From: an uncultured Chloroflexia bacterium
GTDB lineage: Bacteria > Chloroflexota > Limnocylindria > Limnocylindrales > CSP1-4
DNA length: 64,000 nucleotides
Assembly: GCA_963808895.1 (NCBI GenBank)
Contig: CAWEHL010000001.1
Span: 515,560 to 579,559, forward strand
Direction of reading: 5' to 3'
Shown here: piece after piece, positions 1 to 64,000 of the stretch
Numbering within the stretch: the first letter of the stretch is position 1
Layout of the letters: each line of letters begins with the position of its first letter
Made by a program: the position numbers and the translations under genes
The notes under the pieces: generated by a model
Database searches by the model: none
What the model was told of the DNA's origin: nothing
Seen by the model: only the letters and a program-made list of their open reading frames with translations

Positions 1-993
1 TTCCACCGTGCCTGGTGGGACGCGTACGGCGACAACGCCCATGACGAGACGCTGGTGGTATGCGGCGAGGGCGCCTCGGCCGAGCCCATGGCGATCGTCC
101 CGTTGATGCATCGACACGAGGTCGAGCCGACGGATGCAGCGACGCGCACGACCATCCGGCACACCGACGACCTTGGCCTGACGGCCGTCGCCCCGACCGC
201 GAAGGCCATCCTGTTCGGTGCTTCCTACCACTCGGATTACGCCACGGTCCTCGGCGATCCCGCGATCCTCCCGGCCGTCGCGCGGGCCGTTGCCGCCTAC
301 GTCGCCGCGCCGGTCGGTGATGCGTGGGATGTCGTCGATCTGCGACGTCTTCGGTGTCAGGACCCCGCCGGCAACCAGCTCGCTCGTGCGCTCGCCGACC
401 AAGGACTCGGCGAGCTCACCGTCGAACGCGAGGACGTCTGTCCCGTCGTGACCTTCCCGCAGGGCGTCGATATCGAGGGCTACCTCTCGACGCTCGGGAA
501 GAAGGAACGCCATGAGATCCGGCGCAAGGTCCGCCGAGCCGAGGCGATCGGCGAGGTCCGTTTGACCGACTCGACCGATCCGCAGGCCGACCTCGAACTG
601 TTCATCGACCTGCATCAGAAGCGATGGGGCGAGAAGGGCCTGTTCCCCTCGACCAAAGGTGGCGACCAGAGCCGCGTCCTGGTCCGCCGCCTGTTCGAGC
701 TGTTCGGAACGGACGGCCCGTTCAAGCTGACGATCCTCAGCGTCGGCGACCGCCGCATCGGCGCGGGCCTCCATTTCGAGACCGGGTCCGATCTCCTCTA
801 CTACAACGCCGGCATCGACCCCGATGCTCGCGACCTATCGCCGGGCGTCCTGATGATCCACGCGTATGTCGCGCGAGCGCTCGAGCGCGGCATCCGCCGG
901 ATGGACTTCCTGCGCGGCGACGAGTCGTACAAATACGAATGGGGTGCGGTCGACGAGCCGATCCAGCGCGTCCTCTTGCGGCGAGACGGGTGA
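1..993 (+). CDS. GNAT-fold acyltransferase, CelD/BioF2-like (5' end outside window)
   Basis: Frame +1 is open from base 1 (FHRAWWDAYGDN...). The C-terminal block MDFLRGDESYKYEWGA is typical of CelD/Acetyltransf_6 proteins. TGATG stop/start overlap with the next gene. Confidence 0.7.
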   Translation, partial: FHRAWWDAYGDNAHDETLVVCGEGASAEPMAIVPLMHRHEVEPTDAATRTTIRHTDDLGLTAVAPTAKAILFGASYHSDYATVLGDPAILPAVARAVAAYVAAPVGDAWDVVDLRRLRCQDPAGNQLARALADQGLGELTVEREDVCPVVTFPQGVDIEGYLSTLGKKERHEIRRKVRRAEAIGEVRLTDSTDPQADLELFIDLHQKRWGEKGLFPSTKGGDQSRVLVRRLFELFGTDGPFKLTILSVGDRRIGAGLHFETGSDLLYYNAGIDPDARDLSPGVLMIHAYVARALERGIRRMDFLRGDESYKYEWGAVDEPIQRVLLRRDG

Positions 994-2207
994 TGGCCAC
1001 ACACCTCCGCCACGATCCCTGTCTCGAGATGGTCCCGCGGCCCCAGGTGGCGTCGGGCGATCGCATCCGCGTCGTCGAGGTCCTCGCCACCGGGACGAGT
1101 GGCGGCGCACAGGAGCACGTCCTCGGGCTGGTCAGCCGGATGGACCACGCCCGTTTCGACGTCTCGGTCGTGTCGCTGTCGCCGGGGAGTGCCGCTCGGA
1201 AGTTGGAGCGCGCGGGGTTCGAGGTCCTCGTGATCGACGAGCACGACGATGCGATCGCGACCGGCGCACTGGCGGCGCATCTGGTCGATGTGCGGCCGGA
1301 CGTCATCCACAACCACATGTACCGCGCGGAGCTCGTCGGTACGCGGGCGGCGATCGCGCTCGGCGAGGTCGGGCACCGGCGGCCGTACATCGTCTCGACC
1401 GTGCATTCGAGCCGTGTTCGGTCCGAGGAGGACCGCGAGATGCTCCGCGTCCTGACGCCGGCGATGGACCAGCTGATCGCGGTCTCGAAGATGATCGAGG
1501 ACAAGCTCGTCGCGGAAGGACGGACGACTGCCCCGATCACCAGGATCTACAACGGCGTCGATCTGTCCCGCTACGAACGCGTCGAGGCCTGCTGCACCCT
1601 CCCCGACGAGTACGGCATGGAGCCGGGTTCACAGATCGTCGGCGTGGTGGCGAGGCTCGAGCCCGAGAAGGGCCATCCGACGCTCCTCGAGGCGTGGCCG
1701 CCGGTCCTGCGGGCCGTTCCAGACGCGTACCTCCTCATCGTCGGCGAGGGGTCGCGACGCGAGGCGCTCGAGGCGCAGACCCGCGATCTCAGGATCGCCC
1801 ATCGGGTGGTGTTCACCGGTCGCCGCGACGACGTGCCTTCTGTTACCGCGGCCCTCGACGTCGCGGTCCTGCCGTCCTATCGCGAGGCCCAGGGGCTGTC
1901 GATCCTCGAAGCCCTCGCGTTGTCGCGGCCGGTGGTCGCCTCGAACGTCGGCGGTATCCCGGAGATGATCACGGACGGCGTGAACGGCATGCTCGTCCCG
2001 CCACACGACCCCGATGCGCTCGCCGCGGCGATCATCCGTCTGCTGCGAGATCACCCCTTCGCGGACACGCTCGGGCGTGCCGGCCACGACATGGTCCACG
2101 ACCGCTTCTGTATCGACCTCATGGTCGAATCGGTGCAGGCGATCTACGAGGAAGGCGCGCGCTCGGTCCGACCGTCGACGCTGCCCGAGGTCGCCGCCGC
2201 CGTCTGA
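993..2207 (+). CDS. Glycosyltransferase family 4 (GT-B, retaining type)
   Basis: Same frame as track ORF 624..2207; the ATG at 993 overlaps the upstream stop. Motifs EKGHPTLLEAW, GEGSRREALE, VLPSYREAQGLSILEALALSRPVVASNVGGIPEMITDGVNGMLVPP. Confidence 0.85.
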   Translation: MATHLRHDPCLEMVPRPQVASGDRIRVVEVLATGTSGGAQEHVLGLVSRMDHARFDVSVVSLSPGSAARKLERAGFEVLVIDEHDDAIATGALAAHLVDVRPDVIHNHMYRAELVGTRAAIALGEVGHRRPYIVSTVHSSRVRSEEDREMLRVLTPAMDQLIAVSKMIEDKLVAEGRTTAPITRIYNGVDLSRYERVEACCTLPDEYGMEPGSQIVGVVARLEPEKGHPTLLEAWPPVLRAVPDAYLLIVGEGSRREALEAQTRDLRIAHRVVFTGRRDDVPSVTAALDVAVLPSYREAQGLSILEALALSRPVVASNVGGIPEMITDGVNGMLVPPHDPDALAAAIIRLLRDHPFADTLGRAGHDMVHDRFCIDLMVESVQAIYEEGARSVRPSTLPEVAAAV

Positions 2208-2282
2208 CCGTCCCGTCCAACCCACGCGGGTGGGACCATCGGGGTGGTGCCATCTGACAACGGGCGGACATAGCATTCGGGC

Positions 2283-3692
2283 GTGTCGCTCCGCGCCCTT
2301 TGGTGGTTCCTCGCCATCTCGCTGCCGGTCCTCGCCTCCCTGATCGCGAAGATCTCGACAGTCGATCTCGCCTACCAACTCCGTGCTGGCGCAGAGATCC
2401 TGGCGACCGGCCGGATCCCGACGACCGACACCTGGACCTTCACCATGGCCGGCCAGCCGTGGGTCGACCAGCAATGGGCGGCCCAGATCGTCCTTCGGGC
2501 GATCGAGTCGGTCGGGGGCTGGGTCGGCCTCGCCGCCTTCCGCGCGGTGCTCGTCGGAGCGATCTTCGGCGGAACGTGCCTGATCGCCGTCCGTCGCGGC
2601 CTGGACGTGCGGACCGGCGCGATCCTTTCGCTTCTCGCGTTCGTGGTGGCGGCGCCGGCGCTCGCCCTGCGCCCGCAGCTCCTCGGGATGCTGTGTTTCG
2701 TCGGCGTCCTGCTGCTGGTGGTGGACCGGCGGGAGCATCCGCAGCGATTGTGGCTCGCGCCGGTCATCGTCGCGATCTGGGCGAACATCCACGGCTCGTT
2801 CTTCCTCGGCCCGCTCGTGCTCGGGCTCGCGTGGCTCGAGGACGTCCACGACCGACTCCCGGGTGCGACCCGGACCCTGGCCGTCGCGGGCGTCGCCGCG
2901 CTTGCGGCGTGCCTCACGCCGAGCGGCCCACTGGTCTGGCTCTATGCCGCCGGGCTGACCTCGAACGCCTCGGTGACGGCTCGGGTGACGGAATGGCAAC
3001 CGACCTCCATCCGGGACGTGCCGGGCCTGCTGTTCTTCGCGTCCGCCCTAGCGATCGTGACACTGATCGCCCGCTCGGGGCGGCGAGTGCCATGGCCGAC
3101 GCTCGCCTGGCTCGGTGTCTTCTTCCTGATCGGCGTGTACGCACAGCGAGGCGTCGCCTGGTGGCCGATCGCCGCCGTCACGGCGATCGCCGGCACGCTG
3201 GTGCCGGCGTTCCCCGGGAGGACGAGGGTCGAGACCCAGACGATGCGTCGCCTCAACGCCCTGGTCGCTGGCGTGCTCGTCCTTGCGATGTTCCTGGCCC
3301 TTCCCTCGAATCGCCCGGCCGTGCCCGGCGCCCTCGTGCCGGCGGACGCCGTCGCGCCGGCACCGGCTGGCATCACCGCGAGCCTTCGCGACCTGGCGGA
3401 TCCGGGGGCCCACGTCCTCGATCCGCAGACGTGGGGCTCGTGGTTCGAGTACGCGTTGCCGCAGCTCGAGATGGCCGTCGACTCTCGGATCGAGATGTTC
3501 AGGCCCGACGTCTGGCAAACGTACGAATCGATCGTCTCGGGACAGGACGGCTGGGAGCGCCAGATGGCCGAATGGGGCGTGACGCACGTCGTCGTCGAAG
3601 CCGATGCGACGGCGTTCCGCGACCGGCTCGTCCGTGCCGGTTGGGAGGTCGCGTACGAGGACGCGGACGGCGCGCTCCTGATCCGTCGGTGA
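2283..3692 (+). CDS. Polytopic membrane protein, GT-C-like or polymerase-like (unassigned)
   Basis: 469-aa ORF with about 11-12 hydrophobic spans. Early loop TDTWTFTMAGQPWVDQQW, ANIHGSFFLGP, soluble C-terminal ~110 aa. Function inferred from context only. Confidence 0.6.
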   Translation: MSLRALWWFLAISLPVLASLIAKISTVDLAYQLRAGAEILATGRIPTTDTWTFTMAGQPWVDQQWAAQIVLRAIESVGGWVGLAAFRAVLVGAIFGGTCLIAVRRGLDVRTGAILSLLAFVVAAPALALRPQLLGMLCFVGVLLLVVDRREHPQRLWLAPVIVAIWANIHGSFFLGPLVLGLAWLEDVHDRLPGATRTLAVAGVAALAACLTPSGPLVWLYAAGLTSNASVTARVTEWQPTSIRDVPGLLFFASALAIVTLIARSGRRVPWPTLAWLGVFFLIGVYAQRGVAWWPIAAVTAIAGTLVPAFPGRTRVETQTMRRLNALVAGVLVLAMFLALPSNRPAVPGALVPADAVAPAPAGITASLRDLADPGAHVLDPQTWGSWFEYALPQLEMAVDSRIEMFRPDVWQTYESIVSGQDGWERQMAEWGVTHVVVEADATAFRDRLVRAGWEVAYEDADGALLIRR

Positions 3693-3698
3693 GATGCC

Positions 3699-4442
3699 CT
3701 AGCCGTCCGACCAGAGGTGGAAGGTGTGGACGGCGTGGGTCGGCTCGAAACCGAGGCGGATCCAGACCTTCTGCGCGGGCATGTTCGAGACCTGGGTCGA
3801 CACCACGCAACGCGGGGCACGGAGCTGGGCAGCGTGCCGCAGCGCACCGATGACCAATGCGGGATAGAGGCCCCGTCCCTGGGCATCTGGACGGATCCCG
3901 TTGAGTACGATCTCGGTCTCGGTCTCGCGGCGCTCCGTGCTCAAGAAGCCAGCGATCGCACCGCCGTCCTCGATGACCAAGACGTCGCCGTCCGCCATCG
4001 ACCTGCGCGCCCAGTCGACATATCCGGCATCCGCGGCGGCACGATCGAGGCGGGGGTCGGCGTGGTAGTGACCTTGATACCCGGCGAACGCAGCCTCCGC
4101 GATCGCCGTGATCTCAGCGGTATCGTCCGGCCCAGCCGGACGCACGGGACGAGGCTGCTCGGGGATCGGCCGATCGAGCGCTCGGGCGTAGTGGACCAAC
4201 GTGTCACACAGGCGTCCACCGGCGTTCTCGAGCGCCTGCGCCACCGCCAGGTCGTTCGCGGGCGAGCGAACGATCACCATGGCGACGCCCGATGCCCGAG
4301 CATCCTTGGCGATCGCGGTGACGTCGACCACAGACGCTGCATAGGAGCGCGCGATCGGCACCCCGAACCTCGCCGAATCGACATCGGAGGTCGCCAACGC
4401 CGAGGTAGCGACCAGTCGGGTCGCGGACATGTGCGAAGTCAC
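3699..4442 (-). CDS. Two-domain GNAT N-acetyltransferase, WecD-like (dTDP-4-amino-4,6-dideoxyhexose acetyltransferase type)
   Basis: DSARFGVPIAR, AFAGYQGHYHADPRLD and the C-terminal VVSTQVSNMPAQKVWIRLGFEP..HLW line up by eye with E. coli WecD blocks (RVATQVGNTAALKRYIQSG..YWLY). Confidence 0.65.
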   Translation of the reverse strand: MTSHMSATRLVATSALATSDVDSARFGVPIARSYAASVVDVTAIAKDARASGVAMVIVRSPANDLAVAQALENAGGRLCDTLVHYARALDRPIPEQPRPVRPAGPDDTAEITAIAEAAFAGYQGHYHADPRLDRAAADAGYVDWARRSMADGDVLVIEDGGAIAGFLSTERRETETEIVLNGIRPDAQGRGLYPALVIGALRHAAQLRAPRCVVSTQVSNMPAQKVWIRLGFEPTHAVHTFHLWSDG

Positions 4443-4598
4443 CGCGGTCGACTCCCGTATCGGTGATCCAGGCGTGATCGCTGAGCGTTCGCAGCCTATC
4501 AGCCCTGGTCGTCCGCATAGGGATCGACCAAGCCCGAGGTCAGTGTCTTGTGCCGCGTACTAGGACGTTCGGCGCGGTGACTGGTCGCACCGCGTCAG

Positions 4599-4604
4599 TA
4601 GACT
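4599..4604 (+). promoter_or_regulatory. -10-like hexamer TAGACT, 7 nt upstream of the ATG at 4612 (leaderless-type arrangement)
   Basis: TAGACT cctgagc ATG. The same TAGACT-N7-ATG is seen at 35624. TAnnnT fits the actinobacterial -10 consensus. Confidence 0.4.
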
Positions 4605-4611
4605 CCTGAGC

Positions 4612-5817
4612 ATGACCCAGGAGACCCGCGATCTCGACGTCGTCGTCCTCGGTGGCGGTGGCCACGTCGGGCTGCCGCTCAGCCTCACGCTGGCCGATGC
4701 CGGCTTGTGTGTCGGCATCTACGACACGAGCCAGGCCACGCTGGACCGGATCGCCGCCGGCGACATGCCGTTCCTCGAGACCGGCGCCGACGAGCTGCTT
4801 CGGAAGGTCCTCACCACCGGGCGCCTCGAGCTCGGGACGGACGGCTCGATCATCGAACGCACCGAGACCCTGATCATCGTGGTCGGGACGCCGGTGGACG
4901 AGTTCCTCGGCCCATCGATGACGGTCTTCGAGCGCGTGGTCAACCAGGTCGCGCCGCATCTTCGCGACGGTGCCCTCGTCGTCCTCAGAAGCACGGTCTA
5001 CCCGGGCACGACCGAGTACGTCACCCAGCACCTGGCGGAGGCTGGGTGCCACGTCGATGTCGCCTTCTGCCCGGAGCGCATCGCCGAAGGTCATGCCCTG
5101 GAGGAGCTCCATACGCTCCCGCAGATCATCGGCGCGGATGACGATCGGGCCGCCGAGCGCGCGACGGCGTTGTTCCGAAACCTCGTCAGCAAGACGGTGC
5201 GCGTGTCGACGAAGGAAGCCGAGCTCGCGAAGCTCTTCACGAATACGTGGCGGTACATGAAGTTCGCGGTCGCGAACCAGTTCTTCATGATCGCCGACCA
5301 GGCGGGCGTGGACTACACGAACGTGCTGCGCGCCATCCGTGAGGACTACCCGCGAGCACAGGACCTTCCGGGTCCCGGATTCGCCGCCGGACCCTGCCTC
5401 TTCAAGGACGCGATGCAGCTCGCGGCATTCACGAGCGACCACTTCCCGATGGGTCAGGCCGCGATGCAGGTCAACGAAGGCCTACCCGCGTATATCGTCG
5501 CTGCCCTCGAGCGCCGCTACGGCGGGCTCAAGGACAAGACGATCGGGATCCTCGGCATGGCGTTCAAGGCCGAATCCGACGACACGCGCGCATCGCTCTC
5601 GTACAAGCTGCGCAAGCTCCTGTCGTGGTCGGGCGCCCGAGTGCTCGGCACCGATCCGTACGTCGATGACCCGAGGCTGGTCAGCCTTGAGTGCGTGCTC
5701 GAGGAGAGCGACGTCCTCGTCCTCGGGGCGCCGCACAAGGCGTACCGCGGTCTCCAGATCGGCGGCAAGGATGTCGTCGACGTGTGGGGAGCCCTGGGTG
5801 AAGGGATCCGTCTCTGA
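4612..5817 (+). CDS. Nucleotide-sugar 6-dehydrogenase (UDP-glucose/GDP-mannose dehydrogenase family)
   Basis: Rossmann VVVLGGGGHVGLP, catalytic Cys region GPGFAAGPCLFKD, GILGMAFKAESDDTR. Confidence 0.85.
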   Translation: MTQETRDLDVVVLGGGGHVGLPLSLTLADAGLCVGIYDTSQATLDRIAAGDMPFLETGADELLRKVLTTGRLELGTDGSIIERTETLIIVVGTPVDEFLGPSMTVFERVVNQVAPHLRDGALVVLRSTVYPGTTEYVTQHLAEAGCHVDVAFCPERIAEGHALEELHTLPQIIGADDDRAAERATALFRNLVSKTVRVSTKEAELAKLFTNTWRYMKFAVANQFFMIADQAGVDYTNVLRAIREDYPRAQDLPGPGFAAGPCLFKDAMQLAAFTSDHFPMGQAAMQVNEGLPAYIVAALERRYGGLKDKTIGILGMAFKAESDDTRASLSYKLRKLLSWSGARVLGTDPYVDDPRLVSLECVLEESDVLVLGAPHKAYRGLQIGGKDVVDVWGALGEGIRL

Positions 5818-5882
5818 CGGCGGCCGGGCGACCGAGCGACGACGTTCTCGACCCCGGCCGACCGTGGCGCATCGCGACCATC

Positions 5883-6773
5883 GTGGTCTTCGCCTTGTTT
5901 TCCGGCCTTCAGGCCGTCGAGGGTCTGATCCTGCCGCTGGCCGTGGGCTCGCACGCCGCGAACTACACCGCGGCCGCCGCGGCATGGCTGGCCGGCGGGG
6001 ACCCGTGGCAGGTCGGACCGCCGGCAGCGATCTACGCCGGTCCCCCGCCGATGCTCCTGCTATTCGTCCCGTTCGTCCCGCTACCCGTGGACCTGACACG
6101 CCTGGTGTGGGTCCTCGGGATGTTCCTCGTCGCGATCGGGGTGGTTCGGCGGCTCGGTCTGCCGGGCTACTGGGTCGCGTTCCCGCCGATGTTCCAGGCG
6201 ATCTTCCTCGGCCATCCCGAAGTCCTCGTCGTCGCGCTACTCGTCCTCGGTGGCCCGCTGAGCGGGGTCGCCGCGGTGATCAAGCCGTATGCGGCCGCGC
6301 CGTTGCTCGCGGAGAAGCGCTGGTCGGCATTCCTGGTAGCCATCGCGGTCGTCCTCATCACCGCGCCCTTCTTGCCATGGGCGACGTTCGCCGCGGACCT
6401 TCCAGCCATCGCCGCGAACCTCGTGCGCCAGAACCACGGCGACTCCACGTTCGGGAGTCCGGTCCTGATCGCCCTCGCCATCCTCGCGCTGGTGAGCCTC
6501 GGCGTGCGACGCGGCCTATGGTTGAGCGTCCCGTTGCTATGGCCACTGGCGCAGCCGATGTACAAGACCGTGTCGTTGCCCGCGTTGTCGCCTTTCCTCG
6601 CGATCGCCTGGTCGATCCCAGTCCCTGGTCTCACGCTCGTCGGCGTGGTGATCGAAGCGATCGTGCTGCGATGGGCGTCGCGACGGCCGCTTCCGGTCTG
6701 GCTCATCCATGGCTTCGAGCCCGCGTCGATCCGCGGACCGTTCGGCAGCCCCACCCCTGACCCCGGAGTCTGA
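5883..6773 (+). CDS. DUF2029-like polytopic membrane protein, paralog A (putative small GT-C-type transferase)
   Basis: About 8 hydrophobic spans. AAWLAGGDPW, RRLGLPGYWVAFPPM, ALLVLGGPLSG and ITAPFLPW are shared with the protein at 11488..12381. The frame stays open upstream to 5814, so the start is uncertain. Confidence 0.6.
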   Translation: MVFALFSGLQAVEGLILPLAVGSHAANYTAAAAAWLAGGDPWQVGPPAAIYAGPPPMLLLFVPFVPLPVDLTRLVWVLGMFLVAIGVVRRLGLPGYWVAFPPMFQAIFLGHPEVLVVALLVLGGPLSGVAAVIKPYAAAPLLAEKRWSAFLVAIAVVLITAPFLPWATFAADLPAIAANLVRQNHGDSTFGSPVLIALAILALVSLGVRRGLWLSVPLLWPLAQPMYKTVSLPALSPFLAIAWSIPVPGLTLVGVVIEAIVLRWASRRPLPVWLIHGFEPASIRGPFGSPTPDPGV

Positions 6774-6790
6774 GATGGAGAGAATCTGAC

Positions 6791-7813
6791 GTGCGGATCC
6801 TCGTCACCGGCGCGGCCGGCTTCATCAACGGGTATCTCGTCCCCGAGCTGCTCGAGGCCGGTCACGAGGTGATCGGTCTTGACGACTTCTCGAAGTACGG
6901 TCGCCTCGCCAAGTCGTACGACGCCCACCCCTGCTATCGGTTCGTCGAGGGCGACGCGAAGGACACGGCGTTGATGCGCGAGCTGGCCAGCGATGTCGAC
7001 CAGGTCGTCGCATCCGCCGCGATGATCGGCGGGATCAGCTACTTCCACGAGTTCGCCTACGACCTGATCGCCGAGAACGAGCGGATCCTGGCGTCGACCT
7101 TCGACGCGGCGATCGCCGCCCATCGCGACGGGCACCTGCAGCGGATCATCGTGATGTCGTCATCGATGGTCTACGAGTCCGCCACGGTGTTCCCAACGCC
7201 CGAGGGCGCACAGCTGAGCTCACCGCCGCCGATCTCGACGTATGGGTTCCAGAAGCTCGCATCGGAGTACTTCGCGAGCGGCGCCTGGGAGCAGTACCAG
7301 CTGCCGTACACGATCGTCCGACCGTTCAATTGCGTCGGGATCGGCGAGCGCCGAGCGCTTCGCGACACGGACATCATGTCCGGAAACGTGAAACTCGCCC
7401 TGTCCCACGTCGTGCCCGATCTGGCGCTGAAGGTGCTCAAGGGCCAGGATCCCCTGCACATCCTCGGTGACGGGTCGCAGGTTCGCCACTACACCTACGG
7501 CGGCGACCTCGCCCACGGGATCCGACTCGCGATGGAGTCGGAGCGGATGGTCAACGAGGACGTCAACCTGTCGACGGCGCGGTCGACGACGGTCCTCGAA
7601 CTGGCGCAGGCGATCTGGCGAAACATCCACGGCGCGGATCGGGAGTTTCGCTACGTATCCGACCCGCCATTCGAGCACGACGTCCAGATGCGTGTCCCCG
7701 ATGTCCGCAAGGCCAAGGATCTCCTCGATTTCGAGGCCACGACGACCCTCGACGAGATGCTCGACGAGGTCATCCCGTGGATCCGCGGCGAAGTGGAGGC
7801 CGGCCGGCTGTGA
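6791..7813 (+). CDS. NAD-dependent epimerase/dehydratase (extended SDR)
   Basis: GTG start 9 nt after GGAGAG. VTGAAGFINGYL, catalytic STYGFQK (YxxxK). Confidence 0.85.
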   Translation: MRILVTGAAGFINGYLVPELLEAGHEVIGLDDFSKYGRLAKSYDAHPCYRFVEGDAKDTALMRELASDVDQVVASAAMIGGISYFHEFAYDLIAENERILASTFDAAIAAHRDGHLQRIIVMSSSMVYESATVFPTPEGAQLSSPPPISTYGFQKLASEYFASGAWEQYQLPYTIVRPFNCVGIGERRALRDTDIMSGNVKLALSHVVPDLALKVLKGQDPLHILGDGSQVRHYTYGGDLAHGIRLAMESERMVNEDVNLSTARSTTVLELAQAIWRNIHGADREFRYVSDPPFEHDVQMRVPDVRKAKDLLDFEATTTLDEMLDEVIPWIRGEVEAGRL

Positions 7814-8811
7814 TCCAGGCCCCGTGGGAGCGACGACGCGCCCCGAGCCCGTGGGTACCGGAACCCGAGCTCGCGACGGGGATCTCGATCGTCGTCCCCG
7901 TGTACCGCTCCGCCGGGACCCTGCGCGAGTTGGTGCGCCGCCTCACGGAGACGCTCGGAGCGCTCGGCGAGCCGTACGAGATCGTTCTCGTGGAGGACGC
8001 CAGCCCCGACGGCTCGTGGTCGGTGATCGGCGACCTTGCGACCGACGACCAGCGCGTGCGCGGCATCCAGCTCAGTCGGAACTACGGACAACACAACGCG
8101 CTCCTGTGCGGGATCCGGGCTGCGCGGTTCGATCGCACGATCACGCTCGACGACGATCTGCAGAACCCGCCTGAAGAGATCCCCAAACTCCTGGCACGTC
8201 TCGTCGGAGACATCGATGTCGTCTACGGGACCCCGTTGTCCGAGCAACACGGATTGCTGCGAGACCTCGCGTCCAGGATCACCAAGCTCGCATTGCAGGA
8301 GGCGATGGGTGCCGACGTAGCGAGGAACGTCAGCGCCTTCCGTGCGTTCCGGACCCGGCTGCGCGACGCCTTCCCGGCCTATCGCGGGCCGTACGTGTCG
8401 GTGGACGTGCTTCTCACCTGGGGGACGACGCGTTTCGCGCACACGCCGGTCCAGCACGATGCCCGTCGCATCGGCACGTCGGGCTACACCGTTCGCAAAC
8501 TCGTGGCCCACGCGTTGAACATGGCGACCGGCTTCAGCACGCTGCCGCTCCAGCTCGCCAGCGTCGTGGGGTTCATGTTCACGGTCTTCGGATTGCTCGT
8601 CCTTGCGTACGTGATGATCAACTACATCTCGAACGGGCCGAACAACGTGCCCGGCTTCGCGTTCATCGCTTCGATGATCGCCATCTTCAGCGGTGCTCAG
8701 CTCTTCGCTCTCGGCATCATCGGGGAGTACCTCGCACGCATGCACTTCCGCGCGATGGATCGACCCACGTATCTGATCCGTGAACGGACCGATGACGAAC
8801 AGCCCGACTGA
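7810..8811 (+). CDS. GT2 polyprenyl-phosphate glycosyltransferase, GtrB/ArnC-like
   Basis: ISIVVPVYRS, VLVEDASPDGS, SRNYGQHNAL, LDDDLQNPPEEI, plus two C-terminal TM helices ending GIIGEYLARM. GTG 7810 gives a GTGA overlap with the upstream stop; the track ATG at 7777 is the alternative. Confidence 0.85.
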   Translation: MIQAPWERRRAPSPWVPEPELATGISIVVPVYRSAGTLRELVRRLTETLGALGEPYEIVLVEDASPDGSWSVIGDLATDDQRVRGIQLSRNYGQHNALLCGIRAARFDRTITLDDDLQNPPEEIPKLLARLVGDIDVVYGTPLSEQHGLLRDLASRITKLALQEAMGADVARNVSAFRAFRTRLRDAFPAYRGPYVSVDVLLTWGTTRFAHTPVQHDARRIGTSGYTVRKLVAHALNMATGFSTLPLQLASVVGFMFTVFGLLVLAYVMINYISNGPNNVPGFAFIASMIAIFSGAQLFALGIIGEYLARMHFRAMDRPTYLIRERTDDEQPD

Positions 8812-9982
8812 CACGAGGCGAGCGCGCCGCCACGTCCTGCGTGGTCGGGATCCTGGTGTCGTCGCGTTCAACAGGCCGTTCCTCACGGGACGCGAGCTCG
8901 AGTACATCAAGCGTGCGCACGCCAATGGACATCTCGCAGGCCAGGGTGAATTCGCGCGTCTGTCGGGACAGTGGCTCGAAGAGCAGTTCGGATCGGCGCG
9001 CGGTCTGCTGACCCATTCCTGCACGGCGGCGCTCGAGATGTCAGCGATCCTTGCCGACGTCGGGCCTGGCGACGAAGTGATCATGCCGTCGTTCACCTTC
9101 GTGTCGACTGCGAACGCGTTCGTGCTTCGCGGTGCGACCCCGGTGTTCGTCGATATCCGCCCCGACACGCTCAACCTCGACGAGCGGCTACTCGCCGAGG
9201 CGATCACCGACCGAACGAAGGCCGTCGTGCCCGTCCATTACGCCGGTGTGGCCTGCGAGATGGACGCGATCATGGAGGTCGCCCGAGACCGCGACCTGCT
9301 CGTCATCGAGGATGCGGCCCAGGCTGTCCTCTCGGGATACAAGGGGCGTCCTGTCGGCGGCATCGGGCATCTCGCCGCGCTCTCCTTCCACGAGACCAAG
9401 AACGTGATCTCGGGCGAGGGCGGAGCACTGCTGGTGAACGAGCCCGCGTTCGCGACTCGCGCCGAGGTCATCCTCGAGAAGGGGACGAACCGGTCACAGT
9501 TCTTCCGCGGCGAGGTCGACAAGTACACGTGGGTCGACATCGGGTCGTCATACCTGCCCGGCGAGATCGTCGCGGCGTTCCTGTTCGCCCAGCTCGAACA
9601 TGCGGAGGAGATCACGGCGCGGCGACTCGCCATCTGGGCGCGCTATCACGCGGCATTCGAAGCTGCCGAGCGGGAAGGCCTGCTGCGGCGGCCGATCGTG
9701 CCCGACGACCGCGAGCACAACGCCCACATGTACTACCTGCTCCTGCCCGATCTCGAGACGCGAACGATGCTGATCGACGCGCTGCGGACGAGACTCGTGC
9801 ATTCGGTCTTCCACTACGTGCCGCTGCACAGCTCCCCGCAGGGATCCAAGGTCGGCCGCGTGGCCGGCTCGATGGAGGTCACGGAGTCGGCCAGCGAGCG
9901 GCTCGTACGGTTGCCGTTGTGGCTGGGCGTCGAACCCGAACAGGATCGGGTGATCGAAGGCGTCCTCTCGGCGCTCGGATAG
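8780..9982 (+). CDS. wecE: dTDP-4-keto-6-deoxyhexose aminotransferase, WecE type (DegT/DnrJ/EryC1 family)
   Basis: Blocks EVIMPSFTFVSTANAFVLRGATPVFVDIRPDTLNLDE, VPVHYAGVACEMD, FHETKN, EKGTNRSQFFRGEVDKYTWVDIGSSYL, VFHYVPLH and SERLVRLPLW match E. coli WecE as I recall it. The start may be the ATG at 8792. Confidence 0.85.
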   Translation: MNGPMTNSPTDTRRARRHVLRGRDPGVVAFNRPFLTGRELEYIKRAHANGHLAGQGEFARLSGQWLEEQFGSARGLLTHSCTAALEMSAILADVGPGDEVIMPSFTFVSTANAFVLRGATPVFVDIRPDTLNLDERLLAEAITDRTKAVVPVHYAGVACEMDAIMEVARDRDLLVIEDAAQAVLSGYKGRPVGGIGHLAALSFHETKNVISGEGGALLVNEPAFATRAEVILEKGTNRSQFFRGEVDKYTWVDIGSSYLPGEIVAAFLFAQLEHAEEITARRLAIWARYHAAFEAAEREGLLRRPIVPDDREHNAHMYYLLLPDLETRTMLIDALRTRLVHSVFHYVPLHSSPQGSKVGRVAGSMEVTESASERLVRLPLWLGVEPEQDRVIEGVLSALG

Positions 9983-10082
9983 GACGTTCCTTCGTGACAC
10001 GCACCATCTGGCTGCCCGATCTTGCCGAGCGCGCTGCCTATCGTGCGCTCGGCATGGGTCGTCACCCGTGCGGAGGGCGACG

Positions 10083-10739
10083 GTGACACGCCTTCTGCCG
10101 GAGCTGTACGACGCACGCTTCGACGAGCGCGAGATCAGCCGCAAGGACGACGTGTGGCGGGAGATCGTCGCGTACCTGGAGCGGTACATCGACCCGGCCG
10201 GGCCTACCCTGGACGTGGCGTGCGACCGAGGCCATTTCATCCGGTTCGTGACGACTCCCGAGCGGTGGGCCACCGACATCCGAGACATGCGCGCCGCGCT
10301 CCCGACCGATATCCGCTTCGTCCAGGGCTCCGGGCTCGACCTTGCCAAGCTGCTCCCCAACGGCCACTTCGCCACCGTGTTCATGAGCAACTACCTCGAG
10401 CACCTCGAGTCGAGTGACGCCGTGATCGACCAATTGCGCGTCGTCCGCGCGCTGCTTCGCCCTGGCGGTCGGGTGATCGTCCTCCAGCCGAACATCAGGC
10501 TCGTCGGGCCGCGCTACTGGGACTTCATCGATCACCGGGTCGCCCTGACCGAGCGAAGCCTCCTCGAGGCCGCCGAGGTCGCGGGCCTGCGGACCGTTGA
10601 CCTGATCACTCGCTTCCTGCCGTATTCGACGAAGGGCCGTTTGCCCACGGACCAGCGGCTGGTGCGGATCTATCTCCGCCTCCGCCCTGCCTGGTGGGTC
10701 CTCGGGCGTCAGACCCTGTTCGTCGGGGAAGCGACGTGA
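10083..10739 (+). CDS. Class I SAM-dependent methyltransferase
   Basis: GTG 10083 lies 5 nt after GGAGGG (track start is 10068). TLDVACDRGHF (motif I-like), LLRPGGRVIVLQPN. Confidence 0.7.
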   Translation: MTRLLPELYDARFDEREISRKDDVWREIVAYLERYIDPAGPTLDVACDRGHFIRFVTTPERWATDIRDMRAALPTDIRFVQGSGLDLAKLLPNGHFATVFMSNYLEHLESSDAVIDQLRVVRALLRPGGRVIVLQPNIRLVGPRYWDFIDHRVALTERSLLEAAEVAGLRTVDLITRFLPYSTKGRLPTDQRLVRIYLRLRPAWWVLGRQTLFVGEAT

Positions 10740-11491
10740 TCGCGGACGCCGGCGTGGCCGACCGCGACGTGATCCTCTCGATCGTGATGCCCGTCTTCAA
10801 GGAGGGCGATGCCGTCGAGCCGGTGATCCGCGCCCTGACGACCGATGTCGTCACGCCGCACGAGATCCTGGTCGTATACGACTTCGACGAGGACCCGACC
10901 GTCCCGGTCATCGCGCGGCTCGGCGCCGAGCTCCCGGCGGTGCACGGGCTCCGGAACGACCTCGGTCGAGGGGTGTTGAACGCCATGAAGGCGGGCATAG
11001 CCGCCGCGCGGGGAGAGTTCGTCCTCATCACGATGTCCGACGGATCGGACCAGCCGCAGATCGTCGACGAGATGGTCGCCAAGGCGCGCGCCGGTGCCGA
11101 TGTCGTCGCCGCGTCCCGATATATGCGCGGCGGTCATCAGATCGGCGGACCTCGACTCAAGCGCCTGATGAGCCGGACCGCGGGCCTGACGCTCCACTGG
11201 TTCGCGGGCGTCCCGACCCACGATCCGACGAACAACTTCAAGCTCTACTCACGGCGCTTCCTCGAGACCGTGACGATCGACAGCACCGCCGGTTTCGAGT
11301 TGGCCCTCGAGCTGACGGTCAAAGCGACGCTCGACCATCGTCGCGTGGACGAGGTGCCCACGACGTGGCGTGACCGGACCGCGGGCGAGAGCAACTTCAA
11401 ACTCAGGAAGTGGCTGCCGCACTACCTCGATTGGTATCGGCGAGCATTCGTGGGACGCTGGCTTCGGCGACGGGACGCGGCGCCGTCGTGA
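10736..11491 (+). CDS. GT2 polyprenyl-phosphate mannose/glucose synthase, DPM1-like (soluble type)
   Basis: LSIVMPVFKEG, ILVVYDFDEDPT, ITMSDGSDQP, ASRYMRGG, THDPTNNFKLYSRRF. GTGA overlap with the upstream stop. Confidence 0.8.
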   Translation: MIADAGVADRDVILSIVMPVFKEGDAVEPVIRALTTDVVTPHEILVVYDFDEDPTVPVIARLGAELPAVHGLRNDLGRGVLNAMKAGIAAARGEFVLITMSDGSDQPQIVDEMVAKARAGADVVAASRYMRGGHQIGGPRLKRLMSRTAGLTLHWFAGVPTHDPTNNFKLYSRRFLETVTIDSTAGFELALELTVKATLDHRRVDEVPTTWRDRTAGESNFKLRKWLPHYLDWYRRAFVGRWLRRRDAAPS

Positions 11492-12381
11492 TCGGCCGTC
11501 TGCGCCTCGCGCTCGAACGGATCGGCCTGCCGGCCTGGTTCGTCGCGATCGATCTCCTCTGGATCGCGAAGGTCGATGTGCTCGCGATCGACGCGCGCCA
11601 CTACCAGCGCGCGACGAACGCATGGCTCGCGGGGGGCGACCCGTTCGCGGTGACCGAGGGCACGACGCCCTACGTGAGCGGTCCGCACACCCTGTTGTTC
11701 TATGCCCCGACCTCGATCCTCCCGGTGACGGTCGCCACATGGGTCTGGATGGCGCTCGGTGTGGCCGCGTCCGTTTGGCTCATACGTCGTCTCGACCTGC
11801 CGCTGTGGTGGATCCTGTTCCCACCCTTGGCGCACGCGATCTGGAACGGCAACCCGCAGACGATCGCCCTCGCGCTGCTCGTCCTCGGCGGTCCACTCGC
11901 TGCTGCCGCTGCCGTCGGCTTGAAGCTCTACACCGGTCTGGCGCTCGCGTTCCGCTGGCGGGACGCCCTCGTGGCCGGCCTGTTCCTGTTGATCACGTTG
12001 CCGTTCGTGCCGTGGCAGCTCTATCTCGAACACTCCGGGACGGTCGCCGCGCACGTGGCGACGTCATGGAACGGCAGCGCCTGGCGCCTGCCGATCCTGC
12101 TGCCGTTCGCCGCGATCGCCATCTGGATCCTCCGCAAGGAGGGCGGAGCCTGGCACGCGGTGGGGGCGTTGTGGCCGGGAACGCAGTTCTACTACAACTC
12201 GATGGCGCTCCCCGCGATCGCCCACAAGAAGGTCGTGACCGCCTTCCTGGCCGTGCCCGTGCCGTTGATGGCGCCGGTCGTCGTGATCGCGCTCGCAGCG
12301 AAGCACGTGATCGATGCCCGCCGGCAATCGACGAGCGAGCTGCGGGGAGAGCGCAGCCCTATGGCCGAGGCCAGCGGCTGA
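11488..12381 (+). CDS. DUF2029-like polytopic membrane protein, paralog B
   Basis: GTGA overlap with the upstream GT2. NAWLAGGDPF, RRLDLPLWWILFPPL, ALLVLGGPLAA and ITLPFVPW parallel 5883..6773. Confidence 0.6.
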   Translation: MIGRLRLALERIGLPAWFVAIDLLWIAKVDVLAIDARHYQRATNAWLAGGDPFAVTEGTTPYVSGPHTLLFYAPTSILPVTVATWVWMALGVAASVWLIRRLDLPLWWILFPPLAHAIWNGNPQTIALALLVLGGPLAAAAAVGLKLYTGLALAFRWRDALVAGLFLLITLPFVPWQLYLEHSGTVAAHVATSWNGSAWRLPILLPFAAIAIWILRKEGGAWHAVGALWPGTQFYYNSMALPAIAHKKVVTAFLAVPVPLMAPVVVIALAAKHVIDARRQSTSELRGERSPMAEASG

Positions 12382-13660
12382 GAAGCGGTCCGTCGGCCGC
12401 GTCCCTCCGGAGCCAGAGCAGCGAAAGCACGGACAGGGCGACCACCGCCACCGACCCGACGATCCCCAGCGCTCCGGCGACCGGCAGGGCGGCCTCGAGC
12501 CCCGGCGTCGCCGGCACGGCGGCGATGAGGTTCAAGGTGATGACGACCGCGAGGATCGCCGCGAACCAGCGGAGGGATCGGTCCGGGATAAGCAGGAGAA
12601 CGACGACGAGGGCGGCATAGGCGTACCGCTCGTGCATCTGCGTCATCCACGTGAAGATCGTGAGGACCGACGCCACGACCCCGAGCACGAACGTTCGCGG
12701 GCGGGGGTCACGGATGATCGCCAGCCCGATGAGCACGGACAGGATCGCCGTCACGAGGTATCCGAGGTGGCGGAACGTGAACGGGCCGATGATCGCGACA
12801 TCGTCGCGGATGAAGTCACCCCCCGCGGCCACGACCTGGAGGATCCACCACGGATTCCACGCCCGCAGCGACAGGACGTTGAAGATCTCGTTCTGGTACG
12901 TGCCCAGGTTGCGCAGGTACCCGAGCGGGCCGGTGGGCAGGAACGGGATCCACAGCACGGCTGCCGTGACCCCGCCCAGGACACCAGCCCGGATGACGCC
13001 TCGCCAGCCCCCCGTCGCCCAGAACCAGGCCGCGAATGGGATCACGAAGGCGATGGCTTGTGGCTTCGTCATCAGGGACACGGCGATCAGGATCGCGGCG
13101 AGGTCGTTCCGGCCCTTGATCGCCGCGACGACCGCTGCGATAGCCGACAGCGCGAAGATCGCCTCGTATTGGCCCCACCACGCGCTGACGTACCAGGTCG
13201 CCGGCACGAGCAGGACCACGGCCCCGCCGATGGCAGCCCACCGTGGACGATCCCGAAGGGCGTACACGACGAGTGCCGCGAGCCCGAGGTCCGCGATGCT
13301 TGCCGGCAGCTTCATGAGTGCACGGATCGCCGGGTCGCTCGCGTCGGTGACCGTGGCGAACGCAGGCTGGATCGCTGCGAGCAGCGCCCAGACGTACGCC
13401 ATGACCGGGCCGAACGTGACCGGTCCGGCGTCCGTTCCCTCGTACAGCGTCGACAGGCCCTGGGTCGCGATGTGATGGACCCACCCGACGAACTGGTCGA
13501 TATCACCTCGAAGACCTTCGGTCGGGAGGAGCCAGACCCGGATCGCGATCCCGGCGACGACCGCGGCAAGGAGGATCAGCTGGTCGGCACGGCTCCAGCC
13601 GGCCGAGGGTCGATCAGACGCGGCTCGTCCGCCAGTACCGTTCGGCCTGCCCGTCGACAT
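12359..13660 (-). CDS. GT-C family membrane glycosyltransferase (PMT_2/DUF2029-like)
   Basis: 433 aa with more than 10 TM spans. First-loop acidic motif GLRGDIDQFVGW, MKLPASIADLG, MTKPQAIAF. Convergent 23-nt overlap with 11488..12381. Confidence 0.7.
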   Translation of the reverse strand: MSTGRPNGTGGRAASDRPSAGWSRADQLILLAAVVAGIAIRVWLLPTEGLRGDIDQFVGWVHHIATQGLSTLYEGTDAGPVTFGPVMAYVWALLAAIQPAFATVTDASDPAIRALMKLPASIADLGLAALVVYALRDRPRWAAIGGAVVLLVPATWYVSAWWGQYEAIFALSAIAAVVAAIKGRNDLAAILIAVSLMTKPQAIAFVIPFAAWFWATGGWRGVIRAGVLGGVTAAVLWIPFLPTGPLGYLRNLGTYQNEIFNVLSLRAWNPWWILQVVAAGGDFIRDDVAIIGPFTFRHLGYLVTAILSVLIGLAIIRDPRPRTFVLGVVASVLTIFTWMTQMHERYAYAALVVVLLLIPDRSLRWFAAILAVVITLNLIAAVPATPGLEAALPVAGALGIVGSVAVVALSVLSLLWLRRDAADGPLLSRWPRP

Positions 13661-14693
13661 CGCCGACCGAGGCGAGCGCCGCGCCGTACGACCGAACGGC
13701 GTCGCCCATCTGGCGCGAGCCGTCGAACAGCCGCTCGACCTGGCTCTCGTAGATCGAGATGCCGGTGATCTTGCGCTCGATCTGGTCGGTGATGTCCGCG
13801 AACGCCGGGTAGACGCTCACGTCGGCAGGCAAGTCGGCGAATGCGTCCGGTCCGAGCTGATCGAGCGTTCGGAAGTCGTTCCACAGCGCGTAGGGGAAGT
13901 CCTCGTAGAAGACCACGGTCCCCGCGTATTCGGGACCGGGCATGACCCAGCCTTGCCCGAGGTTCAGCAGGTCGATCCCGACCTGGCGGCAGAGCCGATG
14001 ATCGACATGTCCACCGACGCCGAGCGGCAGGTACACCTTCTGCGGCTCGAGGCGCTCGATCTCGCGGCGGATGAGCTGGCCCAGCTGCAGGTCGTCCTCG
14101 CGCGGCGCGCCGAGCAGCTCGGCTTCGCCCTCGTATCCCCGGAAGACCGCGTCGGGCTGATCCAGGAAGACGATCGACGCCTCGGCGAAATAGCAGTAGC
14201 GCTCGTCTTCCATGCGACGACGTGCCGTGAGGTCGCCGGCACCGGCGGCTTCCATGATCTCGTCGGTCGCGACGGCGCCCTGCGTCGGCAGGTCGTCGAT
14301 CACGGGCTGCCCCGCGAGCGACTCGGCACGGATGCTCGCGCGTCGATACCACGACGACCGCTGCCAGAAGCGCTTCGCCGCGGCGTCTGCATCGGTCTGC
14401 GTCGCTTCGAGTTTGTCGTCCTCGGCGGCCCACGCCTGCCCGAGCGGGTAATCCGGCAGGATCGAGCTCCGGTTGTAGGCCTCACCGGACGGCCACACCG
14501 CCTTGCTGCCGACGCCCAGGACCTCGCGTCCGAAGTTCGGGACCCCGGCGACGCCCGCCATGCCGTCCACGTCCTCACCCGAGAAGACCGTGATGATCGC
14601 GACGTTCTGGCCGAGCTCGCGGAGACTCGCGATCAGCCCGCCGCAGGACAGGGCGACATCGTCGGGGTGAGGCGCGACGAAGACGTGGGTCAT
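13614..14693 (-). CDS. PIG-L/LmbE family N-acetylglucosaminyl deacetylase with C-terminal extension
   Basis: VFVAPHPDDVALSCGGLIA and GVGGHVDHRLC zinc-site motifs. Confidence 0.85.
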   Translation of the reverse strand: MTHVFVAPHPDDVALSCGGLIASLRELGQNVAIITVFSGEDVDGMAGVAGVPNFGREVLGVGSKAVWPSGEAYNRSSILPDYPLGQAWAAEDDKLEATQTDADAAAKRFWQRSSWYRRASIRAESLAGQPVIDDLPTQGAVATDEIMEAAGAGDLTARRRMEDERYCYFAEASIVFLDQPDAVFRGYEGEAELLGAPREDDLQLGQLIRREIERLEPQKVYLPLGVGGHVDHRLCRQVGIDLLNLGQGWVMPGPEYAGTVVFYEDFPYALWNDFRTLDQLGPDAFADLPADVSVYPAFADITDQIERKITGISIYESQVERLFDGSRQMGDAVRSYGAALASVGDVDGQAERYWRTSRV

Positions 14694-14729
14694 GGCCGCC
14701 CGAGTATATCGAGCGGTACCGGCCCGAAC

Positions 14730-15413
14730 TCAGAACCAGCGGCGCCAGCCATCGTCTCGCCGCTCACCCTCGTCGGGGAACCCGCCCTCGCCGATGAGCG
14801 GCACGAAGACGACGGCACCGTGCGGTGTCTCGCGCCACTCGTCGCCATCCCGTACGACGAGCGTCAGGACCTGGTGGTCGCGTGGGCCGACCGGGATCAC
14901 CAGGCGCCCACCATCGGCAAGCTGGCCCCGAAGCTCGTTCGGGATCGATGGGGCGGCCGCGGTCACGATGATGCCGTCCCAGGGGGCGCCCCCCGCGTCG
15001 CCGAGGCTGCCGTCGGTCGACCGGATCGTGACCGTACCGGGGAGCTCCAGGGCCGAGATCCGCTCCGCCGCTTGGGCGGCAAGGACGTCGTGGCGCTCGA
15101 GGCTCGTCACGTATGCGCCGAGAGCCGCCAGGATCGCTGCCTGATAGCCCGACCCCGTTCCGAGCTCGAGGACCCGTTCACCCGGCTGCGGTGCCAGCAA
15201 CTCCGTCATGCGAGCCACGACCCACGGCTGGCTGATGGTCTGACCGGCGGCGATCGGGACCGCTTCGTCGGCGTATGCGCGCCCTTGCTGATCGCGGTCG
15301 ACGAACAGCTCTCTCGGGACCGCGGCCATCGCCGTCAGCACCCGTTCGTCACGGATGCCCCTGGCCCGGAGTTGTTCCTGGACCATGCGCCGCCGATCGT
15401 CGTCAGCGCCCAT
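14730..15413 (-). CDS. pcm: Protein-L-isoaspartate O-methyltransferase
   Basis: GQTISQPWVVARMTELL, VLELGTGSGYQAAILA, RLVIPVG. Confidence 0.9.
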   Translation of the reverse strand: MGADDDRRRMVQEQLRARGIRDERVLTAMAAVPRELFVDRDQQGRAYADEAVPIAAGQTISQPWVVARMTELLAPQPGERVLELGTGSGYQAAILAALGAYVTSLERHDVLAAQAAERISALELPGTVTIRSTDGSLGDAGGAPWDGIIVTAAAPSIPNELRGQLADGGRLVIPVGPRDHQVLTLVVRDGDEWRETPHGAVVFVPLIGEGGFPDEGERRDDGWRRWF

Positions 15414-15449
15414 CGCCGAGAGAGTAGCCCGGGCCGACCGGGTCGAGCG

Positions 15450-16095
15450 TCAGGAAGCGCTCGGGGATGGAGCCGCGGTCGCGGACGCCGACGCCGACGC
15501 CGATGCGCTCGCCTCCGGGCTGGCGCCCGAGGCGCTCGGGCTCGCACTGACGCTCGGGCTCCCGCTCGGGCTCTCGGTCGGTGTCGGGGTCGGCGTCGGC
15601 AGGGGTCGGAACACGCCGCCCGTCCCGAGGAAGATCGCATTGAGAAGGATCACGATGTACACGGCGACGGCCGCGATCACGAACGCTCGCGACACGTTCT
15701 CGCGGACGTGGACGGCGACCTCTGAAGGCGACGGCGCTCGCGCGGCTTGCTTGGCCGGAGTGCGGCGCCGTGCCGCCGACGAGCGTCGTTCCGCGGCCGT
15801 CGCGGTCGCGGCCGGTGCCGCGTCTCCGGAGATCTCCCGTACCGCCGCCTCGTAGTCATCGATCTCCGCGTCGGCCGGCGTCGACTTCCTCGTCCCCGTC
15901 GATTCGCTCGTCGTCGATCGCGTCGACGCCCCCGTCATCGAGGTCATCGACATCGGTCTCGCGGTCGAGGTCAGCACGCTCGTCGTCGACACCCTCGTCG
16001 TCGATGTCGGCGTCGAGGTCGTCGTCGGGCGCGCGGTCACGGGGCTCGGTCACCGGTGTGTCATCGCTCCTGGAGCTCGATCGCGGGCCGGGCAT
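15450..16095 (-). pseudogene. Acidic N-terminus / single TM / Pro-Thr-Ser-rich tail protein; needs one frame correction near 15877 as assembled
   Basis: The Asp/Glu-rich ORF 15856..16095 runs into ADAEIDDYE..., a TM (FVIAAVAVYIVILLNAIFLG) and the PTPTPTESPSGSPS tail of ORF 15450..16040. The span is 646 nt (1 mod 3). The likely extra base is in GCCGGCC. Confidence 0.45.
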
Positions 16096-16134
16096 CCGGC
16101 GCCGCAGGCGGGCGACAGGATACCCGATAGGCGA

Positions 16135-18165
16135 TCACGCCTCGCGTACCGCTGGCACGAACCACCCGACCAGACCGGCTGCTGCGGTGACCAGCCCGAA
16201 GGCCGCGATCACCGTCGTCACCCCGACCGCTTCCGCGAGGACGCCACCGAGGCCGATCGCGAGCGTCATCGCCCCGAACACGAGAGAGAACCGGAATCCG
16301 ACGACCCGCCCGATCAGATTGCCGGGCGTCCGCTCCTGGAAGAGGGTCTGGCTCGGGATGATGAACAACATGTTCGCGATCCCGATCCCGAACGCGATCG
16401 ACAGGACGACGCCGAGGTTGCCGGACAGCGCCATGACCGTCGTCAGCAAGCCGAGCACGACGTAGCCCACGATGATCATCCGGCCCTTCGCGAGACGCAC
16501 GCCGACCAGCCCGATGACGAAGCCGCCGATCAGGTTGCCGGCACCCTGGCTGCCCTCGATGAAGCCGTAGACCGCGCGCCAGTCGAAGCCCTGCCCGCCG
16601 AAGACGTGCTCTGCGAACACCGCGGTCTGGCCGATCAGTACGCCGACGGTCAGCTGCGCCACGACGGCGAGGAGCGTGTTCGCGAGCAGCACAGGCTCGT
16701 TCCGGAGGAACCGCCAGCCCGTCAGGAGTTCCTCGCGGAACCCGGCCGCGTCGGCGTCGGATCGGGCACCCGTCGGCGCCTCGGACTGGACGGGACGCGG
16801 GATCAGCGTGCTGAGCAGCAGTGCCGAGGCGAGGTAGGTCGCCCCGTCGAACCAGAACGCGATCGACACCGCGTCGGCTACAACGGCGACGAACAGCCCG
16901 GCCAGTGGAAAGCCGATGACATCCGCCAAGGTCTCGCCGATCCACAACGCCGAGTTGGCGGTCAGCAGCTCGTCCTCTCGGACGAGGCGAGGCAGGATGG
17001 CGATGCGCGCCGGGCGGAAGAAGATCGAGATCGTCGTCAGCAGGAAGGCAAGCGGATAGACGAGCCAGATGTTGGCCGTGGCGGCGATCGGCATGATGAA
17101 CACGACCGCTGCGCGGAGGATGTCGCTGACGACGAGGACCTCGCGGTGGTCCCAGCGGTCGACGAGCGTCCCGGCGATCGGCCCGAACAGCAGGTTCGGC
17201 AGCGTCGCCGACACGAATACGAGCGCGACGGCGATCGGTGAACCCGTCAGCACGAAGACGATGGCTGCGATGGCGACCTGGTGGACGCGGTCGCCGAAGA
17301 GCGAGATCAGCTGGCCCGACCAGAGGGCGCTGAACGAGCCATTGAGCGCCAGCCGGACATACGGGTGGCGGCGAAGCCTCGCGAGGACGTCCGGTGACAG
17401 TCCGGGGATCGAGATCGGCCGGGTCGGCGGCGCTTCGACGACGAGAGCTGGCGTTGCGCCGGGGCCGGCCAGCCGTTGGCGATCGGCGCCGAGGACCGTC
17501 GGTCGTTGGAGCGATGCCGACTGCTCGAGGCCCGGAGCGAGGCCGGACGGTCGATAGCCGATCGCGCGGTCGGCAGCGAGGCGCCGCCGCAGGTCGGCGT
17601 CCTGCTGCTCCTCGGTCGGCGTCGGGACGCGGACCACGCCGGCGAACAGGAAGAAGGCGAGCCCGAGCCCCAGGAAGAGGTCGCCGAGGGAGTACACGTT
17701 CTGGATGAACGAGATCGGGACGGGGATGACGTCGCCGAGGATCAGCAGTCGCCCGAGGAAGTCCTGTGCGCTCGGGTCGACGATCACGTGGAACGAGCGC
17801 GTGACGTCGGCAGGCGTGAGCCCGGCGTACGCGAGCGCGGGCTCCCAGATCGGCATGTACCCGCCGTTGACCAGGATCACGAGCCCGTTCGAGAGCACGC
17901 CGAGGAAGGCGAGGCTCAGACCGGGGTAGGTCCGGTTGACCCAGAGAGGGATCAGCAGCACGCCAAAGGCGGCGACGAGCAGCGGGAGGCGCAACGCCTC
18001 GACGACGTCGATGCCCGCGTTGAGCGCGGCCTCAGTCGCGAAGCGGAGCACGAGCGCTGCGACGAGCAAGCCCGTCCAGCGAAGCTGGATCTCGGCGAGG
18101 TTGCGAAGGCGCCCGCCGGCGAGAAGCCCGAGGACGAGCCCGAGCAGGATCCCGCCGATCAGCAT
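16135..18165 (-). CDS. DUF5317-like membrane domain fused to an MFS transporter (MFS_3/EntS-like)
   Basis: The N-terminal ~190 aa (GRLRNLAEIQLRW..., NGLVILVNGGYMPIW, DVIPVP) resemble DUF5317. These are followed by about 12 TM MFS spans. Only 4 nt separate it from the upstream HD-GYP stop. Confidence 0.75.
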   Translation of the reverse strand: MLIGGILLGLVLGLLAGGRLRNLAEIQLRWTGLLVAALVLRFATEAALNAGIDVVEALRLPLLVAAFGVLLIPLWVNRTYPGLSLAFLGVLSNGLVILVNGGYMPIWEPALAYAGLTPADVTRSFHVIVDPSAQDFLGRLLILGDVIPVPISFIQNVYSLGDLFLGLGLAFFLFAGVVRVPTPTEEQQDADLRRRLAADRAIGYRPSGLAPGLEQSASLQRPTVLGADRQRLAGPGATPALVVEAPPTRPISIPGLSPDVLARLRRHPYVRLALNGSFSALWSGQLISLFGDRVHQVAIAAIVFVLTGSPIAVALVFVSATLPNLLFGPIAGTLVDRWDHREVLVVSDILRAAVVFIMPIAATANIWLVYPLAFLLTTISIFFRPARIAILPRLVREDELLTANSALWIGETLADVIGFPLAGLFVAVVADAVSIAFWFDGATYLASALLLSTLIPRPVQSEAPTGARSDADAAGFREELLTGWRFLRNEPVLLANTLLAVVAQLTVGVLIGQTAVFAEHVFGGQGFDWRAVYGFIEGSQGAGNLIGGFVIGLVGVRLAKGRMIIVGYVVLGLLTTVMALSGNLGVVLSIAFGIGIANMLFIIPSQTLFQERTPGNLIGRVVGFRFSLVFGAMTLAIGLGGVLAEAVGVTTVIAAFGLVTAAAGLVGWFVPAVREA

Positions 18166-18169
18166 CGCG

Positions 18170-19657
18170 TCATGATGCTGGAGCGGAAGCTCGTGGCGTC
18201 AGGCTTGTTCGGGGGCTTGCGAGGTGGCGGGGAGCGAGCTCGCCGAGACGGTCGCTGGACCAGTGCCGGTCGCCGGCTGGTTCGCTCAGGCGCGTCGCGG
18301 CAGCCTGACCAAGGATCGGGATCGGCCGAGGCTGGACCGTCCGGCCCGGGTCGGCGACACCCTCGACGTGGTGGGTCCTGACGAAGGCGTCGACGACCAC
18401 TGGATCGAACTGGATGCCGGCGAACTTGCGCAGCTCCGCCAGCGCCTGTTCGGCGGTCAGCGGGGTCATCCGGTAGGGGCGGGCGGCCGTCATGGCTTCG
18501 AAGGCATCGGCGACGTGGAGGACCCGGGCGAGCTTGGGGATCTCGTCACCGATCAGCCGGTCGGGGTAGCCGGAGCCGTTGTACCACTCGTGGTGGTGGC
18601 GGATGATCGGCAGCTCGGGGGCGAGCTTGGTGACCGGGGCGATGATCTGCGCACCCAGGACGGGATGCGCGTTCATGATCATCCGCTCCTCCTTGTTCAG
18701 GCGCTCCTGTTTGTTCAGCACCCGGTCCGGGACGCCGATCTTGCCGACGTCGTGGAGCAGGCCGCCCCACTCCAGCGCTTCGAGCTCGGCGTCGTTGACG
18801 TGCATGACCCGCCCGATATCGACCGCGATCTCCTTCACCCGATGGCTGTGCTTGGCCGTGAACGGGTCGCGCTTGTCGACGGCCTCGGCGAGCGCGCCGA
18901 TCGTCTGGGTGAACATCTCGCGCATCTCGATGAAGCGCGCGTAGGCCAGCCGGGTCGAATACAGCGGGACGGCGAATAGGGCGGTCGCCCACCACTGAAC
19001 GGCGTAGACGACCGTCATCAGCCAGGACAGGGGCGCCAGGGCAATCATGCTTCCGAGGATCCCGCGGGTGTCGGCGCGCAAAGCTTCGAGGACCGACTGG
19101 TTCGTTCGGAGGCTTAGCAGTACGAACGCGAGCCCGACGTTCAAGACTTGGAAGACGGCTGCCGCCACCATCGCGGAGGCGAAGTCAGTGAAAGGACCAA
19201 GAGCCGGCGCGAGCTCGAGCCCGGCTTCCCGAACGACTCCCGCGACGATGGCAGGGATTACCAAGCACGCGTGATTGGCAAGAGACCCGTACCAGGGGAT
19301 GCGTCCGCGAAGCTCGCGCAGCTCGGTTGTGCCGATTGCCGCGACCCAACCACCGACCGCGGGGCCTCCGAGCATAAAGGAGGCCATGATCGGTGCCACT
19401 GCTACACCAATCTGCGAGCCGCGTGGCTGTTGCACCGGCCAGGCGGAAGCCAGCAGAGTAATTGCTGTCCACGCGAGGATGCCAAGAGCGACCTCCAACG
19501 GATCGGTTCCCGGAAGGCCAATCTCGACGGCGATCCCCGGTTTGGGCGGAAAAAGAAAAGTCGCGGTCACCAGCGCCAATGCGCCAATGACCACGACAGT
19601 CGCGACGTAAAGCTTGAGAGACTTAGGCATCGTTCTGGGACCAGCCACCTCCCTCAC
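18170..19657 (-). CDS. Membrane-anchored HD-GYP domain protein (c-di-GMP phosphodiesterase family)
   Basis: About 6-7 N-terminal TM spans, then HSHRV, GGLLHDVGKIGVPD and HHHEWYNGSGYPDRL. Alternative starts at GTG 19648 or ATG 19630. Confidence 0.9.
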   Translation of the reverse strand: MREVAGPRTMPKSLKLYVATVVVIGALALVTATFLFPPKPGIAVEIGLPGTDPLEVALGILAWTAITLLASAWPVQQPRGSQIGVAVAPIMASFMLGGPAVGGWVAAIGTTELRELRGRIPWYGSLANHACLVIPAIVAGVVREAGLELAPALGPFTDFASAMVAAAVFQVLNVGLAFVLLSLRTNQSVLEALRADTRGILGSMIALAPLSWLMTVVYAVQWWATALFAVPLYSTRLAYARFIEMREMFTQTIGALAEAVDKRDPFTAKHSHRVKEIAVDIGRVMHVNDAELEALEWGGLLHDVGKIGVPDRVLNKQERLNKEERMIMNAHPVLGAQIIAPVTKLAPELPIIRHHHEWYNGSGYPDRLIGDEIPKLARVLHVADAFEAMTAARPYRMTPLTAEQALAELRKFAGIQFDPVVVDAFVRTHHVEGVADPGRTVQPRPIPILGQAAATRLSEPAGDRHWSSDRLGELAPRHLASPRTSLTPRASAPAS

Positions 19658-19698
19658 TCTACGGCCAGAGCCGAGCAGTGGGTAATGGGCCTTCCGTA

Positions 19699-19782
19699 CT
19701 AGAAGCCCCTAAGAGAAGCCCCTCCAGCGAGCGCGACCATCGCGACGCTCGAAAGCGTGACGATGATCCGCATAAGTCGCAT
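19699..19782 (-). CDS. Candidate 27-aa hydrophobic mini-protein (MRLMRIIVTLSSVAMVALAGGASLRGF)
   Basis: ATG..TAG ORF 41 nt upstream of the HD-GYP gene. Below the ORF-track size cut-off, with no clear SD. Confidence 0.15.
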   Translation of the reverse strand: MRLMRIIVTLSSVAMVALAGGASLRGF

Positions 19783-19798
19783 TTTCACCGGGCGGGTC

Positions 19799-19828
19799 CT
19801 ACCAGCCCTTGACCGATTCGGGAGCCAT
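19799..19828 (-). CDS. Candidate 9-codon leader ORF (MAPESVKGW) with a strong SD
   Basis: GAAGGAGGAA (19834..19843, minus strand), then 5 nt, then ATG. It lies immediately downstream of the terminator hairpin. Confidence 0.2.
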   Translation of the reverse strand: MAPESVKGW

Positions 19829-19861
19829 CGGGCTTCCTCCTTCTCGGCCCTCGTGCTCTGG

Positions 19862-19898
19862 GAACACGAAAACCGACCTGACTTAAAAGTCGGTCGGT
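19862..19898 (-). terminator. Intrinsic terminator/attenuator hairpin with U-rich tail
   Basis: Minus strand ACCGACCGACUUUUAAGUCAGGUCGGU (10 bp with one bulge) followed by UUUCGUGUU. Confidence 0.6.
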
Positions 19899-19978
19899 TG
19901 CACTAGTCGCTCCGTCCCACCCTAAGTGCCCAATTTCAGGTGGGGCATCGCCGCGTCCGAGCGTCTTGACGGTTCTTC

Positions 19979-19996
19979 CTAGTACTGGGGTACTAG
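19979..19996. promoter_or_regulatory. Perfect inverted repeat CTAGTAC-N4-GTACTAG (operator or 5' RNA hairpin)
   Basis: 7-bp arms; lies just downstream of the predicted -10 at 20008..20013. Confidence 0.45.
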
Positions 19997-20007
19997 CAAG
20001 TGGCCGG

Positions 20008-20037
20008 ACTGTAGGGATGCCTAACTAAGCCGGTCAA
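20008..20037 (-). promoter_or_regulatory. Putative promoter TTGACC-N18-TACAGT for the HD-GYP operon leader
   Basis: Minus strand reads gtaTTGACCggcttagttaggcatcccTACAGTcc, 21 nt downstream of the regulator's stop codon. Confidence 0.4.
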
Positions 20038-20057
20038 TACGGAACCTTACCTATCCG

Positions 20058-23000
20058 TCACAGTGCGTCGAGCGGCGGAGGCTCCACTCCTACCTCGTCA
20101 CGCATGACCGCGGCGTAGTGCGCGTATTGCTCGGCCGCGGCGGAATGCGCACCCGTTACCCGGTATAGACGGAGCAGGCAAATCTCGATCTGCTCTGCGG
20201 TCGGATCAGCGTCCAAGGCACGCCGTGCAATCGTGATGCCGCGGTCGTAATGACCTGTAGTGAAGTCGTCAAGGACGGACCGTTCGACGATCTCTAGGTA
20301 CGACGCATGGAGATTGTCTCGATAAGCCGCGGCCCATTCTTCGTACTCAAAATCCAGGGCGAATCTGCCCCGGTACAGGCCCGTAAGGCGGTCGACGTCA
20401 TCCGGAGAGGGCTTAGGGGGCAATTCCCGAATTAGCGCTTTGCAGGCTGCACTTCGACTCGACACTAGTTCGGGGTCGAGCCAGACGACGTCCGAGTCGT
20501 GATGGACGTACCCCGGCGTCAGATCGTCCGAATAGGCCTCCTCAAGGACTCGTCGGAGGAAGTAGATCGTCTGATTGAGTGAGTTCACGGCGACTTCTGG
20601 ATCCAGGTCCGGCCAGAGAGCATCGAGTACTTGGTCTCGCGTCGCCGACATCTGCGGCCGAGTGATAAGGAAGCAGAGCATCGCGAGCACTTTTCTTCGA
20701 ATCGCTGAACCGAGAACGCTTCGGGTCCCAATCTCCACCGTTACCCGGCCTTGATCCTCCACGTGGACCACGTCCGCAAGACGTCTTGCGATTGACCGGC
20801 CGAGGGTCATTGCATCGGGGCGGCGGCGAGAAGACCTAGCGAGCCGCCGCAGACGCGGGATGTCTGAGCGATCTCCGATCGCCTCGAGCATCCGCGCTGC
20901 GGGTATGTTCACGTCGGCCGCCTCCTTGTCGAGAACCAGCCGGAGAGCTGCTTTCCACCGCTCGGGATGGCGGTCTCCCGCTCTGTGCAGCGCGGCTACC
21001 GACCCCTCATAAAGTCGGGGCATGTGTGGGACCAGATCCTCGGCTAGAAAGGTCAGGTGCCAAGGCGCCGCACGTTCTATGAGGCAGATCGTGTCACTCA
21101 GGGTTTCAGGACTTCCCAACGTTGCCAGCAGAAGTTCGCCTAGGCGTCGGGTTGCAGTTGCGCCTTGGGATTTCGCTGCCTGTGTCGCTTTTCGCAGAAG
21201 TACCGGCGCCTGAAGGTCATCGCCGATTACAGCGAGATGGGCGACAGTCATGTCAAAGGACGCATGAGCGCCAATGACACTCGTGAGGCCGGGGACGAAT
21301 CCGCTCAGTGCCTTCTCAGCAGAGACAGCGTCTCGAACGCGGATCGCGATCCGAGCTTTGGCGATAGCCACGGCTCGGCGATCGGCGATTGTCTGGAGTG
21401 AGTCATCGCTAATCCGATCAAGCAGGGCTAGCGCCGTAAGGTGGGATTCATAAGCATCGAAGGCATCCGCGGCCTCAGCAACTGCTTCGTTCGGAACGTA
21501 TCGCGTTGATTCGGACGTCATCCGCGCCGCAAGACCGCGCGCATCGGCATCCATCCCGAGCCGCAACATGATCGCGGCTCTGACCGCACGCGCAGATGAA
21601 TGCTCGATGTCCCCGGTCGTGGACTCGAGGGCATCGATTGCCTCGTTAGCCTCGGCAAGGGCATCCTCGACGCGATCCTGAACAACCGAATTCATCGCCA
21701 AATTGAGCATGGTTACGCCGTAGTAGTGCGATGTAGATGCCCGCTGGACATCAGCCATCGCGCGGAGCCGCCGATTGATCGAGTCGACGTCGGCTTCTGA
21801 GCTTGCCGTCAGGATCGCTGCGCTAACGCCAGCTATAGATATGAGATTTGGGTCAAGGGTGATCCTCTCGAGGTGTCTTGCGAGCTCGAGCGCGCGCTCG
21901 CCGTTTCCGAAGTTGAAGTTCGCGGCCAACAGGTTCAGCAAGGCGTGATCCCGTTGGACGGCATCTGTGACGCCGGAGTCGAGGACCGCCTGGCTGGCAG
22001 CGATCGCGGCCTCGTAGTCGCCCTGCTGCATGTCGACGCGGCTCAGGATCAGGTCGAAGCCGGCCGGCCGGCGCTCGTGACTGATCGGTCCGATGAACGC
22101 CTCGGCGAGCGCGTATTGCCCGTCCCCCATGATCGTCGGGATGGCGCTCGCGACGACGCCGAGCATCGCCTCGGTATCCCCCGCCTCGCGATAGTGATGC
22201 GCGGCGGTCTTCCAGTCGGTACTCGCTGACGCGATCGCGGCTTGTCGATGCAGCGCCGCGACAGCGTCGGGACCATCCATCGACCGAAGGCGCGCCTCGA
22301 GGAAGCCTCGAACGAGCGGGTGGTACCGCTGGTGGGTCCGCGGCGCGCCGGACTGTCGGCTGAGCAAGGTCAGGCGCTCGGCGGCTGTGGTCAGCCGTGC
22401 GACGTCGGAACTTTCGCGACCCGAGACGACCTCGGCCAGTTCAGGCGTGACGACCTGGAGGATCGACGTTTCCATCAGGAATCGCTGCAACTCGTCATCG
22501 AGATCGCCCACGACTTCCTCGGCGAGATAGTCGTAGAGGTCGTGGTCGGCGCCGTTGAGCGTCCTGACGAACCGACGGATCTCGGTCGGCGACCGGTCGC
22601 GCAGCGCGGCTTGGACGAGCTGTAACGACGCGATCCAGCCCTCCGTCCGGACAGCGAGATCCTCCAGCACGTCCGGGTCGATCCGCCGACCGTAGGTCTC
22701 GGTGAACAGCTGGGCAGTCTCCGAAGCATCGAAGCGAAGGTCATCGGTGGCGAGTTCCGCGACTTCGCCGACGGACCGGAGCTTCGACAGCGGGATCGCA
22801 GGCGGTCTTCGGCTCGCGAAGACGACCGTCATGCGCTCCGGAGCGCGGACGACGAGCTCGCGTGCGATGACGCGCGCGTCCGGCGCGTCATCGACGAGGT
22901 GGAAGTCATCGAAGATGAGGACGGCGCCGGAGCCGGCGATGGCCGGCAACTCTTCGAGGAACGTCGAGAGCGCCGCCTCGCGAGTCGTCCCGGCGGTCCC

Positions 23001-23492
23001 GGCATCGGCCAGGACCGCGGCGGTCGCTGGTGCGAAGGCCGGGTCGTGCTCGCGGCCGGCAGCGACCAGGTGATGGAGCATCGTGACCCAGTCGCGGTCG
23101 TCAGGATCGAGTCGGTACCAGAGCGTCCGCATCCGCGTGCGCCGAGCGAAATCGGCGAGGAGTGTCGTCTTGCCATACCCGGCGTCAGCGAGGACGAGGA
23201 CGACGCGACCGTGGATCTTGGCACGCAGCCAGTCCAGCAGACGTGGTCGTTCGAGCGTCTCATCGCGGAGCGCTGGACGCTGGACCTTCGCGATCTGGAT
23301 CGGGTAGCCGCTGACTTCGTCGCTCAGGTGGGCACTCCTGGACGGCGTCACCCCGGCCATATCGTGGGTCCCTACCGGGATCTGCTGAGAGGTGACGAAC
23401 TCCTGCGGAGACCGGCGGGGATCGGGGGGCGCGAACGATATCGACCGCTCGCGCGCCGTGTCAACGGAGCCGAGGGAGGGGCGGTCGGGCAT
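20058..23492 (-). CDS. Large STAND-type regulator: MalT-like ATPase + helical repeats + C-terminal SARP module (OmpR-type wHTH + BTAD)
   Basis: Walker A LADAGYGKTTLL, Walker B VLIFDDFH, MalT-like WIASLQLV. C-terminus RKVLAMLCFLITRP...RDQVLDALWPD...LNQTIYFLRRVL then LYRGRFALDFEYEEWA...LLRLYRVTGAHSAAAEQY. Confidence 0.8.
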   Translation of the reverse strand: MPDRPSLGSVDTARERSISFAPPDPRRSPQEFVTSQQIPVGTHDMAGVTPSRSAHLSDEVSGYPIQIAKVQRPALRDETLERPRLLDWLRAKIHGRVVLVLADAGYGKTTLLADFARRTRMRTLWYRLDPDDRDWVTMLHHLVAAGREHDPAFAPATAAVLADAGTAGTTREAALSTFLEELPAIAGSGAVLIFDDFHLVDDAPDARVIARELVVRAPERMTVVFASRRPPAIPLSKLRSVGEVAELATDDLRFDASETAQLFTETYGRRIDPDVLEDLAVRTEGWIASLQLVQAALRDRSPTEIRRFVRTLNGADHDLYDYLAEEVVGDLDDELQRFLMETSILQVVTPELAEVVSGRESSDVARLTTAAERLTLLSRQSGAPRTHQRYHPLVRGFLEARLRSMDGPDAVAALHRQAAIASASTDWKTAAHHYREAGDTEAMLGVVASAIPTIMGDGQYALAEAFIGPISHERRPAGFDLILSRVDMQQGDYEAAIAASQAVLDSGVTDAVQRDHALLNLLAANFNFGNGERALELARHLERITLDPNLISIAGVSAAILTASSEADVDSINRRLRAMADVQRASTSHYYGVTMLNLAMNSVVQDRVEDALAEANEAIDALESTTGDIEHSSARAVRAAIMLRLGMDADARGLAARMTSESTRYVPNEAVAEAADAFDAYESHLTALALLDRISDDSLQTIADRRAVAIAKARIAIRVRDAVSAEKALSGFVPGLTSVIGAHASFDMTVAHLAVIGDDLQAPVLLRKATQAAKSQGATATRRLGELLLATLGSPETLSDTICLIERAAPWHLTFLAEDLVPHMPRLYEGSVAALHRAGDRHPERWKAALRLVLDKEAADVNIPAARMLEAIGDRSDIPRLRRLARSSRRRPDAMTLGRSIARRLADVVHVEDQGRVTVEIGTRSVLGSAIRRKVLAMLCFLITRPQMSATRDQVLDALWPDLDPEVAVNSLNQTIYFLRRVLEEAYSDDLTPGYVHHDSDVVWLDPELVSSRSAACKALIRELPPKPSPDDVDRLTGLYRGRFALDFEYEEWAAAYRDNLHASYLEIVERSVLDDFTTGHYDRGITIARRALDADPTAEQIEICLLRLYRVTGAHSAAAEQYAHYAAVMRDEVGVEPPPLDAL

Positions 23493-23569
23493 GGGGTCAT
23501 GGTGGCGTCAGGCGCTCAACCGGCGATTAGCTGCGACGACTCACCGAGGCGCATGACCGTCGGATAGCG

Positions 23570-23610
23570 CGAGGCCGATCCAAGTCCGGACGTCCGGCGG
23601 ATCGGCCTCG
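23570..23610 (-). terminator. GC-rich hairpin downstream of the zinc-ribbon gene (no U tract)
   Basis: 12-bp stem CGAGGCCGATCC/GGATCGGCCTCG enclosing the palindrome CCGGACGTCCGG, 19 nt after the stop. Confidence 0.4.
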
Positions 23611-23628
23611 AGGTCGCGGTGGGTACGT

Positions 23629-23934
23629 TCAGACGTGCGCAGGCGTCCCCAACGTGCCGGCCCGGACCTTATCGAAGCAAGAGCTGCAGTACACCGGTCG
23701 ATCGTTCCGTGGCGCGAACGGGACGACGGCCTGACCCCCGCAGGCGCCGCAGATCGCTGCATGGAACTCGCGCGGTCCCTCATTGTTCCGCGCGCGCTTG
23801 GCGGCCGCCCGACACGACGGGCACCGCTGCGGATCGTTCACCAGGCTCTTGCTGGCGAAGAACGCCTGCTCGCCTGCGGAGAAGGTGAACTCCTCCCCGC
23901 AGTCACGACAGGTCAAACTGCGATCCTGGTACAC
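23629..23934 (-). CDS. Double zinc-ribbon protein
   Basis: CRDCGEEF..CPSCR and CGACGGQ..CSSCF CxxC pairs. Confidence 0.75.
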   Translation of the reverse strand: MYQDRSLTCRDCGEEFTFSAGEQAFFASKSLVNDPQRCPSCRAAAKRARNNEGPREFHAAICGACGGQAVVPFAPRNDRPVYCSSCFDKVRAGTLGTPAHV

Positions 23935-24132
23935 GCTCTCCAGACCCTCCTACGCTGGGACGCCGTGGACGGCCCGGCGCGCGGTCCGCGCGGATCGGCG
24001 CTGGGGCGCGCGGGGCAGTAGGGGGACTGCGCGCCCGGTCCGGTCCGGGCGGAGCCCGGGTCTAGCCGAGAAGATACGCGTGACGTCAAGGGTAGTTGGC
24101 GTATCTCTGGGGTTGTTTCGGAACCGCGCCGA

Positions 24133-25086
24133 GTGAATCCGCGTCCGGCCGCCATGTCGAACCAACCGCGCCGTCTGGCGTCCATCGCCCTGACTCCGTT
24201 CCTCCTGGCATCGCTCGTCGCCTGCAGTAGCGGCGGCGGAGCCGTCGCAACGCCGAGCGCCGCGCCGTCCGCGGGTGCATCGGCGAGTCCTAGTGGGGCG
24301 CCCAGCCCGTCGGCGGCCGGCGGCATCGATCACAAGACGGGTGCGACCGACGTCCTCCTCCGGTACGACGAGGGCGGGGGCCTGATGATGGCCGGCTATA
24401 GCGCCGCCCAGGCGCCGATCTTCACCCTGTACGGCGACGGCACCGTGATCTTCCGCAACCCGTTGAAGGACCCGCCGGCCGCCCAGGGCTCGACCACACC
24501 GTTCAACCCGCTGCGTACGGCCAAGCTCAACGAGGACCAGGTCGTGGAGCTGCTCACCCTCGCGCTGGGCCAAGGCGGGCTGGCCGTGGCTCGCCCGAAC
24601 TACGACAACCCGATGGTCGCCGACGTCGGCACGACTGTCTTCACGATCGATGCGGGCGGGATCAAGAAGGCGGTCTCGATCATGGCGCTGGGGATGGATG
24701 TCGACGCGACCAATCCAGACGGGCCGGCGCGCGCCGGCTTCAAGAAGCTCGCCGATCGCCTCGCCGACTTCGATCAGGGCGGGTCGATCGAGACGGCGGT
24801 CTACGAACCGAAGGCGTACCGGGCGACGCTCGTCGACGGCGGCGGCATGGCGGCGCCCGACATGGTCGACTGGCCGTGGTCCGACCTCACGGTCAAGGAC
24901 TTCAAGCCCGACGCCGACCCGAACGGCCTCCAGTTCCCGCACGCGACCCTCACGCCGGAGCAGGTCGCCGCGCTCGGGATCACGGGTGTCGAAGGCGGCT
25001 TCTTCGGCACGCCGGTCAAGGGCTCGGACGGGAAGCCATACATCCTCGCGGTGCGACCGATCCTGCCCGACGATCCGGACGCGTAG
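24133..25086 (+). CDS. Lipoprotein of unknown function
   Basis: Signal peptide with lipobox LASLVAC-SSGG, followed by an Ala/Ser/Pro-rich linker. Confidence 0.7.
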   Translation: MNPRPAAMSNQPRRLASIALTPFLLASLVACSSGGGAVATPSAAPSAGASASPSGAPSPSAAGGIDHKTGATDVLLRYDEGGGLMMAGYSAAQAPIFTLYGDGTVIFRNPLKDPPAAQGSTTPFNPLRTAKLNEDQVVELLTLALGQGGLAVARPNYDNPMVADVGTTVFTIDAGGIKKAVSIMALGMDVDATNPDGPARAGFKKLADRLADFDQGGSIETAVYEPKAYRATLVDGGGMAAPDMVDWPWSDLTVKDFKPDADPNGLQFPHATLTPEQVAALGITGVEGGFFGTPVKGSDGKPYILAVRPILPDDPDA

Positions 25087-25208
25087 CGTCGCGCCACCTT
25101 CTTCACGATCGCGAGGCCGATACGCCGGATAGGTTCGAGCCCGGGTCGGCCTCGTGGCATGATGGCCGCTCCGTCGACGCGGGACGAGGGTAGACCTGGA
25201 GGTGCACG

Positions 25209-25412
25209 GTGGGCGTCATCATCATCCGCGAGATGGTCGGGACGAGCCCACGGTCGTGGAGTGACGCTGCCCGGCAGGCGGTCGCCACGGCGTCGAAGAC
25301 GGTGCGCAATATCCAGACGGTGGAGGTCGTGAAATCGTCGGCCACCGTCGAGGACGGCGAGATCGTCGAGTATCGGGTCGAGCTGAAGATCGGCTTCGAA
25401 TACGAGGGCTGA
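25209..25412 (+). CDS. Dodecin family protein
   Basis: 67 aa. EMVGTSPRSWSDAARQAV...VRNIQTVEVV...YRVELKIGFE matches the dodecin pattern. GTG start lies 4 nt after GGAGGTG. Confidence 0.75.
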   Translation: MGVIIIREMVGTSPRSWSDAARQAVATASKTVRNIQTVEVVKSSATVEDGEIVEYRVELKIGFEYEG

Positions 25413-25450
25413 CGACCCCGATCCTGCGGCCGTCACGGCCGGCGCTTCGC

Positions 25451-26800
25451 CTAGCTGACCTCCGCGAAGCGCTCACCGGCATATGACACGAACCGGGTCT
25501 GGCGCTTCTTGAACCAGAGCTGGACCTCGCCGGTCGGCCCGTTGCGGTGCTTGGCCAACTTGAGGTTCACGACTTCCCCGTCGGTATCCTGATCGTCTGA
25601 GCCGCGCTCCTTGTCGCGCCAGAGGAAGCACACCAGGTCGGCGTCCTGCTCGATCGCGCCCGACTCGCGCAGGTCGGAGAGACGTGGCTCCTTCGACTCT
25701 CGCATCTCCGGCTGCCGCGACAGCTGCGAGAGTGCGATGACCGGTACGGACAGCTCGCGGGCAAGCGCCTTCAATCCGCGCGAGATCTCCGACACCTCCT
25801 GGACACGGTTCGCATCCCTGTTGGTCGTCGTCGCCTGCATCAGCTGCAGGTAGTCGACCACGACGAGGTCGAGCCCGGACTCGGCTTGCAGCCGCCGAGC
25901 CTTCGTCCGTAGCTCCATCGCGCTGATGTTCGGTGTGTCGTCGATGTACATCGGCGCTTCCGAGAGCGAGTTCATGGCCGGGGCGATCCGCGTGAAGTCG
26001 AGCTCATCGAGGAACCCGGTCCGGAGCTTCTGCGAGTCGATGTTGGCGACGCTCGAGAGCAGGCGCAGGACGAGCTGCTCCTTGCTCATCTCGAGGCTGA
26101 ACACACCCACGCTCTTGCGCTCACGGACGGCGGCGTGCTCCGCGACGTTCAACGCGAACGACGTCTTGCCGACCGAAGGGCGGGCCGCGACGATGATCAG
26201 GTCGCTCGGCTGAAGGCCCGTCGTCAGGGTGTCGAGGTCGGTGAAGCCCGTCCGGACGCCGGAGATCTCACCACGGTGCGTGTGCAGGTAGTCGAGCCGG
26301 TCGTAGGCATCGTGGAGGAGCGACTTGAGCGGGCTGAAGCCGGCGTCGATGCGCTTCTGACTGACCGCGAACAGCTCGGCCTCTGCGCGGTCGATCGCCT
26401 CCTGGATCTCCGCGGGGTCCTCGTAACCGATGCCAGCGATCCGGCCGGCCGCGCCGATGAGGTTCCGGAGGACGGCCTTGCGCTCCACGATCCGCGCGTA
26501 CTGGGCCGCGTGGACGGCGGTCGGCGTCTCGTTGGAAAGGCTCGACAGGTACGCGCGACCCCCGACCGATTCGAGGTCCTCGCGCCGTTCGAGCGCCTCC
26601 GCGACGGTAACGATGTCGATGGGCTCGCGACGCTCGAAGAGGTCGAGGATGGCCGCGTAGATACGCCCATTCGCCTGGCGGTAGAAGTCCTCCGGTCGCA
26701 GGAATTCGGCGACCTCGACCACGGCGTCGCGATCGATGAGGATGGCGCCCAGCACCGATTGCTCGGCTTCAAGACTTTGCGGCGGAAGGCGGTCGATCAT
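25451..26800 (-). CDS. dnaB: Replicative DNA helicase DnaB (no intein)
   Basis: LPPQSLEAEQSVLGAIL, Walker A ARPSVGKTSFALN, VVDYLQLM, ALSQLSR. Confidence 0.95.
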   Translation of the reverse strand: MIDRLPPQSLEAEQSVLGAILIDRDAVVEVAEFLRPEDFYRQANGRIYAAILDLFERREPIDIVTVAEALERREDLESVGGRAYLSSLSNETPTAVHAAQYARIVERKAVLRNLIGAAGRIAGIGYEDPAEIQEAIDRAEAELFAVSQKRIDAGFSPLKSLLHDAYDRLDYLHTHRGEISGVRTGFTDLDTLTTGLQPSDLIIVAARPSVGKTSFALNVAEHAAVRERKSVGVFSLEMSKEQLVLRLLSSVANIDSQKLRTGFLDELDFTRIAPAMNSLSEAPMYIDDTPNISAMELRTKARRLQAESGLDLVVVDYLQLMQATTTNRDANRVQEVSEISRGLKALARELSVPVIALSQLSRQPEMRESKEPRLSDLRESGAIEQDADLVCFLWRDKERGSDDQDTDGEVVNLKLAKHRNGPTGEVQLWFKKRQTRFVSYAGERFAEVS

Positions 26801-26978
26801 CGTCCCCGAGACTGCGTGACGGTTGTGACAACTGACTGTCGTGGCCGGACCGCATGGCTGGGAAGGGGCTTATCCCCGAAGCGCATCCACGAACTGCGTC
26901 GCGCCCGTTAGTCGACTGTGGGCGGGCTGTGGACAGGTCCCAGAACCGAGTATCGGAGGCCCGGCGCGGCCTCCGCCC

Positions 26979-27629
26979 TTAGTCGAGTTTGCGGATGACG
27001 CCGATCAACTTTCCCTGGATCCGAACGTCGTCGTAGAACTGAGGCGGGTACTCAGGGTTCGCCGGCTGGAGGCGGATCTTGTCCTTCTCCTTGAAGAACC
27101 GCTTCAGGGTGACCGCGTTCTCCTCCACCTGGGCGACCACGATGTCCCCGTTCCGGGCGGTCGACTGCGGGCGGATCAGTACGAAGTCGCCGTCGGCGAT
27201 GTGGGCTTCGATCATCGAATCGCCGCGGACGCGAAGGACGTATGCATCGCCGCTCGGCGCCAGCATGTCAGGGACCGCGAGGGTCTCTGATGCGTCCTGG
27301 TAGGCCTCGATCGGTCCGCCCGCCGCGATCTCCCCGATGATCGGCACGACGCGCGAATCGGCGGTCGTCGCTTGCGGGACCAGCTCGCTCGAGAGTCCGA
27401 GACGGATCGCGGCTGTCGGGGTCAGCCTGATGGCGCGGCTCTGACCCTCGCCGCGCTCGAGATACCCCTCGCGGACCAGCATCTGGAGGTGATGGTGGAC
27501 GGCCGACGTCGAGGCGAGGCCCACCGCCTGCATGATCTCGCGCACCGACGGCGGATACCCGCGCGCCCGCAGCGTTGCGGCGATGAAGTCCAGGATCCTC
27601 AGTTTTCGTTCGGCGTCGTGCTTCGTCAC
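26979..27629 (-). CDS. lexA: LexA repressor
   Basis: wHTH VREIMQAVGLASTSAVHHHLQML, cleavage site AAG, catalytic VRGDSM and LKRF. GTG 27629 lies 5 nt after AAGGAGG. The track ATGs at 27650/27653 fall inside the -10 box. Confidence 0.92.
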   Translation of the reverse strand: MTKHDAERKLRILDFIAATLRARGYPPSVREIMQAVGLASTSAVHHHLQMLVREGYLERGEGQSRAIRLTPTAAIRLGLSSELVPQATTADSRVVPIIGEIAAGGPIEAYQDASETLAVPDMLAPSGDAYVLRVRGDSMIEAHIADGDFVLIRPQSTARNGDIVVAQVEENAVTLKRFFKEKDKIRLQPANPEYPPQFYDDVRIQGKLIGVIRKLD

Positions 27630-27648
27630 TCGCGCCTCCTTGACAGGC

Positions 27649-27676
27649 ATCATACCGAACGAACGTTCGATGTCAA
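27649..27676 (-). promoter_or_regulatory. lexA promoter TTGACA-N16-TATGAT with an SOS box (27655..27670) filling the spacer
   Basis: Minus strand reads TTGACA TCGAACGTTCGTTCGG TATGAT. TCGAAC-N4-GTTCGR is the actinobacterial LexA site. Confidence 0.8.
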
Positions 27677-27746
27677 GGATCCTCGTCGGAGCGCACGAAG
27701 CATCGCTGGTAGACTCCCGGTCCTTACGGACAAGGAGGTCGACAGC

Positions 27747-28244
27747 GTGGCGAGCAGGCGGGGCATCGGGCGAGCGAGCATCAGTCGGGTCGTGTCGCTG
27801 CTCGCGTTCCTGCCGGTCGCCAGTCGCGTCCCCGACTACGCCCGCCTCATCGGCGCCCTGGTGATCGATGACCGGATGCCGGCCGATCGCAAGCTCATGC
27901 TCGGTGCCGCTGCCGGGTACCTCGTCCTCGGCCGCGACCTGATCCCCGACACGATCCCGATCATCGGCGGGCTCGACGACCTCGTCGTGGTCGTGCTGGC
28001 CGTCGACGTCTTCCTCGATGGTGTCCCGCCCGAGCTCCTCCAGGAGAAGCTCGACGACCTCGCGATCGACCGCGTGGCCTTCGATCGCGACGTCGCCCAG
28101 ATCCGGCGCTTGACGCCCGGCCCTGTCCGTCGGACCATCCGCCGCGTCCCCGGCCTCATCTCGGCCGCCGGGCGCGCTATCGAACGATCCGGCGTCGTGC
28201 CTCGCACGCGCGCGTGGATCAACAAGGAGGAGCCCACTACTTGA
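27747..28244 (+). CDS. DUF1232 (YkvA-like) membrane protein
   Basis: GTG 8 nt after AAGGAGG. LIPDTIPIIGGLDDLVVVVLAVD motif. TAGACT -10-like hexamer at 27710..27715. Confidence 0.75.
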   Translation: MASRRGIGRASISRVVSLLAFLPVASRVPDYARLIGALVIDDRMPADRKLMLGAAAGYLVLGRDLIPDTIPIIGGLDDLVVVVLAVDVFLDGVPPELLQEKLDDLAIDRVAFDRDVAQIRRLTPGPVRRTIRRVPGLISAAGRAIERSGVVPRTRAWINKEEPTT

Positions 28245-28687
28245 AGGTCATCCTGACCAAGGACGTCGCCACGCTCGGTAAGAGCGGCGAGCTCAAGCAG
28301 GTCGCCGACGGCTACGCGACGAACTACCTCATCCCGCAATCGCTGGCCGTCCCGGCGGCGGGTGGCGCCTACCGCGCGTGGCAGCACGACATCGCCAGCC
28401 GCGAGGACAAGCGCAAGAAGGAGCGCGAAGAGGCCGAGATCGCGGCGACGCGTATCGGCTCGACGACCCTGACCATGGGCGTGAAGGTCGGCGAGGGCGG
28501 CAAGCTCTACGGCTCGATCACGTCGAAGGACATCGCCGACGCTCTGGCGCGGCGCGGCATCGACGTCGACCGCCACAAGATCGATCTCGAGGAGCCGCTC
28601 AAGTCGCTCGGCACGTACAAGGTCGCCGTCAAGGTGTACGCCGGGATGACGCCCGAGGTCACGATCGTCGTCGAGCCCAAGGGCTGA
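28241..28687 (+). CDS. rplI: 50S ribosomal protein L9
   Basis: TTG start 9 nt after AAGGAGGA. KVILTKDVATLGKSGELKQVADGYATNYLIPQSLAV. Confidence 0.9.
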   Translation: MKVILTKDVATLGKSGELKQVADGYATNYLIPQSLAVPAAGGAYRAWQHDIASREDKRKKEREEAEIAATRIGSTTLTMGVKVGEGGKLYGSITSKDIADALARRGIDVDRHKIDLEEPLKSLGTYKVAVKVYAGMTPEVTIVVEPKG

Positions 28688-28788
28688 GGAAGGCGTACCT
28701 CCAAGTCGCCTATCGGCGACCCACCGCGGTATACCATCCCCGCCATGCCGCAGCCGGCGTTCCGTGACGCACCGCCGGCCGTGACGCC

Positions 28789-30054
28789 GTGACATCGCCG
28801 GCTGTCGCCAGGCCATCGGCGGATACCACCGAAGCGTGGTGGCGCTCCATCCGGGACATCCGCCGCGACGACCGCGCGTTCGTCTTCATCCTCACGGTCC
28901 TGGCTGGCGTCATCTACTGGGCCACCAACCCCGCCCGCGTCGAGCTCGACGGCTTCGTGCCGCTCGCCGACGCGATGCTCCACGGGCGGCTCTACATCGG
29001 GCCGGAGTTCGGCTATCTGGAGCATGCGCCCGGCCCGAACGGTGGCGGCTACATGCCGTACCCGCCGGCTCCGGTGCTGTTCGTGCTCCCCGTCGTGGCC
29101 TTGTTCGGGCCGACCGTGGACCAGAGCGTCGCAGCGGCGATCATCGGGGCGGCGAACATCCTCCTGCTCTGGCTGGTGTTCGTAAAGCTCGATGTGGCGC
29201 CGGTGTCGCGTTGCTGGCTGCTCGCTGCGTTTGCGTTCGGCAGCGTCCACTGGTGGGCGGCTGGGGAGGGGACGGTCTGGCTGTTCGCCCATCTCTCCGC
29301 CGTGTTCTTCGCGTTGGCGGCGCTGTTGCTCGCGCTGCACGGGACGCGGCCGTTCCTTGCGGGGATCCTGCTCGGGCTCGGGGCCGCCTCGCGTGTCCCG
29401 GTCGGACTCACGATGCCGCTTTACCTCGCTCTCTACGCCCGCTGGCCGGTCCACTGGCCACCCAAGCTTTCATCGCGGTCGTTCCTGACGTTGATCCCAT
29501 TCTTCGCCGGCTTCGCGATACCCGTCCTCATCACGATGGGCTACAACGTCGCGCGGTTCGGCAATCCGGCGGAGTTCGGCTACAACCTCGTGCTCAACTC
29601 CGAAGGTCAGAGCGTCCTGACCGAGTCCTGGTACACGGACGGGATCAACTCGTTGTCGTACATCCCGCGGAACCTGAACGTGATGTTCCTCAAGACCTTC
29701 GACTTCGTCGAGGAATTCCCGTGGTTCCGACCGAACTGGATCGGCACGTCCTTGATCCTCACGACACCGATCTTCCTGTGGCTGATCAGGGCGCACGGGC
29801 GGAATCGCCTGCTCATCTATGGCTGGATCTCGGTCGTGACCGGGCTGGCGCTCGTCGTCACGCATGGCGGCATCGGCTGGACGCAGTTCGGCTATCGCCG
29901 CATCCTCGACGTCGCGCCGATCCTCTGGCCGATGCTCGGGTGGGTGTTCCGGCGCGGCATCTCGATCGAGGCCAAGGTGGCGATCGTCATCGGCATCCTG
30001 GTCAATGCGTATGGCATCTGGGCGATCGAGGTCCTCCACTTCGTGTCGTTCTAG
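28789..30054 (+). CDS. Polytopic membrane protein, GT-C/ArnT-PMT-like glycosyltransferase candidate
   Basis: 421 aa with about 11 TM spans. Periplasmic-loop-like ADAMLHGRLYIGPEFGYLEHAP, PYPPAPVLFVLP. Confidence 0.6.
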   Translation: MTSPAVARPSADTTEAWWRSIRDIRRDDRAFVFILTVLAGVIYWATNPARVELDGFVPLADAMLHGRLYIGPEFGYLEHAPGPNGGGYMPYPPAPVLFVLPVVALFGPTVDQSVAAAIIGAANILLLWLVFVKLDVAPVSRCWLLAAFAFGSVHWWAAGEGTVWLFAHLSAVFFALAALLLALHGTRPFLAGILLGLGAASRVPVGLTMPLYLALYARWPVHWPPKLSSRSFLTLIPFFAGFAIPVLITMGYNVARFGNPAEFGYNLVLNSEGQSVLTESWYTDGINSLSYIPRNLNVMFLKTFDFVEEFPWFRPNWIGTSLILTTPIFLWLIRAHGRNRLLIYGWISVVTGLALVVTHGGIGWTQFGYRRILDVAPILWPMLGWVFRRGISIEAKVAIVIGILVNAYGIWAIEVLHFVSF

Positions 30055-30085
30055 CTGGCGCGCCGTCGATCGACGATGATGGGCG

Positions 30086-31392
30086 ATGCGGACGATCCTC
30101 CACGTCGATCTGGACGCCTTCTTTGCCGCCGTCGAGCAACGCGACCGCCCCGAGCTGCGGGGCAAGCCGGTCATCGTCGGTGGCGTCCCGCCCGGCCGTG
30201 GTGTCGTCTCGGCGGCGTCCTATGAGGCACGTGCGTTCGGCGTCCATTCGGCGATGTCGGTGACCGAGGCCTATCGGCGTTGCCCGCACGGCGTCTTCCT
30301 GCCGGTCGACGGGCGTCGGTATCAGCAGGCGTCGCGCGACGTCATGGCCATCCTTCGGCGCTTCACGCCACAGGTCGAACCGATCTCGATCGACGAAGCG
30401 TTCCTCGACGTGACGGGTTCGCGGCCCCTGTTCGGCGAAGGACCCGAGATCGCGGCGTCGATCAAGAGTGGCGGTCCGCGCCGAGGTCGGCTTGACGGCG
30501 TCGGTGGGGGTCGCGACCACGAAGCTCGTAGCGAAGATCGCCTCCGACCTGCGCAAGCCCGACGGGCTCGTCGTCGTCGCGCCGGGGGACGAGGCGGCGT
30601 TCCTCGCGCCCTTGCCGATCGGGCGCCTGTGGGGCGTCGGCGAGAAGACGGCGACCGTCCTTGCCGAGTACGGCGTCAAGACCATCGGCGATCTCGCGGA
30701 CCTCTCGCCAGATCTCCTCGTCCGAAGGTTCGGCAAGCACGGCGCGTCGCTCGTCTCGCGTGCCGTCGGGCTGGACGACGACCCCGTCCACGAGGGTGAT
30801 CCAGCGAAGTCCGTCGGCCACGAGACGACGTTCGACGTCGATACGTCCGACCCCGACGTCATCGAACGGACCTTGCTTGCGCTCAGCGATGGCGTCGCCG
30901 GGCGCCTGCGGTCCGCGGGCGTGCGCGCATCCACGATCGCTGTCAAGGTCCGCGATTCCTCGTTCAGGACGGTGACCCGCCAGCGCACCCTTCCCGAGCC
31001 GACCGATCTGACCGAGCCGATCTACCGGGCTGCCTTGGAGCTGGCGCGTCCCCAGGTGCGCGGGATCCGGGTCCGGCTGCTCGGGGTGACCGCCTCGAAT
31101 CTCGGCGAGCGCGAGCAGATGACGATGTTCGCGGAGACCGAGCCACGCACGCCGGAAGGCGATCGAGGCCGCTGATGCGGTCCGTCGGCGCTACGGCTCC
31201 AAGGCCGTGACACGCGGCCGATTGGTCGGAGCGGGCCTTCCCGCGCCGTTCGAGCGTGATCCACGGAACCCGCTCGACCGGCGGGCTCGAGGCGTGCCGA
31301 CCGACGACGTCGATGCGGATCCGGACGCTCCGGACGGGCGTGACACCCTAGCTGACACAGCGCTCGACGACATTCCGCCCGACGACGCTTGA
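30086..31392 (+). pseudogene. dinB: DNA polymerase IV (DinB), two +1 frame disruptions as assembled (~30468 and ~31145)
   Basis: [15 protein letters not shown] and SIDEAFLDV (catalytic), then [19 protein letters not shown] in the next frame and AIEAADAVRRRYG in the third. The span is 1307 nt (2 mod 3). The 3' end is uncertain. Confidence 0.8.
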
Positions 31393-31441
31393 CATCGAAC
31401 GTCTGTTCGGTCTAGTGTCGCCACATCGAACAGATGTTCTG
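31389..31441 (+). promoter_or_regulatory. Promoter TTGACA..TAGTGT with two SOS boxes (31395..31410 TCGAACGTCTGTTCGG; 31426..31441 TCGAACAGATGTTCTG)
   Basis: The first 22 nt (TTGACATCGAACGTCTGTTCGG) differ at only 2 positions from the lexA promoter/operator. The second box lies just downstream of the -10. Confidence 0.75.
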
Positions 31442-31493
31442 TCGGCCGAGTGCTCCGGACGATGGGTCGAAGACGACGCCGAAGGAGGCCGAT

Positions 31494-31763
31494 ATGGCAT
31501 TCACCCGTGTCGAGCCGGTCGCGGTCCACGTCCGGACTGACTGGTTCAGCGGTCGTCCCCGGGAGATCACCTGGGGCGCCGAACGACTACCGATCACCCA
31601 CCTTGCCGCCATCCGTGAGGAAGCCGCGGCGTATCCGGTGATCACCGGGCCGCGGACCCTGTTCGAGGTGGAGACGCCTCGCGCGAGGGTGGCCCTTTCG
31701 TATCAGCACCGGTCCAAGCGCTGGACCGTCACGGCCCTCGACGAGGAACGTCGAGCGGCCTGA
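31494..31763 (+). CDS. 89-aa SOS-box-controlled protein of unknown function
   Basis: ATG 5 nt after GAAGGAGG. MAFTRVEPVAVHVRTDWFSGRPREITWGAERLPITHLAAIREE... I recognise no motif. Confidence 0.7.
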   Translation: MAFTRVEPVAVHVRTDWFSGRPREITWGAERLPITHLAAIREEAAAYPVITGPRTLFEVETPRARVALSYQHRSKRWTVTALDEERRAA

Positions 31764-32007
31764 CCACACAAGGCGAGCGGGACCTCCCTCCCGGCCCCCC
31801 GCTCGCGACTCGTCGAGGATCTGGGGCGGAGCCGCCGGTACCGGCTCCGCCCACTCGACGCGCCTCGCATCCATCGTCGCTGGCGGCGTCGTCGGCTCCG
31901 CGGGCTCCCTCACGCACCTCCAGTGCGCTCGGTCGCCTGCTCGCCTCCGCCTTGCCAGCGACGCGTCTGCGAGACGCGAGTCGGTACCGAGTAGGAACCG
32001 CCCGCGG

Positions 32008-32719
32008 ATGTTGCGGGTTGCAACCTACAATCGCGCGGTGCATCCCGACAGCAATGGAGGTCGGTTCCGCGACCTCACGATCGACCAGTTCGCGGCTCGG
32101 CTCGCGTCATCCGATCCTGTCCCCGGTGGGGGGAGCGCCTCCGCAGTAGCCGCTGCGCTCGGAGCCAGCCTTGTGACGATGGTCGCGTCGCTGACCACGG
32201 GTCGTCCGAAGTACGTGGACCACGAGCCGATGCTGGCGTGGGCACTCGAGATCGGTCCCAGGCTGTCGGAGCGCTTCCTGGCCCTCGCCGACGAGGACGC
32301 AGAGGCCTACGCGGGATACGCGGCGGCGCTTGAAACTGTCGCGCGAAACCGAGTCGGAGATCGAGGCGCGCAGACAGGCGATGCGGGCCGCTGCCCGCGC
32401 CGCATCCGAGGCGCCCTTGCGTTGCCTCGAAGCGTGCGTCGACCTGGTCGCGGCTGCGGAAGCCCTTGCCGGCCGCAGCAACCCCAACGCGGCGAGTGAC
32501 GTCGATGTCGCCGCCCTGCTCGGGGAGGCGGCAGCTCGCGGAGCCGCGGCCAATGTGCTGATCAACCTCCCATCGACGGGCGACCCCGAATACGAGGAAG
32601 CGACGACGGTACGTGTCACCGAGCTGCTATCGGCGATCGAGGATCTCGCGTCGCGTGCACACCAGGCGGTCGCCTCAGGGGAGCCGCGCGACCCGGTCGA
32701 GCCGGTCGGACGGGCGTGA
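32008..32719 (+). pseudogene. Formiminotetrahydrofolate cyclodeaminase family protein, one +1 frame disruption near 32328
   Basis: PVPGGGSASAVAAALGASLVTMVASLT in frame 1, then SEAPLRCLEACVDLV...NPNAASDVDVAALL in the next frame. The span is 712 nt (1 mod 3). The start may be 32038. Confidence 0.75.
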
Positions 32720-33591
32720 TCGACGCGTCGACCGGCACGGCCCGACTCCTCGAGGGTGGGCCGATCGCGACCGAGATCCGGGCCGCTGTGGCGGAAGACG
32801 TCGAGTCGTTCACGAAGGCGCACGGCAGACCGCCGGGCCTGGCGGTCGTGATCATCGGCCGAGACGCGCCGTCGACCGTGTATCTCGAGCAGATCCTCCG
32901 AGGTTGCGCCAAGGTCGGCATCGAGGCGCGCTTCGCGGAGCTCGAGGGTGAAGCGACGGAAGCCGCGGTCGTCGATGCGATCACGAGCCTCAATGCGGAT
33001 CCCGCGGTCGACGGGGTGATCGTCCAGATGCCGCTGCCGCCGACGATCCGTCTTCGAAGCATCATCGACGCCATCGACCCGGCCAAGGACATCGATGGGA
33101 TCCATCCGCTCAACGCGGGGCTCCTGCGCCTCGGGTACGACGGCTTCCTCCCCGCGACCGCGCACGCCGCGGTCGAGATCCTGCGCCGTTCGGGGATCGA
33201 GATCGCCGGCAAGGACGCGCTCGTGATCGGGCGCTCGGCGGTCGTCGGGATGCCGGCGGCGTTCCTGCTCGTGAAAGAGGACGCCACGGTCACCGTCGCC
33301 CATTCACGCACCCAAGACCTGCCGGGCAAGATCGGTCGCGCCGACATCGTCGTCGTCGCAGCCGGCCGTCCCGGGTTGGTGACGGGCGACATGCTCAAGA
33401 AGGGGGCGGTGGTCGTCGACGTGGGGATCAACGTCGTCGATGGACACATCCGCGGGGACGTCGACTTCGAATCGGCGCGGCGTGTTGCCGCCGCGATCAC
33501 GCCCGTGCCCGGCGGCGTCGGCCCCTTGACCAACGCCCTGTTGCTCACCCACCTCGTCCGCGCCGCGGAGCGTCAAGCCGCCGCCCACTGA
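32716..33591 (+). CDS. folD: Bifunctional methylenetetrahydrofolate dehydrogenase/methenyl-THF cyclohydrolase
   Basis: [65 protein letters not shown] overlap with the upstream gene. Confidence 0.92.
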
Positions 33592-33608
33592 TCGACCCTG
33601 GAGATCGA

Positions 33609-35315
33609 ATGAGCTTCCCATCGGACCTCGAGATCGCACGTTCTGTCACCCCGCGGCCGATCGTCGATATCGCGGCCGAACTCGGGATCCAGCCCGATGA
33701 GCTCGAGCTCTACGGTCCGACGAAGGCCAAGGTCCGGCTGGAAGCGATCACGCGCCTCGAAGCGGAGCGTCCGCGTGGGAAGTACGTCGTCGTCACGGCC
33801 ATAACACCGACACCGCTCGGCGAAGGCAAGTCGACGACCACCGTCGGTCTCGCCCAGGGCCTCAACCGGATCGGGCGCCGGGCCTCGGTCAACATCCGCC
33901 AACCGTCGCTCGGTCCGGTGTTCGGGATCAAAGGCGGCGCGGCTGGTGGTGGGTACAGCCAGGTCATCCCGATGGAGGATTTCAACCTTCACCTGACGGG
34001 CGATGTCCACGCCATCGGCGCTGCCCACAACCTCGCCGGGGCATTCATCGATAACAGCCTCCACCACAAGAATCCGCTCCGCATCGACCCGCACGGCATC
34101 CTCTGGCCGCGCGTGCTCGACATCAGCGACCGCGCGTTGCGTCACGTCGTGATCGGGCTCGGCGGTCGCGAGGACGGCGTCCCGCGGGAGACCGAGTTCG
34201 TCATCACCGTGGCGTCAGAGGTCATGGCGGTGCTCGCGCTCGCGACCGACCTCTTCGACCTGCGCGACCGGCTCGGGCGGATGGTCCTCGCGACCCGCGT
34301 CGATGGGTCGCCTGTCACCGCCGAGGATCTGGGCGTCGCGGGCGCCATGACCGTCTTGCTGCGTGACGCCATCAAGCCGAACCTGCTCCAGACGCTGGAG
34401 GGTGGCCCCGCGTTCGTCCACTGCGGCCCGTTCGGGAATATCGCCCACGGCAACAACTCGATCATCGCGGACCGGCTGGCGCTGGTCACGAACGAGATCG
34501 TCTGCACCGAGGCCGGCTTTGGCGCGGATATGGGTGCCGAGAAGTTCTTCGACATCAAGTGCCGGGCATCCGGCCTGGCCCCGGATGCAGCGGTCGTCGT
34601 CGCGACGGTCCGGGCACTCAAGATGCACGGCGGCGTCGGCAAGATCGTGGCGGGCAAGCCTCTCGATCCGGCACTCCTCGAGGAGAACGTCGAGGCCGTC
34701 CGGACCGGGTCGTCGAACCTTGCGGCGCACATCGGGACCGTCCGCAAGTTCGGCATCCCGGCGGTCGTCGCGATCAATGCATTCCCCACCGACACACCCG
34801 CGGAGGTCGAGGCGATCCGCGAGGTCGCGCTGGCCGCCGGAGCGCGAGACGCCGTCGTTGCGACGCATTTCACCGATGGAGGCGCCGGCGCGACCGATCT
34901 GGCGGAGGCCGTCTGGGCGGCAGCCGAGGACCCGTCGCGCTCGTTCCGCCTGCTCTACCCGGATGAGGCGCCGCTCGGCGAGAAGATCCTCACCATCGTC
35001 AAGGAGATCTACGGCGGCGACGGCATCGAGCTGACGCCCGCTGCGCAGAAGTCGCTGAAGCTCTACGAATTGATGGGATTCGGGAACCTGCCGATCTGCA
35101 TGGCGAAGACGCAGTACTCGATCTCCCACGATGCGGCGCTCAAGGGCGCACCGAAGGGATTCACCGTCCCGATCCGCGAGATCCGGCTGTCAGCCGGCGC
35201 CGGATTCGTGACGCCCCTGTGCGGCGAGATGCGCACCATGCCGGGACTGCCCTCGAAGCCGGGTGGCGAGAACATCGACATCGACGCCCAGGGGAACGTC
35301 GTCGGGCTCTTCTAG
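33609..35315 (+). CDS. fhs: Formate--tetrahydrofolate ligase
   Basis: [62 protein letters not shown]. Confidence 0.95.
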
Positions 35316-35358
35316 CTCCTCGCGGTCACGTCCGAGCTGGCCGAGGTCGAGGCGAGGG

Positions 35359-35583
35359 CTAGAGCATCCCCGTCGACGAGGCGAACGCCCAGACGACCGC
35401 CAGACCGAGGACGACGCCGAGGACCCCGGCGCCCCACGCGATCACATCGATCAGCCCGAGGGGCATCGAGTCGTCGTGCGCGTGATCGTCGTGCCCGTGG
35501 TCCGCGCCGTGGTCGTCGAGCGCGTGGTGGGCGATCGCCCCTTCGTGCCCGGGTACGTCGGAGTCGTGCGGCGAGGTCGTCAT
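35359..35583 (-). CDS. 74-aa His/Asp-rich protein with a single C-terminal TM
   Basis: HEGAIAHHALDDHGADHGHDDHAHDD followed by IAWGAGVLGVVLGLAVVWAF. Confidence 0.5.
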   Translation of the reverse strand: MTTSPHDSDVPGHEGAIAHHALDDHGADHGHDDHAHDDSMPLGLIDVIAWGAGVLGVVLGLAVVWAFASSTGML

Positions 35584-35623
35584 CGCAAAGCATTGTGGCA
35601 GACCGCCGGCAGGCGCCGGCTCC

Positions 35624-35629
35624 TAGACT
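35624..35629 (+). promoter_or_regulatory. -10-like TAGACT, 7 nt upstream of the ATG at 35637 (leaderless-type)
   Basis: TAGACT cgacacg ATG. Confidence 0.4.
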
Positions 35630-35636
35630 CGACACG

Positions 35637-36914
35637 ATGACCGCCGACCAGACAGACACTTCGCTTATCGCCAGCCTGCGCGGACTCGACCGCGATGGAC
35701 GGTGGCTGTTCGCGCTGCGGACGATCCGGATGTTCGGATACGGGTTCCTCGCGGTCGTGCTCGTGCTCTATCTCGCCGCGAGCGGCCTCGACCCCTTGGC
35801 GATCGGAGCCGTCCTGACGCTCACGCTCGTCGGTGACACGATCGTCTCGCTGTGGCTGACGACGCACGCCGATCGGCTCGGTCGGAAACGCGTGCTGATC
35901 GCCAGCAGCCTCCTCGTCGTGATCGCCGGGCTCGTCTTCTCGATCACCGACCTGCTGCCCATCTTGATCCTGGCCGGGATCGTCGGCGTCATCTCGCCCA
36001 CGGGGAACGAGGTGGGCCCGTTCCTTGCCATCGAGCAGGCATCGCTGACCCAGGTCGTGCCCGCGCGCCGACGGACCGCGACCTTCGCCTGGTACAACGT
36101 CGCGGGCTACATCGCGACGGCGACCGGAGCTCTGATGGCAGGACTCCTCAGCCAGGCCCTGATCTCGGCCGGGTGGCCGGACGTCGATGCCTACCGCGCC
36201 GTCGTCGTCGTGTACGCCGCGATCGGACTGGCGATGGCCGTGCTCGCCACTCGACTGACTCCGGGCATCGAGGTCCCGCCGTCCGAAGCGCCACCCGCCG
36301 ATGACGGCATCGCGCGCCGATTGGGACTCGGGCGCTCTCGCTCGGTCGTCCTCCGACTCTCCGCACTGTTCTCGCTCGACGCGTTCGCCGGCGGGTTCAT
36401 CCCGCAGAGCTTGATGGCGTACTGGTTCGCGCTGCACTTCGGCGTCAGCCCGGCGACCCTCGGCGCGATCTTCTTCGCCGCGAACCTCCTCGCGGCCGTG
36501 TCGTCGCTCTCCGCGGCGAGGATCGCTGCGCGTATCGGCCTGATCGAGACGATGGTCTTCACGCATTTGCCGTCGAACGTGCTGCTGATCCTCGTCCCGC
36601 TGATGCCCACACTGCCGCTCGCGGTCCTGATGCTGTTGCTGCGATTCAGCCTCAGCCAGATGGACGTGCCCACCCGGCAGTCCTACGTGATGGCAGTCGT
36701 CCAGCCCGACGAGCGGTCGGCGGCTGCCGGCGTGACCGGTATCGCCCGCACCATCGGGGCGGCGATCTCCCCGTCGTTCTCGAGCGTGCTCGTCGCCGGT
36801 GCCGCTACGGCCGCGATTCCGTTCTACCTCGCCGGTGGCTTGAAGATCCTCTACGACGTATTGATCTATCGCGACTTCCGGAAGGTGCGACCCGAGGAAG
36901 AGGTCGCCGCCTAG
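35637..36914 (+). CDS. MFS transporter
   Basis: 12 TM spans, LTTHADRLGRKRVL loop 2-3 motif. The track start 35595 (GTG) lies upstream of the -10-like box. Confidence 0.8.
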   Translation: MTADQTDTSLIASLRGLDRDGRWLFALRTIRMFGYGFLAVVLVLYLAASGLDPLAIGAVLTLTLVGDTIVSLWLTTHADRLGRKRVLIASSLLVVIAGLVFSITDLLPILILAGIVGVISPTGNEVGPFLAIEQASLTQVVPARRRTATFAWYNVAGYIATATGALMAGLLSQALISAGWPDVDAYRAVVVVYAAIGLAMAVLATRLTPGIEVPPSEAPPADDGIARRLGLGRSRSVVLRLSALFSLDAFAGGFIPQSLMAYWFALHFGVSPATLGAIFFAANLLAAVSSLSAARIAARIGLIETMVFTHLPSNVLLILVPLMPTLPLAVLMLLLRFSLSQMDVPTRQSYVMAVVQPDERSAAAGVTGIARTIGAAISPSFSSVLVAGAATAAIPFYLAGGLKILYDVLIYRDFRKVRPEEEVAA

Positions 36915-37573
36915 GCCTTTGCGCGGCCCGGTCGACCGGGCATCCCGAGCCGCCACCAGACGAACAGGACGACCGCGGCGACGACCGCGACCGCGATGGC
37001 CAGGTCGAAAGGCTGGAGCGCGTGGCGGATGTCCACCCAGTGGGCGCCGAGCTGGACGCCCGCGAACACCAGCAGGACCGACCAGACGAATGCGCCGAGC
37101 GTCGAATACACGACGAACGGGACGAGCGGCATCCGCGCGACGCCGGCTGGGAACGAGATGAATGTCCGGACGATCGGCAGCAGCCGGCCGATGAACACGG
37201 TGGCCGCTCCGTACTTCGCGAAGAACCGGTCGGCCGTCTCGATCTCGTGGGGCCTGATCAGCAGGTACCGACCGTATCGCTCGAGGAAGGGTCGGCCACC
37301 GTACGCACCGATCGCATACGCGATCAACGACCCGAGGGTGTTCCCGATGGTCGCCACGATCGCCACGATCCAGAACGACCAGGCGTTGCCGGTCAGTGGC
37401 TCGATCTGGCTCGTGTCGGACACCAGGAACCCGGCGTAGGGAAGGATCAGCTCCGATGGCAGCGGCACCATCGCCGACTCGATCGCCATGGCGAGCATCA
37501 CGCCCACATACCCGACAGCGCCGTACAGGCTGTTCAGGAACGGGATCACGATCTCGTCGATGAAGGCGAGCAC
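36911..37573 (-). CDS. DedA family membrane protein
   Basis: C-terminal 220 aa of track ORF 36911..38722. VPLPSELILPYAGFLV, GRPFLERYG, GRLLPIVRTFISFPAG. GTG at 37573. Confidence 0.8.
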   Translation of the reverse strand: MLAFIDEIVIPFLNSLYGAVGYVGVMLAMAIESAMVPLPSELILPYAGFLVSDTSQIEPLTGNAWSFWIVAIVATIGNTLGSLIAYAIGAYGGRPFLERYGRYLLIRPHEIETADRFFAKYGAATVFIGRLLPIVRTFISFPAGVARMPLVPFVVYSTLGAFVWSVLLVFAGVQLGAHWVDIRHALQPFDLAIAVAVVAAVVLFVWWRLGMPGRPGRAKA

Positions 37574-37606
37574 GCATACCTCGGGGTGACGAAAAAGGGG
37601 TCGGCG

Positions 37607-37636
37607 CGCCCGAGGATAGCCGACTATCCTCGGGCG
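37607..37636. promoter_or_regulatory. Perfect 13-bp inverted repeat CGCCCGAGGATAG-ccga-CTATCCTCGGGCG abutting the hutH start
   Basis: Occupies half of the 63-nt dedA/hutH divergent intergenic region and ends 1 nt before GTG 37637. Confidence 0.5.
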
Positions 37637-39286
37637 GTGAGTCCCCCACAGGTCCCAGGCGACGGGGCGGCCCGCGCGTCGGGCAGCGGTGACCCCCGCG
37701 TCGTCGTCCTGACGGGGGCGGATCTTTCCATCGATGACGTCGAAGCCGTCGCGCGACGCGGGGCGCTCGTGAGCCTCGACCACGACGCGCGTGGCCGTAT
37801 GCAGGAGGCGCGCGACGTCATCGAGGCCCTCGTCGATGGGGGCGAGGTCGTCTACGGGGTCACGACGGGGTTCGGTGATCTGGCGACGACCTTCATCGAG
37901 CCCGAGCAGGCCGGTCGACTCCAGCAGAACCTCCTCATGAGCCACGCGACCGGTGTGGGTGCGCCGTTCCCGCCCGAGATCGTCAGGGCGATGCTCCTCC
38001 TCCGCGCGAATACCCTCGCGCTGGGACACAGCGGTTGCAGGCCGATGCTGGTCGACCGGCTGCTCGAGTTCCTGAGCCGCGGCATCCACCCCGTCGTCCC
38101 GGAGCAGGGGAGCCTCGGGGCATCCGGTGACCTCGCTCCGCTCGCCCACCTGGCGTTGCCGTTGATCGGACGTGGCGAGGTCGAGCTCAGTGGGCGGATC
38201 ATGCCGGCCGCCGATGCCCTGTCGGAAGCTGGTCTCGAGCCGATGGAGCTCGAGGCGAAGGAAGGCCTCGCGCTCCTGAACGGGACCCAGATGATGGGCG
38301 CGCTCGCCGCACTCTTCCTGGGGGACGCGGATCGCCTGACGAAGACCGCGAGCGTCGCGGCGGCCATGTCGGTCGAGGCATTGCTCGGGACCGACGTCGC
38401 TTTCTCGGCCGCCTACCAGCTCGCGCGCCCGCATCCAGGCCAGGTCGCCGTGGCCGCCGAGATGCGCCACCTCCTCCGCGACAGCGGCCTCCAGCGCGCG
38501 CACCACAGATCGACCCACAAGGTGCAAGACCCGTACTCGCTCCGCTGCGTGCCGCAGGTCCATGGCGCGGTGCGGGACGCCCTCGACCAGCTCCGACGGG
38601 TGCTCGACATCGAGCTGAACTCGGCCACCGACAACCCGCTCGTCTTCCCCGGCGGCGGGGTGGCCGACGACGGGGCGATCGCCACGGGCGGAGGGCGGGT
38701 CATCAGCGGCGGCAACTTCCATGGGGAGCCACTCGCGCTGGCGCTCGATTACGCGAAGCTCGCCGTCGCCGAGCTCGGTTCCATCAGCGAACGTCGGATC
38801 GCGCTGCTCGTCGACCCGCGTCTCAACGGCGGGTTGTCACCGTTCCTCGCGGCGTCACCAGGCGTCGAGTCCGGGATGATGATCTACCAGTACACGGCGG
38901 CAGCCCTGGCCTCGGAGCACAAGGTGCTCGCCCATCCGGCATCCGTCGATTCGATCCCGACGTCCGCCAACCAGGAGGACCACGTGTCGATGGGCTCGAT
39001 CGCGGCTCGACACGCGCGGCTGGTCCTCGAAGGCGTGCAGCGGATCGTCTCCATCGAACTCATCGTTGCCGCACAGGCGCTCGATCTACGCCTGGCCTCG
39101 ATGGCCGAGGGTGGCGAGGCGCCCGGGCCGGGTGCCGGCGTGGCCGAGGCGCAGCGTCGGATCCGGAGCCACGTGGCCCACCTCGACCGAGACCGGGAGC
39201 CCGGCCCCGATCTTGCCGCCGCGTACGCGCTCGTCAGGGACGGCGCGCTCGTCGCGCTGGCCGAGGGCGCCGACCGCCCAGGCTGA
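37637..39286 (+). CDS. hutH: Histidine ammonia-lyase
   Basis: VYGVTTGFG, MIO triad in GSLGASGDLAPLAHL, NQEDHVSMG. The start is uncertain: the first in-frame GTG after the palindrome is used, and the track ORF 37022 is a long upstream extension. Confidence 0.9.
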   Translation: MSPPQVPGDGAARASGSGDPRVVVLTGADLSIDDVEAVARRGALVSLDHDARGRMQEARDVIEALVDGGEVVYGVTTGFGDLATTFIEPEQAGRLQQNLLMSHATGVGAPFPPEIVRAMLLLRANTLALGHSGCRPMLVDRLLEFLSRGIHPVVPEQGSLGASGDLAPLAHLALPLIGRGEVELSGRIMPAADALSEAGLEPMELEAKEGLALLNGTQMMGALAALFLGDADRLTKTASVAAAMSVEALLGTDVAFSAAYQLARPHPGQVAVAAEMRHLLRDSGLQRAHHRSTHKVQDPYSLRCVPQVHGAVRDALDQLRRVLDIELNSATDNPLVFPGGGVADDGAIATGGGRVISGGNFHGEPLALALDYAKLAVAELGSISERRIALLVDPRLNGGLSPFLAASPGVESGMMIYQYTAAALASEHKVLAHPASVDSIPTSANQEDHVSMGSIAARHARLVLEGVQRIVSIELIVAAQALDLRLASMAEGGEAPGPGAGVAEAQRRIRSHVAHLDRDREPGPDLAAAYALVRDGALVALAEGADRPG

Positions 39287-39301
39287 CCCTGCTGGATCGC
39301 G

Positions 39302-39781
39302 TCAGCGGTATTGGACGTCCCGACGCCAGGGCGGGGTCCGGTCGGACCCGGCCGTTCGCATCCCCATCCGGCTCAGCAGCGCGTTGATCTCGTCGCGATA
39401 GCGGGCGCCTTCGGGACGCTCCGCGAGCCACAGCAGATAGCCGGGATCGACCCGCGCGATCTCGCCGACCGACCAGCCCACATGGCGACCGAAGGGCAGG
39501 ACCGTGCCCGATGGATCGCCGGGCGGGTCGCCGGCGGCGCCGGTCCCATCGCGCGGTTTCGCGTCGCGCTGATCGCGCTCATAGGCGGCACGTCGTTCGG
39601 CGGTCTTGAGCGCATCGTATGCGGCGTTGATGCGGATCATCCGGCGACTCGCCGTTTCCCCAGCGACGTCGGGATGATGGCGCCGCGCCAGGCGGCGATG
39701 GGCACGCGCGACCGCCGCATCGTCGGCATCGCGCGAAAGACCCAGGACGACATAGGCGTCGCCCTCGACCTGTTCGAGCAT
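39302..39781 (-). CDS. J-domain protein with C-terminal PFGRHxGW...YLxWL module (DUF3820/ExoX-C-like)
   Basis: DAYVVLGLSRDADDAAVARAHRRLARRHHPD (HPD), then LPFGRHVGWSVGEIARVDPGYLLWLAE. Confidence 0.75.
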   Translation of the reverse strand: MLEQVEGDAYVVLGLSRDADDAAVARAHRRLARRHHPDVAGETASRRMIRINAAYDALKTAERRAAYERDQRDAKPRDGTGAAGDPPGDPSGTVLPFGRHVGWSVGEIARVDPGYLLWLAERPEGARYRDEINALLSRMGMRTAGSDRTPPWRRDVQYR

Positions 39782-39912
39782 GCTATGAGTCCCCGAGCCG
39801 GCAGCGCCCCGAGCACTGCGCCTGCCCGGACTCTAGCGTGGCGATCCGCCGCTTTGAAGAGGGTTCGGGGCCTCTGCGCAACGGGACTTTCGGAGCGCGC
39901 CGGGCCGCGGGG

Positions 39913-40395
39913 TCACGATCGGCCGAAGCGGCTCCAGGTCGCGTCAGCAGTGGCGTACGCCCGTCTCCGTGGGACGCCCATGCCGATCAGGATGTCGTCG
40001 ATCTCGTCCCGGTAGGTCTCGCCCTCGGCACGGTCCGCCAGCCACACGAGGTAACCCGGGTCGACACGCGCGATCTCGCCGAGCGACCAACCGATGTGCC
40101 GCCCGAAGTCGAGGACGCTGCCCGAGGGCCGGCCGGGTGGCGGACCGGCGCCGCCCGTCCCGTCACGCGGCGGCGGTGGCTTGCGCGCTGCGTCATATTC
40201 GGCCCGGGCAGGGGCGTTCCGGATCGCCTCGAACGCGGCATTGATGTGCATCATCCGGCGCGTCGCGGACTCGCCCGCGAGGTCCGGGTGATGGCGTCGC
40301 GCGAGCCGTCGGTGAGCGCGGGCGATCGACTCGTCATCCGAGTTCCGATCGACGCCGAGGATCGCGTAAGCGTCGCTGCTGCCGGTGTCGGGCAC
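39913..40395 (-). CDS. J-domain protein, tandem paralog of 39302..39781
   Basis: DAYAILGVDRNSDDESIARAHRRLARRHHPD, then LDFGRHIGWSLGEIARVDPGYLVWLAD. Confidence 0.75.
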   Translation of the reverse strand: MPDTGSSDAYAILGVDRNSDDESIARAHRRLARRHHPDLAGESATRRMMHINAAFEAIRNAPARAEYDAARKPPPPRDGTGGAGPPPGRPSGSVLDFGRHIGWSLGEIARVDPGYLVWLADRAEGETYRDEIDDILIGMGVPRRRAYATADATWSRFGRS

Positions 40396-40515
40396 GCCTA
40401 TGGGTCAGCTCCCCCTCCGCGATGGTGCGGCGCGGCTCGGACCGCACCGGCTTCCTGACCGCACTCTACCGGGCTCTCGCGCGGGTTGCAGGCCGTCCGG
40501 GCACCGTAGACTCGG

Positions 40516-41315
40516 GTGGTCATGGTCTTCGATCCAGAGCGCGTCACGATCGTCGACGTCACCGACGAAGTCGACGTTCGGTCTGATCCCGCCGTGCGCC
40601 GACCCCTCGTTCGACCATCGATCGTGCGACTACTGGGAGGACGCCGACCGGGGGTCGAAGGCGATCCGCCTCGACGTGGCTCGAGCCGCGACGGCCCGAT
40701 CCCGAAAAAGCCGTCCGACCGACCGACGCCCGCCAACCCGTTCCTCGCCGACCTCGAGGAGCGCAGCGCCAACCCGTTCGCTCGGCCGGGCACGGGCGCG
40801 GGAGCATTCAACCCGTTCCTCGATGACGACGACGCCGCCGACGACAACCCGTTCGCGCCCCGGCCGCCGGCCCGACCGACCGTCGGCGACACGGCCTATC
40901 CGAAGCTCCGGCTGCTCGGCCGCGGGCTGGCGGTCGCGGGGAGCTATGCCAAGGTCCTGCTCGTCGACGACGTGCCGGCCGCCTACTGCCAGTTCGGCCC
41001 GCTGACGGCGTACCCGCGGGCACAGCGGACGCGCGACCTGTATCCGGCGCTGCCCGATTCGCCGCTGCCGGCCGTCATCACCTGCATCGCGTCGACGGCC
41101 GACGCGCGCGATGCGCGGCCTGGCGCGGACGCTCGTCGAGGACGTCTGCGCCGACCTCGGACGGCGCGGGTTCGCGGCCGTCGAGACCTATCCGGAGATC
41201 GGCGCGAGGCCCGATGCCACCAGCGCCGCGACGCCCGGCGTTCTGGGAGTCGGTCGGGTTCGTCGTCGCCGCGCCGGACGAGCGGTTCCCGGTCATGCGC
41301 CGCGAGCTGGCGTGA
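40516..41315 (+). pseudogene. GNAT-type acetyltransferase with internal NPF-repeat acidic linker; about 5 frame disruptions (+1) as assembled
   Basis: Pieces in rotating frames: FDPERVTIVDV, PPCADPSFDHRSCDYWEDADRGSKA, WLEP, ANPFLADLEERSANPF..AFNPFLDDDDAADDNPF, YCQFGPLTAYPRA, GLARTLVEDVCADLGRRGFAAVETYPE, AFWESVGFVVAAPDERFPVMRREL. The span is 800 nt (2 mod 3). TAGACT at 40507. Confidence 0.65.
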
Positions 41316-41970
41316 GCCGGCGGATCCGCGGCGCGACGGTCGGCGGCGGTCGCACTGGTCGCCCTGGTCGTCGTCGCCGGTTGCATCCCGCCGCGGCCCT
41401 CGCCGAGCCCGCACGCCGCGACGCCCCCATCGACGGCGCCGCCACCGAGCCCGACGGCGAGCGCCGGCGCCGCGTCCTCCGGGACGGGTGCGCCGTCCGC
41501 CGGCGTCGTCGGTGGATCCGTCGCTGCTCGGCCGTCCTGCCCGACGCGGTCGGCGGCGTGCCGCTCCAACCTGACCAGGCGACGGCCGCTGAGATCGCGC
41601 GGCGAGCCGTCGATCGCACCGTTCGTGTCGGCTCGCTCGCGCTCGCGGCTGCCTTCGGACCGCCGGCAGTCGACACGCGGCCGGTGACTACGTCGTCGTC
41701 ACCGTCGCGCGGCTGAAGCCCGGCCTCTTCGGCGACCTCTTCTTCCGGGGTTGGCGCGACACCTTCGACGCGGCCGTCTGCGAGCAGGCCGGCGGCGTCG
41801 CAGGGCGCGCCGAGGCCACGATCGGCGGCCGGCAGACATTCATCGGGACGTGCGCCGGCGGGGTCCACACCTACCACGTCCACCTGCCCCGACCGGGACC
41901 TCATCGTCTCGATGCAGGGTGGCGGCGCGAGGCGGTTCGGAGAGCGCGTCGTCGAGGGTCTGAACGAGTA
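41312..41970 (+). pseudogene. Lipoprotein of unknown function; at least 4 frame disruptions as assembled
   Basis: LVALVVVAGC lipobox, then LPDAVGGVPLQPDQATAAEIA, GDYVVVTVARLKPGLFGDLFFRGWRDTFDAAVCEQAGG and RDLIVSMQGGGARRFGERVVEGLNE in successive frames. Confidence 0.5.
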
Positions 41971-41980
41971 GCCTTCCGGC

Positions 41981-43656
<1,676 letters not shown>

Positions 43657-43657
43657 C

Positions 43658-44665
43658 GTGCTGGTCGAATCGGTCCCGAACGTCTCCGAGGGCCGGCGGC
43701 TCGATGTCGTCGACCGGCTCGCGGACGCGATCACCGCGGTCCCGGGCGTGTTCCTGCTCGACCGGACCAGCGATGCGAGCCACAACCGGTCGGTGTTCAC
43801 GATGGCCGGCGAGCACGACGCCGTCAGCGACGCGCTCGAACGGCTCGTCGCCGCGGCGATCCACGAGATCGACATGGACGCGCATGAAGGGCGAGCACCC
43901 GCGCATCGGCGCGGTCGATGTCATCCCGTTCATCCCGCTCGGCTCCACCTCGATCGACGAGGTCATCGACCTCGCGCGCGCCTTCGGTGAGCGGCATGGC
44001 GACCCGCTTCGGCCTGCCGGTGTACCTCTACGCGCGAGCCGCCCTGCGGCCCGACCGCGAGCGCCTCGCCGACGTCCGCCGGGGGCAGTACGAGGGCCTC
44101 AAGGTCGAGATCGAGCAGAACGGCCGCGAGCCGGACTTCGGACCGCATCGGATGCATCCGTCCGCAGGCGCCGTAGCGGTCGGTGCTCGCCCGTTCCTGA
44201 TCGCCTACAACATCAACCTCGATGCCGATGACGTCGACCTCGCGAAGCGGATCGCCCGCCGCGTCCGCGAGTCGGGCGGCGGGCTGCCGAAGCTGCAGGC
44301 GAACGGGTTCGAGGTCCGTGAGCCCGAGCGTGGTCATCCGCTTGCGGGCACAGGTCTCGATGAACCTGCTCGACTTCGCGGTCACACCGCTCTGGCTGGT
44401 CTGGGACGCCGTGCGCGATCTCGCCGCCGAGGATGGCGTCCTTCTCGCCGAGTCCGAGCTGATCGGGCTGGCGCCGCAGGCATCCTTCGAGGCGATCGCC
44501 GACCACACGGGTGCGACCGGTGGGTCGCTCGACGCTCGGCTCGCGGCCGCAGCCGACTACATCCGCCTGCGCGACTACTCACCGATGCAGATCCTCGAAC
44601 GTCGGCTCGAGGCGGCCAGGCACAGCGCCGATCCGGCCTCCGCAGACGCGCGGCCCGAGACATGA
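43658..44665 (+). pseudogene. Glutamate formimidoyltransferase (FTCD N-terminal type); 3 frame disruptions (+1) as assembled
   Basis: VESVPNVSEGRR, HPRIGAVDVIPFIP, GLPVYLYA, RPFLIAYNINL and LLAESELIGL in successive frames. The span is 1008 nt. Confidence 0.8.
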
Positions 44666-46027
44666 CCGGCGGCCCGTTCCGCGTCATCGAAGGCGGGCGG
44701 ACCGGCGAACCCACGCCCGGGCTCCTCATCGTCGGCGCCAGCGAGATCGTCACGCTCGCCGGCGGCGTCCGGCGCGGGCCCCGCCAGGGCGGACCTGGCC
44801 CGGCTGGTCGCGGACGAACCAGGTAGCGCCTCGTCACCGGTCGTGGCGGTGTGGGAGGGAAGGATCGCGGGCGTCGGTGAGCGGGCCGCGGTCGAGGCCG
44901 AGCTCGAGGCCGACGGGCTCCCCCTGGCACGCTTCGCTAGGATCGATGCGGCCGGTGGCTCGGTCACGCCGGGTCTGATCGACCCGCACACCCACCTGCT
45001 GTTCGCAGGCTCGCGCGAGGACGAGCTCGTCCTCCGCCAGGAGGGCGCCTCGTACCTGGACATCCTTGCGGCCGGCGGCGGGATCCTCTCGACGGTCGCG
45101 GCGACCCGTGCGGCATCCGAGGCGGACCTGTTGACCCATGGCCGGCGCTGGCTCGACGAGATGCTGACCCACGGCGTCACGACGATCGAGGCGAAGTCCG
45201 GCTACGGGCTCGACCTCGAGACCGAGCTCCGGCTCGTCGAGGTCGCCTACCGGCTCGGCCGCGAAGGGCCGATCGACGTCGTGCCGACGTGGCTCGGCGC
45301 GCACGCGGTCCCGGCGGAGTTCCGGTCGCGACCGGACAGCGTCGAGGCGTACGTCCGCCACCTGCTCGATGAGCAGCTGCCCGGGATCGCCGCCCACGGC
45401 CGTGCCCGATTCGCCGACGTCTTCTGCGAGGAGGGCGTGTTCAGCGCCGACCAGTCGAGGCGGATCCTCGAGGCGGCCCGGTCGTATGGCCTGCTTCCCC
45501 GGCTCCACGCCGATGAGCTGGCCCCTTCCGGCGGAGCGGAGCTCGCCGCCGAGATCGGGGCATCGTCAGCCGACCACCTCGCCACGCCGTCGCTCGACGG
45601 GATCGCCGCGATGGGCGCCGCGGCCGACGCCGACGATCCGGTCGTCGCGACGCTCCTGCCCGTGACGACGTGGTTCCTCATGAAGGACCACCACGCCCCG
45701 GCGCGCGCGTTCATCCAGGCGGGCGTGCCGGTCGCGATCGGCACGGACTTCAATCCCGGGACGTCGCCGACACCGAACCTCACGCTGGCGATGTCGTTCG
45801 CGGTCATCAACCTGCGGATGACGCCGGACGAGGCCCTCGCCGCCGTGACGATCAACGCCGCTCGTGCGCTCGATCTCGAGGACGAGATCGGTTCGCTCGA
45901 GCCTGGCAAGGCCGCGGATCTCGTGATCTGGCGCGTCCCGACGACCGCGCGGATCCCGTATCACCCGGGTGCGGACCTCGTTCGCACCGTCATCAAGCGC
46001 GGGCGTGTGGTGCTGGATCGGCCCTGA
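44662..46027 (+). pseudogene. hutI: Imidazolonepropionase; one +1 frame disruption near 44800
   Basis: ATGA overlap with the upstream gene. LLIVGASEIVTLAGG then GLIDPHTHLLFAGSR, GVTTIEAKSGYGL, LHADEL, IGTDFNPGTSP. The span is 1366 nt (1 mod 3). Confidence 0.85.
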
Positions 46028-46057
46028 CGGGACTCGCGGACGAGCTCGGGCGGGCTG

Positions 46058-46738
46058 TTAGGCCTGCTTGCCGCGTGACTCCAGGAGGACCGTGATCGTC
46101 TCGGCAGGCAGGCTGGACGACGTCACCGAGAGCTTCGGCTGGGTCACCGGCTCAGCGCCCATCTCGTGGAAGAACTTCGCCAGCGCCTCGGCGCAGTCGC
46201 CGTCGTCGTCGCAGAGCGTCATCGGGACGACGATCTTCGGGTCCAGCTGGGCCATCAACGAGGCGGCTTTCGTCGGGCTGAGGGTGCCGCCGATCGGGAC
46301 ACAGGCGATGTCGATCTCTCCGATGTCGGCGAGCTTCTCCTCCGACAGCAGATGGCCGATCTCGCCGAGGTGGATCGTATGGACGCCGTCGACCTCGACG
46401 ACGAACGACACGCCCTTCCCGTGCTCGGCGCCTTTCGCGTCGTCGCGGTACGTGCGGACGCCCGTCACGAGCACCTCCTTCACCTCGTACTCGCCCGGTC
46501 CGTCGAGGACGAACGCTGCGTCGAGGCTGGAGGGGATCAGGGTCGTCCCGTCCCGGGACAGCTTCCCTTTCGGCTTGCCACGGGCGACCGGGGCGTCGTC
46601 CGGGTGGCTGAACGTGATGATGTCGCCGGTGATCCCGCGACCGGTGGGACCAACGACCGACTGATAGGGATCCGCCACGACCACGGCATCCTTGCCACGC
46701 AACCGGACGCAGGTCCGGCCGTACCACGTCATCTCCAT
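46058..46738 (-). CDS. MBL-fold protein (Lactamase_B_3/UPF0173-like) with degenerate HxHxDH motif
   Basis: MEMTWYGRTCVRLRGKD..., FSHPDD in place of HxHxDH, HLGEIGH, ACVPIGG. The start was chosen by family-typical N-terminus; the track start 46837 is upstream. Confidence 0.65.
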   Translation of the reverse strand: MEMTWYGRTCVRLRGKDAVVVADPYQSVVGPTGRGITGDIITFSHPDDAPVARGKPKGKLSRDGTTLIPSSLDAAFVLDGPGEYEVKEVLVTGVRTYRDDAKGAEHGKGVSFVVEVDGVHTIHLGEIGHLLSEEKLADIGEIDIACVPIGGTLSPTKAASLMAQLDPKIVVPMTLCDDDGDCAEALAKFFHEMGAEPVTQPKLSVTSSSLPAETITVLLESRGKQA

Positions 46739-46803
46739 CAGCGACGATTCTGACATAGCGCCCTGCACGGCCGCTTTGCGTCCGCTCGCGTTCTGACGCG
46801 CCA

Positions 46804-46852
46804 CGGAAAAACGGAAAGACCGGGAGCGCCTGCCCAATCGGCGCTCCCGGTC
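46804..46852 (-). terminator. Strong intrinsic-terminator-like hairpin in the leader of the MBL gene
   Basis: Minus strand has a 13-bp perfect stem GACCGGGAGCGCC/GGCGCUCCCGGUC with a 9-nt loop, followed by UUUCCGUUUUUCC. Confidence 0.55.
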
Positions 46853-46980
46853 GGAGGGAGGGAGGATGGAACCCTAAGGGTTCGTCCGATCGCTACGCTA
46901 CGGCGCCCTGATTGCGGGTCGAGACGGCATCCGATTAAGAAAGCGACACCGATCCATCAGCTGGGCCGGATCGGCATCGC

Positions 46981-48279
46981 GTGTACGATCGGGCCATGGA
47001 TCGACCCCTGATGCGACCGGTCGCGACCGCCGCGATCGTCGCCCTTCTCGCGGCCGCATGCGGCTCGCCCGCCCCGTCGGCCAGTCCCTCCGCGGCGGCC
47101 TCGCCGTCACCGTCCTCGAGCGCCCCGGTCGCCTCTCCGAGCGCGTCGGGCTCTGGGGGCGACGAGGCCGTCTACGCCGCGATCAACGAGCAGGTCCGGG
47201 CGATCCGCGGCCTGCAGGAGAAGACGCCCGTCGAGCCGACCATCGTGTCGCCCGACGAGATGACCCAGGTCCTCAAGGACTCGTTCAGCGAGGACTACCC
47301 GCCCGACCAGGTCGCCGCCGACGAGCAGCTGTACCACGGCCTCGGGCTGCTTCCGAAGGACGACAAGCTGGCCGACCTCTACATCGACCTCCTGTCGAGC
47401 CAGGTGGCCGGCCTGTACGACCCGATCAAGAAGAAGCTGTACGTCGTCTCCAAGCAGGGCGGCATCGGCGCGGTGGAGAAGGTCTACTACTCGCACGAGT
47501 ACGACCATGTCCTGCAGGACCAGAACTTCGACCTCCAGAAGATGCAGGACGGTCTCGATGACAAGACCGACGAGGCCCTCGCCCGTCAGTCGCTGGTGGA
47601 GGGCGACGCCTACCTCACGATGTCGTACTGGTTGCAGCAGAACCTGACACCCGAGGAGATCGGCGAGGTCATCCAGGCTTCGAACGACCCGACCGCGCAG
47701 CAGGCGCTCAACCGGATCCCGGCCATCGTCCAAGCGCAGATCACCTTCTCCGCCATCCAGGGCACCCAATTCGTCACGTCCATGCAGCTGGGCGGTGGCT
47801 GGGAAGCCGTCAACAGCGGGTTCGCCGATCCGCCCACCTCGACCGAGCAGATCCTTCACCCGGAGAAGTACACCGCGCATGAAGCGCCGGTCGCCGTGGA
47901 GCTCCCGGCGGACCTCGCGAAGCGGATGGGGTCGGGCTGGTCGACCGTGATGAGTGACACGATGGGCGAGCACCAGACGGCGATATGGCTCGGCTCCGGG
48001 ACCGTTGCCGCGGCGACGGACGCATCAGCCGGCTGGGGCGGCGACCGGATCACCTACCTGAGCGGCCCGAACGGGGGCTGGGCGATCGCATGGCACACGG
48101 TCTGGGACACCAAGGAGGACGCAGCCGAATTCGACGTGACCGCGAAGACGGCCGTCGAAAAGGCGGGTGGTCCCGGCCAGGTGCTCCCCGGCGCGGGCGG
48201 GACGACCCGGTGGGTCGTCATCGGCAGCGACGACGCCGCGCTCCAGAAGGTGGCGAACGTCCTCGGGCTGGCGGGCTGA
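46981..48279 (+). CDS. Lipoprotein with HExxH zinc-peptidase-like motif
   Basis: Lipobox ALLAAC-GS, Ser/Pro/Ala linker, YYSHEYDHVLQDQNF (HExxH), downstream LVEGDAYL. The start may be ATG 46996 or 47011. Confidence 0.7.
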   Translation: MYDRAMDRPLMRPVATAAIVALLAAACGSPAPSASPSAAASPSPSSSAPVASPSASGSGGDEAVYAAINEQVRAIRGLQEKTPVEPTIVSPDEMTQVLKDSFSEDYPPDQVAADEQLYHGLGLLPKDDKLADLYIDLLSSQVAGLYDPIKKKLYVVSKQGGIGAVEKVYYSHEYDHVLQDQNFDLQKMQDGLDDKTDEALARQSLVEGDAYLTMSYWLQQNLTPEEIGEVIQASNDPTAQQALNRIPAIVQAQITFSAIQGTQFVTSMQLGGGWEAVNSGFADPPTSTEQILHPEKYTAHEAPVAVELPADLAKRMGSGWSTVMSDTMGEHQTAIWLGSGTVAAATDASAGWGGDRITYLSGPNGGWAIAWHTVWDTKEDAAEFDVTAKTAVEKAGGPGQVLPGAGGTTRWVVIGSDDAALQKVANVLGLAG

Positions 48280-48338
48280 CCGCTCCGGGACCCGGCCGCG
48301 AGGCCGCCGGCCGCGGGCCGCAGCGGGCCCGCCGCGAC

Positions 48339-50021
48339 CTACATCGACTCGGGCGCTGAGATCCCGAGCAGCCCGAGCGTCCTCGCGAGCGTGACCTGCG
48401 TCGCCCGGGCGAGGGCGAGGCGTGAGGCCGACCGGCCCGGATCGTCCGGATCGACGACACGGGCGTCGCGATAGAACGCATGGAACGCGGTCGCGAGCTG
48501 CGTCGCATACGTCGTGATGCCGTGGGTCTCTTCCGCGATGACCGCGTCCTCGACGACTTCCGGTAGGCGAACGACCTCCCGCGCGAGGGCGGCCTCCGGG
48601 CCGTCGGCGAGCGTCCCGGCGACCGTCGATGCCGGCTCGAGCCCGACCTCCGTCGCCTTGCGCAGGATCGACGCGATCCTTGCGTGGGCGTACTGCACGT
48701 AGTAGACGGGGTTCTCGTTGGACTGTTTCTTCGCGAGCTCGATGTCGAAGTCGATCGACGACGTGGCCCCGCGCGAGGCGAAGAACCAGCGAGCCGCGTC
48801 GACGCCCACCTCGGCCAGCAGTTCGTCGAGCGTGATGAACTCGCCGGCGCGCTTGGACATCGAGATCTCGACGCCGTCGCGAACGAACCGGACCCAGGAG
48901 TAGAGCAGCATCTGCACCGCGTCGATGTCATAGCCCATCGCCTTCGCGGCATTCCTGACGCGCGCCACCGTCCCGTGGTGGTCGGCTCCCCAGATATAGA
49001 TCAGGTGGTCGAAGCCCCGGCTGAACTTCTCCGTGACGTAGCCGATATCGGCAGCGAAGTAGGTCGGCTGTCCGTTCGAGCGGTAGATGACGCGGTCCTT
49101 GTCGTCGCCGAGGTCGGTGCTCCGGAACCAGATGGCGCCGTCCTGCTCGTAGACGTATCCCCGCTCGCGCAGGCGCTCGACCGCTCGGGCGACCCATCCC
49201 TCCTCGTGGAGGGAGCGCTCCGTCGTCCAGACGTCGAAGTGGACGCCAAGGCGCTCGAGGCTGGCCTCGATGCCGCTGCGCACCTGGGCCGCCGCCCAGC
49301 GGCCGAGGACGTTCGACGTGTCCGCCTCAGGCGACGTCGCCTCCGCCCAGACCTCCGCCGGGACGGCCGACGCGAGGTCGTCGACGTAGTCGCCGCGATA
49401 GCCGTCGTCCGGAACGGGCTCACCGCGTCGGAGCGCCGCCACCGACGCGCCGAGCTGGTCGATCTGCCCACCCGAGTCGTTGAAGTAGTACTCCCGCGTG
49501 ACCTCCTGGCCGCCGGCCTCGAGGACCCGGCTGAGCAGGTCGCCGATGAACGCGCCGCGCGCGTTGCCGATGGTCAGCGGCCCGGTCGGGTTCGCCGACA
49601 CGAACTCGACGTTCACGCGCCGCGCGGAGATCGGCTCGACGCGACCCCATCGGTCGGGGTCGCTCAGGATCCCGTCGACGATCGCCTCGAGGGCGGTCGC
49701 CTTCAGCCGGACGTTGAGGAAGCCCGGCGGCGCCACCTCGGCTGCCTCGACCGGGGAGGCGTTCTGCGCTGAGCTCGCGTCGCGTACGAGCTTCGCGGCA
49801 AGCAGGGTGGCGAGCTCGAGCGGTGGCCGTCGGTACGGGCGTGCGAGCTTCATCGCGAGATTGGTCGAGAAGTCTCCGTGATCCGCGTCGGTCGGTCGCT
49901 CCACCTCGATCGCCGGGCGTGCATCGGCCTCGAGGGCTGCGAGCGAGCCGTCCTCGATCGCGAGCGCCCACGCCCGTTCGACGGCATGGCGTACCTGGGT
50001 GCGCAGAGGGGCCGGGGTCAC
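48339..50021 (-). CDS. argS: Arginine--tRNA ligase
   Basis: C-terminal 560 aa of track ORF 48339..51395. SANPTGPLTIGNARGA, YIWGADHHG, MSKRAGEF. GTG at 50021. Confidence 0.92.
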   Translation of the reverse strand: MTPAPLRTQVRHAVERAWALAIEDGSLAALEADARPAIEVERPTDADHGDFSTNLAMKLARPYRRPPLELATLLAAKLVRDASSAQNASPVEAAEVAPPGFLNVRLKATALEAIVDGILSDPDRWGRVEPISARRVNVEFVSANPTGPLTIGNARGAFIGDLLSRVLEAGGQEVTREYYFNDSGGQIDQLGASVAALRRGEPVPDDGYRGDYVDDLASAVPAEVWAEATSPEADTSNVLGRWAAAQVRSGIEASLERLGVHFDVWTTERSLHEEGWVARAVERLRERGYVYEQDGAIWFRSTDLGDDKDRVIYRSNGQPTYFAADIGYVTEKFSRGFDHLIYIWGADHHGTVARVRNAAKAMGYDIDAVQMLLYSWVRFVRDGVEISMSKRAGEFITLDELLAEVGVDAARWFFASRGATSSIDFDIELAKKQSNENPVYYVQYAHARIASILRKATEVGLEPASTVAGTLADGPEAALAREVVRLPEVVEDAVIAEETHGITTYATQLATAFHAFYRDARVVDPDDPGRSASRLALARATQVTLARTLGLLGISAPESM

Positions 50022-50315
50022 CGCGGCATCGTACCGGCGGAGGCAGGGGGACGTCGGTACCGGTGTGGGTCCTGGGCCGTCGGTCCGGGGGTCCTGGGTG
50101 ACCCTTCGTTGCTGGGCGTCAACGAAATCATGGCCGCCTGGGCGGTGGTGGTGGGACTGGTGTAGTCGCCGGTCGCCAGAGGTACTAGACCGGCCAGTAC
50201 CCGCGTGTGAATATCCGGCCCTCGTTCGGTGCACGGACACCCCGACAGGGGACAAGCGGCCGAAACGGGGGGACCACTCAACCAGAGGCTTCGGCCTCAG
50301 CTCGGGGACCGTCAC

Positions 50316-51125
50316 ATGTCGAGAACTCATTCCGGCGCACGATCGCGCCTCGCCCGCCGCCTGTCGTGGCTGGGCGTCGTCTCCATGATCGCGGTGGCGT
50401 TGCTCGCCCCGTCGACCTCGCCCGCGCTCGCGGCTGCGCCTGGCAACAACGCCACGGTGAAGATCGAGGATTCGGTCAACCCGAAGCCCGAGCCCGCGAA
50501 CGATCCGCACGTCTGCCAGTTCGACATCAAGTTCTACTTCGCGGACCCCGGGCAGGCCGGTGACTGGCACATCCAGTCGTGGCCTCCGACGGGCGACAAG
50601 ACGACCGTCCTCGAGGGGACGTACGACACCAACAGCCAGGGCTTCGATCGTCAGCCGACGAGCGGCTACTACTCGCTGCCGGACGGCCACTACAAGCTGT
50701 TCTGGAAGGGCGACGAGGAGAAGCTCTGGAAGCACAAGGTCTTCTGGGTCGAGTGCCAGCCGGCGCCGACCGAGACGCCCAAGCCCACCGAGACGGTGAA
50801 GCCGACCGAGACGCCCACGCCGACCGAGACGCCCAAGCCGACGAAGACGCCGTGCCCGCCCTCGGAGACGCCCAAGCCGACCGAAAAGCCCAAGCCGACC
50901 GAGACGACGCGGGTCGATCCCACGCCGAAGCCCACCGGTGACGTCGGGCCCTCGAGCGGAAAGACCAACCCGCCGCACGCGACCCTGCCCCCGACGGACA
51001 CGCTCGACGGTGCCTCCTCGGCGCCGGCGAGCGACAGCTGGCGGATCATCCTCCTCGCGATGGCCGGTCTGCTGACCGCCGCCCTGATGCTGACTCCGGC
51101 CCGCGCGGCCCGGAAGCAGGACTAG
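50316..51125 (+). CDS. Secreted protein: signal peptide, ~110-aa domain, Pro-Thr-Glu-Lys linker, C-terminal TLPxT..DxWR-TM-basic tail
   Basis: MSRTHSGARSRLARRLSWLGVVSMIAVALLAP..ALA-AAPG, HVCQFDIKFYF, KHKVFWVEC, PTETPKPTE repeats, TLPPTDTLDG..SDSWRIILLAMAGLLTAALMLTPARAARKQD. Confidence 0.8.
   Translation: MSRTHSGARSRLARRLSWLGVVSMIAVALLAPSTSPALAAAPGNNATVKIEDSVNPKPEPANDPHVCQFDIKFYFADPGQAGDWHIQSWPPTGDKTTVLEGTYDTNSQGFDRQPTSGYYSLPDGHYKLFWKGDEEKLWKHKVFWVECQPAPTETPKPTETVKPTETPTPTETPKPTKTPCPPSETPKPTEKPKPTETTRVDPTPKPTGDVGPSSGKTNPPHATLPPTDTLDGASSAPASDSWRIILLAMAGLLTAALMLTPARAARKQD
50764..50908 (+). repeat. Coding tandem repeats (about 18-nt units, PTETPK-type linker)
   Basis: ccgaccgagacgcccaag-like units are reiterated about 7 times. 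Confidence 0.8.
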
Positions 51126-51159
51126 CGTTCGCCGACCCGAGCGCCCGATAGCCTCGGTA

Positions 51160-51207
51160 TCCGAGCAGCCGACGACCGCCGCCCTCACCCGGCGGCGGTC
51201 GTCGTCC
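51160..51207 (+). repeat. 48-nt hairpin module, copy 1 (also a terminator candidate for 50316..51125)
   Basis: TCCGAGCAGCC + 13-bp stem GACGACCGCCGCC/GGCGGCGGTCGTC + GTCC, 35 nt after the stop. Confidence 0.7.
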
Positions 51208-51307
51208 ATCCGATTTCCCAGCTCGTGACGCGATCGTCGTGATCGCACCCCTGCGACCGCGCAGGAACGCCAGCGCTCGATGACCCGGAGTGTCCGAGCC
51301 GCTCTGG

Positions 51308-51354
51308 TCCGAGCAGCCGACGACCGTCGCCCTTCCCGGCGGCGGTCGTCGTCC
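51308..51354 (+). repeat. 47-nt hairpin module, copy 2
   Basis: Same flank TCCGAGCAGCC and same stem, with one substitution (a G-U pair in RNA) and a loop 1 nt shorter. Confidence 0.7.
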
Positions 51355-51547
51355 GTCTGCCAGGTGCACGAAATCGGTGCGTGACGGCACCGCAAGTGTC
51401 AACGGTTTGACGCTCGCGGTGACCCGAAAGTACTAGACGTGGACCCGGGACCATGGGACCATGCGCGGCCTCGGCTCCACGAGTGGGGGCTCTAGGCCGA
51501 GCCGTCATGCCCGAGGCGCACGCCTCACCTCTTGGGGACCGTATCGA

Positions 51548-52459
51548 ATGACTGCCCAAAAGCGTTCTCGAGCGAGCCGACGACTCGGCTGGCTCGTCGT
51601 CGTCGGTCTCGCGTTGTCCGCGCTCCTCTGGCCGGCGACCGCGGTCGCAGCGACCGGCGCGATCTGGACGTCGCTCTCGAATGGCGCGACGGTGAACGCG
51701 AACATCTATGACGCGAAATCAGACGTCTACCTGAACGGCGGACCGCAGAACTGCGGCAACGGTGGCGGCCTGCCCGACGGCCTGTACTACTTCCAGGTGA
51801 CGGATCCGAGCGGTGCGACGCTCCTCTCGAGCGATGCGCTCAAGTTCCGGATGGTCAGCGTGAGCGGCGGCGTCATCGCCGGTACCGGCGGCACGGGCAA
51901 CCACAACGAGGGCACGGGTGGCTGCAACGGTGGTACGCCGGTCCAGCTGATGCCGTACGACGACACGCCGAACAACGGTGGCGAGTACAGCGTGGACATG
52001 GCGCCCCAGGCGGACGTGGAGGACTGCGCCGGCTTCAGTGCGAATTCGACGTCATTCAACTTCCTTGACTGCACCACTTCGAAGAACGACAACTTCAAGG
52101 TGAAGCTCGCGGCGACGCCGACCCCGACGCCGGCACCGACCGCGACACCCACCCCGGCACCGACCGCGACTCCGACCCCGGCACCGACCGCGACTCCGAC
52201 CCCCGCACCGACCGGCAGCGTCGAGCCGACGCAGACCGTGAATCCGACCGCGACGCCGGCACCGACCGGGAGCGTCGAGGCCGCGACGGCGACGCCCGCT
52301 CGGACCTTGCCCTCGACGAGCACGATCGACGGGTCGGGCAACGGCCCGATGAACGATGGTTGGCGCGTCGTCCTGCTCGCGCTGGCGGGCGTCCTCGCGA
52401 CCGCACTGCTGCTGACGCCGGCGACGGCCGTGATCCGAAAGGACGATCGGCGCCGCTGA
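51548..52459 (+). CDS. Secreted protein, paralogous in architecture to 50316..51125
   Basis: MTAQKRSRASRRLGWLVVVGLALSALLWP..AVA-ATG, GLPDGLYYFQVTDPSGATLL, TPTPAPTA x4 linker, TLPSTSTIDG..NDGWRVVLLALAGVLATALLLTPATAVIRKDDRRR. Confidence 0.8.
   Translation: MTAQKRSRASRRLGWLVVVGLALSALLWPATAVAATGAIWTSLSNGATVNANIYDAKSDVYLNGGPQNCGNGGGLPDGLYYFQVTDPSGATLLSSDALKFRMVSVSGGVIAGTGGTGNHNEGTGGCNGGTPVQLMPYDDTPNNGGEYSVDMAPQADVEDCAGFSANSTSFNFLDCTTSKNDNFKVKLAATPTPTPAPTATPTPAPTATPTPAPTATPTPAPTGSVEPTQTVNPTATPAPTGSVEAATATPARTLPSTSTIDGSGNGPMNDGWRVVLLALAGVLATALLLTPATAVIRKDDRRR
52111..52214 (+). repeat. Coding tandem repeats (24-nt units, TPTPAPTA linker)
   Basis: About four near-identical 24-nt units. Confidence 0.8.
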
Positions 52460-52578
52460 CCGTCAGGCGAACATAGGGGTCCCCGAGACCCGGGCGGAGC
52501 GCCGCGCTGTCCGTGTGGTGCTCCGCCCACGTCTCCCGCGCTGGAACGGGATAGGCGCTCGGCCGCGGGCCGAGCGGG

Positions 52579-53361
52579 TCAGATCGTGAAGGTCGACCCC
52601 GGATGCACGAGCTCGACGGGGCCGTCGTAGACGGCACGCACGGACGCGACCGTCGCGTCCGGGTCGAAGCCCATCTGGAGATGCGTCAGGAGCACCCGGC
52701 CGACGCCTGATCGCGCGGCGAGATCGCCGACGGCGGGACCGTCGAGATGGAGGGCGTCAGCGGCGACCGGGCCGGGTCCGAACGACACTTCCGAGAGGAG
52801 CCAGTCCCCGGGCACGACCAGCGGCTGGAGGTCGCTCGCTCGACCGCAATCCCCCGAATAGACGAGACCTGGGCCGTCCCCGACCGAGACGCGGAACGCG
52901 TGGCTATCGGCCGTATGGGTCACACGGATCGCCCTGATGTGGAATGGCCCGACCGTGATCTCGCTCGGGATCGGTTCGACGTCGAGCGTCGCCGCGGTGA
53001 ACCCGGGCTCGTCATGGAGTGCGTCGATGCGCCCGGCCAGGCCGGTCGGCGCGACCACACGAACGTGGCGTTCGGGGTCGAATTGCCAGCGCAGGTAATG
53101 ACGCATCGCGACGAGGTCGATGAAATGGTCGGGATGCAGGTGGCTGATGAATACGGCATCGACCGTGCTCGGTTCGAGGGTCGCGGCGAGTCTCGGAAAG
53201 GACCCCTGGCCGAGATCGAGGACGATCGCCGTCGAGTCGGCACGGAGCAGGTAGGAGGCGCCGGCGGCCCCGAGTCGATCGGTGTAGGCCGGTCCGGCCC
53301 CGAGCACGTCGAGACTCATCTGCGCGGACGTGACGGCATCCACGCCGTGAGCGTAGCCCAC
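52579..53361 (-). CDS. MBL-fold metallo-hydrolase
   Basis: FISHLHPDHFIDL (HxHxDH), YSGDCG, LLTHL. The start may be at MSLDVLG (53319). Confidence 0.8.
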   Translation of the reverse strand: MGYAHGVDAVTSAQMSLDVLGAGPAYTDRLGAAGASYLLRADSTAIVLDLGQGSFPRLAATLEPSTVDAVFISHLHPDHFIDLVAMRHYLRWQFDPERHVRVVAPTGLAGRIDALHDEPGFTAATLDVEPIPSEITVGPFHIRAIRVTHTADSHAFRVSVGDGPGLVYSGDCGRASDLQPLVVPGDWLLSEVSFGPGPVAADALHLDGPAVGDLAARSGVGRVLLTHLQMGFDPDATVASVRAVYDGPVELVHPGSTFTI

Positions 53362-53375
53362 CCGGGCGTCGGGTT

Positions 53376-54348
53376 TCAGTCCTGTCGGTCGGGTGGACCG
53401 CCAGGGGACTGGTCGTTCGGCTTCGGCGTCTTCGTCGGCTTGGGAGTCGGGGCCGGGTGCTCGGTCGCCGCCGGCTTGCCCGTGGCCTCGGGCCGCTCTG
53501 GAGCCGCCTTGGTCGGCTTCGGCGTGGCCTGCTGACCGTTCGCCCCGGCGCCAGCTGCGCCGCCATCGCCAGCCTGCGAGCCGCCGCCGTTGCCGCCCTG
53601 GTCGCTACCTGTCGGGCCGTGGCCAGCGGCGCCACCGGCCGGGCTCGGCCGATCGACCGCACCCACGGTGTCGATCGCCCCCGCACTCCGTGCGATCGCG
53701 CGCGCGACAGCGCCGCTGATGGCTGCCGCCGCGCGTGGCGGCACGTGACCGACCAGCGCTTCGAGCACCTCGACGTTGCGTCCGAGGCCGGTCTCGAGCG
53801 CTGCGGCGGCCACGGGATCGCCAGCGGCGAGAACGTCTTTGGACGCCTCGATCATGATCCGCTCGTACGCCCCGAGCGCAGCGGCCGCCGCAGCGTCATC
53901 GCCGTTTCGAGCCGCGGCCTCGGCCTCCCGGAGCCGGTCCGCCAGGCGATCCAGTTCGGCGACCGCACGGGCGGAGGGATCGGACGGCAACGACGCGTCC
54001 TCGATCCACAGTCGCGCCTCGTACAAGGCTCCACCAGGACCCGATGACGCCGCCGCCGCACCGACCATCGCGCCGACGAGGATGGCCGCCGCGATGAGTG
54101 CGACAGCGGCTCGCCGGCCGCCACGACGCCCTCGTTCGATCGACGCGCGGGAGGCGATGTCCGGAACGATGGTCAGCGCCGCGTCCGCTCGCGCCAGATC
54201 CGCGCGTCGGTGGGCATGCGCGAGAACGCGTGCCCGCATCCGTGACGTCGCCGTGAGCTCGGGCGTCAGGCGAACGTCGGCGTACGCCTCGAGGCGTCGC
54301 CGAAGACGTACATCCCCCGCCGTCGAGATCGATCATGTCGTTGCTCAT
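53376..54348 (-). pseudogene. Anti-sigma-factor-like membrane protein (DUF5667-like) with Pro-Thr-Lys tail; one extra base in a G5 run near 54314
   Basis: MSNDMIDLDGG then DVRLRRRLEAYADVRLTPE...RMRARVLAHA in the next frame. TM AAVALIAAAILVGAMVGAAAA. The span is 973 nt (1 mod 3). ATGA overlap with the sigma gene. Confidence 0.6.
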
Positions 54349-54987
54349 CGACCGATCCGTCCATCGTTCGCGGCGTCGTCGCCGCGTTCGGTGTCGGGCT
54401 CGTCGATCCGGAGCTGCCGCCGCAAGCGCGGCGATCGCCCGGAACTGGAGCCCGCGGATCGTCCCTTCCTGCTTGCCCATCACCTCGGCGGCTTCGCGGG
54501 CCGACAGGCCGGCGAAGAAGCGCAGCGCGATGGCGTCTCGTTGTTCGTCCGTCAGCGCCGCGAGCGCGGCCGCGACCTCGTCGAGCTCCTGGCGCGCGAC
54601 CGTGACCTCGTCCGGGCCTGCATCGGCGCCGGGCTGGTCGACTGGCCGACGTCGAGGTCGACGTGGTCGTGCCGCGTCCGGACGTGATCGATGACCGCGT
54701 TCCTGGCCAGCCGGAAGAGCCAGCCCCCGAACGGGATGCCCCGCGCCTCGTAGCGCGGCAGCGCTTCCAGGGCCTTGACGAAGACGAGCTGCGTCAGGTC
54801 CTCCGCGTCCGACGGGCGGTGGACGCGGCTGGCGATGTAGCGATAGACCGGCAGGTGGTAGTGATCGAACAGGAGTCCGAACGCCCAGGCGTCCCCCGAC
54901 TCGGGCCTCCTGCACCAGCCGCTCGATCGCGGCGTCGTCGAGGGTCACAACGAACGTCCCGCCGACCGCGTTAGGCGTGGTGGCCAT
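54345..54987 (-). pseudogene. ECF (group 4) sigma-70 factor; at least 3 frame disruptions as assembled
   Basis: Region 2 DAWAFGLLFDHYHLPVYRYIASRV...DLTQLVFVKALEAL...GWLFRLARNAVIDH lies in one frame. Region 4 LTDEQRDAIALRFFAGLSAREAAEVMGKQEGTIRGLQFRAI lies in another. Confidence 0.7.
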
Positions 54988-55813
54988 CGGCACCACCACC
55001 GAGTCGTCGCCTCGCCGGAAGGTGAGTCGGCTCGAAACCGGCGGCTGCCGCGACCCGGTAGCCGTCGTCGAGCGCCCACGCGAAGGTGTCGGCGCGGTGC
55101 GCATCGGAGCCGATCGTGATCCGCTCGCCGCCGAGCTCCCGGAAGCGCGCCACGATACGGGCGGGCGGGTAGATCTCCCTGGCCTCCTGGCGGAGCCCGC
55201 TCGTGTTGATCTCGAGCGCCGTGCCGGTCTCGACCAGGGCGTGGAGCAGCGGCTCGTACAGCTCCGGCGCCGCGGCGAGGTCGGCGGCGGTCACGTGCGG
55301 CGCCAGGTAGCGCTTGACGACGTCGAGATGGCCGATCGCATCGAACAGGCCGGCTGCGGATCGCCCGTCCGACCTCTGCGAAGTACGGCTCCACGACCTC
55401 GCTGAGCGACCGTCCGGCGACCCAGTCGCGACGTTCGACGCCTCGTACGGCGAGCCGCGATAGACGTGGACCGACCCGATCGTGAAGTCGTAGGCGTGAT
55501 CGCGCAGGTGGTCGCGGATATCGTCGGCCCACCGACGATCCCAGGTGATCTCGACACCGAACCGGATGGCCAGGCCGCGATCGGCCCAGCGCTCGGCCGC
55601 TTCCCGGACGATGCGCTCGCGATCGGCGAACGACACGTACCGATACGCCGGCGCGCCGGGCTCGAAGTCGACGTGGTCGGTGATCGCGATCTCGGGGATG
55701 CCGCGCTCGACGGCCTGCGACGCGAAGACGTCGATCGGCACCTCGCTGTCGGGCGACAGGTCGGTGTGCAGATGCGCATCGAGCGGCAGGTCGCGCGCCT
55801 GGCGATCGCTCAT
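54971..55813 (-). pseudogene. PHP-domain histidinol-phosphatase family protein; internal and C-terminal frame disruptions
   Basis: LDAHLHTDLSPDS, EIAITDHVDF, GSVHV. DWVAGRSLSEVVEPYFAEV lies in another frame, then FDAIGHLDVVKRY and ITIGSDAH. The 3' end is unresolved. Confidence 0.65.
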
Positions 55814-55835
55814 CGCCCTTCCCCCGGCGGCTGGC

Positions 55836-57062
55836 TCATCCCGAGATCACACCCAGCTCGCGGCCGACCGTCGAGAACGCCTCGAGCGCTCGGTCCAACT
55901 GCTCGTCTGTATGGGCGGCCGTCACGATCGTGCGGATCCGCGCCTGGTCGAGCGCGACGGTCGGGTACACCACCGGCTGGGCGAACACGCCCTCGCCCAT
56001 CAGCTGGTCGCTGAAGCGCATCGCCGTCTCAGGGTCGCCCATCATCACCGGCGTGATCGGTGTCTCCGATCGGCCGGTGTCGAAGCCGAGACGTCCGAGC
56101 TCCGCCTTGAACCGACGTGTGTTCGCCCACAGCCGCTCGAGCAGCTCGGGCTCCTCCTGCATCACCTTGATGGCCTCGCGGCAGGCCGCGACGACCGCCG
56201 GCGGATGGGAGGTCGAGAACAGGAACGGGCGCGCCCGCTGGGTGAGGATCTCGCGCAGCGACACGCTCCCCGCGACGTAGCCGCCCAGCGCGCCGACCGC
56301 CTTGCTCAACGTCCCGACCTGGATGGCGACGCGGCCATGCAGGCCGAAATGATCGACGCTGCCGCGACCGTCCCGCCCGAGCACGCCCGACGCGTGTGCG
56401 TCATCGACGAATACGGCCGCGCCGGCCGCCTCCGCCGCCTCGACGATCCCGGGCAGTGGCGCGATGTCGCCGTCCATCGAGAAGACGCCGTCGGTGACGA
56501 CGAGGATCGACCGATACGGTTCGCCACTCCCCTCGCGGCCGTTCTCGACCGCTTCCGCGAGGACGCCCTTCAGCGCTTCGACGTCAGCGTGCGCGTAGAC
56601 CTTCCGCGGAGCCTTCGAGAGCCGCATCCCGTCGATGATCGACGCGTGGTTGAGGCTGTCGCTGACGATGAGGTCGGTCTCGCCGGTGATGGTCGGGATG
56701 ACACCGGTGTTGGCGGTGAACCCCGACTGGAACGTCAATACGGCGGGGGTGCCCTTGAACTCGGCGAGCTCGGCCTCGAGGGCCTCGTGCATCGACATCG
56801 TCCCGGCGATCGTCCGGACCGCCCCTGACCCGACGCCGAAGTCACGGACGGCCGCGAGGGCGGCGTCGCGCAGCCTCGGGTGGTGGGTCAGGCCGAGGTA
56901 GTCGTTCGAGGACAGGCTGATCAGGCGCTTGTCGTCGACCGAGACGATCGGGCCCTGCGCAGAGGACATGACCCGGAGCGCTCGATAGAGGTGGCGTTCC
57001 TTGAGCGCGGCCACCTCGTCGTCGAGGTAGGCGAGTGGGTCCTTGCGTGGCGTGGTCGTCAT
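55836..57062 (-). CDS. kbl: Glycine C-acetyltransferase (2-amino-3-ketobutyrate CoA ligase)
   Basis: SSNDYLGL, GSGAVRTIAGT, SDSLNHASIIDG, TLSKAVG. Adjacent to tdh. Confidence 0.88.
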   Translation of the reverse strand: MTTTPRKDPLAYLDDEVAALKERHLYRALRVMSSAQGPIVSVDDKRLISLSSNDYLGLTHHPRLRDAALAAVRDFGVGSGAVRTIAGTMSMHEALEAELAEFKGTPAVLTFQSGFTANTGVIPTITGETDLIVSDSLNHASIIDGMRLSKAPRKVYAHADVEALKGVLAEAVENGREGSGEPYRSILVVTDGVFSMDGDIAPLPGIVEAAEAAGAAVFVDDAHASGVLGRDGRGSVDHFGLHGRVAIQVGTLSKAVGALGGYVAGSVSLREILTQRARPFLFSTSHPPAVVAACREAIKVMQEEPELLERLWANTRRFKAELGRLGFDTGRSETPITPVMMGDPETAMRFSDQLMGEGVFAQPVVYPTVALDQARIRTIVTAAHTDEQLDRALEAFSTVGRELGVISG

Positions 57063-57107
57063 CTCGTCGTTCGTCCCGGGGTGGAGGGAGGCCGCATCGT
57101 CGTCATG

Positions 57108-58136
57108 TCAGCTGGTCCAGTCCATCACCACTTTGCCGGAGGACCCGGTACGTGCGGCCGTGAAGGCTGCCTCATGGTCGCGATAGTCGAAGCGGTGCGT
57201 GATGACGGGGCTGATGTCGAGCCCCGACTTGAGCATCACCGACATCTTGTACCAGGTCTCATACATCTCACGACCGTAGATGCCGTGAAGGCGTAACTGG
57301 TCGAAGACGACGTGGCCGACATCGATGGCGATCTCCTCGGTCGGGATGCCCAGGATGGCCATGCCGGCGCCATGCGCCATATTCGCGAGCGCGTCGCGCA
57401 GCGCGCCGGCGTTGCCGGACATCTCGAAGACCACGTCGAAGCCCTCGACCATCCCGAGCTCGCGTTGCGCATCCTTGGGGCTGCGTTCGCGCGGGTCGAC
57501 GACGAGCGTCGCACCCATGGTCATCGCGAGACCGCGCCGGACGTCGTTCGGTTCGCTGACGACGATGAACCTCGCGCCGGCGTGCCTCGCGACGGCGATC
57601 GCCATCAGGCCGATCGGCCCGGCACCCACGACGAGGACGTCCTCGCCGAGCACGGGGAACTCGAGCGCCGTGTGGACCGCGTTGCCGAACGGGTCGAAGA
57701 TCGCGGCGACCTCCTCGGGGATACCCGGCCAGTGATGCCACACGTTCGTGACCGGCAGGACGACCTGCTCGGCGAACGCGCCATCGCGCTGGACGCCGAG
57801 ACCGACCGTGTTCGCGCAGAGATGCCAGCGCCCGGCCCGACAATGACGGCAACGCCCGCATACGACGTGGCCCTCGCCGCTGACGAGGTCGCCGGGCGCG
57901 AGATCGCCGACGTTGCTGCCGACCTCGAGCACCTCCCCGACGAACTCGTGTCCGACGATGAGCGGCGGATGGATGGTCTTCTGTGCCCACGGATCCCAGT
58001 CGGCGATGTGCAGGTCGGTCCCGCAGATGCCCGTCTTGTGCACGCGGATACGGACGTCGTTGATCGACATCTCCGGTTCCGGGACATCCCGAAGTTCCAG
58101 GCCGGGGCCGGCCGTCGACTTGACGAGCGCCTGCAT
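57108..58136 (-). CDS. tdh: L-threonine 3-dehydrogenase
   Basis: MQALVKS..., [47 protein letters not shown]. The ATG is residue 90 of the track ORF. Confidence 0.9.
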
Positions 58137-58203
58137 CACCCGAGCGTACAGCGACGGTCCGGTGGCGGGCGGTGCGGTGGGAGGTAGTGGTGCGCCCTCG
58201 CCC

Positions 58204-59031
58204 CTAGTTCGCGTCCGACCAGTCGACGACCGGGTTCTCGACCGAGCCGATGCCCTCGACCTCGCACCGGACGCGATCACCCGGTTCCAGGAAGATCGGC
58301 GGGTCGCGGAAGACACCGACACCTGACGGGGTGCCGGTCGCGATGAGGTCACCCGCCTCAAGCGTGATCGCCGAGGAGATGAACGCGATGAGGGCAGGCA
58401 CATCCCAGATCATGTCCGCGGTCGAGCCGTCCTGCATCAGGTGGGCTTCGCCGTCCGGGGTGATCCGCCAGCTGCGGAGCCGCAGACCGGCGCCCGGGTC
58501 GATCTCATCGGCGGTCACGAAGAACGGCCCGATCGGCAGGAACGTGTCGCTGCCCTTGGCGCGCAGCCACTGACCGTCGCCCGTCTCGCCCTCGCGGAGG
58601 GCGGCCGGTACGCCCTGCCAGTCACGTGCGCTCACGTCGTTCACCACGACATAGCCGGCGACATGCTCGAGCGCCTCGGCCGCCGTCACACGGCGGGCCT
58701 GCTTCGAGATCACCACGCCGAGCTCGACCTCGAGGTCGAGCGCATCCGTGCCTTCGGGTCGGACGATGGATTCGCCATCGGCGATCACGGCGTTCGCGAA
58801 CTTTGAGAAGAGCAGCGGGCGATCCGGTCCCGGCCGCCCTCCCTCCGTGACGTGGTCCGCGTAGTTCAGTCCGACACAGACGATCTTCCCGGGTCTCGCG
58901 ATCGCCGGGGCCGGCGTCAGCTCCGCGGGATCCCTCGAGACACCATCCACGATGACGTGGCCGTCGTGATCGATGGCACCCTGGACGACCTCCTCGCCCA
59001 GCGGGCCGGATCGATAGGCAAATAGCCGCAT
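58204..59031 (-). CDS. Fumarylacetoacetate hydrolase (FAH) family protein
   Basis: [35 protein letters not shown]. Confidence 0.85.
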
Positions 59032-59045
59032 CCTGTCCGGCCCGA

Positions 59046-59954
59046 TCAGCTCGGCGAGGCAGAAGCGGCCGGCGACTCGCTCGGCGCGGCCGTCGGGCTG
59101 GCGCTATCGGACGGGATCGGGCTCGCGGCTTCCGACCCGGATGCGCTGGGGACGACCGACGGACTCGCCGACGCGTTGCACAGCTTCTCCGGGTTCGTCC
59201 GCTCGCCGTAGCGGGCGTAGAAGTCGAGCACCGCCGCCTGGTCGAGCGTCTGCATCGGCAGGACGCGGTCCCAGACGAGTGCGGCATACGGCCACGCCAT
59301 GTCGTCGAACCGGACCACGACAGGGCCGGGCGAGTTGCCGCCAGGCTGGAATCCGCAGACCGGGCTCACCGGCACGGCGTCGTACAGCGCGCGCAGGGCC
59401 GTCTGATCCGCATCGGTCCCCTTGTACAGGATCACGAGCCCACCGTGTTCGAGGTTGTGGACCCAGCCCTCGGGGATCACCGTGTCGTTCGGGCCATACG
59501 GGCGGGCGGGGATCGGTCCCTGACCTGAGGCGAAGTAGTGGCGGCCCGACGCAGGCGGGCAGTACGTGTACTTCACGACCGTGCCGACGGCGACGTGGGT
59601 GTTGCCCATGTCGGGCTGGACGTAGCCAGGCTGCGGTGACGCATCAGCGGCCGGGCTGGCGGTCGGATCCGGGGTCCAGATGTTGGAGCAGGCGAACGCC
59701 GGCTGGGTCGCCGATGCGAACACGCCCGCTCCGACCACGGCGACGACGGCGACGACGGCCGCCCCGAGCAGCCAGCGGCGGTAACGCTGAAGGAACGACT
59801 GGCGGACGGCCGGACGCGATCGCTCGCGGCGGCCTGCGCGTTGGCGTTCCGGTCGGGCTGCTCGATCGTCGACGTTCGCTTCCCGATGCCACGGGATGGA
59901 CGGTCGATGCCGCCGCCGATGCGCCGGTCGACCCGGCTGTGGGTCGTCGATCAT
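59046..59954 (-). CDS. DUF3105 domain membrane-anchored protein with Ser/Pro-rich tail
   Basis: TM LLGAAVVAVVAVVGAGVF, GWVHNLEHGGLVILY. A basic N-terminus (SKESRRRQRTAGQ, TTG 60021) lies one frame step upstream, so the true start may be 60021 with one extra base. Confidence 0.7.
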   Translation of the reverse strand: MIDDPQPGRPAHRRRHRPSIPWHREANVDDRAARPERQRAGRRERSRPAVRQSFLQRYRRWLLGAAVVAVVAVVGAGVFASATQPAFACSNIWTPDPTASPAADASPQPGYVQPDMGNTHVAVGTVVKYTYCPPASGRHYFASGQGPIPARPYGPNDTVIPEGWVHNLEHGGLVILYKGTDADQTALRALYDAVPVSPVCGFQPGGNSPGPVVVRFDDMAWPYAALVWDRVLPMQTLDQAAVLDFYARYGERTNPEKLCNASASPSVVPSASGSEAASPIPSDSASPTAAPSESPAASASPS

Positions 59955-60149
59955 TCGCGCCGGGAGCGCTCCCCGACGCCTGGCCGGCCGTGCGCTGACG
60001 CCGGCGGGATTCCTTGCTCAATGGGTGTCGCCTCTATGCGGTCGATGGGTCGCCGGGTGTGATGGGCCCCCGGCGGCGACGTGGGCCGCGTGCCCGCAGA
60101 GGGTACCCGGCCCGGTCGCTTCACGTGTCGCGCGCCCTGATGCCGGTGT

Positions 60150-60584
60150 TCACGCCTCGGACAGGTACGTACGGACCTCCGGCCGGAGGAGCCCGCGGAA
60201 CAGCAGCAGGCCGAAGGCCGCGAGGAAGAACGGTGTCGCCGGATGCACCGGGCTGATGGCCAGGAGCAACACGCCGGGGATGACGAGGCTCGCCAACACG
60301 AGCGCGAGCCCGAAGCCTGCCTGCTTGCGCTGGATCACGAGCGTCATCGTGAAGATCGTGTACGCGAGCAGGATCATGACGACGACGCCGATCGGGCTGA
60401 TCGGCATGGTCGCTGCCTGGTCGACGACGGTCCGCATGCTCAGGGCGATCCCGACGAGGATCAGCGCTCCGTAGGCGAGGAACAGCCGGATCCCCAACGG
60501 CATCCGGGGGCGGCTGCCGTCGGTCGGGCGCGCCGTGCTGGGCGGCTCGTCGGGTGCGGTCACATGTTCGAGCTGCTCGGTCAC
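60150..60584 (-). CDS. Small membrane protein (3-4 TM), unknown function
   Basis: C-terminal part of track ORF 60150..61067. LFLAYGALILVGIAL, VVVMILLAYTIFTMTLVI, LALVLASLVIPGVLLLAI. The start is uncertain. Confidence 0.5.
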   Translation of the reverse strand: MTEQLEHVTAPDEPPSTARPTDGSRPRMPLGIRLFLAYGALILVGIALSMRTVVDQAATMPISPIGVVVMILLAYTIFTMTLVIQRKQAGFGLALVLASLVIPGVLLLAISPVHPATPFFLAAFGLLLFRGLLRPEVRTYLSEA

Positions 60585-60673
60585 GGCCGGTCGATGGTAC
60601 GACCGATCGGCGGAGCGTTCACTGCGGCCGCATCTGTCGTTGACGGTGACCGAGTGCCACCCATAGAGTCGCG

Positions 60674-60699
60674 TAAACCGGTTTGCTAAACCGGTTTGC
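60674..60699. promoter_or_regulatory. Two tandem copies of TAAACCGGTTTGC (palindromic core AAACCGGTTT): LacI-family operator candidates
   Basis: They lie directly after a TAGAGT -10-like hexamer (60664..60669) and overlap the start region of the LacI-type gene. Confidence 0.6.
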
Positions 60700-61810
60700 C
60701 CGCGATGGGCAGCGCCGTCCCGAGGCCGCGTGACGCACACGGGAGTCGAACGCCGGTGGAGCCGAGGACCCAGCGACCGCGCATCGCCGATGTCGCGCGC
60801 GAGGCCGGCGTCAGCAAGACGGCCGTGTCCTTCGCGTTCAACGCCCCTGACCGGCTCGCGCCCGAGACCACGGAGCGGATCCGCGGGGTCGCGCAGCGCT
60901 TGGGCTACACGCCGCATCCGGTGGCTCGGATGCTCACCCAGCGACGGACGGGCACCATCGGCGTGTTGACGCCGCAGGCCCTCAGCGTCGTCTTCGGGAA
61001 CCCGTTCTTCGGCGCTTTCAGTGCCGGGGTCGCGCGCGTCGCCGAGGAGCACGGCTACGGGCTCCATTTCATCTCACCGTTCCAGGGCAGCCTCGTCGGG
61101 GCGATGACCAGGGCGACGGTCGACGGCGTGGTGGCGGTCGGTCTGAGCGAGGATCACCCCGAGATCGAGGACATCCGCCGAGCCGGACTTCCGCTCGTGC
61201 TCGTCGACTCGCAGGCGCTCCCGGAGCACGGATCGGTCGAAGTCGACGATGTGGGCGGTGCCCGCGAGGCGGCCACCTATCTCGCGCAGCTGGGCCATCG
61301 CGAGGTGCTCGTGCTCGGCGTCGAGCCACCCTCGCCCGGCGGGGCGGATCCGGACGGCGTCACCGCCCGGCGACTGCACGGCTATCGCGAAGGGTTCGGC
61401 GCCGTAGGGCGTCGATCTAGCGGCAAGCACGATGATCGCCGGCCCCGCGACGATCGACGGCGGCGCGGCGGCGATCCGCGAAGCGTGGGAGGACGGGGCG
61501 GCGGCCGACCGCGATCCTGGCCATGTCCGACGCCATCGCCATCGGCGCGATGCAGGCGCTGCGGCAGCTCGGTCTCCACGTTCCCGATGACGTGAGCGTC
61601 GTGGGTTTCGACGACATCGATCTCGCGTCGCACGTCGATCCGCCGCTCACGACCGTGCATCAGCCGATCGACCGCAAGGGCGAGGAGGCAGTCCGTGCGC
61701 TCCTCGCTGTCATCGAAGGAGCAGGGGCGGTACGCGTCGAGCATCGCCGGCTCGACACGCGGTTGGTCGTCCGCGGATCCACGGGACCGGCCCCGCACCG
61801 AGGTCGCCGC

Positions 61811-61814
<4 letters not shown>
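60696..61814 (+). pseudogene. LacI-family transcriptional regulator; about 3 frame disruptions (+1) as assembled
   Basis: HTH RIADVAREAGVSKTAVSFAFN, VDGVVAVG, then [20 protein letters not shown], then [35 protein letters not shown] in successive frames. Confidence 0.75.
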
Positions 61815-63374
<1,560 letters not shown>

Positions 63375-63382
<8 letters not shown>

Positions 63383-63992
63383 TCTCCCCTTCGAACTGGG
63401 GACCGGGCTCGACGAACAACTGGCCCGGGTCCTCGATGTCGAGGGCAAGATCCCGCGGGCGATCGAGGCGCTGGGTCCGGTGGAGGGGCGAGACGTCGTC
63501 GTCGTCGATGCATCCGCCGGACTGCGCGCTCGGCAACTGGAATCATCTCGGCGCCCGCGTCACCGTCGTCGACTCGAGCGGACCGACGCCGTTCGCCGCG
63601 CCCGATGCGTCGGCGGACGTCGTCGTCGGCCTCTGGTCGGCGTTCCGCGGCGCCGTCGCCGACGAGATCGCGCAGGCGTCGCGGGTCCTCCGCCCGGGCG
63701 GACGGCTGCTCGCGGTCCACGACTACGGCCGCGACGACGTCGCCGAGCTGCGTGGACCGCAGCCCGAGTACGGGCCGTGGACGCGCCGGGACGGACCGTT
63801 CCTGGGTGATGGCTTCAAGATCCGCGTCCTTCACTGCTGGTGGACGTTCGCATCGATCGGACGAGGCCCGGACGTTCCTCGAGGCGGCGTTCGGTGATGC
63901 CGGCCGGGCGGTCGCGGAGCGGCTGACCCGGCCGCGGCTGTCCTACAACGTCGCGGTCTACCATCGGACCCTCGGACGAGGAGCCCGCATGA
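63375..63992 (+). pseudogene. SAM-dependent methyltransferase-like protein; at least 2 frame disruptions
   Basis: GRDVVVVDASAG, ADVVVGLWSAF, VLRPGGRLLAVHDYGRDD and RLSYNVAVYHR in successive frames. ATGA overlap with a further gene starting at 63989. Confidence 0.45.
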
Positions 63993-64000
63993 CCGACCGC

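Follow-up and report, generated by a model that had tools for sequence, protein, structure and literature searches.

Mycobacterium leprae is an example of a pseudogene-rich genome under reductive evolution. Real bacterial indel spectra are varied in length, and deletions predominate in them. Programmed frameshifting, as in prfB, takes place at one conserved site per gene, and the site is present in orthologues. The collapsing of haplotypes is known, from the polishing of diploid long-read assemblies, to leave consensus errors at sites that are heterozygous or vary between strains.

In the Microflora Danica pipeline, Flye (--meta --nano-hq) was followed by one round of Medaka, and for MAGs of lower coverage its authors describe errors associated with Nanopore (PMC12313526). 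In the literature on Nanopore assemblies, the emphasis is on low coverage and on errors of homopolymer length (PMC12313526; R10.4 evaluation, PMC9262707).

The window, that is, the whole stretch of 64,000 nucleotides that we analysed, was assembled from a population of Chloroflexota (Ca. Limnocylindrales); the closest GTDB relatives listed for it are mostly Microflora Danica long-read MAGs. Like genomes of the M. leprae type, the window has many consecutive genes with broken frames. Unlike them, it is free of in-frame stops, its substitutions are mostly synonymous, its spectrum is one of single-base insertions, and, except at two sites that each recur in one long-read contig, the closest strains do not share these insertions. 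Programmed +1 frameshifting resembles the window in its direction, but the window has many sites per gene and these are not conserved. As in consensus errors from collapsed haplotypes, the errors of the window sit in divergent stretches of a second haplotype, and three sites unite two alleles; as a general explanation of the insertions, however, haplotype collapse is without statistical support. The errors of Nanopore-only metagenome assemblies (Flye and Medaka) are alike in being patchy, private, and ORF-breaking within an otherwise intact protein, and among the contigs compared here they are present in every long-read-style contig and hardly at all in short-read contigs. The window differs from these assemblies in that the inserted base is mostly unlike its neighbours, a complementary base splits runs of G or C, and the bias towards insertions is extreme.

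Judged from these sequence comparisons, the frame breaks are very probably consensus errors of a long-read metagenome assembly, and not mutations or gene loss. The platform was most likely Nanopore, with an assembly of the Flye/Medaka type, given the behaviour of the errors and the relatives.

Frame breaks in the histidine utilisation region

Between 40.5 and 44.8 kb, five consecutive genes contain 21-25 insertion events: 5 in a GNAT-like gene, 7-11 in a putative lipoprotein gene, 5 in hutU, 3 in ftcD, and 1 in hutI. The preliminary description of this DNA had estimated about 18 corrections; the breaks exist, but the count was too low, while its numbers for the four genes other than the lipoprotein gene were reproduced by frameshift-aware alignment. 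The GC3 frame plot steps repeatedly across this region, and in frameshift-aware protein-to-DNA alignments with intact orthologues as reference, all steps in these genes were +1, as had been proposed. The spans of hutU (1676 = 1671+5), ftcD (1008 = 1005+3), and hutI (1366 = 1365+1) equal the intact length plus the number of shifts, in agreement with the congruence noted earlier.

For comparison, we recovered contigs of the same species (96-99% nucleotide identity) from other samples via exact-protein look-ups. Each inserted base between 40.5 and 44.8 kb, with the exception of 44341, is missing in all 3-8 independent contigs available at the site; these always include a short-read (MEGAHIT-style) contig (L089, in parts L090-L094), the assignment of contigs to the long-read or short-read class being inferred from their naming and length. 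A scan of metagenome contigs found other species only, at no more than 89% amino acid identity, and these were left out of the site-level calls. Exact-protein look-ups with three ORFs as they stand in the window (the 394-aa hutI fragment, the 408-aa aminotransferase, and the 427-aa ORF at 46996) gave no match.

The GNAT-like gene (40522..41315, plus strand) has five private insertions, at 40570, 40674, 40721, 41113, and 41236. They are missing in 5-8 independent same-species contigs, 3-6 of which are short-read, and the corrected gene is a 262-aa ORF with zero stops. The putative lipoprotein gene (41316..41971, plus strand) contains seven clear insertion events comprising eight bases, at 41509, 41529, 41603, 41627-41628 (2 nt), 41668, 41673, and 41891/41894. 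Two further events are ambiguous: a triple insertion (41411, 41418, and 41422; net +3) in a linker rich in Pro and Ser, and a compensated pair with +1 at 41800 and -1 at 41808. Relative to three independent contigs (L087, L088, and L089) the gene has a net gain of 11 nt, and its corrected frame is open through to the stop. The labels GNAT and lipoprotein come from the preliminary description; no Pfam support was found for either gene.

In hutU (urocanate hydratase; 41981..43656, plus strand), the five private insertions are at about 42195, 42474, 42641, 43015, and 43083. The corrected protein of 556 aa is 96% identical to those of L001 and L002 and to database urocanases. The formimidoyltransferase gene ftcD (FTCD_N and FTCD domains; 43658..44665, plus strand) has insertions at 43892, 43996, and 44341, and hutI (imidazolonepropionase; 44662..46027, plus strand) has one, at 44790. 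At this last site the population alleles are GGGGG and GGGCG, and the window reads GGGCGG; the corrected protein has 454 aa, as in L087 and L001. The same-species contigs hold these genes unbroken: the GNAT-like gene at 262 aa, the lipoprotein gene at 211 aa, hutU at 556 aa (L087, L088, and L089), and ftcD at 334 aa (L087 and L089).

Removal of the private bases from the window yields full-length, conserved ORFs (hutU 556 aa, ftcD 334, hutI 454, GNAT-like 262, dinB 434, amylase 502). The preliminary description had reported one in-frame stop; we found none in the corrected frame of any of the corrected genes.

Other affected loci and contigs of the same species

Shifts had also been described in dinB, a cyclodeaminase, an acidic protein, a LacI gene, and an amylase gene, and all were recovered (2, 1, 1, 2, and at least 14, respectively). 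The two private insertions in dinB (IMS family; 30086..31392, plus strand) are at 30471 and 31148, with one more insertion just upstream, at 30080/30083; after correction, the protein shares 99.3% identity with that of the unbroken gene (434 aa) in the short-read contig L083. The cyclodeaminase gene (FTCD_C; 32008..32719, plus strand) has a single insertion at 32329, common only to the long-read contig ERZ25039536:contig_32811, and is unbroken at 236 aa in L081 and in the short-read L083. The gene for the 200-aa acidic protein (15453..16053, minus strand) has one extra base at 15878; here the single comparator is a long-read contig (L176), and the assignment of the base to the window rests on the broken ORF of the window.

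Two further clusters, proposed at 53.4-55.6 kb and at 61.4-64 kb, were located. The first (53379..55813, minus strand) affects genes for an anti-sigma factor (one insertion, 54322), an ECF sigma factor (four; 54423, 54639, 54651, and 54899), and a PHP-domain protein with 2-3 shifts (insertions at 54960, 55031, and 55353, plus a private deletion at 55425). Four short-read contigs (L189-L192) have all three genes unbroken (323, 199, and 288 aa). The second (60756..63989, plus strand) comprises a LacI-family regulator (61409 and 61492), an alpha-amylase (at least 14 insertions, between 61938 and 63246), and the ORF that follows it (63545, of 3 nt, 63857, and 63975). All three are intact in L186 (351, 502, and 204 aa); the comparators across this cluster are long-read contigs, except for the short-read L191, which reaches 61474.

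The description of about 30 kb as clean agrees with the comparison: from 3.6 to 15.8 kb the window shows 0-2 gaps relative to short-read contigs, and from 22 to 30 kb it has zero private indels. From 15.8 to 21.9 kb the single comparator is the error-prone long-read contig L176, and indels there were attributed to neither sequence.

The five other long-read-style contigs contain 144 private indels in 128 kb (about 1.1 per kb), clustered and in different places, with insertions and deletions at 95:50. The 22 short-read contigs of the species have 19 in 102 kb (0.19 per kb), so that the rate per kb in long-read-style contigs is about six times that in short-read contigs. Broken genes in the long-read contigs include ArgRS (three pieces, L087), ftcD (two pieces, L088), and DegT (two halves, L176); such fragments from public long-read contigs already sit in protein collections.

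The extra bases are private to this assembly and missing in other assemblies of the same species, and they are therefore almost certainly consensus errors. An artefact of long-read type, without pseudogenisation, had been suggested at the outset, and the intact genes in contigs free of the insertions favour it.

The private haplotype and selection

Between 40500 and 44200 the haplotype of the window is private and divergent: private substitutions number 34-43 per kb here and 0-3 per kb elsewhere. Similar stretches occur at about 54.3-55.5 kb and at 61.4-64 kb, and in all of these the haplotype is about 4-5% different from other strains of the species. The insertions co-localise with the private-haplotype stretches (Spearman rho = 0.61, p = 7e-11); their density is 6.3 per kb in private-haplotype bins versus 0.35 per kb elsewhere. 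Among the recovered contigs there was no second copy of this haplotype. In a protein search with the private hutU haplotype the best match was 96%, in a search that returns representatives of 90%-identity clusters and cannot resolve haplotypes.

In the GNAT-like gene, hutU, ftcD, and hutI, 94 of the private substitutions are synonymous and 20 are non-synonymous, i.e., 82% synonymous versus a neutral expectation of 26% (p = 1e-35). The genes with frame breaks are under purifying selection and are not decaying.

Under the reading of the frame breaks as consensus errors, the divergent stretches may rest on few reads of a minor haplotype, or two haplotypes may have been mixed in the consensus. At three or more places, the two variants of a G/C or T/G polymorphism would have been written next to one another. 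An independent long-read contig of a different haplotype (L088) also has the insertion at 44341, and L087 and L089, both of them haplotype-matched, lack it; this recurrence points to an influence of sequence context on some of the errors. The context of the errors differs from that of the textbook homopolymer-length error, and the exact technical mechanism can be proposed only tentatively.

Indel spectrum and origin of the extra bases

Over the whole window, we counted 62 private single-base insertions, one of 2 nt, and one of 3 nt, versus 2-3 deletions, a bias that exceeds that of the other long-read contigs. The private deletions are at 55425 (in the PHP-domain gene, relative to 8/8 contigs), 41808, and an intergenic C-run at 40416. 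Damage had been described as insertion-only, which is nearly correct, these deletions being the exceptions. Sixteen of the 62 insertion points lie within a run of three or more G or C (expected 7.9%; p = 1.8e-5). No common sequence motif emerged at the insertion sites. Enrichment was seen only for GGGC/GGCG across the inserted base (uncorrected p about 1e-4) and, to a mild degree, for TCGA/GTCGAC contexts; with these enrichments and no common motif, an explanation through methylation motifs is unsupported.

It is possible, though we tend to doubt it, that collapsed reads of two haplotypes, with both SNP alleles kept side by side in the consensus, lie behind most of the insertions. At three sites the window is directly the union of both population alleles (30080/30083, 44790, and 62937/62940), and such a process would account for the +1 direction, for an inserted base unlike its neighbour, for the G/C bias, and for the co-localisation with a divergent haplotype. 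If the inserted bases and the private substitutions were drawn from one pool, about 80% of the events should be compatible with a synonymous polymorphism; the general test found 24 of 45 (53%) versus 47% by chance (p = 0.23). In the best-curated genes 8 of 13 events were compatible with a synonymous allele (hand count, after correction of the frame at 44341). Insertion points occur in every codon phase (12, 14, and 19). Moreover, the contig L082 has insertion clusters of its own (24.1-24.3 and 26.9-27.0 kb) where it is not divergent. The data fit a fifth to a half of the events at most, and we retain the mechanism as a partial explanation only.

We consider it very improbable that a small subset of the insertions is real, or that a localised mutational process acted in recombined segments. 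Sharing by descent with the closest strains is seen only at 32329, common to a contig of the same haplotype, and this extra C in the cyclodeaminase gene could be real; the C at 44341 in ftcD, whose context is identical, is a less likely candidate. If so, the formimino-transfer branch of histidine catabolism would recently have been lost in one strain of a soil Limnocylindrales species. On a more radical reading, a localised process would have inserted the complementary base into G/C runs of recombined segments.

Slightly less probable still is a burst of real and very recent +1 frameshifts that inactivated the hut pathway, a sigma/anti-sigma pair, a starch-utilisation unit, and other genes. 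The inserted bases are present in the sequence as given, the private haplotype is without an independent copy, and 32329 occurs in another assembly of the same haplotype. However, if hutU had acquired its five indels by neutral decay, many non-synonymous changes and stops would be expected in it; synonymous changes make up 65 of its 76 private substitutions, and the corrected frames contain no stops. The spectrum also argues against real mutations, since all but two of the insertions are of a single base and they outnumber deletions 62 to 2-3, and a C inside a run of G is not a product of slippage. Other long-read contigs of the species show similar clustered private indels, and its short-read contigs hardly any.

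The preliminary description had placed the extra base in short homopolymers, where classical homopolymer-length errors (454, Ion Torrent, older Nanopore), in which a run is called one base too long, would put it. A few events do lengthen a short run (41236 (CCC), 30471 (GG), 54960, and 62728). In contrast, only 10 of the 62 inserted bases match a neighbour, where random insertion gives 51-54% (p = 1.5e-9), and the other 52 differ from both neighbours; in runs of three or more G or C the complementary base was inserted in 16 of 16 (e.g., GGGG to GGGCG). Replication slippage would not give this pattern either. Homopolymer-length errors are thus a very improbable source, and since the errors of the window are not of the homopolymer-length kind, the flow chemistry that had been suggested is not indicated. 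If the frame were restored in vivo, by programmed ribosomal frameshifting or by transcriptional slippage, the single +1 direction throughout would fit. The probability of this is negligible, however: one gene alone would need five such sites and the window over 60, the sites have no slippery motif in common, and none of them is conserved in the same-species contigs or in the orthologous loci compared (more than 60).

As consensus errors of the assembly, the frame breaks bear on data hygiene and are not a biological feature. Taken at face value, the window would imply that an uncultured Chloroflexota of soil has recently lost histidine utilisation, an ECF sigma/anti-sigma pair, dinB, and a starch-utilisation unit, none of which is supported. 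Public long-read contigs of the species also have genes split by this kind of error. Such stretches could be flagged without reads by a signature in three parts: all frame steps are +1; the inserted base does not match its neighbours, and runs of G or C are divided by the complementary base; and the sites cluster in private-haplotype stretches.

Frame breaks between 40.5 and 44.8 kb

The G+C content of the window is about 70%, and because third codon positions are about 90-95% G+C, GC3 closely follows the reading frame. A GC3 frame plot stepped repeatedly across all three phases between 40.5 and 44.8 kb. We wrote a frameshift-aware protein-to-DNA aligner for the purpose and used intact orthologues of related genomes as references. 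The alignments required five +1 corrections in hutU, three in ftcD, one in hutI, five in the GNAT-like gene (262 aa), and at least seven in the lipoprotein gene; these five genes showed neither -1 steps nor in-frame stops. Individual frameshift sites were backed by up to 67 reference loci. The multiple frame breaks that the preliminary description reported here are real, and were even undercounted; the gene spans it gave (1676, 1008, and 1366 nt) agree with the shift counts of hutU, ftcD, and hutI.

The corrected proteins, with the additional bases deleted, were 87-96% identical to their orthologues, with the lipoprotein lower at 78-82%. Among the gene names proposed earlier, formimidoyltransferase and hutI were confirmed by Pfam, whereas GNAT and lipoprotein were left without Pfam support: neither the corrected 262-aa protein (40522-41315) nor the lipoprotein (41316-41971) had a match at E ≤ 0.01. 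The arrangement of these two genes adjoining hutU is kept across the order. Upstream, two J-domain (DnaJ) paralogues of 159 and 160 aa lie side by side on the minus strand (39302-39781 and 39913-40395); their mutual DNA identity is about 70-74%, and the pair is kept in all relatives.

Comparison with contigs of the same species

A hutI scan of GTDB genomes places the organism in the Candidatus Limnocylindrales group of the Chloroflexota, and the nearest species representatives had about 85% DNA identity. Of the relatives listed, most are long-read MAGs from Microflora Danica, whose Mb-scale contigs carry names of the form contig_N. That catalogue was made from Nanopore reads using Flye --meta --nano-hq and one Medaka round, and its authors describe Nanopore-associated errors in MAGs of lower coverage (PMC12313526). 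We infer a long-read origin for the window's sequence.

Exact-protein look-up with the DnaB, J-domain, PIG-L, FAA hydrolase, and threonine dehydrogenase proteins, all intact, retrieved contigs of the same species that cover 3.6-64 kb at 96-99% identity to the window. Six are independent and long-read-style (ENA ERZ25039464, ERZ25039536, ERZ25039579 (two), ERZ25039584, and ERZ25039585), and 22 are short-read-style (k141_, JGI, Logan). Each frameshift between 40.5 and 44.8 kb corresponds to one additional base in the window, and, 44341 excepted, these bases occur in none of the independent contigs spanning the site; L089, a short-read contig, is among these comparators, as are L090-L094 over parts of the region. 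The GNAT-like (262 aa), lipoprotein (211 aa), hutU (556 aa), and ftcD (334 aa) genes are intact in the comparators, which supports the earlier reading of a local assembly artefact over pseudogenisation. Elsewhere, dinB and the cyclodeaminase gene are unbroken in one short-read contig (L083), the PHP, ECF sigma, and anti-sigma genes in four short-read contigs, and LacI and the amylase in another same-species contig (L186).

In the whole window, 62 single-base insertions, one 2-nt insertion, one 3-nt insertion, and two deletions (41808 and 55425) are private, i.e., present in the window only; removal of the private bases gives full-length ORFs with zero stops. Large stretches had been described as free of breaks, and 3.6-15.8 and 22-30 kb are indeed clean against short-read contigs.

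Some length differences are plausibly natural polymorphisms: at a C-run in the spacer between the J-domain and GNAT-like genes (40416), the window and one other contig (L095) have one base fewer than eight other contigs, and an A-run at 37594 shows a 3-nt difference. Two secreted or anchored proteins on the plus strand (50229-51125 and 51461-52459) carry Pro/Thr-rich repeats (TPKPTETPKPT...; ATPTPAPT...); indels at about 52181-52207 are probably real, because repeat length there differs between strains.

Private haplotype stretches and the inserted bases

Private substitutions number 34-43 per kb at 40.5-44.2 kb and 0-3 elsewhere, with smaller private-haplotype stretches at 54.3-55.5 and 61.4-64 kb. 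These stretches (40500-44200, 54300-55500, and 61400-64000) differ by about 4-5%, mostly synonymously, from all other contigs of the species, whereas their flanks differ by 0-1% from the nearest contig; they are either a recombination mosaic or part of a strain-chimeric contig. Insertions are uneven, and their density tracks that of private substitutions (500-bp bins, rho = 0.61, p = 7e-11), at 6.3 per kb in private-haplotype bins versus 0.35 per kb outside. In these stretches the contig may follow a minor divergent strain, or mix its reads with those of the common strain, and the consensus would be of poor quality there.

At three sites two alleles of a polymorphism are present in the population, and the window carries one next to the other: 30080/30083 (GATGA[T/G]GGCG, written as GATGATGGGCG), 44790 (GGGGG or GGGCG, written as GGGCGG), and 62937/62940 (CTGAG[C/G]GGCGGG, written as CTGAGCGGGCGGG). 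Such joint writing of alleles would neatly account for the +1-only steps; as a general mechanism, however, it is not supported, since only 24 of 45 events fit a synonymous second allele (47% by chance) and insertion points are scattered over all codon phases. No single motif accounting for the insertion sites emerged from a motif search.

Mutation or consensus error

Compared to all same-species contigs, the GNAT-like, hutU, ftcD, and hutI genes carry 114 private substitutions, 94 of them synonymous (65 of 76 in hutU), against a neutral expectation of 26% (p = 1e-35). The private alleles of these four genes are shaped by purifying selection. Drift spanning five frameshifts would not leave such a synonymous bias, which argues that the frame breaks are not mutations.

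The indel spectrum is also unnatural, being nearly all single-base insertions, and in 52 of 62 cases the inserted base matches neither of its neighbours (about half expected by chance, p = 1.5e-9). All 16 insertions within G or C runs of at least three bases introduced the complementary base (e.g., GGGG to GGGCG), which rules out slippage as their source. The homopolymer association proposed earlier therefore fails.

The other long-read-style contigs have 144 private indels in 128 kb (insertions to deletions 95:50), clustered at other positions, and the short-read contigs 19 in 102 kb. The window's rate, about 1 per kb, is at the level of the long-read contigs, and this distribution counts against mutation. 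At 19-22 kb the GC content is lower (about 60%), and numerous indels, in both directions, separate the window from the long-read contig L176; this stretch contains a cyclic-di-GMP-II riboswitch aptamer (19884-19967, minus strand; Rfam, 64 bits versus a gathering score of 53.5).

At 44341 and 32329 the window shares with ERZ25039536:contig_32811 (L088 and L082) an identical extra C in the context CG[C]TTG. At 44341 this long-read contig has another local haplotype, while the haplotype-matched L087 and L089 are without the insertion; this points to a site-specific consensus error that recurs depending on context, and not to inheritance. The insertion at 32329, in the cyclodeaminase gene, is shared with one contig of identical haplotype; we lean towards an artefact here because the context matches that of 44341.

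True pseudogenisation fails three tests that define it, namely relaxed selection, a natural indel spectrum, and lesions shared by descent. The sites occur in no orthologue or same-species contig, which excludes programmed frameshifting.

Public long-read contigs of the species (L087/L184/L187, L082/L088, L176, and L185) have gene-breaking indel clusters of their own: ArgRS is split into 275+105+377 aa (L087) and ftcD into 101+252 aa (L088), DegT is truncated to 192 aa (L176), and LacI and the amylase are mis-joined (L185). These fragments are already called proteins in public collections.

The nearest known match is the indel error that remains in Nanopore-only metagenome assemblies, although the window's insertions are unusual in not being homopolymer-length errors, and the precise technical origin is resolved only in part. 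That the frame breaks are a consensus artefact, a property of the assembly and not of the organism, is well supported.

Follow-up and report, generated by a model that had tools for sequence, protein, structure and literature searches.

A recurrent C-terminal tail containing a sortase-like LPxT(D/S) box on predicted surface proteins with exchangeable cargo at one locus of Limnocylindria

Two adjacent plus-strand genes (A and B) of a soil Chloroflexota bacterium of the order Limnocylindrales encode proteins whose C-termini consist of a previously undescribed anchoring tail that contains a sortase-like LPxT(D/S) box. This tail is a family and not a local duplication, and within a genome the family seems to be confined to one locus with one to four members. 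Judging from sequence comparisons, the architecture of this locus is best explained by slots in which promoter/5′UTR, signal peptide, tail and hairpin are kept while the cargo is exchanged. As for the function of the tail, the most likely reading, which we put forward tentatively, is a stop-transfer anchor with an LPxT(D/S) box that serves as a sortase-type processing site. The features of both genes and their surroundings in the 64-kb stretch of DNA analyzed (the window) are compiled in Table 1.

Table 1. Features of genes A and B and of the flanking DNA (positions in the window)
Feature	Position	Strand	Remarks
argS, arginyl-tRNA synthetase, upstream flank	48339..50020	-	5′ end approximate; mechanical ORF to 51395
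Inverted repeat TTCGTTGC-N6-GTCAACGAA, upstream of A	50105..50126	+	Counterpart of CGGTGC-N-GCACCG at other slots
GTACTAGAC box of A	50182..50190	+	Putative -35-like TAGACC at 50186-50191
TG-T-GAATAT, putative extended -10 of A	50206..50214	+	17 nt after -35-like hexamer; block c.TG.GA.TATCC
5′UTR hairpin GAGGC-N4-GCCTC of A	50285..50298	+	Invariant in alignments, no covariation
GGGGACCGT, ribosome-binding-site-like, before ATG of A	50304..50312	+	
Gene A	50316-51125	+	269 aa
Gene A signal peptide, residues 1-39	50316..50432	+	Family motif R..RLARRLSWLGV, ALA↓A
Gene A cargo, ~105-aa beta-sandwich	50433..50756	+	AF2 model, family alignment
Gene A Pro/Thr-rich linker, PTETPK repeats, final part G.V...T..P	50757..50981	+	TRF; pLDDT <50
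Gene A box T-LPPTD-T	50982..51002 (LPPTDT 50985-51002)	+	Sequence, family logo
Gene A variable spacer LDGASSAPASDS, then W-R	51003..51044 (WR 51039-51044)	+	Sequence
Gene A 16-aa hydrophobic helix IILLAMAGLLTAALML, T-P (from 51093), basic end ARAARKQD, stop	51045..51125	+	
GC-rich hairpin element after A	51160..51210	+	14-bp perfect stem 51170-51204
Second copy of same hairpin, 148 nt downstream of first	51308..51357	+	Stem 51318-51351; direct and inverted repeats, alignment
Inverted repeat CGGTGC-N6-GCACCG, upstream of B	51375..51392	+	
GTACTAGAC box of B	51430..51438	+	-35-like TAGACG at 51434-51439
TG-G-GACCAT, putative extended -10 of B	51454..51462	+	Conserved block in upstream alignment
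5′UTR hairpin GAGGC-N4-GCCTC of B	51513-51526	+	Upstream alignments
GGGGACCGT of B	51534-51542	+	
Gene B	51548-52459	+	303 aa from ATG at 51548; longer mechanical ORF begins 51461
Gene B signal peptide, residues 1-34	51548..51649	+	SRRLGWLVV ... AVA↓A
Gene B cargo, ~150-aa beta-sandwich, GAIWTS... family	51650..52108	+	AF2 model
Gene B Pro/Thr linker, TPTPAPTA repeats, final part GSVEAATATPAR	52109..52303	+	TRF
Gene B box T-LPSTS-T	52304..52324 (LPSTST 52307-52324)	+	Sequence
Gene B spacer, then W-R (52361-52366)	within 52325..52459	+	Sequence
Gene B 16-aa helix VVLLALAGVLATALLL	52367-52414	+	AF2 model, sequence
Gene B T-P (from 52415), basic end ATAVIRKDDRRR, stop	to 52459	+	Sequence
Hairpin after B, between convergent genes	52485..52535	+	19-nt arms, 84% complementary
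MBL-fold hydrolase, downstream flank	52579..53361	-	Pfam Lactamase_B_2

The basic signal peptides with AxA sites that the original prediction had ascribed to both proteins were recognized, with the sites at residues 37-40 of A (ALA↓A) and 32-35 of B (AVA↓A), and the tandem repeats of the Pro/Thr linkers were recovered by TRF with a period of 18 nt at 50765-50906 in A and of 12/24 nt at 52113-52214 in B. A BLASTP comparison of the whole proteins gave an HSP of 77 aa with 47% identity (E=5e-18), and a second HSP covered the signal peptides (52% across 33 aa, E=3e-6). The tails aligned as proposed, at 51% identity across 51-55 aa, and no alignment was returned for the globular parts, which had been described as different. 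In the AF2 models of both proteins, a signal helix is followed by a beta-sandwich, a disordered linker and, at the C-terminus, another helix (residues 241-259 in A and 271-289 in B); the hydrophobic stretch from W-R to T-P comprises 16 aa, not the 17 aa claimed for the TM segment. The cargo of A was modeled with strands at residues 47-145 (pLDDT 70-86) and has conserved Cys67 and Cys147. Foldseek gave only generic Ig/MG-like matches for it, and the fold matches of the B cargo were generic MG/Ig-like ones.

A profile search with the tail retrieved 603 protein clusters at E<=1e-3, of which 235 reached E<=1e-10. Among the 150 clusters listed, the match lay almost without exception at the extreme C-terminus, and every source with a name was assigned to Limnocylindrales or Chloroflexota. 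As in C-terminal sorting domains in general, the same extreme C-terminal tail was found on unrelated N-terminal regions, with at least 20 unrelated cargo families among 133 full-length members. These results indicate that the tail is a genuine, recurrent and strictly C-terminal tripartite module, as had been suspected, and the possibility that only A and B carry it fails at the lineage level. Pfam matches in the cargo comprised SpaA (10 members), SpaA_4, DUF5979, DUF7601, DUF11, DUF7507 and SdrD_B; the NCBIfam matches were weak, mostly Thr/Pro-driven, and pilin-like and MSCRAMM-like. Many of the cargo families are thus of kinds typical of wall-anchored proteins in Gram-positive/monoderm bacteria. 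In metagenomes, the tail proteins are now annotated as "hypothetical" or wrongly named "DedD".

The consensus of the tail is T-[L/P]-P-[P/S/A]-T-[D/S]-[T/A/S], followed by ~10-12 variable residues, W-R, 16 hydrophobic residues, T-P and a basic end. Among 191 distinct tails, a set for which the search pattern demanded P and T in the box, the Thr at position -1 was present in 96%, L/P in 79/17% and P/S/A in 72/15/10%, and the residue after the box Thr was D/S in 87/10%, with G outside the four commonest residues. The box was much better kept than the adjoining spacer, and tails failing the search pattern still had it. The spacer, as parsed, measured 11-12 residues in 162 of the 191 tails and the hydrophobic stretch exactly 16 aa in 184, and the main subfamily also keeps W-R, the helix sequence (A7 97%, L14 98%) and T-P. 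Giant paralogues in other genomes (1,500-1,860 aa) retain the box together with a PGF-type helix and a different signal peptide, and the tails encoded at loci L044 and L055 combine it with a third helix type. Since the box is kept while helix and signal peptide change, it is probably the box, outside the membrane, and not the helix that is recognized.

Nearly every member with visible context lies at one syntenic site in the order argS, one to four tail genes and the MBL-fold gene; argS and/or the MBL gene border the tail genes in nearly all adequately flanked loci, on which three search routes agreed. The argS homologues carry Arg_tRNA_synt_N, tRNA-synt_1d and DALR_1 (Pfam), and the NCBIfam match of the MBL-fold gene was cyclic-nucleotide phosphodiesterase-like, below cutoff (E=2e-37). 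Compared with the close relative L002, the window was collinear at 86% DNA identity over 46059-51607, showed no similarity over 51608-52110 and was 83% identical from 52111, so that in an 83-86% identical background the gap is confined to the gene B cargo. Because identity between close relatives vanishes only across this cargo, the slots appear to keep their ends and exchange what lies between them. Homology of gene A to more distant genomes ends at ~50377-50434 and resumes at ~50971, and A-type and B-type ends are each kept in their own slot across many species. Kept synteny combined with abrupt homology loss confined to the exposed domain is what marks a hypervariable surface locus; the argS-MBL locus shows both and appears to encode the main variable surface proteins of Limnocylindria.

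Flagellin, Clostridioides difficile slpA and Campylobacter fetus sap loci have conserved ends and exchangeable middles. Like the flagellin central domains, the slpA S-layer cassette and sap, the argS-MBL locus has conserved flanks and gene ends, abrupt homology loss over the exposed part in close relatives and many alternative cargoes in the population. It differs in that the conserved ends are a signal peptide and a membrane-anchor tail, that no silent cassettes or recombinase were seen and that the exchange mechanism is deduced from sequence comparison.

Shared DNA upstream of the two genes was another element of the original prediction. Both shared elements were recovered. GTACTAGAC occurs only twice in 64 kb (0.03 expected) and begins 134 (A) and 118 (B) nt 5′ of the ATG; in 591 kb of related loci, it matched 35 times, always on the gene strand, with 29 of the matches at 117-151 nt before a tail-gene ATG. 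GGGGACCGT alone is not rare (3 occurrences versus 1.44 expected), but GGGGAC(C) immediately 5′ of the ATG is conserved in homologous genes of other genomes. An alignment of 35 upstream regions showed that the upstream inverted repeat keeps its position and that its arms change together (CGGTGC/GCACCG versus CGTTGC/GCAACG). The GAGGC-N4-GCCTC hairpin, a predicted RNA structure, is neither supported nor refuted, since it is invariant and thus without covariation. A strict sigma-70 scan returned no promoter, and the -10 elements of A and B are putative. The GC-rich hairpin after gene A is likely a terminator; lacking a T-run, it is not called by the terminator scan.

None of the curated sorting-signal models (NCBIfam 20.0, Pfam) detected the tail, as had been expected. 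TIGR01167 / PF00746 gave no match even at E<=10 for A, B and their tails and were absent among the families matched by 109 members, and variant tails were also without match. A hydrophobic segment and a positive end are present at the extreme C-terminus (16 aa, T-P, R/K-rich end), and the L/P-P-x-T part of the LPXTG pentapeptide is retained, but its final Gly is not (LPPTD in A, LPSTS in B). For PEP-CTERM, GlyGly-CTERM, MYXO-CTERM and similar signals, the motifs (PEP, GG, Cys) were absent and no NCBIfam match was obtained at E<=10. PGF-CTERM tails have P-G-F at the helix start and score >=24.5 bits, whereas A has D-S-W-R and B D-G-W-R at this point; the sole PGF_CTERM match was that of a W-Q-type tail (7.4 bits, E=3.5), and the PGF tails of the giant paralogues did not match TIGR04126. 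The contention that the tail is unlike LPXTG therefore stands with respect to the missing Gly and the lack of a model match, but it overstated the distance, since LPxT(D/S) keeps the key sortase pentapeptide positions.

With LPXTG/sortase signals (TIGR01167 / PF00746; LPxTA, LPxTN, LPxTD, LAxTG, NPQTN, [S/P]PxTG), the tail has in common a box followed by a hydrophobic segment and a basic end, a Pro/Thr-rich wall-spanning stalk before the box, and cargo of SpaA, SdrD_B, DUF11 or pilin-like kind. Sortase signals usually have a shorter box-to-helix distance; in the tail family this gap is about a dozen residues and of nearly fixed length. We liken the box to a sortase site because its L/P-P-x-T positions are kept and LPxTD is already listed among sortase-motif variants (PMC9210967).

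According to the model that we tentatively favor, A and B fill two slots of a conserved hypervariable locus between argS and the MBL-fold gene. The fixed parts of a slot would be a promoter and 5′UTR with the GTACTAGAC box, a family-specific signal peptide for export (R-x-x-[G/S]-W-L-[A/V]-V), a ~75-aa C-terminal module and a GC-rich hairpin, and the exposed beta-sandwich cargo would be exchanged by recombination inside the conserved ends. The C-terminal module may serve to anchor the protein at the cell surface: once export is under way, transfer would be halted by the 16-residue helix and basic end, which would retain the protein in the membrane; the stalk of Pro and Thr would raise the cargo through the wall, and the T-[L/P]-P-x-T-[D/S] box, about a dozen residues outside the membrane, would be the site read by an extracytoplasmic processing enzyme. 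This enzyme would most likely be a transpeptidase of the sortase type, cleaving behind the Thr and linking the protein to the envelope. The sequence comparisons document the family and its anatomy, its confinement to one locus and the exchange of cargo, whereas export and retention in the membrane are what we infer in this scheme, as are, even more so, cleavage and the enzyme responsible for it.

As originally stated, no processing enzyme was found in the window as far as it was searched, by the TLxTC signature and by Pfam on ORFs. The sortase-like signature of the active site was absent from all frames of the window, and the corresponding regular expression had no match in ~411-590 kb of related loci, which are mostly the same region and hence weak evidence. 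No candidate sorting enzyme was seen by Pfam among the neighbors of locus L017, and Sortase, Exosortase, Rhomboid and CPBP were absent among the Pfam families listed for the window ORFs (25 of 40 in one scan). These results argue against the sortase step, as do D or S in place of G and the lack of an LPXTG model match; the conserved W-R, helix and T-P, which LPXTG signals do not share and a sortase would not need; and the strikingly fixed box-helix distance. One to four members per genome, apparently at one locus, would also be unusual for a housekeeping sortase and differ from classical multi-paralogue sorting systems.

It is quite possible that the tail is instead an uncleaved type I membrane anchor that keeps the protein attached to the cytoplasmic membrane throughout its lifetime, with no proteolytic sorting. 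T-L-P-P-T-D, W-R and T-P would then form a juxtamembrane stalk, with possible O-glycosylation or wall-polymer contact, or helices might pack against each other via the small-xxx-small A-G-L-L-A. The empty window scans for a processing enzyme and the small number of members per genome are consistent with such an anchor, and the strongly kept helix of exactly 16 residues would be in keeping with a specific contact inside the membrane. The family is, moreover, inherited vertically with the locus (tail DNA 70-76% versus 73-78% for flanking housekeeping genes), and the window has a glycan-biosynthesis cluster and GT-C-like membrane proteins. A permanent anchor, however, leaves unexplained why the six-residue box is nearly invariant beside a freely varying spacer and why it survives replacement of helix and signal peptide; to our knowledge, all well-studied families with a C-terminal "motif + helix + basic end" have proved to carry processing signals. 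Adjacent genes with shared ends could also result if a single membrane-anchored protein had recently been duplicated in tandem, without wider meaning, but this highly improbable event is refuted by the hundreds of clusters in which the tail is joined to unrelated cargo and by slot-specific ends across species, and tails just 51% identical are not recent copies.

Handling of the signal by an enzyme other than a sortase appears unlikely, and could take two forms. An exosortase/archaeosortase-like enzyme or a rhomboid/CPBP-type protease might read the boundary of the helix, which is D-[S/G]-W-R or, in the giants, P-G-F, and the fixed box-membrane distance and kept helix boundary fit such a membrane-embedded enzyme. 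The signals of PGF-CTERM/archaeosortase A (archaeal S-layer glycoproteins), exosortase, rhombosortase and myxosortase share the Thr-rich stalk, C-terminal helix and basic end; PGF stands at the helix start of the giant paralogues at the same locus in other genomes, and PGF-CTERM/exosortase-type systems likewise serve one or few abundant surface proteins per cell. The giant tails also gave repeated sub-threshold NCBIfam matches (ArtA-dependent S-layer C-termini, Heimdall-CTERM, PGF_CTERM; E 0.04-3.5), but all of these archaeal-type matches were far below cutoff (7-12 bits versus 24). In addition, the host is bacterial, the helix boundary of A and B is without PGF, PEP, GG or Cys, an extra LPPTD box lies upstream, exosortase, rhomboid and CPBP families were not seen in the window, and persistence of the box across different helices speaks against helix-based recognition. 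Alternatively, an extracytoplasmic metalloprotease might cut the L-P-P-T box and thereby mature or shed the protein. The candidate is a conserved neighboring secreted HExxH protein (46981-48279), lipobox-like, two genes away in conserved synteny, with an invariant HE..H.LQD...EGDA and a below-cutoff match to the Hvo_1808 family (E=8.7e-39). Clostridial Pro-Pro endopeptidases, which cut anchor-proximal sites of adhesins encoded beside them, offer a precedent: PPEP-1/Zmp1 of C. difficile and relatives release adjacent sortase-anchored adhesins. The likeness lies in an L-P-P site near the anchor and a secreted HExxH protein encoded nearby; the neighbor is Hvo_1808/DUF8575-type, the Pro-Pro pair is not invariant (L-P-S-T in gene B), and the putative protease lies inside a housekeeping synteny block, so its adjacency may mean nothing. 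We regard as doubtful the proposal of an undescribed envelope-anchoring system of Limnocylindria, in which an enzyme other than a classical sortase reads T-L-P-P-T-D at a fixed height and attaches or releases the protein, with the argS-MBL locus as a "display scaffold"; possible candidates would be the Hvo_1808-type HExxH neighbor and a membrane enzyme. If this were true, lineages would trade cargo domains, probably under phage or predator pressure, and retain promoter, signal peptide and anchor.

Limnocylindria, once known as Ellin6529, are abundant in soils and lakes; the literature searched yielded neither a cultured representative nor a description of the envelope. The class is represented by 282 genomes of ~2.4 Mb and 69% GC (PMC10608941). 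The tail profile together with the GTACTAGAC box provides a simple sequence handle for finding these surface proteins in metagenomes. Should the LPxT(D/S) box be used for processing, as in the reading we favor, a deep monoderm lineage would be added to the known range of sortase-like signals; should it not be a sortase site, a new enzyme awaits discovery. The slot architecture represents a clean natural case in which cargo is exchanged while the export-and-anchor scaffold stays fixed; it is relevant to the dynamics between phages and hosts and between predators and prey in soil, as well as to surface-display engineering.

The secreted proteins encoded by the adjacent genes A and B were compared using BLASTP. 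Their C-terminal modules, hereafter called tails, aligned with 47% identity over 77 aa (E=5e-18) and their signal peptides with 52% identity over 33 aa (E=3e-6), while the middles did not align when the whole proteins were compared, in agreement with the original prediction of secreted neighbors having a common tail and unlike globular parts. Both proteins begin with a signal peptide that is basic and hydrophobic and has an AxA site, followed by a globular part that differs between the two proteins (the cargo), a Pro/Thr linker, and the tail. The linkers had been predicted to be tandem repeats, and this was confirmed using TRF, which detected an 18-nt period in gene A (50765-50906) and 12/24-nt periods in gene B (52113-52214). 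The mechanical ORF of gene B begins upstream of the ATG at which its signal peptide starts. Two long antisense ORFs over these genes, 48339-51395 (-; 1,018 aa) and 51787-52530 (-; 247 aa), were rejected as genes, since such ORFs result from the high GC content (65-74% in the window) and the Pro/Thr repeats; the former is merely argS lengthened upstream.

Features of the tail-gene locus and of related loci (handles beginning with L) from other genomes
Feature	Position	Strand	Remarks
Hvo_1808-type secreted protein	46981-48279	+	two genes upstream of the tail genes
argS	ends 48339	-	one flank of genes A and B
Inverted repeat	50105-50126; 51375-51392		~200 nt upstream of each tail gene; also in ~30 related upstream regions
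Gene A	50316-51125	+	269 aa
GC-rich hairpin element	51160-51210		~50 nt, 14-bp stem; after gene A
Second hairpin copy	51308-51357		148 nt downstream of the first; 96% identity
Gene B	51548-52459	+	303 aa; start ATG 51548
MBL-fold hydrolase	52579-53361	-	other flank of genes A and B
Anti-sigma-like protein	53376-54239	-	weak DUF5667 match, Pro/Thr-rich C-terminus; just downstream of the locus
ECF-type sigma factor	~54240-55104	-	next to the anti-sigma-like gene; start and frame tentative
Giant PGF-type proteins	L006 10848-16436; L009 4870-9309; L027 407-5422		also in L049, L050
Third tail subtype	L044 ~1648; L055 ~1191		TLPPTAT, helix SLSMIFLGLGLVIAGALFLL, DKPK...RRRR

Neither the two proteins nor their isolated tails matched any sorting-signal model in NCBIfam release 20.0 or Pfam, even at E<=10, so that the tail lies outside the known models, as had been proposed. 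A Pfam Smim3 match on gene B (E=2.5e-5, just under cutoff) covered the helix only and was taken as compositional. A profile of the two tails retrieved 18 tail fragments, all named sources of which were Candidatus Limnocylindrales, and a 14-sequence profile searched against 1.84 billion cluster representatives yielded 603 proteins at E<=1e-3, of which 235 reached E<=1e-10. Nearly all of the best 150 of the 603 matches had the profile match at the extreme C-terminus, in proteins of 36-783 aa. A tail-pattern scan of one genome per species, using a narrower tail alignment, gave 22 loci, all from Chloroflexota or Limnocylindrales MAGs; since this pattern mainly retrieved orthologous loci, the scan is unfit to gauge members per genome. 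Tail proteins are annotated in source records as "hypothetical" or, wrongly, as "DedD," and no account of the tail was found in the literature on Limnocylindria and sortase, Chloroflexi sortases, or the tail motif. ORFs of 86 aa comprising hardly more than the tail occur in two related loci (L011 1128-1388 and L012 7591-7851), and two contigs of one MAG end within near-identical tails; these may be cassette remnants, or the repeated tail may have broken the assembly.

The tail consensus was drawn from 191 distinct tails. A Pro/Thr-rich stalk is followed by G-x-V-x-[G/A]-[A/E]-T-[G/A]-T-P-x-[V/A/T] and then by a box, T(96%)-[L 79% / P 17%]-P-[P 72% / S 15% / A 10%]-T-[D 87% / S 10%]-[T 67% / A 16%], in which the P and T, like the later T-P, were fixed in advance by the search pattern. 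HMM matches failing the search pattern still have the box, as TLPPTD, TPPPTS, or TVPATD and once as TLPPSD. After the box come a variable 11-12 residues as parsed, ending in P-[A/S]-[G/S]-D-[S/G], then W(93%)-R(87%), a hydrophobic stretch whose length is exactly 16 residues in 184 of the 191 tails, with near-invariant helix positions A7 (97%), L14 (98%), and L3 (90%), and finally T-P and 5-12 Arg/Lys-rich residues. For the transmembrane segment, put at 17 aa in the original prediction, we counted 16 hydrophobic residues between W-R and T-P. The box was far better conserved than the adjoining spacer, and its distance from the helix was nearly constant. It was also retained where other parts differ. 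Giant proteins of 1,500-1,860 aa, found at the same locus in other genomes, carry TLPPTD, a spacer, P-G-F, a different helix, and T-P, and their signal peptide differs as well; a third subtype keeps the box and lacks W-R and T-P. An LAxTG-like motif (x-[A/G]-[E/A]-T-G-T-P) located ~10 residues before the box was rejected as the primary signal because both window proteins contain it only in degenerate form (SSGKTNPP, AATATP).

The cargo is diverse: the 133 full-length members fell into at least 20 unrelated families when the first ~90 residues were clustered (whole-cargo clustering was distorted by the Pro/Thr linkers). Pfam searches of 109 longer members detected SpaA prealbumin-like domains (10 members), SpaA_4, DUF5979, DUF7601, DUF7507, DUF11, and SdrD_B, and NCBIfam gave weak pilin-like and MSCRAMM-like matches that are partly due to the Thr/Pro linkers. 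This repertoire is that usual among monoderm wall-anchored proteins. The A and B proteins themselves contained no Pfam domain. AlphaFold2 models built from small alignments (mean pLDDT 57 and 62; domains 70-89) predicted a beta-sandwich for both cargoes, of 7-8 strands and with a conserved Cys pair in A and of ~150 aa in B, and for each protein a disordered linker and a C-terminal helix. Because the Foldseek matches of both cargo models were all generic Ig/macroglobulin-like beta-sandwiches and had low TM-scores, no specific function can be assigned to them. Elsewhere in the window (~1-15400) lies a glycan-biosynthesis cluster with two GT2 genes, GT1/GT4, a DegT aminotransferase, an epimerase, UDP-glucose dehydrogenase, GNAT, a PIG-L deacetylase, and membrane proteins with weak GT87 and ALG6/8-like matches (5883-6773 and 12359-13660); this cluster could glycosylate the Pro/Thr stalks or make a wall polymer.

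Judging from its sequence, the tail probably acts like a C-terminal sorting or anchoring signal, nearest to the sortase type. It falls outside the LPXTG family as now defined, since the Gly is missing and the models do not match, and it belongs to no other curated CTERM family either. The signal peptide would export the protein, the helix and basic end would hold it in the membrane with the Pro/Thr linker serving as a stalk, and an enzyme would recognize the box. We tentatively favor, at somewhat less than an even chance, a sortase-type processing step because the L/P-P-x-T positions are retained in the box, LPxTD already counts among the variants of the sortase motif (PMC9210967), the cargo resembles sortase substrates, and the box, not the helix, is common to the three tail subtypes. 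However, D/S takes the place of G after the Thr, the long spacer has a fixed length, conservation extends to W-R, to the helix sequence, and to T-P, and there are few members per genome. In addition, the sortase signature (TLxTC regex) was not found in related loci totaling ~590 kb, mostly of one and the same genomic region. The main rival explanation, that the tail is a plain anchor and stays uncleaved, is a real possibility.

Processing by an enzyme other than a sortase appears unlikely. It is favored by repeated, far sub-threshold NCBIfam matches of the PGF-type tails to the C-termini of archaeal ArtA-dependent S-layer glycoproteins, and by the conserved secreted Hvo_1808-type neighbor, whose tie to the tail is speculative. 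This neighbor has a lipobox-like signal (LLAAAC) and an invariant HE..H.LQD..F...EGDA motif (HExxH at 47494-47508), suggesting that it could be an extracytoplasmic metalloprotease. It matched NCBIfam Hvo_1808 at E=8.7e-39, under the curated cutoff, and its homologues have the precomputed Pfam annotation DUF8575; in Haloferax, HVO_1808 itself has a lipobox, is cell-associated, and is of unknown function (PMC2945643). Pfam searches of syntenic neighbors, window membrane proteins, the remaining window ORFs, and the off-locus case L017 identified no processing enzyme, which for the window accords with the original prediction. The peptide GTPKVTLPPTDTLGG could serve as a test substrate for a candidate sortase or for the HExxH neighbor.

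The common upstream DNA that had been predicted was upheld: the window contains just two copies of GTACTAGAC, at 50182 and 51430 (0.03 expected), and GGGGACCGT lies before both ATGs, though it is not rare alone. Among 591 kb of related loci, GTACTAGAC occurred 35 times, always on the gene strand, and in 29 of these 35 cases it lay 117-151 nt before a recognized tail-gene start. Alignment of 35 upstream regions revealed the order inverted repeat, GTACTAGAC(G/C), which is invariant, TG-n-GA(C/A)TAT 17 nt after it, a GAGGC-loop-GCCTC hairpin, GGGGAC(C), and ATG. This arrangement may represent a shared promoter, formed by a -35-like TAGACG within the GTACTAGAC box together with an extended -10, ahead of a ~90-nt leader. 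The arms of the inverted repeat co-vary (CGGTGC/GCACCG versus CGTTGC/GCAACG), and the repeat could serve a dimeric regulator as its operator or form an RNA/DNA hairpin. Both copies of the hairpin element after gene A are also present in the close relatives L002 and L016, and another hairpin lies 3' of gene B; the pair may act as a double terminator, or else the second copy may have been left behind when a slot was lost. We only infer these promoter and hairpin roles, since strict sigma-70 and terminator scans detected no promoter or terminator, Rfam gave no match, and RNAalifold found no covariation in 23 5'UTRs.

Loci were collected by three independent routes, namely the tail-pattern genome scan, exact look-ups of three long dissimilar members, and a metagenome scan with a different pattern, and almost all of them represented one syntenic site. 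The order at this site is MBL-fold, Hvo_1808/DUF8575-type, argS, 1-4 tail genes, MBL-fold, anti-sigma/sigma pair, PHP, aminotransferase, ADH, and FAA hydrolase; L017 was the sole clear off-site case among the long loci. In the window, the sigma region-4 match sits in an ORF (53896-55104) overlapping the anti-sigma ORF. The MBL-fold gene flanking gene B resembles cyclic-nucleotide-degrading phosphodiesterases (NCBIfam NF041851, E=2e-37, under cutoff), and its homologues carry the Pfam annotation Anti-Pycsar_Apyc1.

The window was collinear with L002 at 86% identity over 46059-51607, into the gene B signal peptide. No DNA similarity was detected over the gene B cargo (51608-52110), and similarity returned at 83% from 52111, where the linker starts. 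The cargo in the gene B slot was "ICHATG...NPY" in L002 and, as in the window, "GAIWTS" in L016. Against more distant genomes, homology of gene A extended to the end of its signal peptide (~50377-50434) and restarted at ~50971, in the tail. In these comparisons, tail DNA was 70-76% identical and the flanking housekeeping genes 73-78%; since the two diverged to a similar extent, the ends were inherited with the locus and the cargo was replaced. A-type ends were kept in the A slot and B-type ends in the B slot across species, ruling out a recent local duplication of A and B; together with the 603 profile matches, this also disposes of the alternative raised originally, that only these two proteins carry the tail, as a simple duplication. 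These comparisons show cargo exchange between conserved slot ends. The locus is like other variable surface-protein loci in its variability but differs in that the scaffold consists of fixed export-and-anchor ends, and this slot-and-cargo architecture is the more interesting part of the finding.
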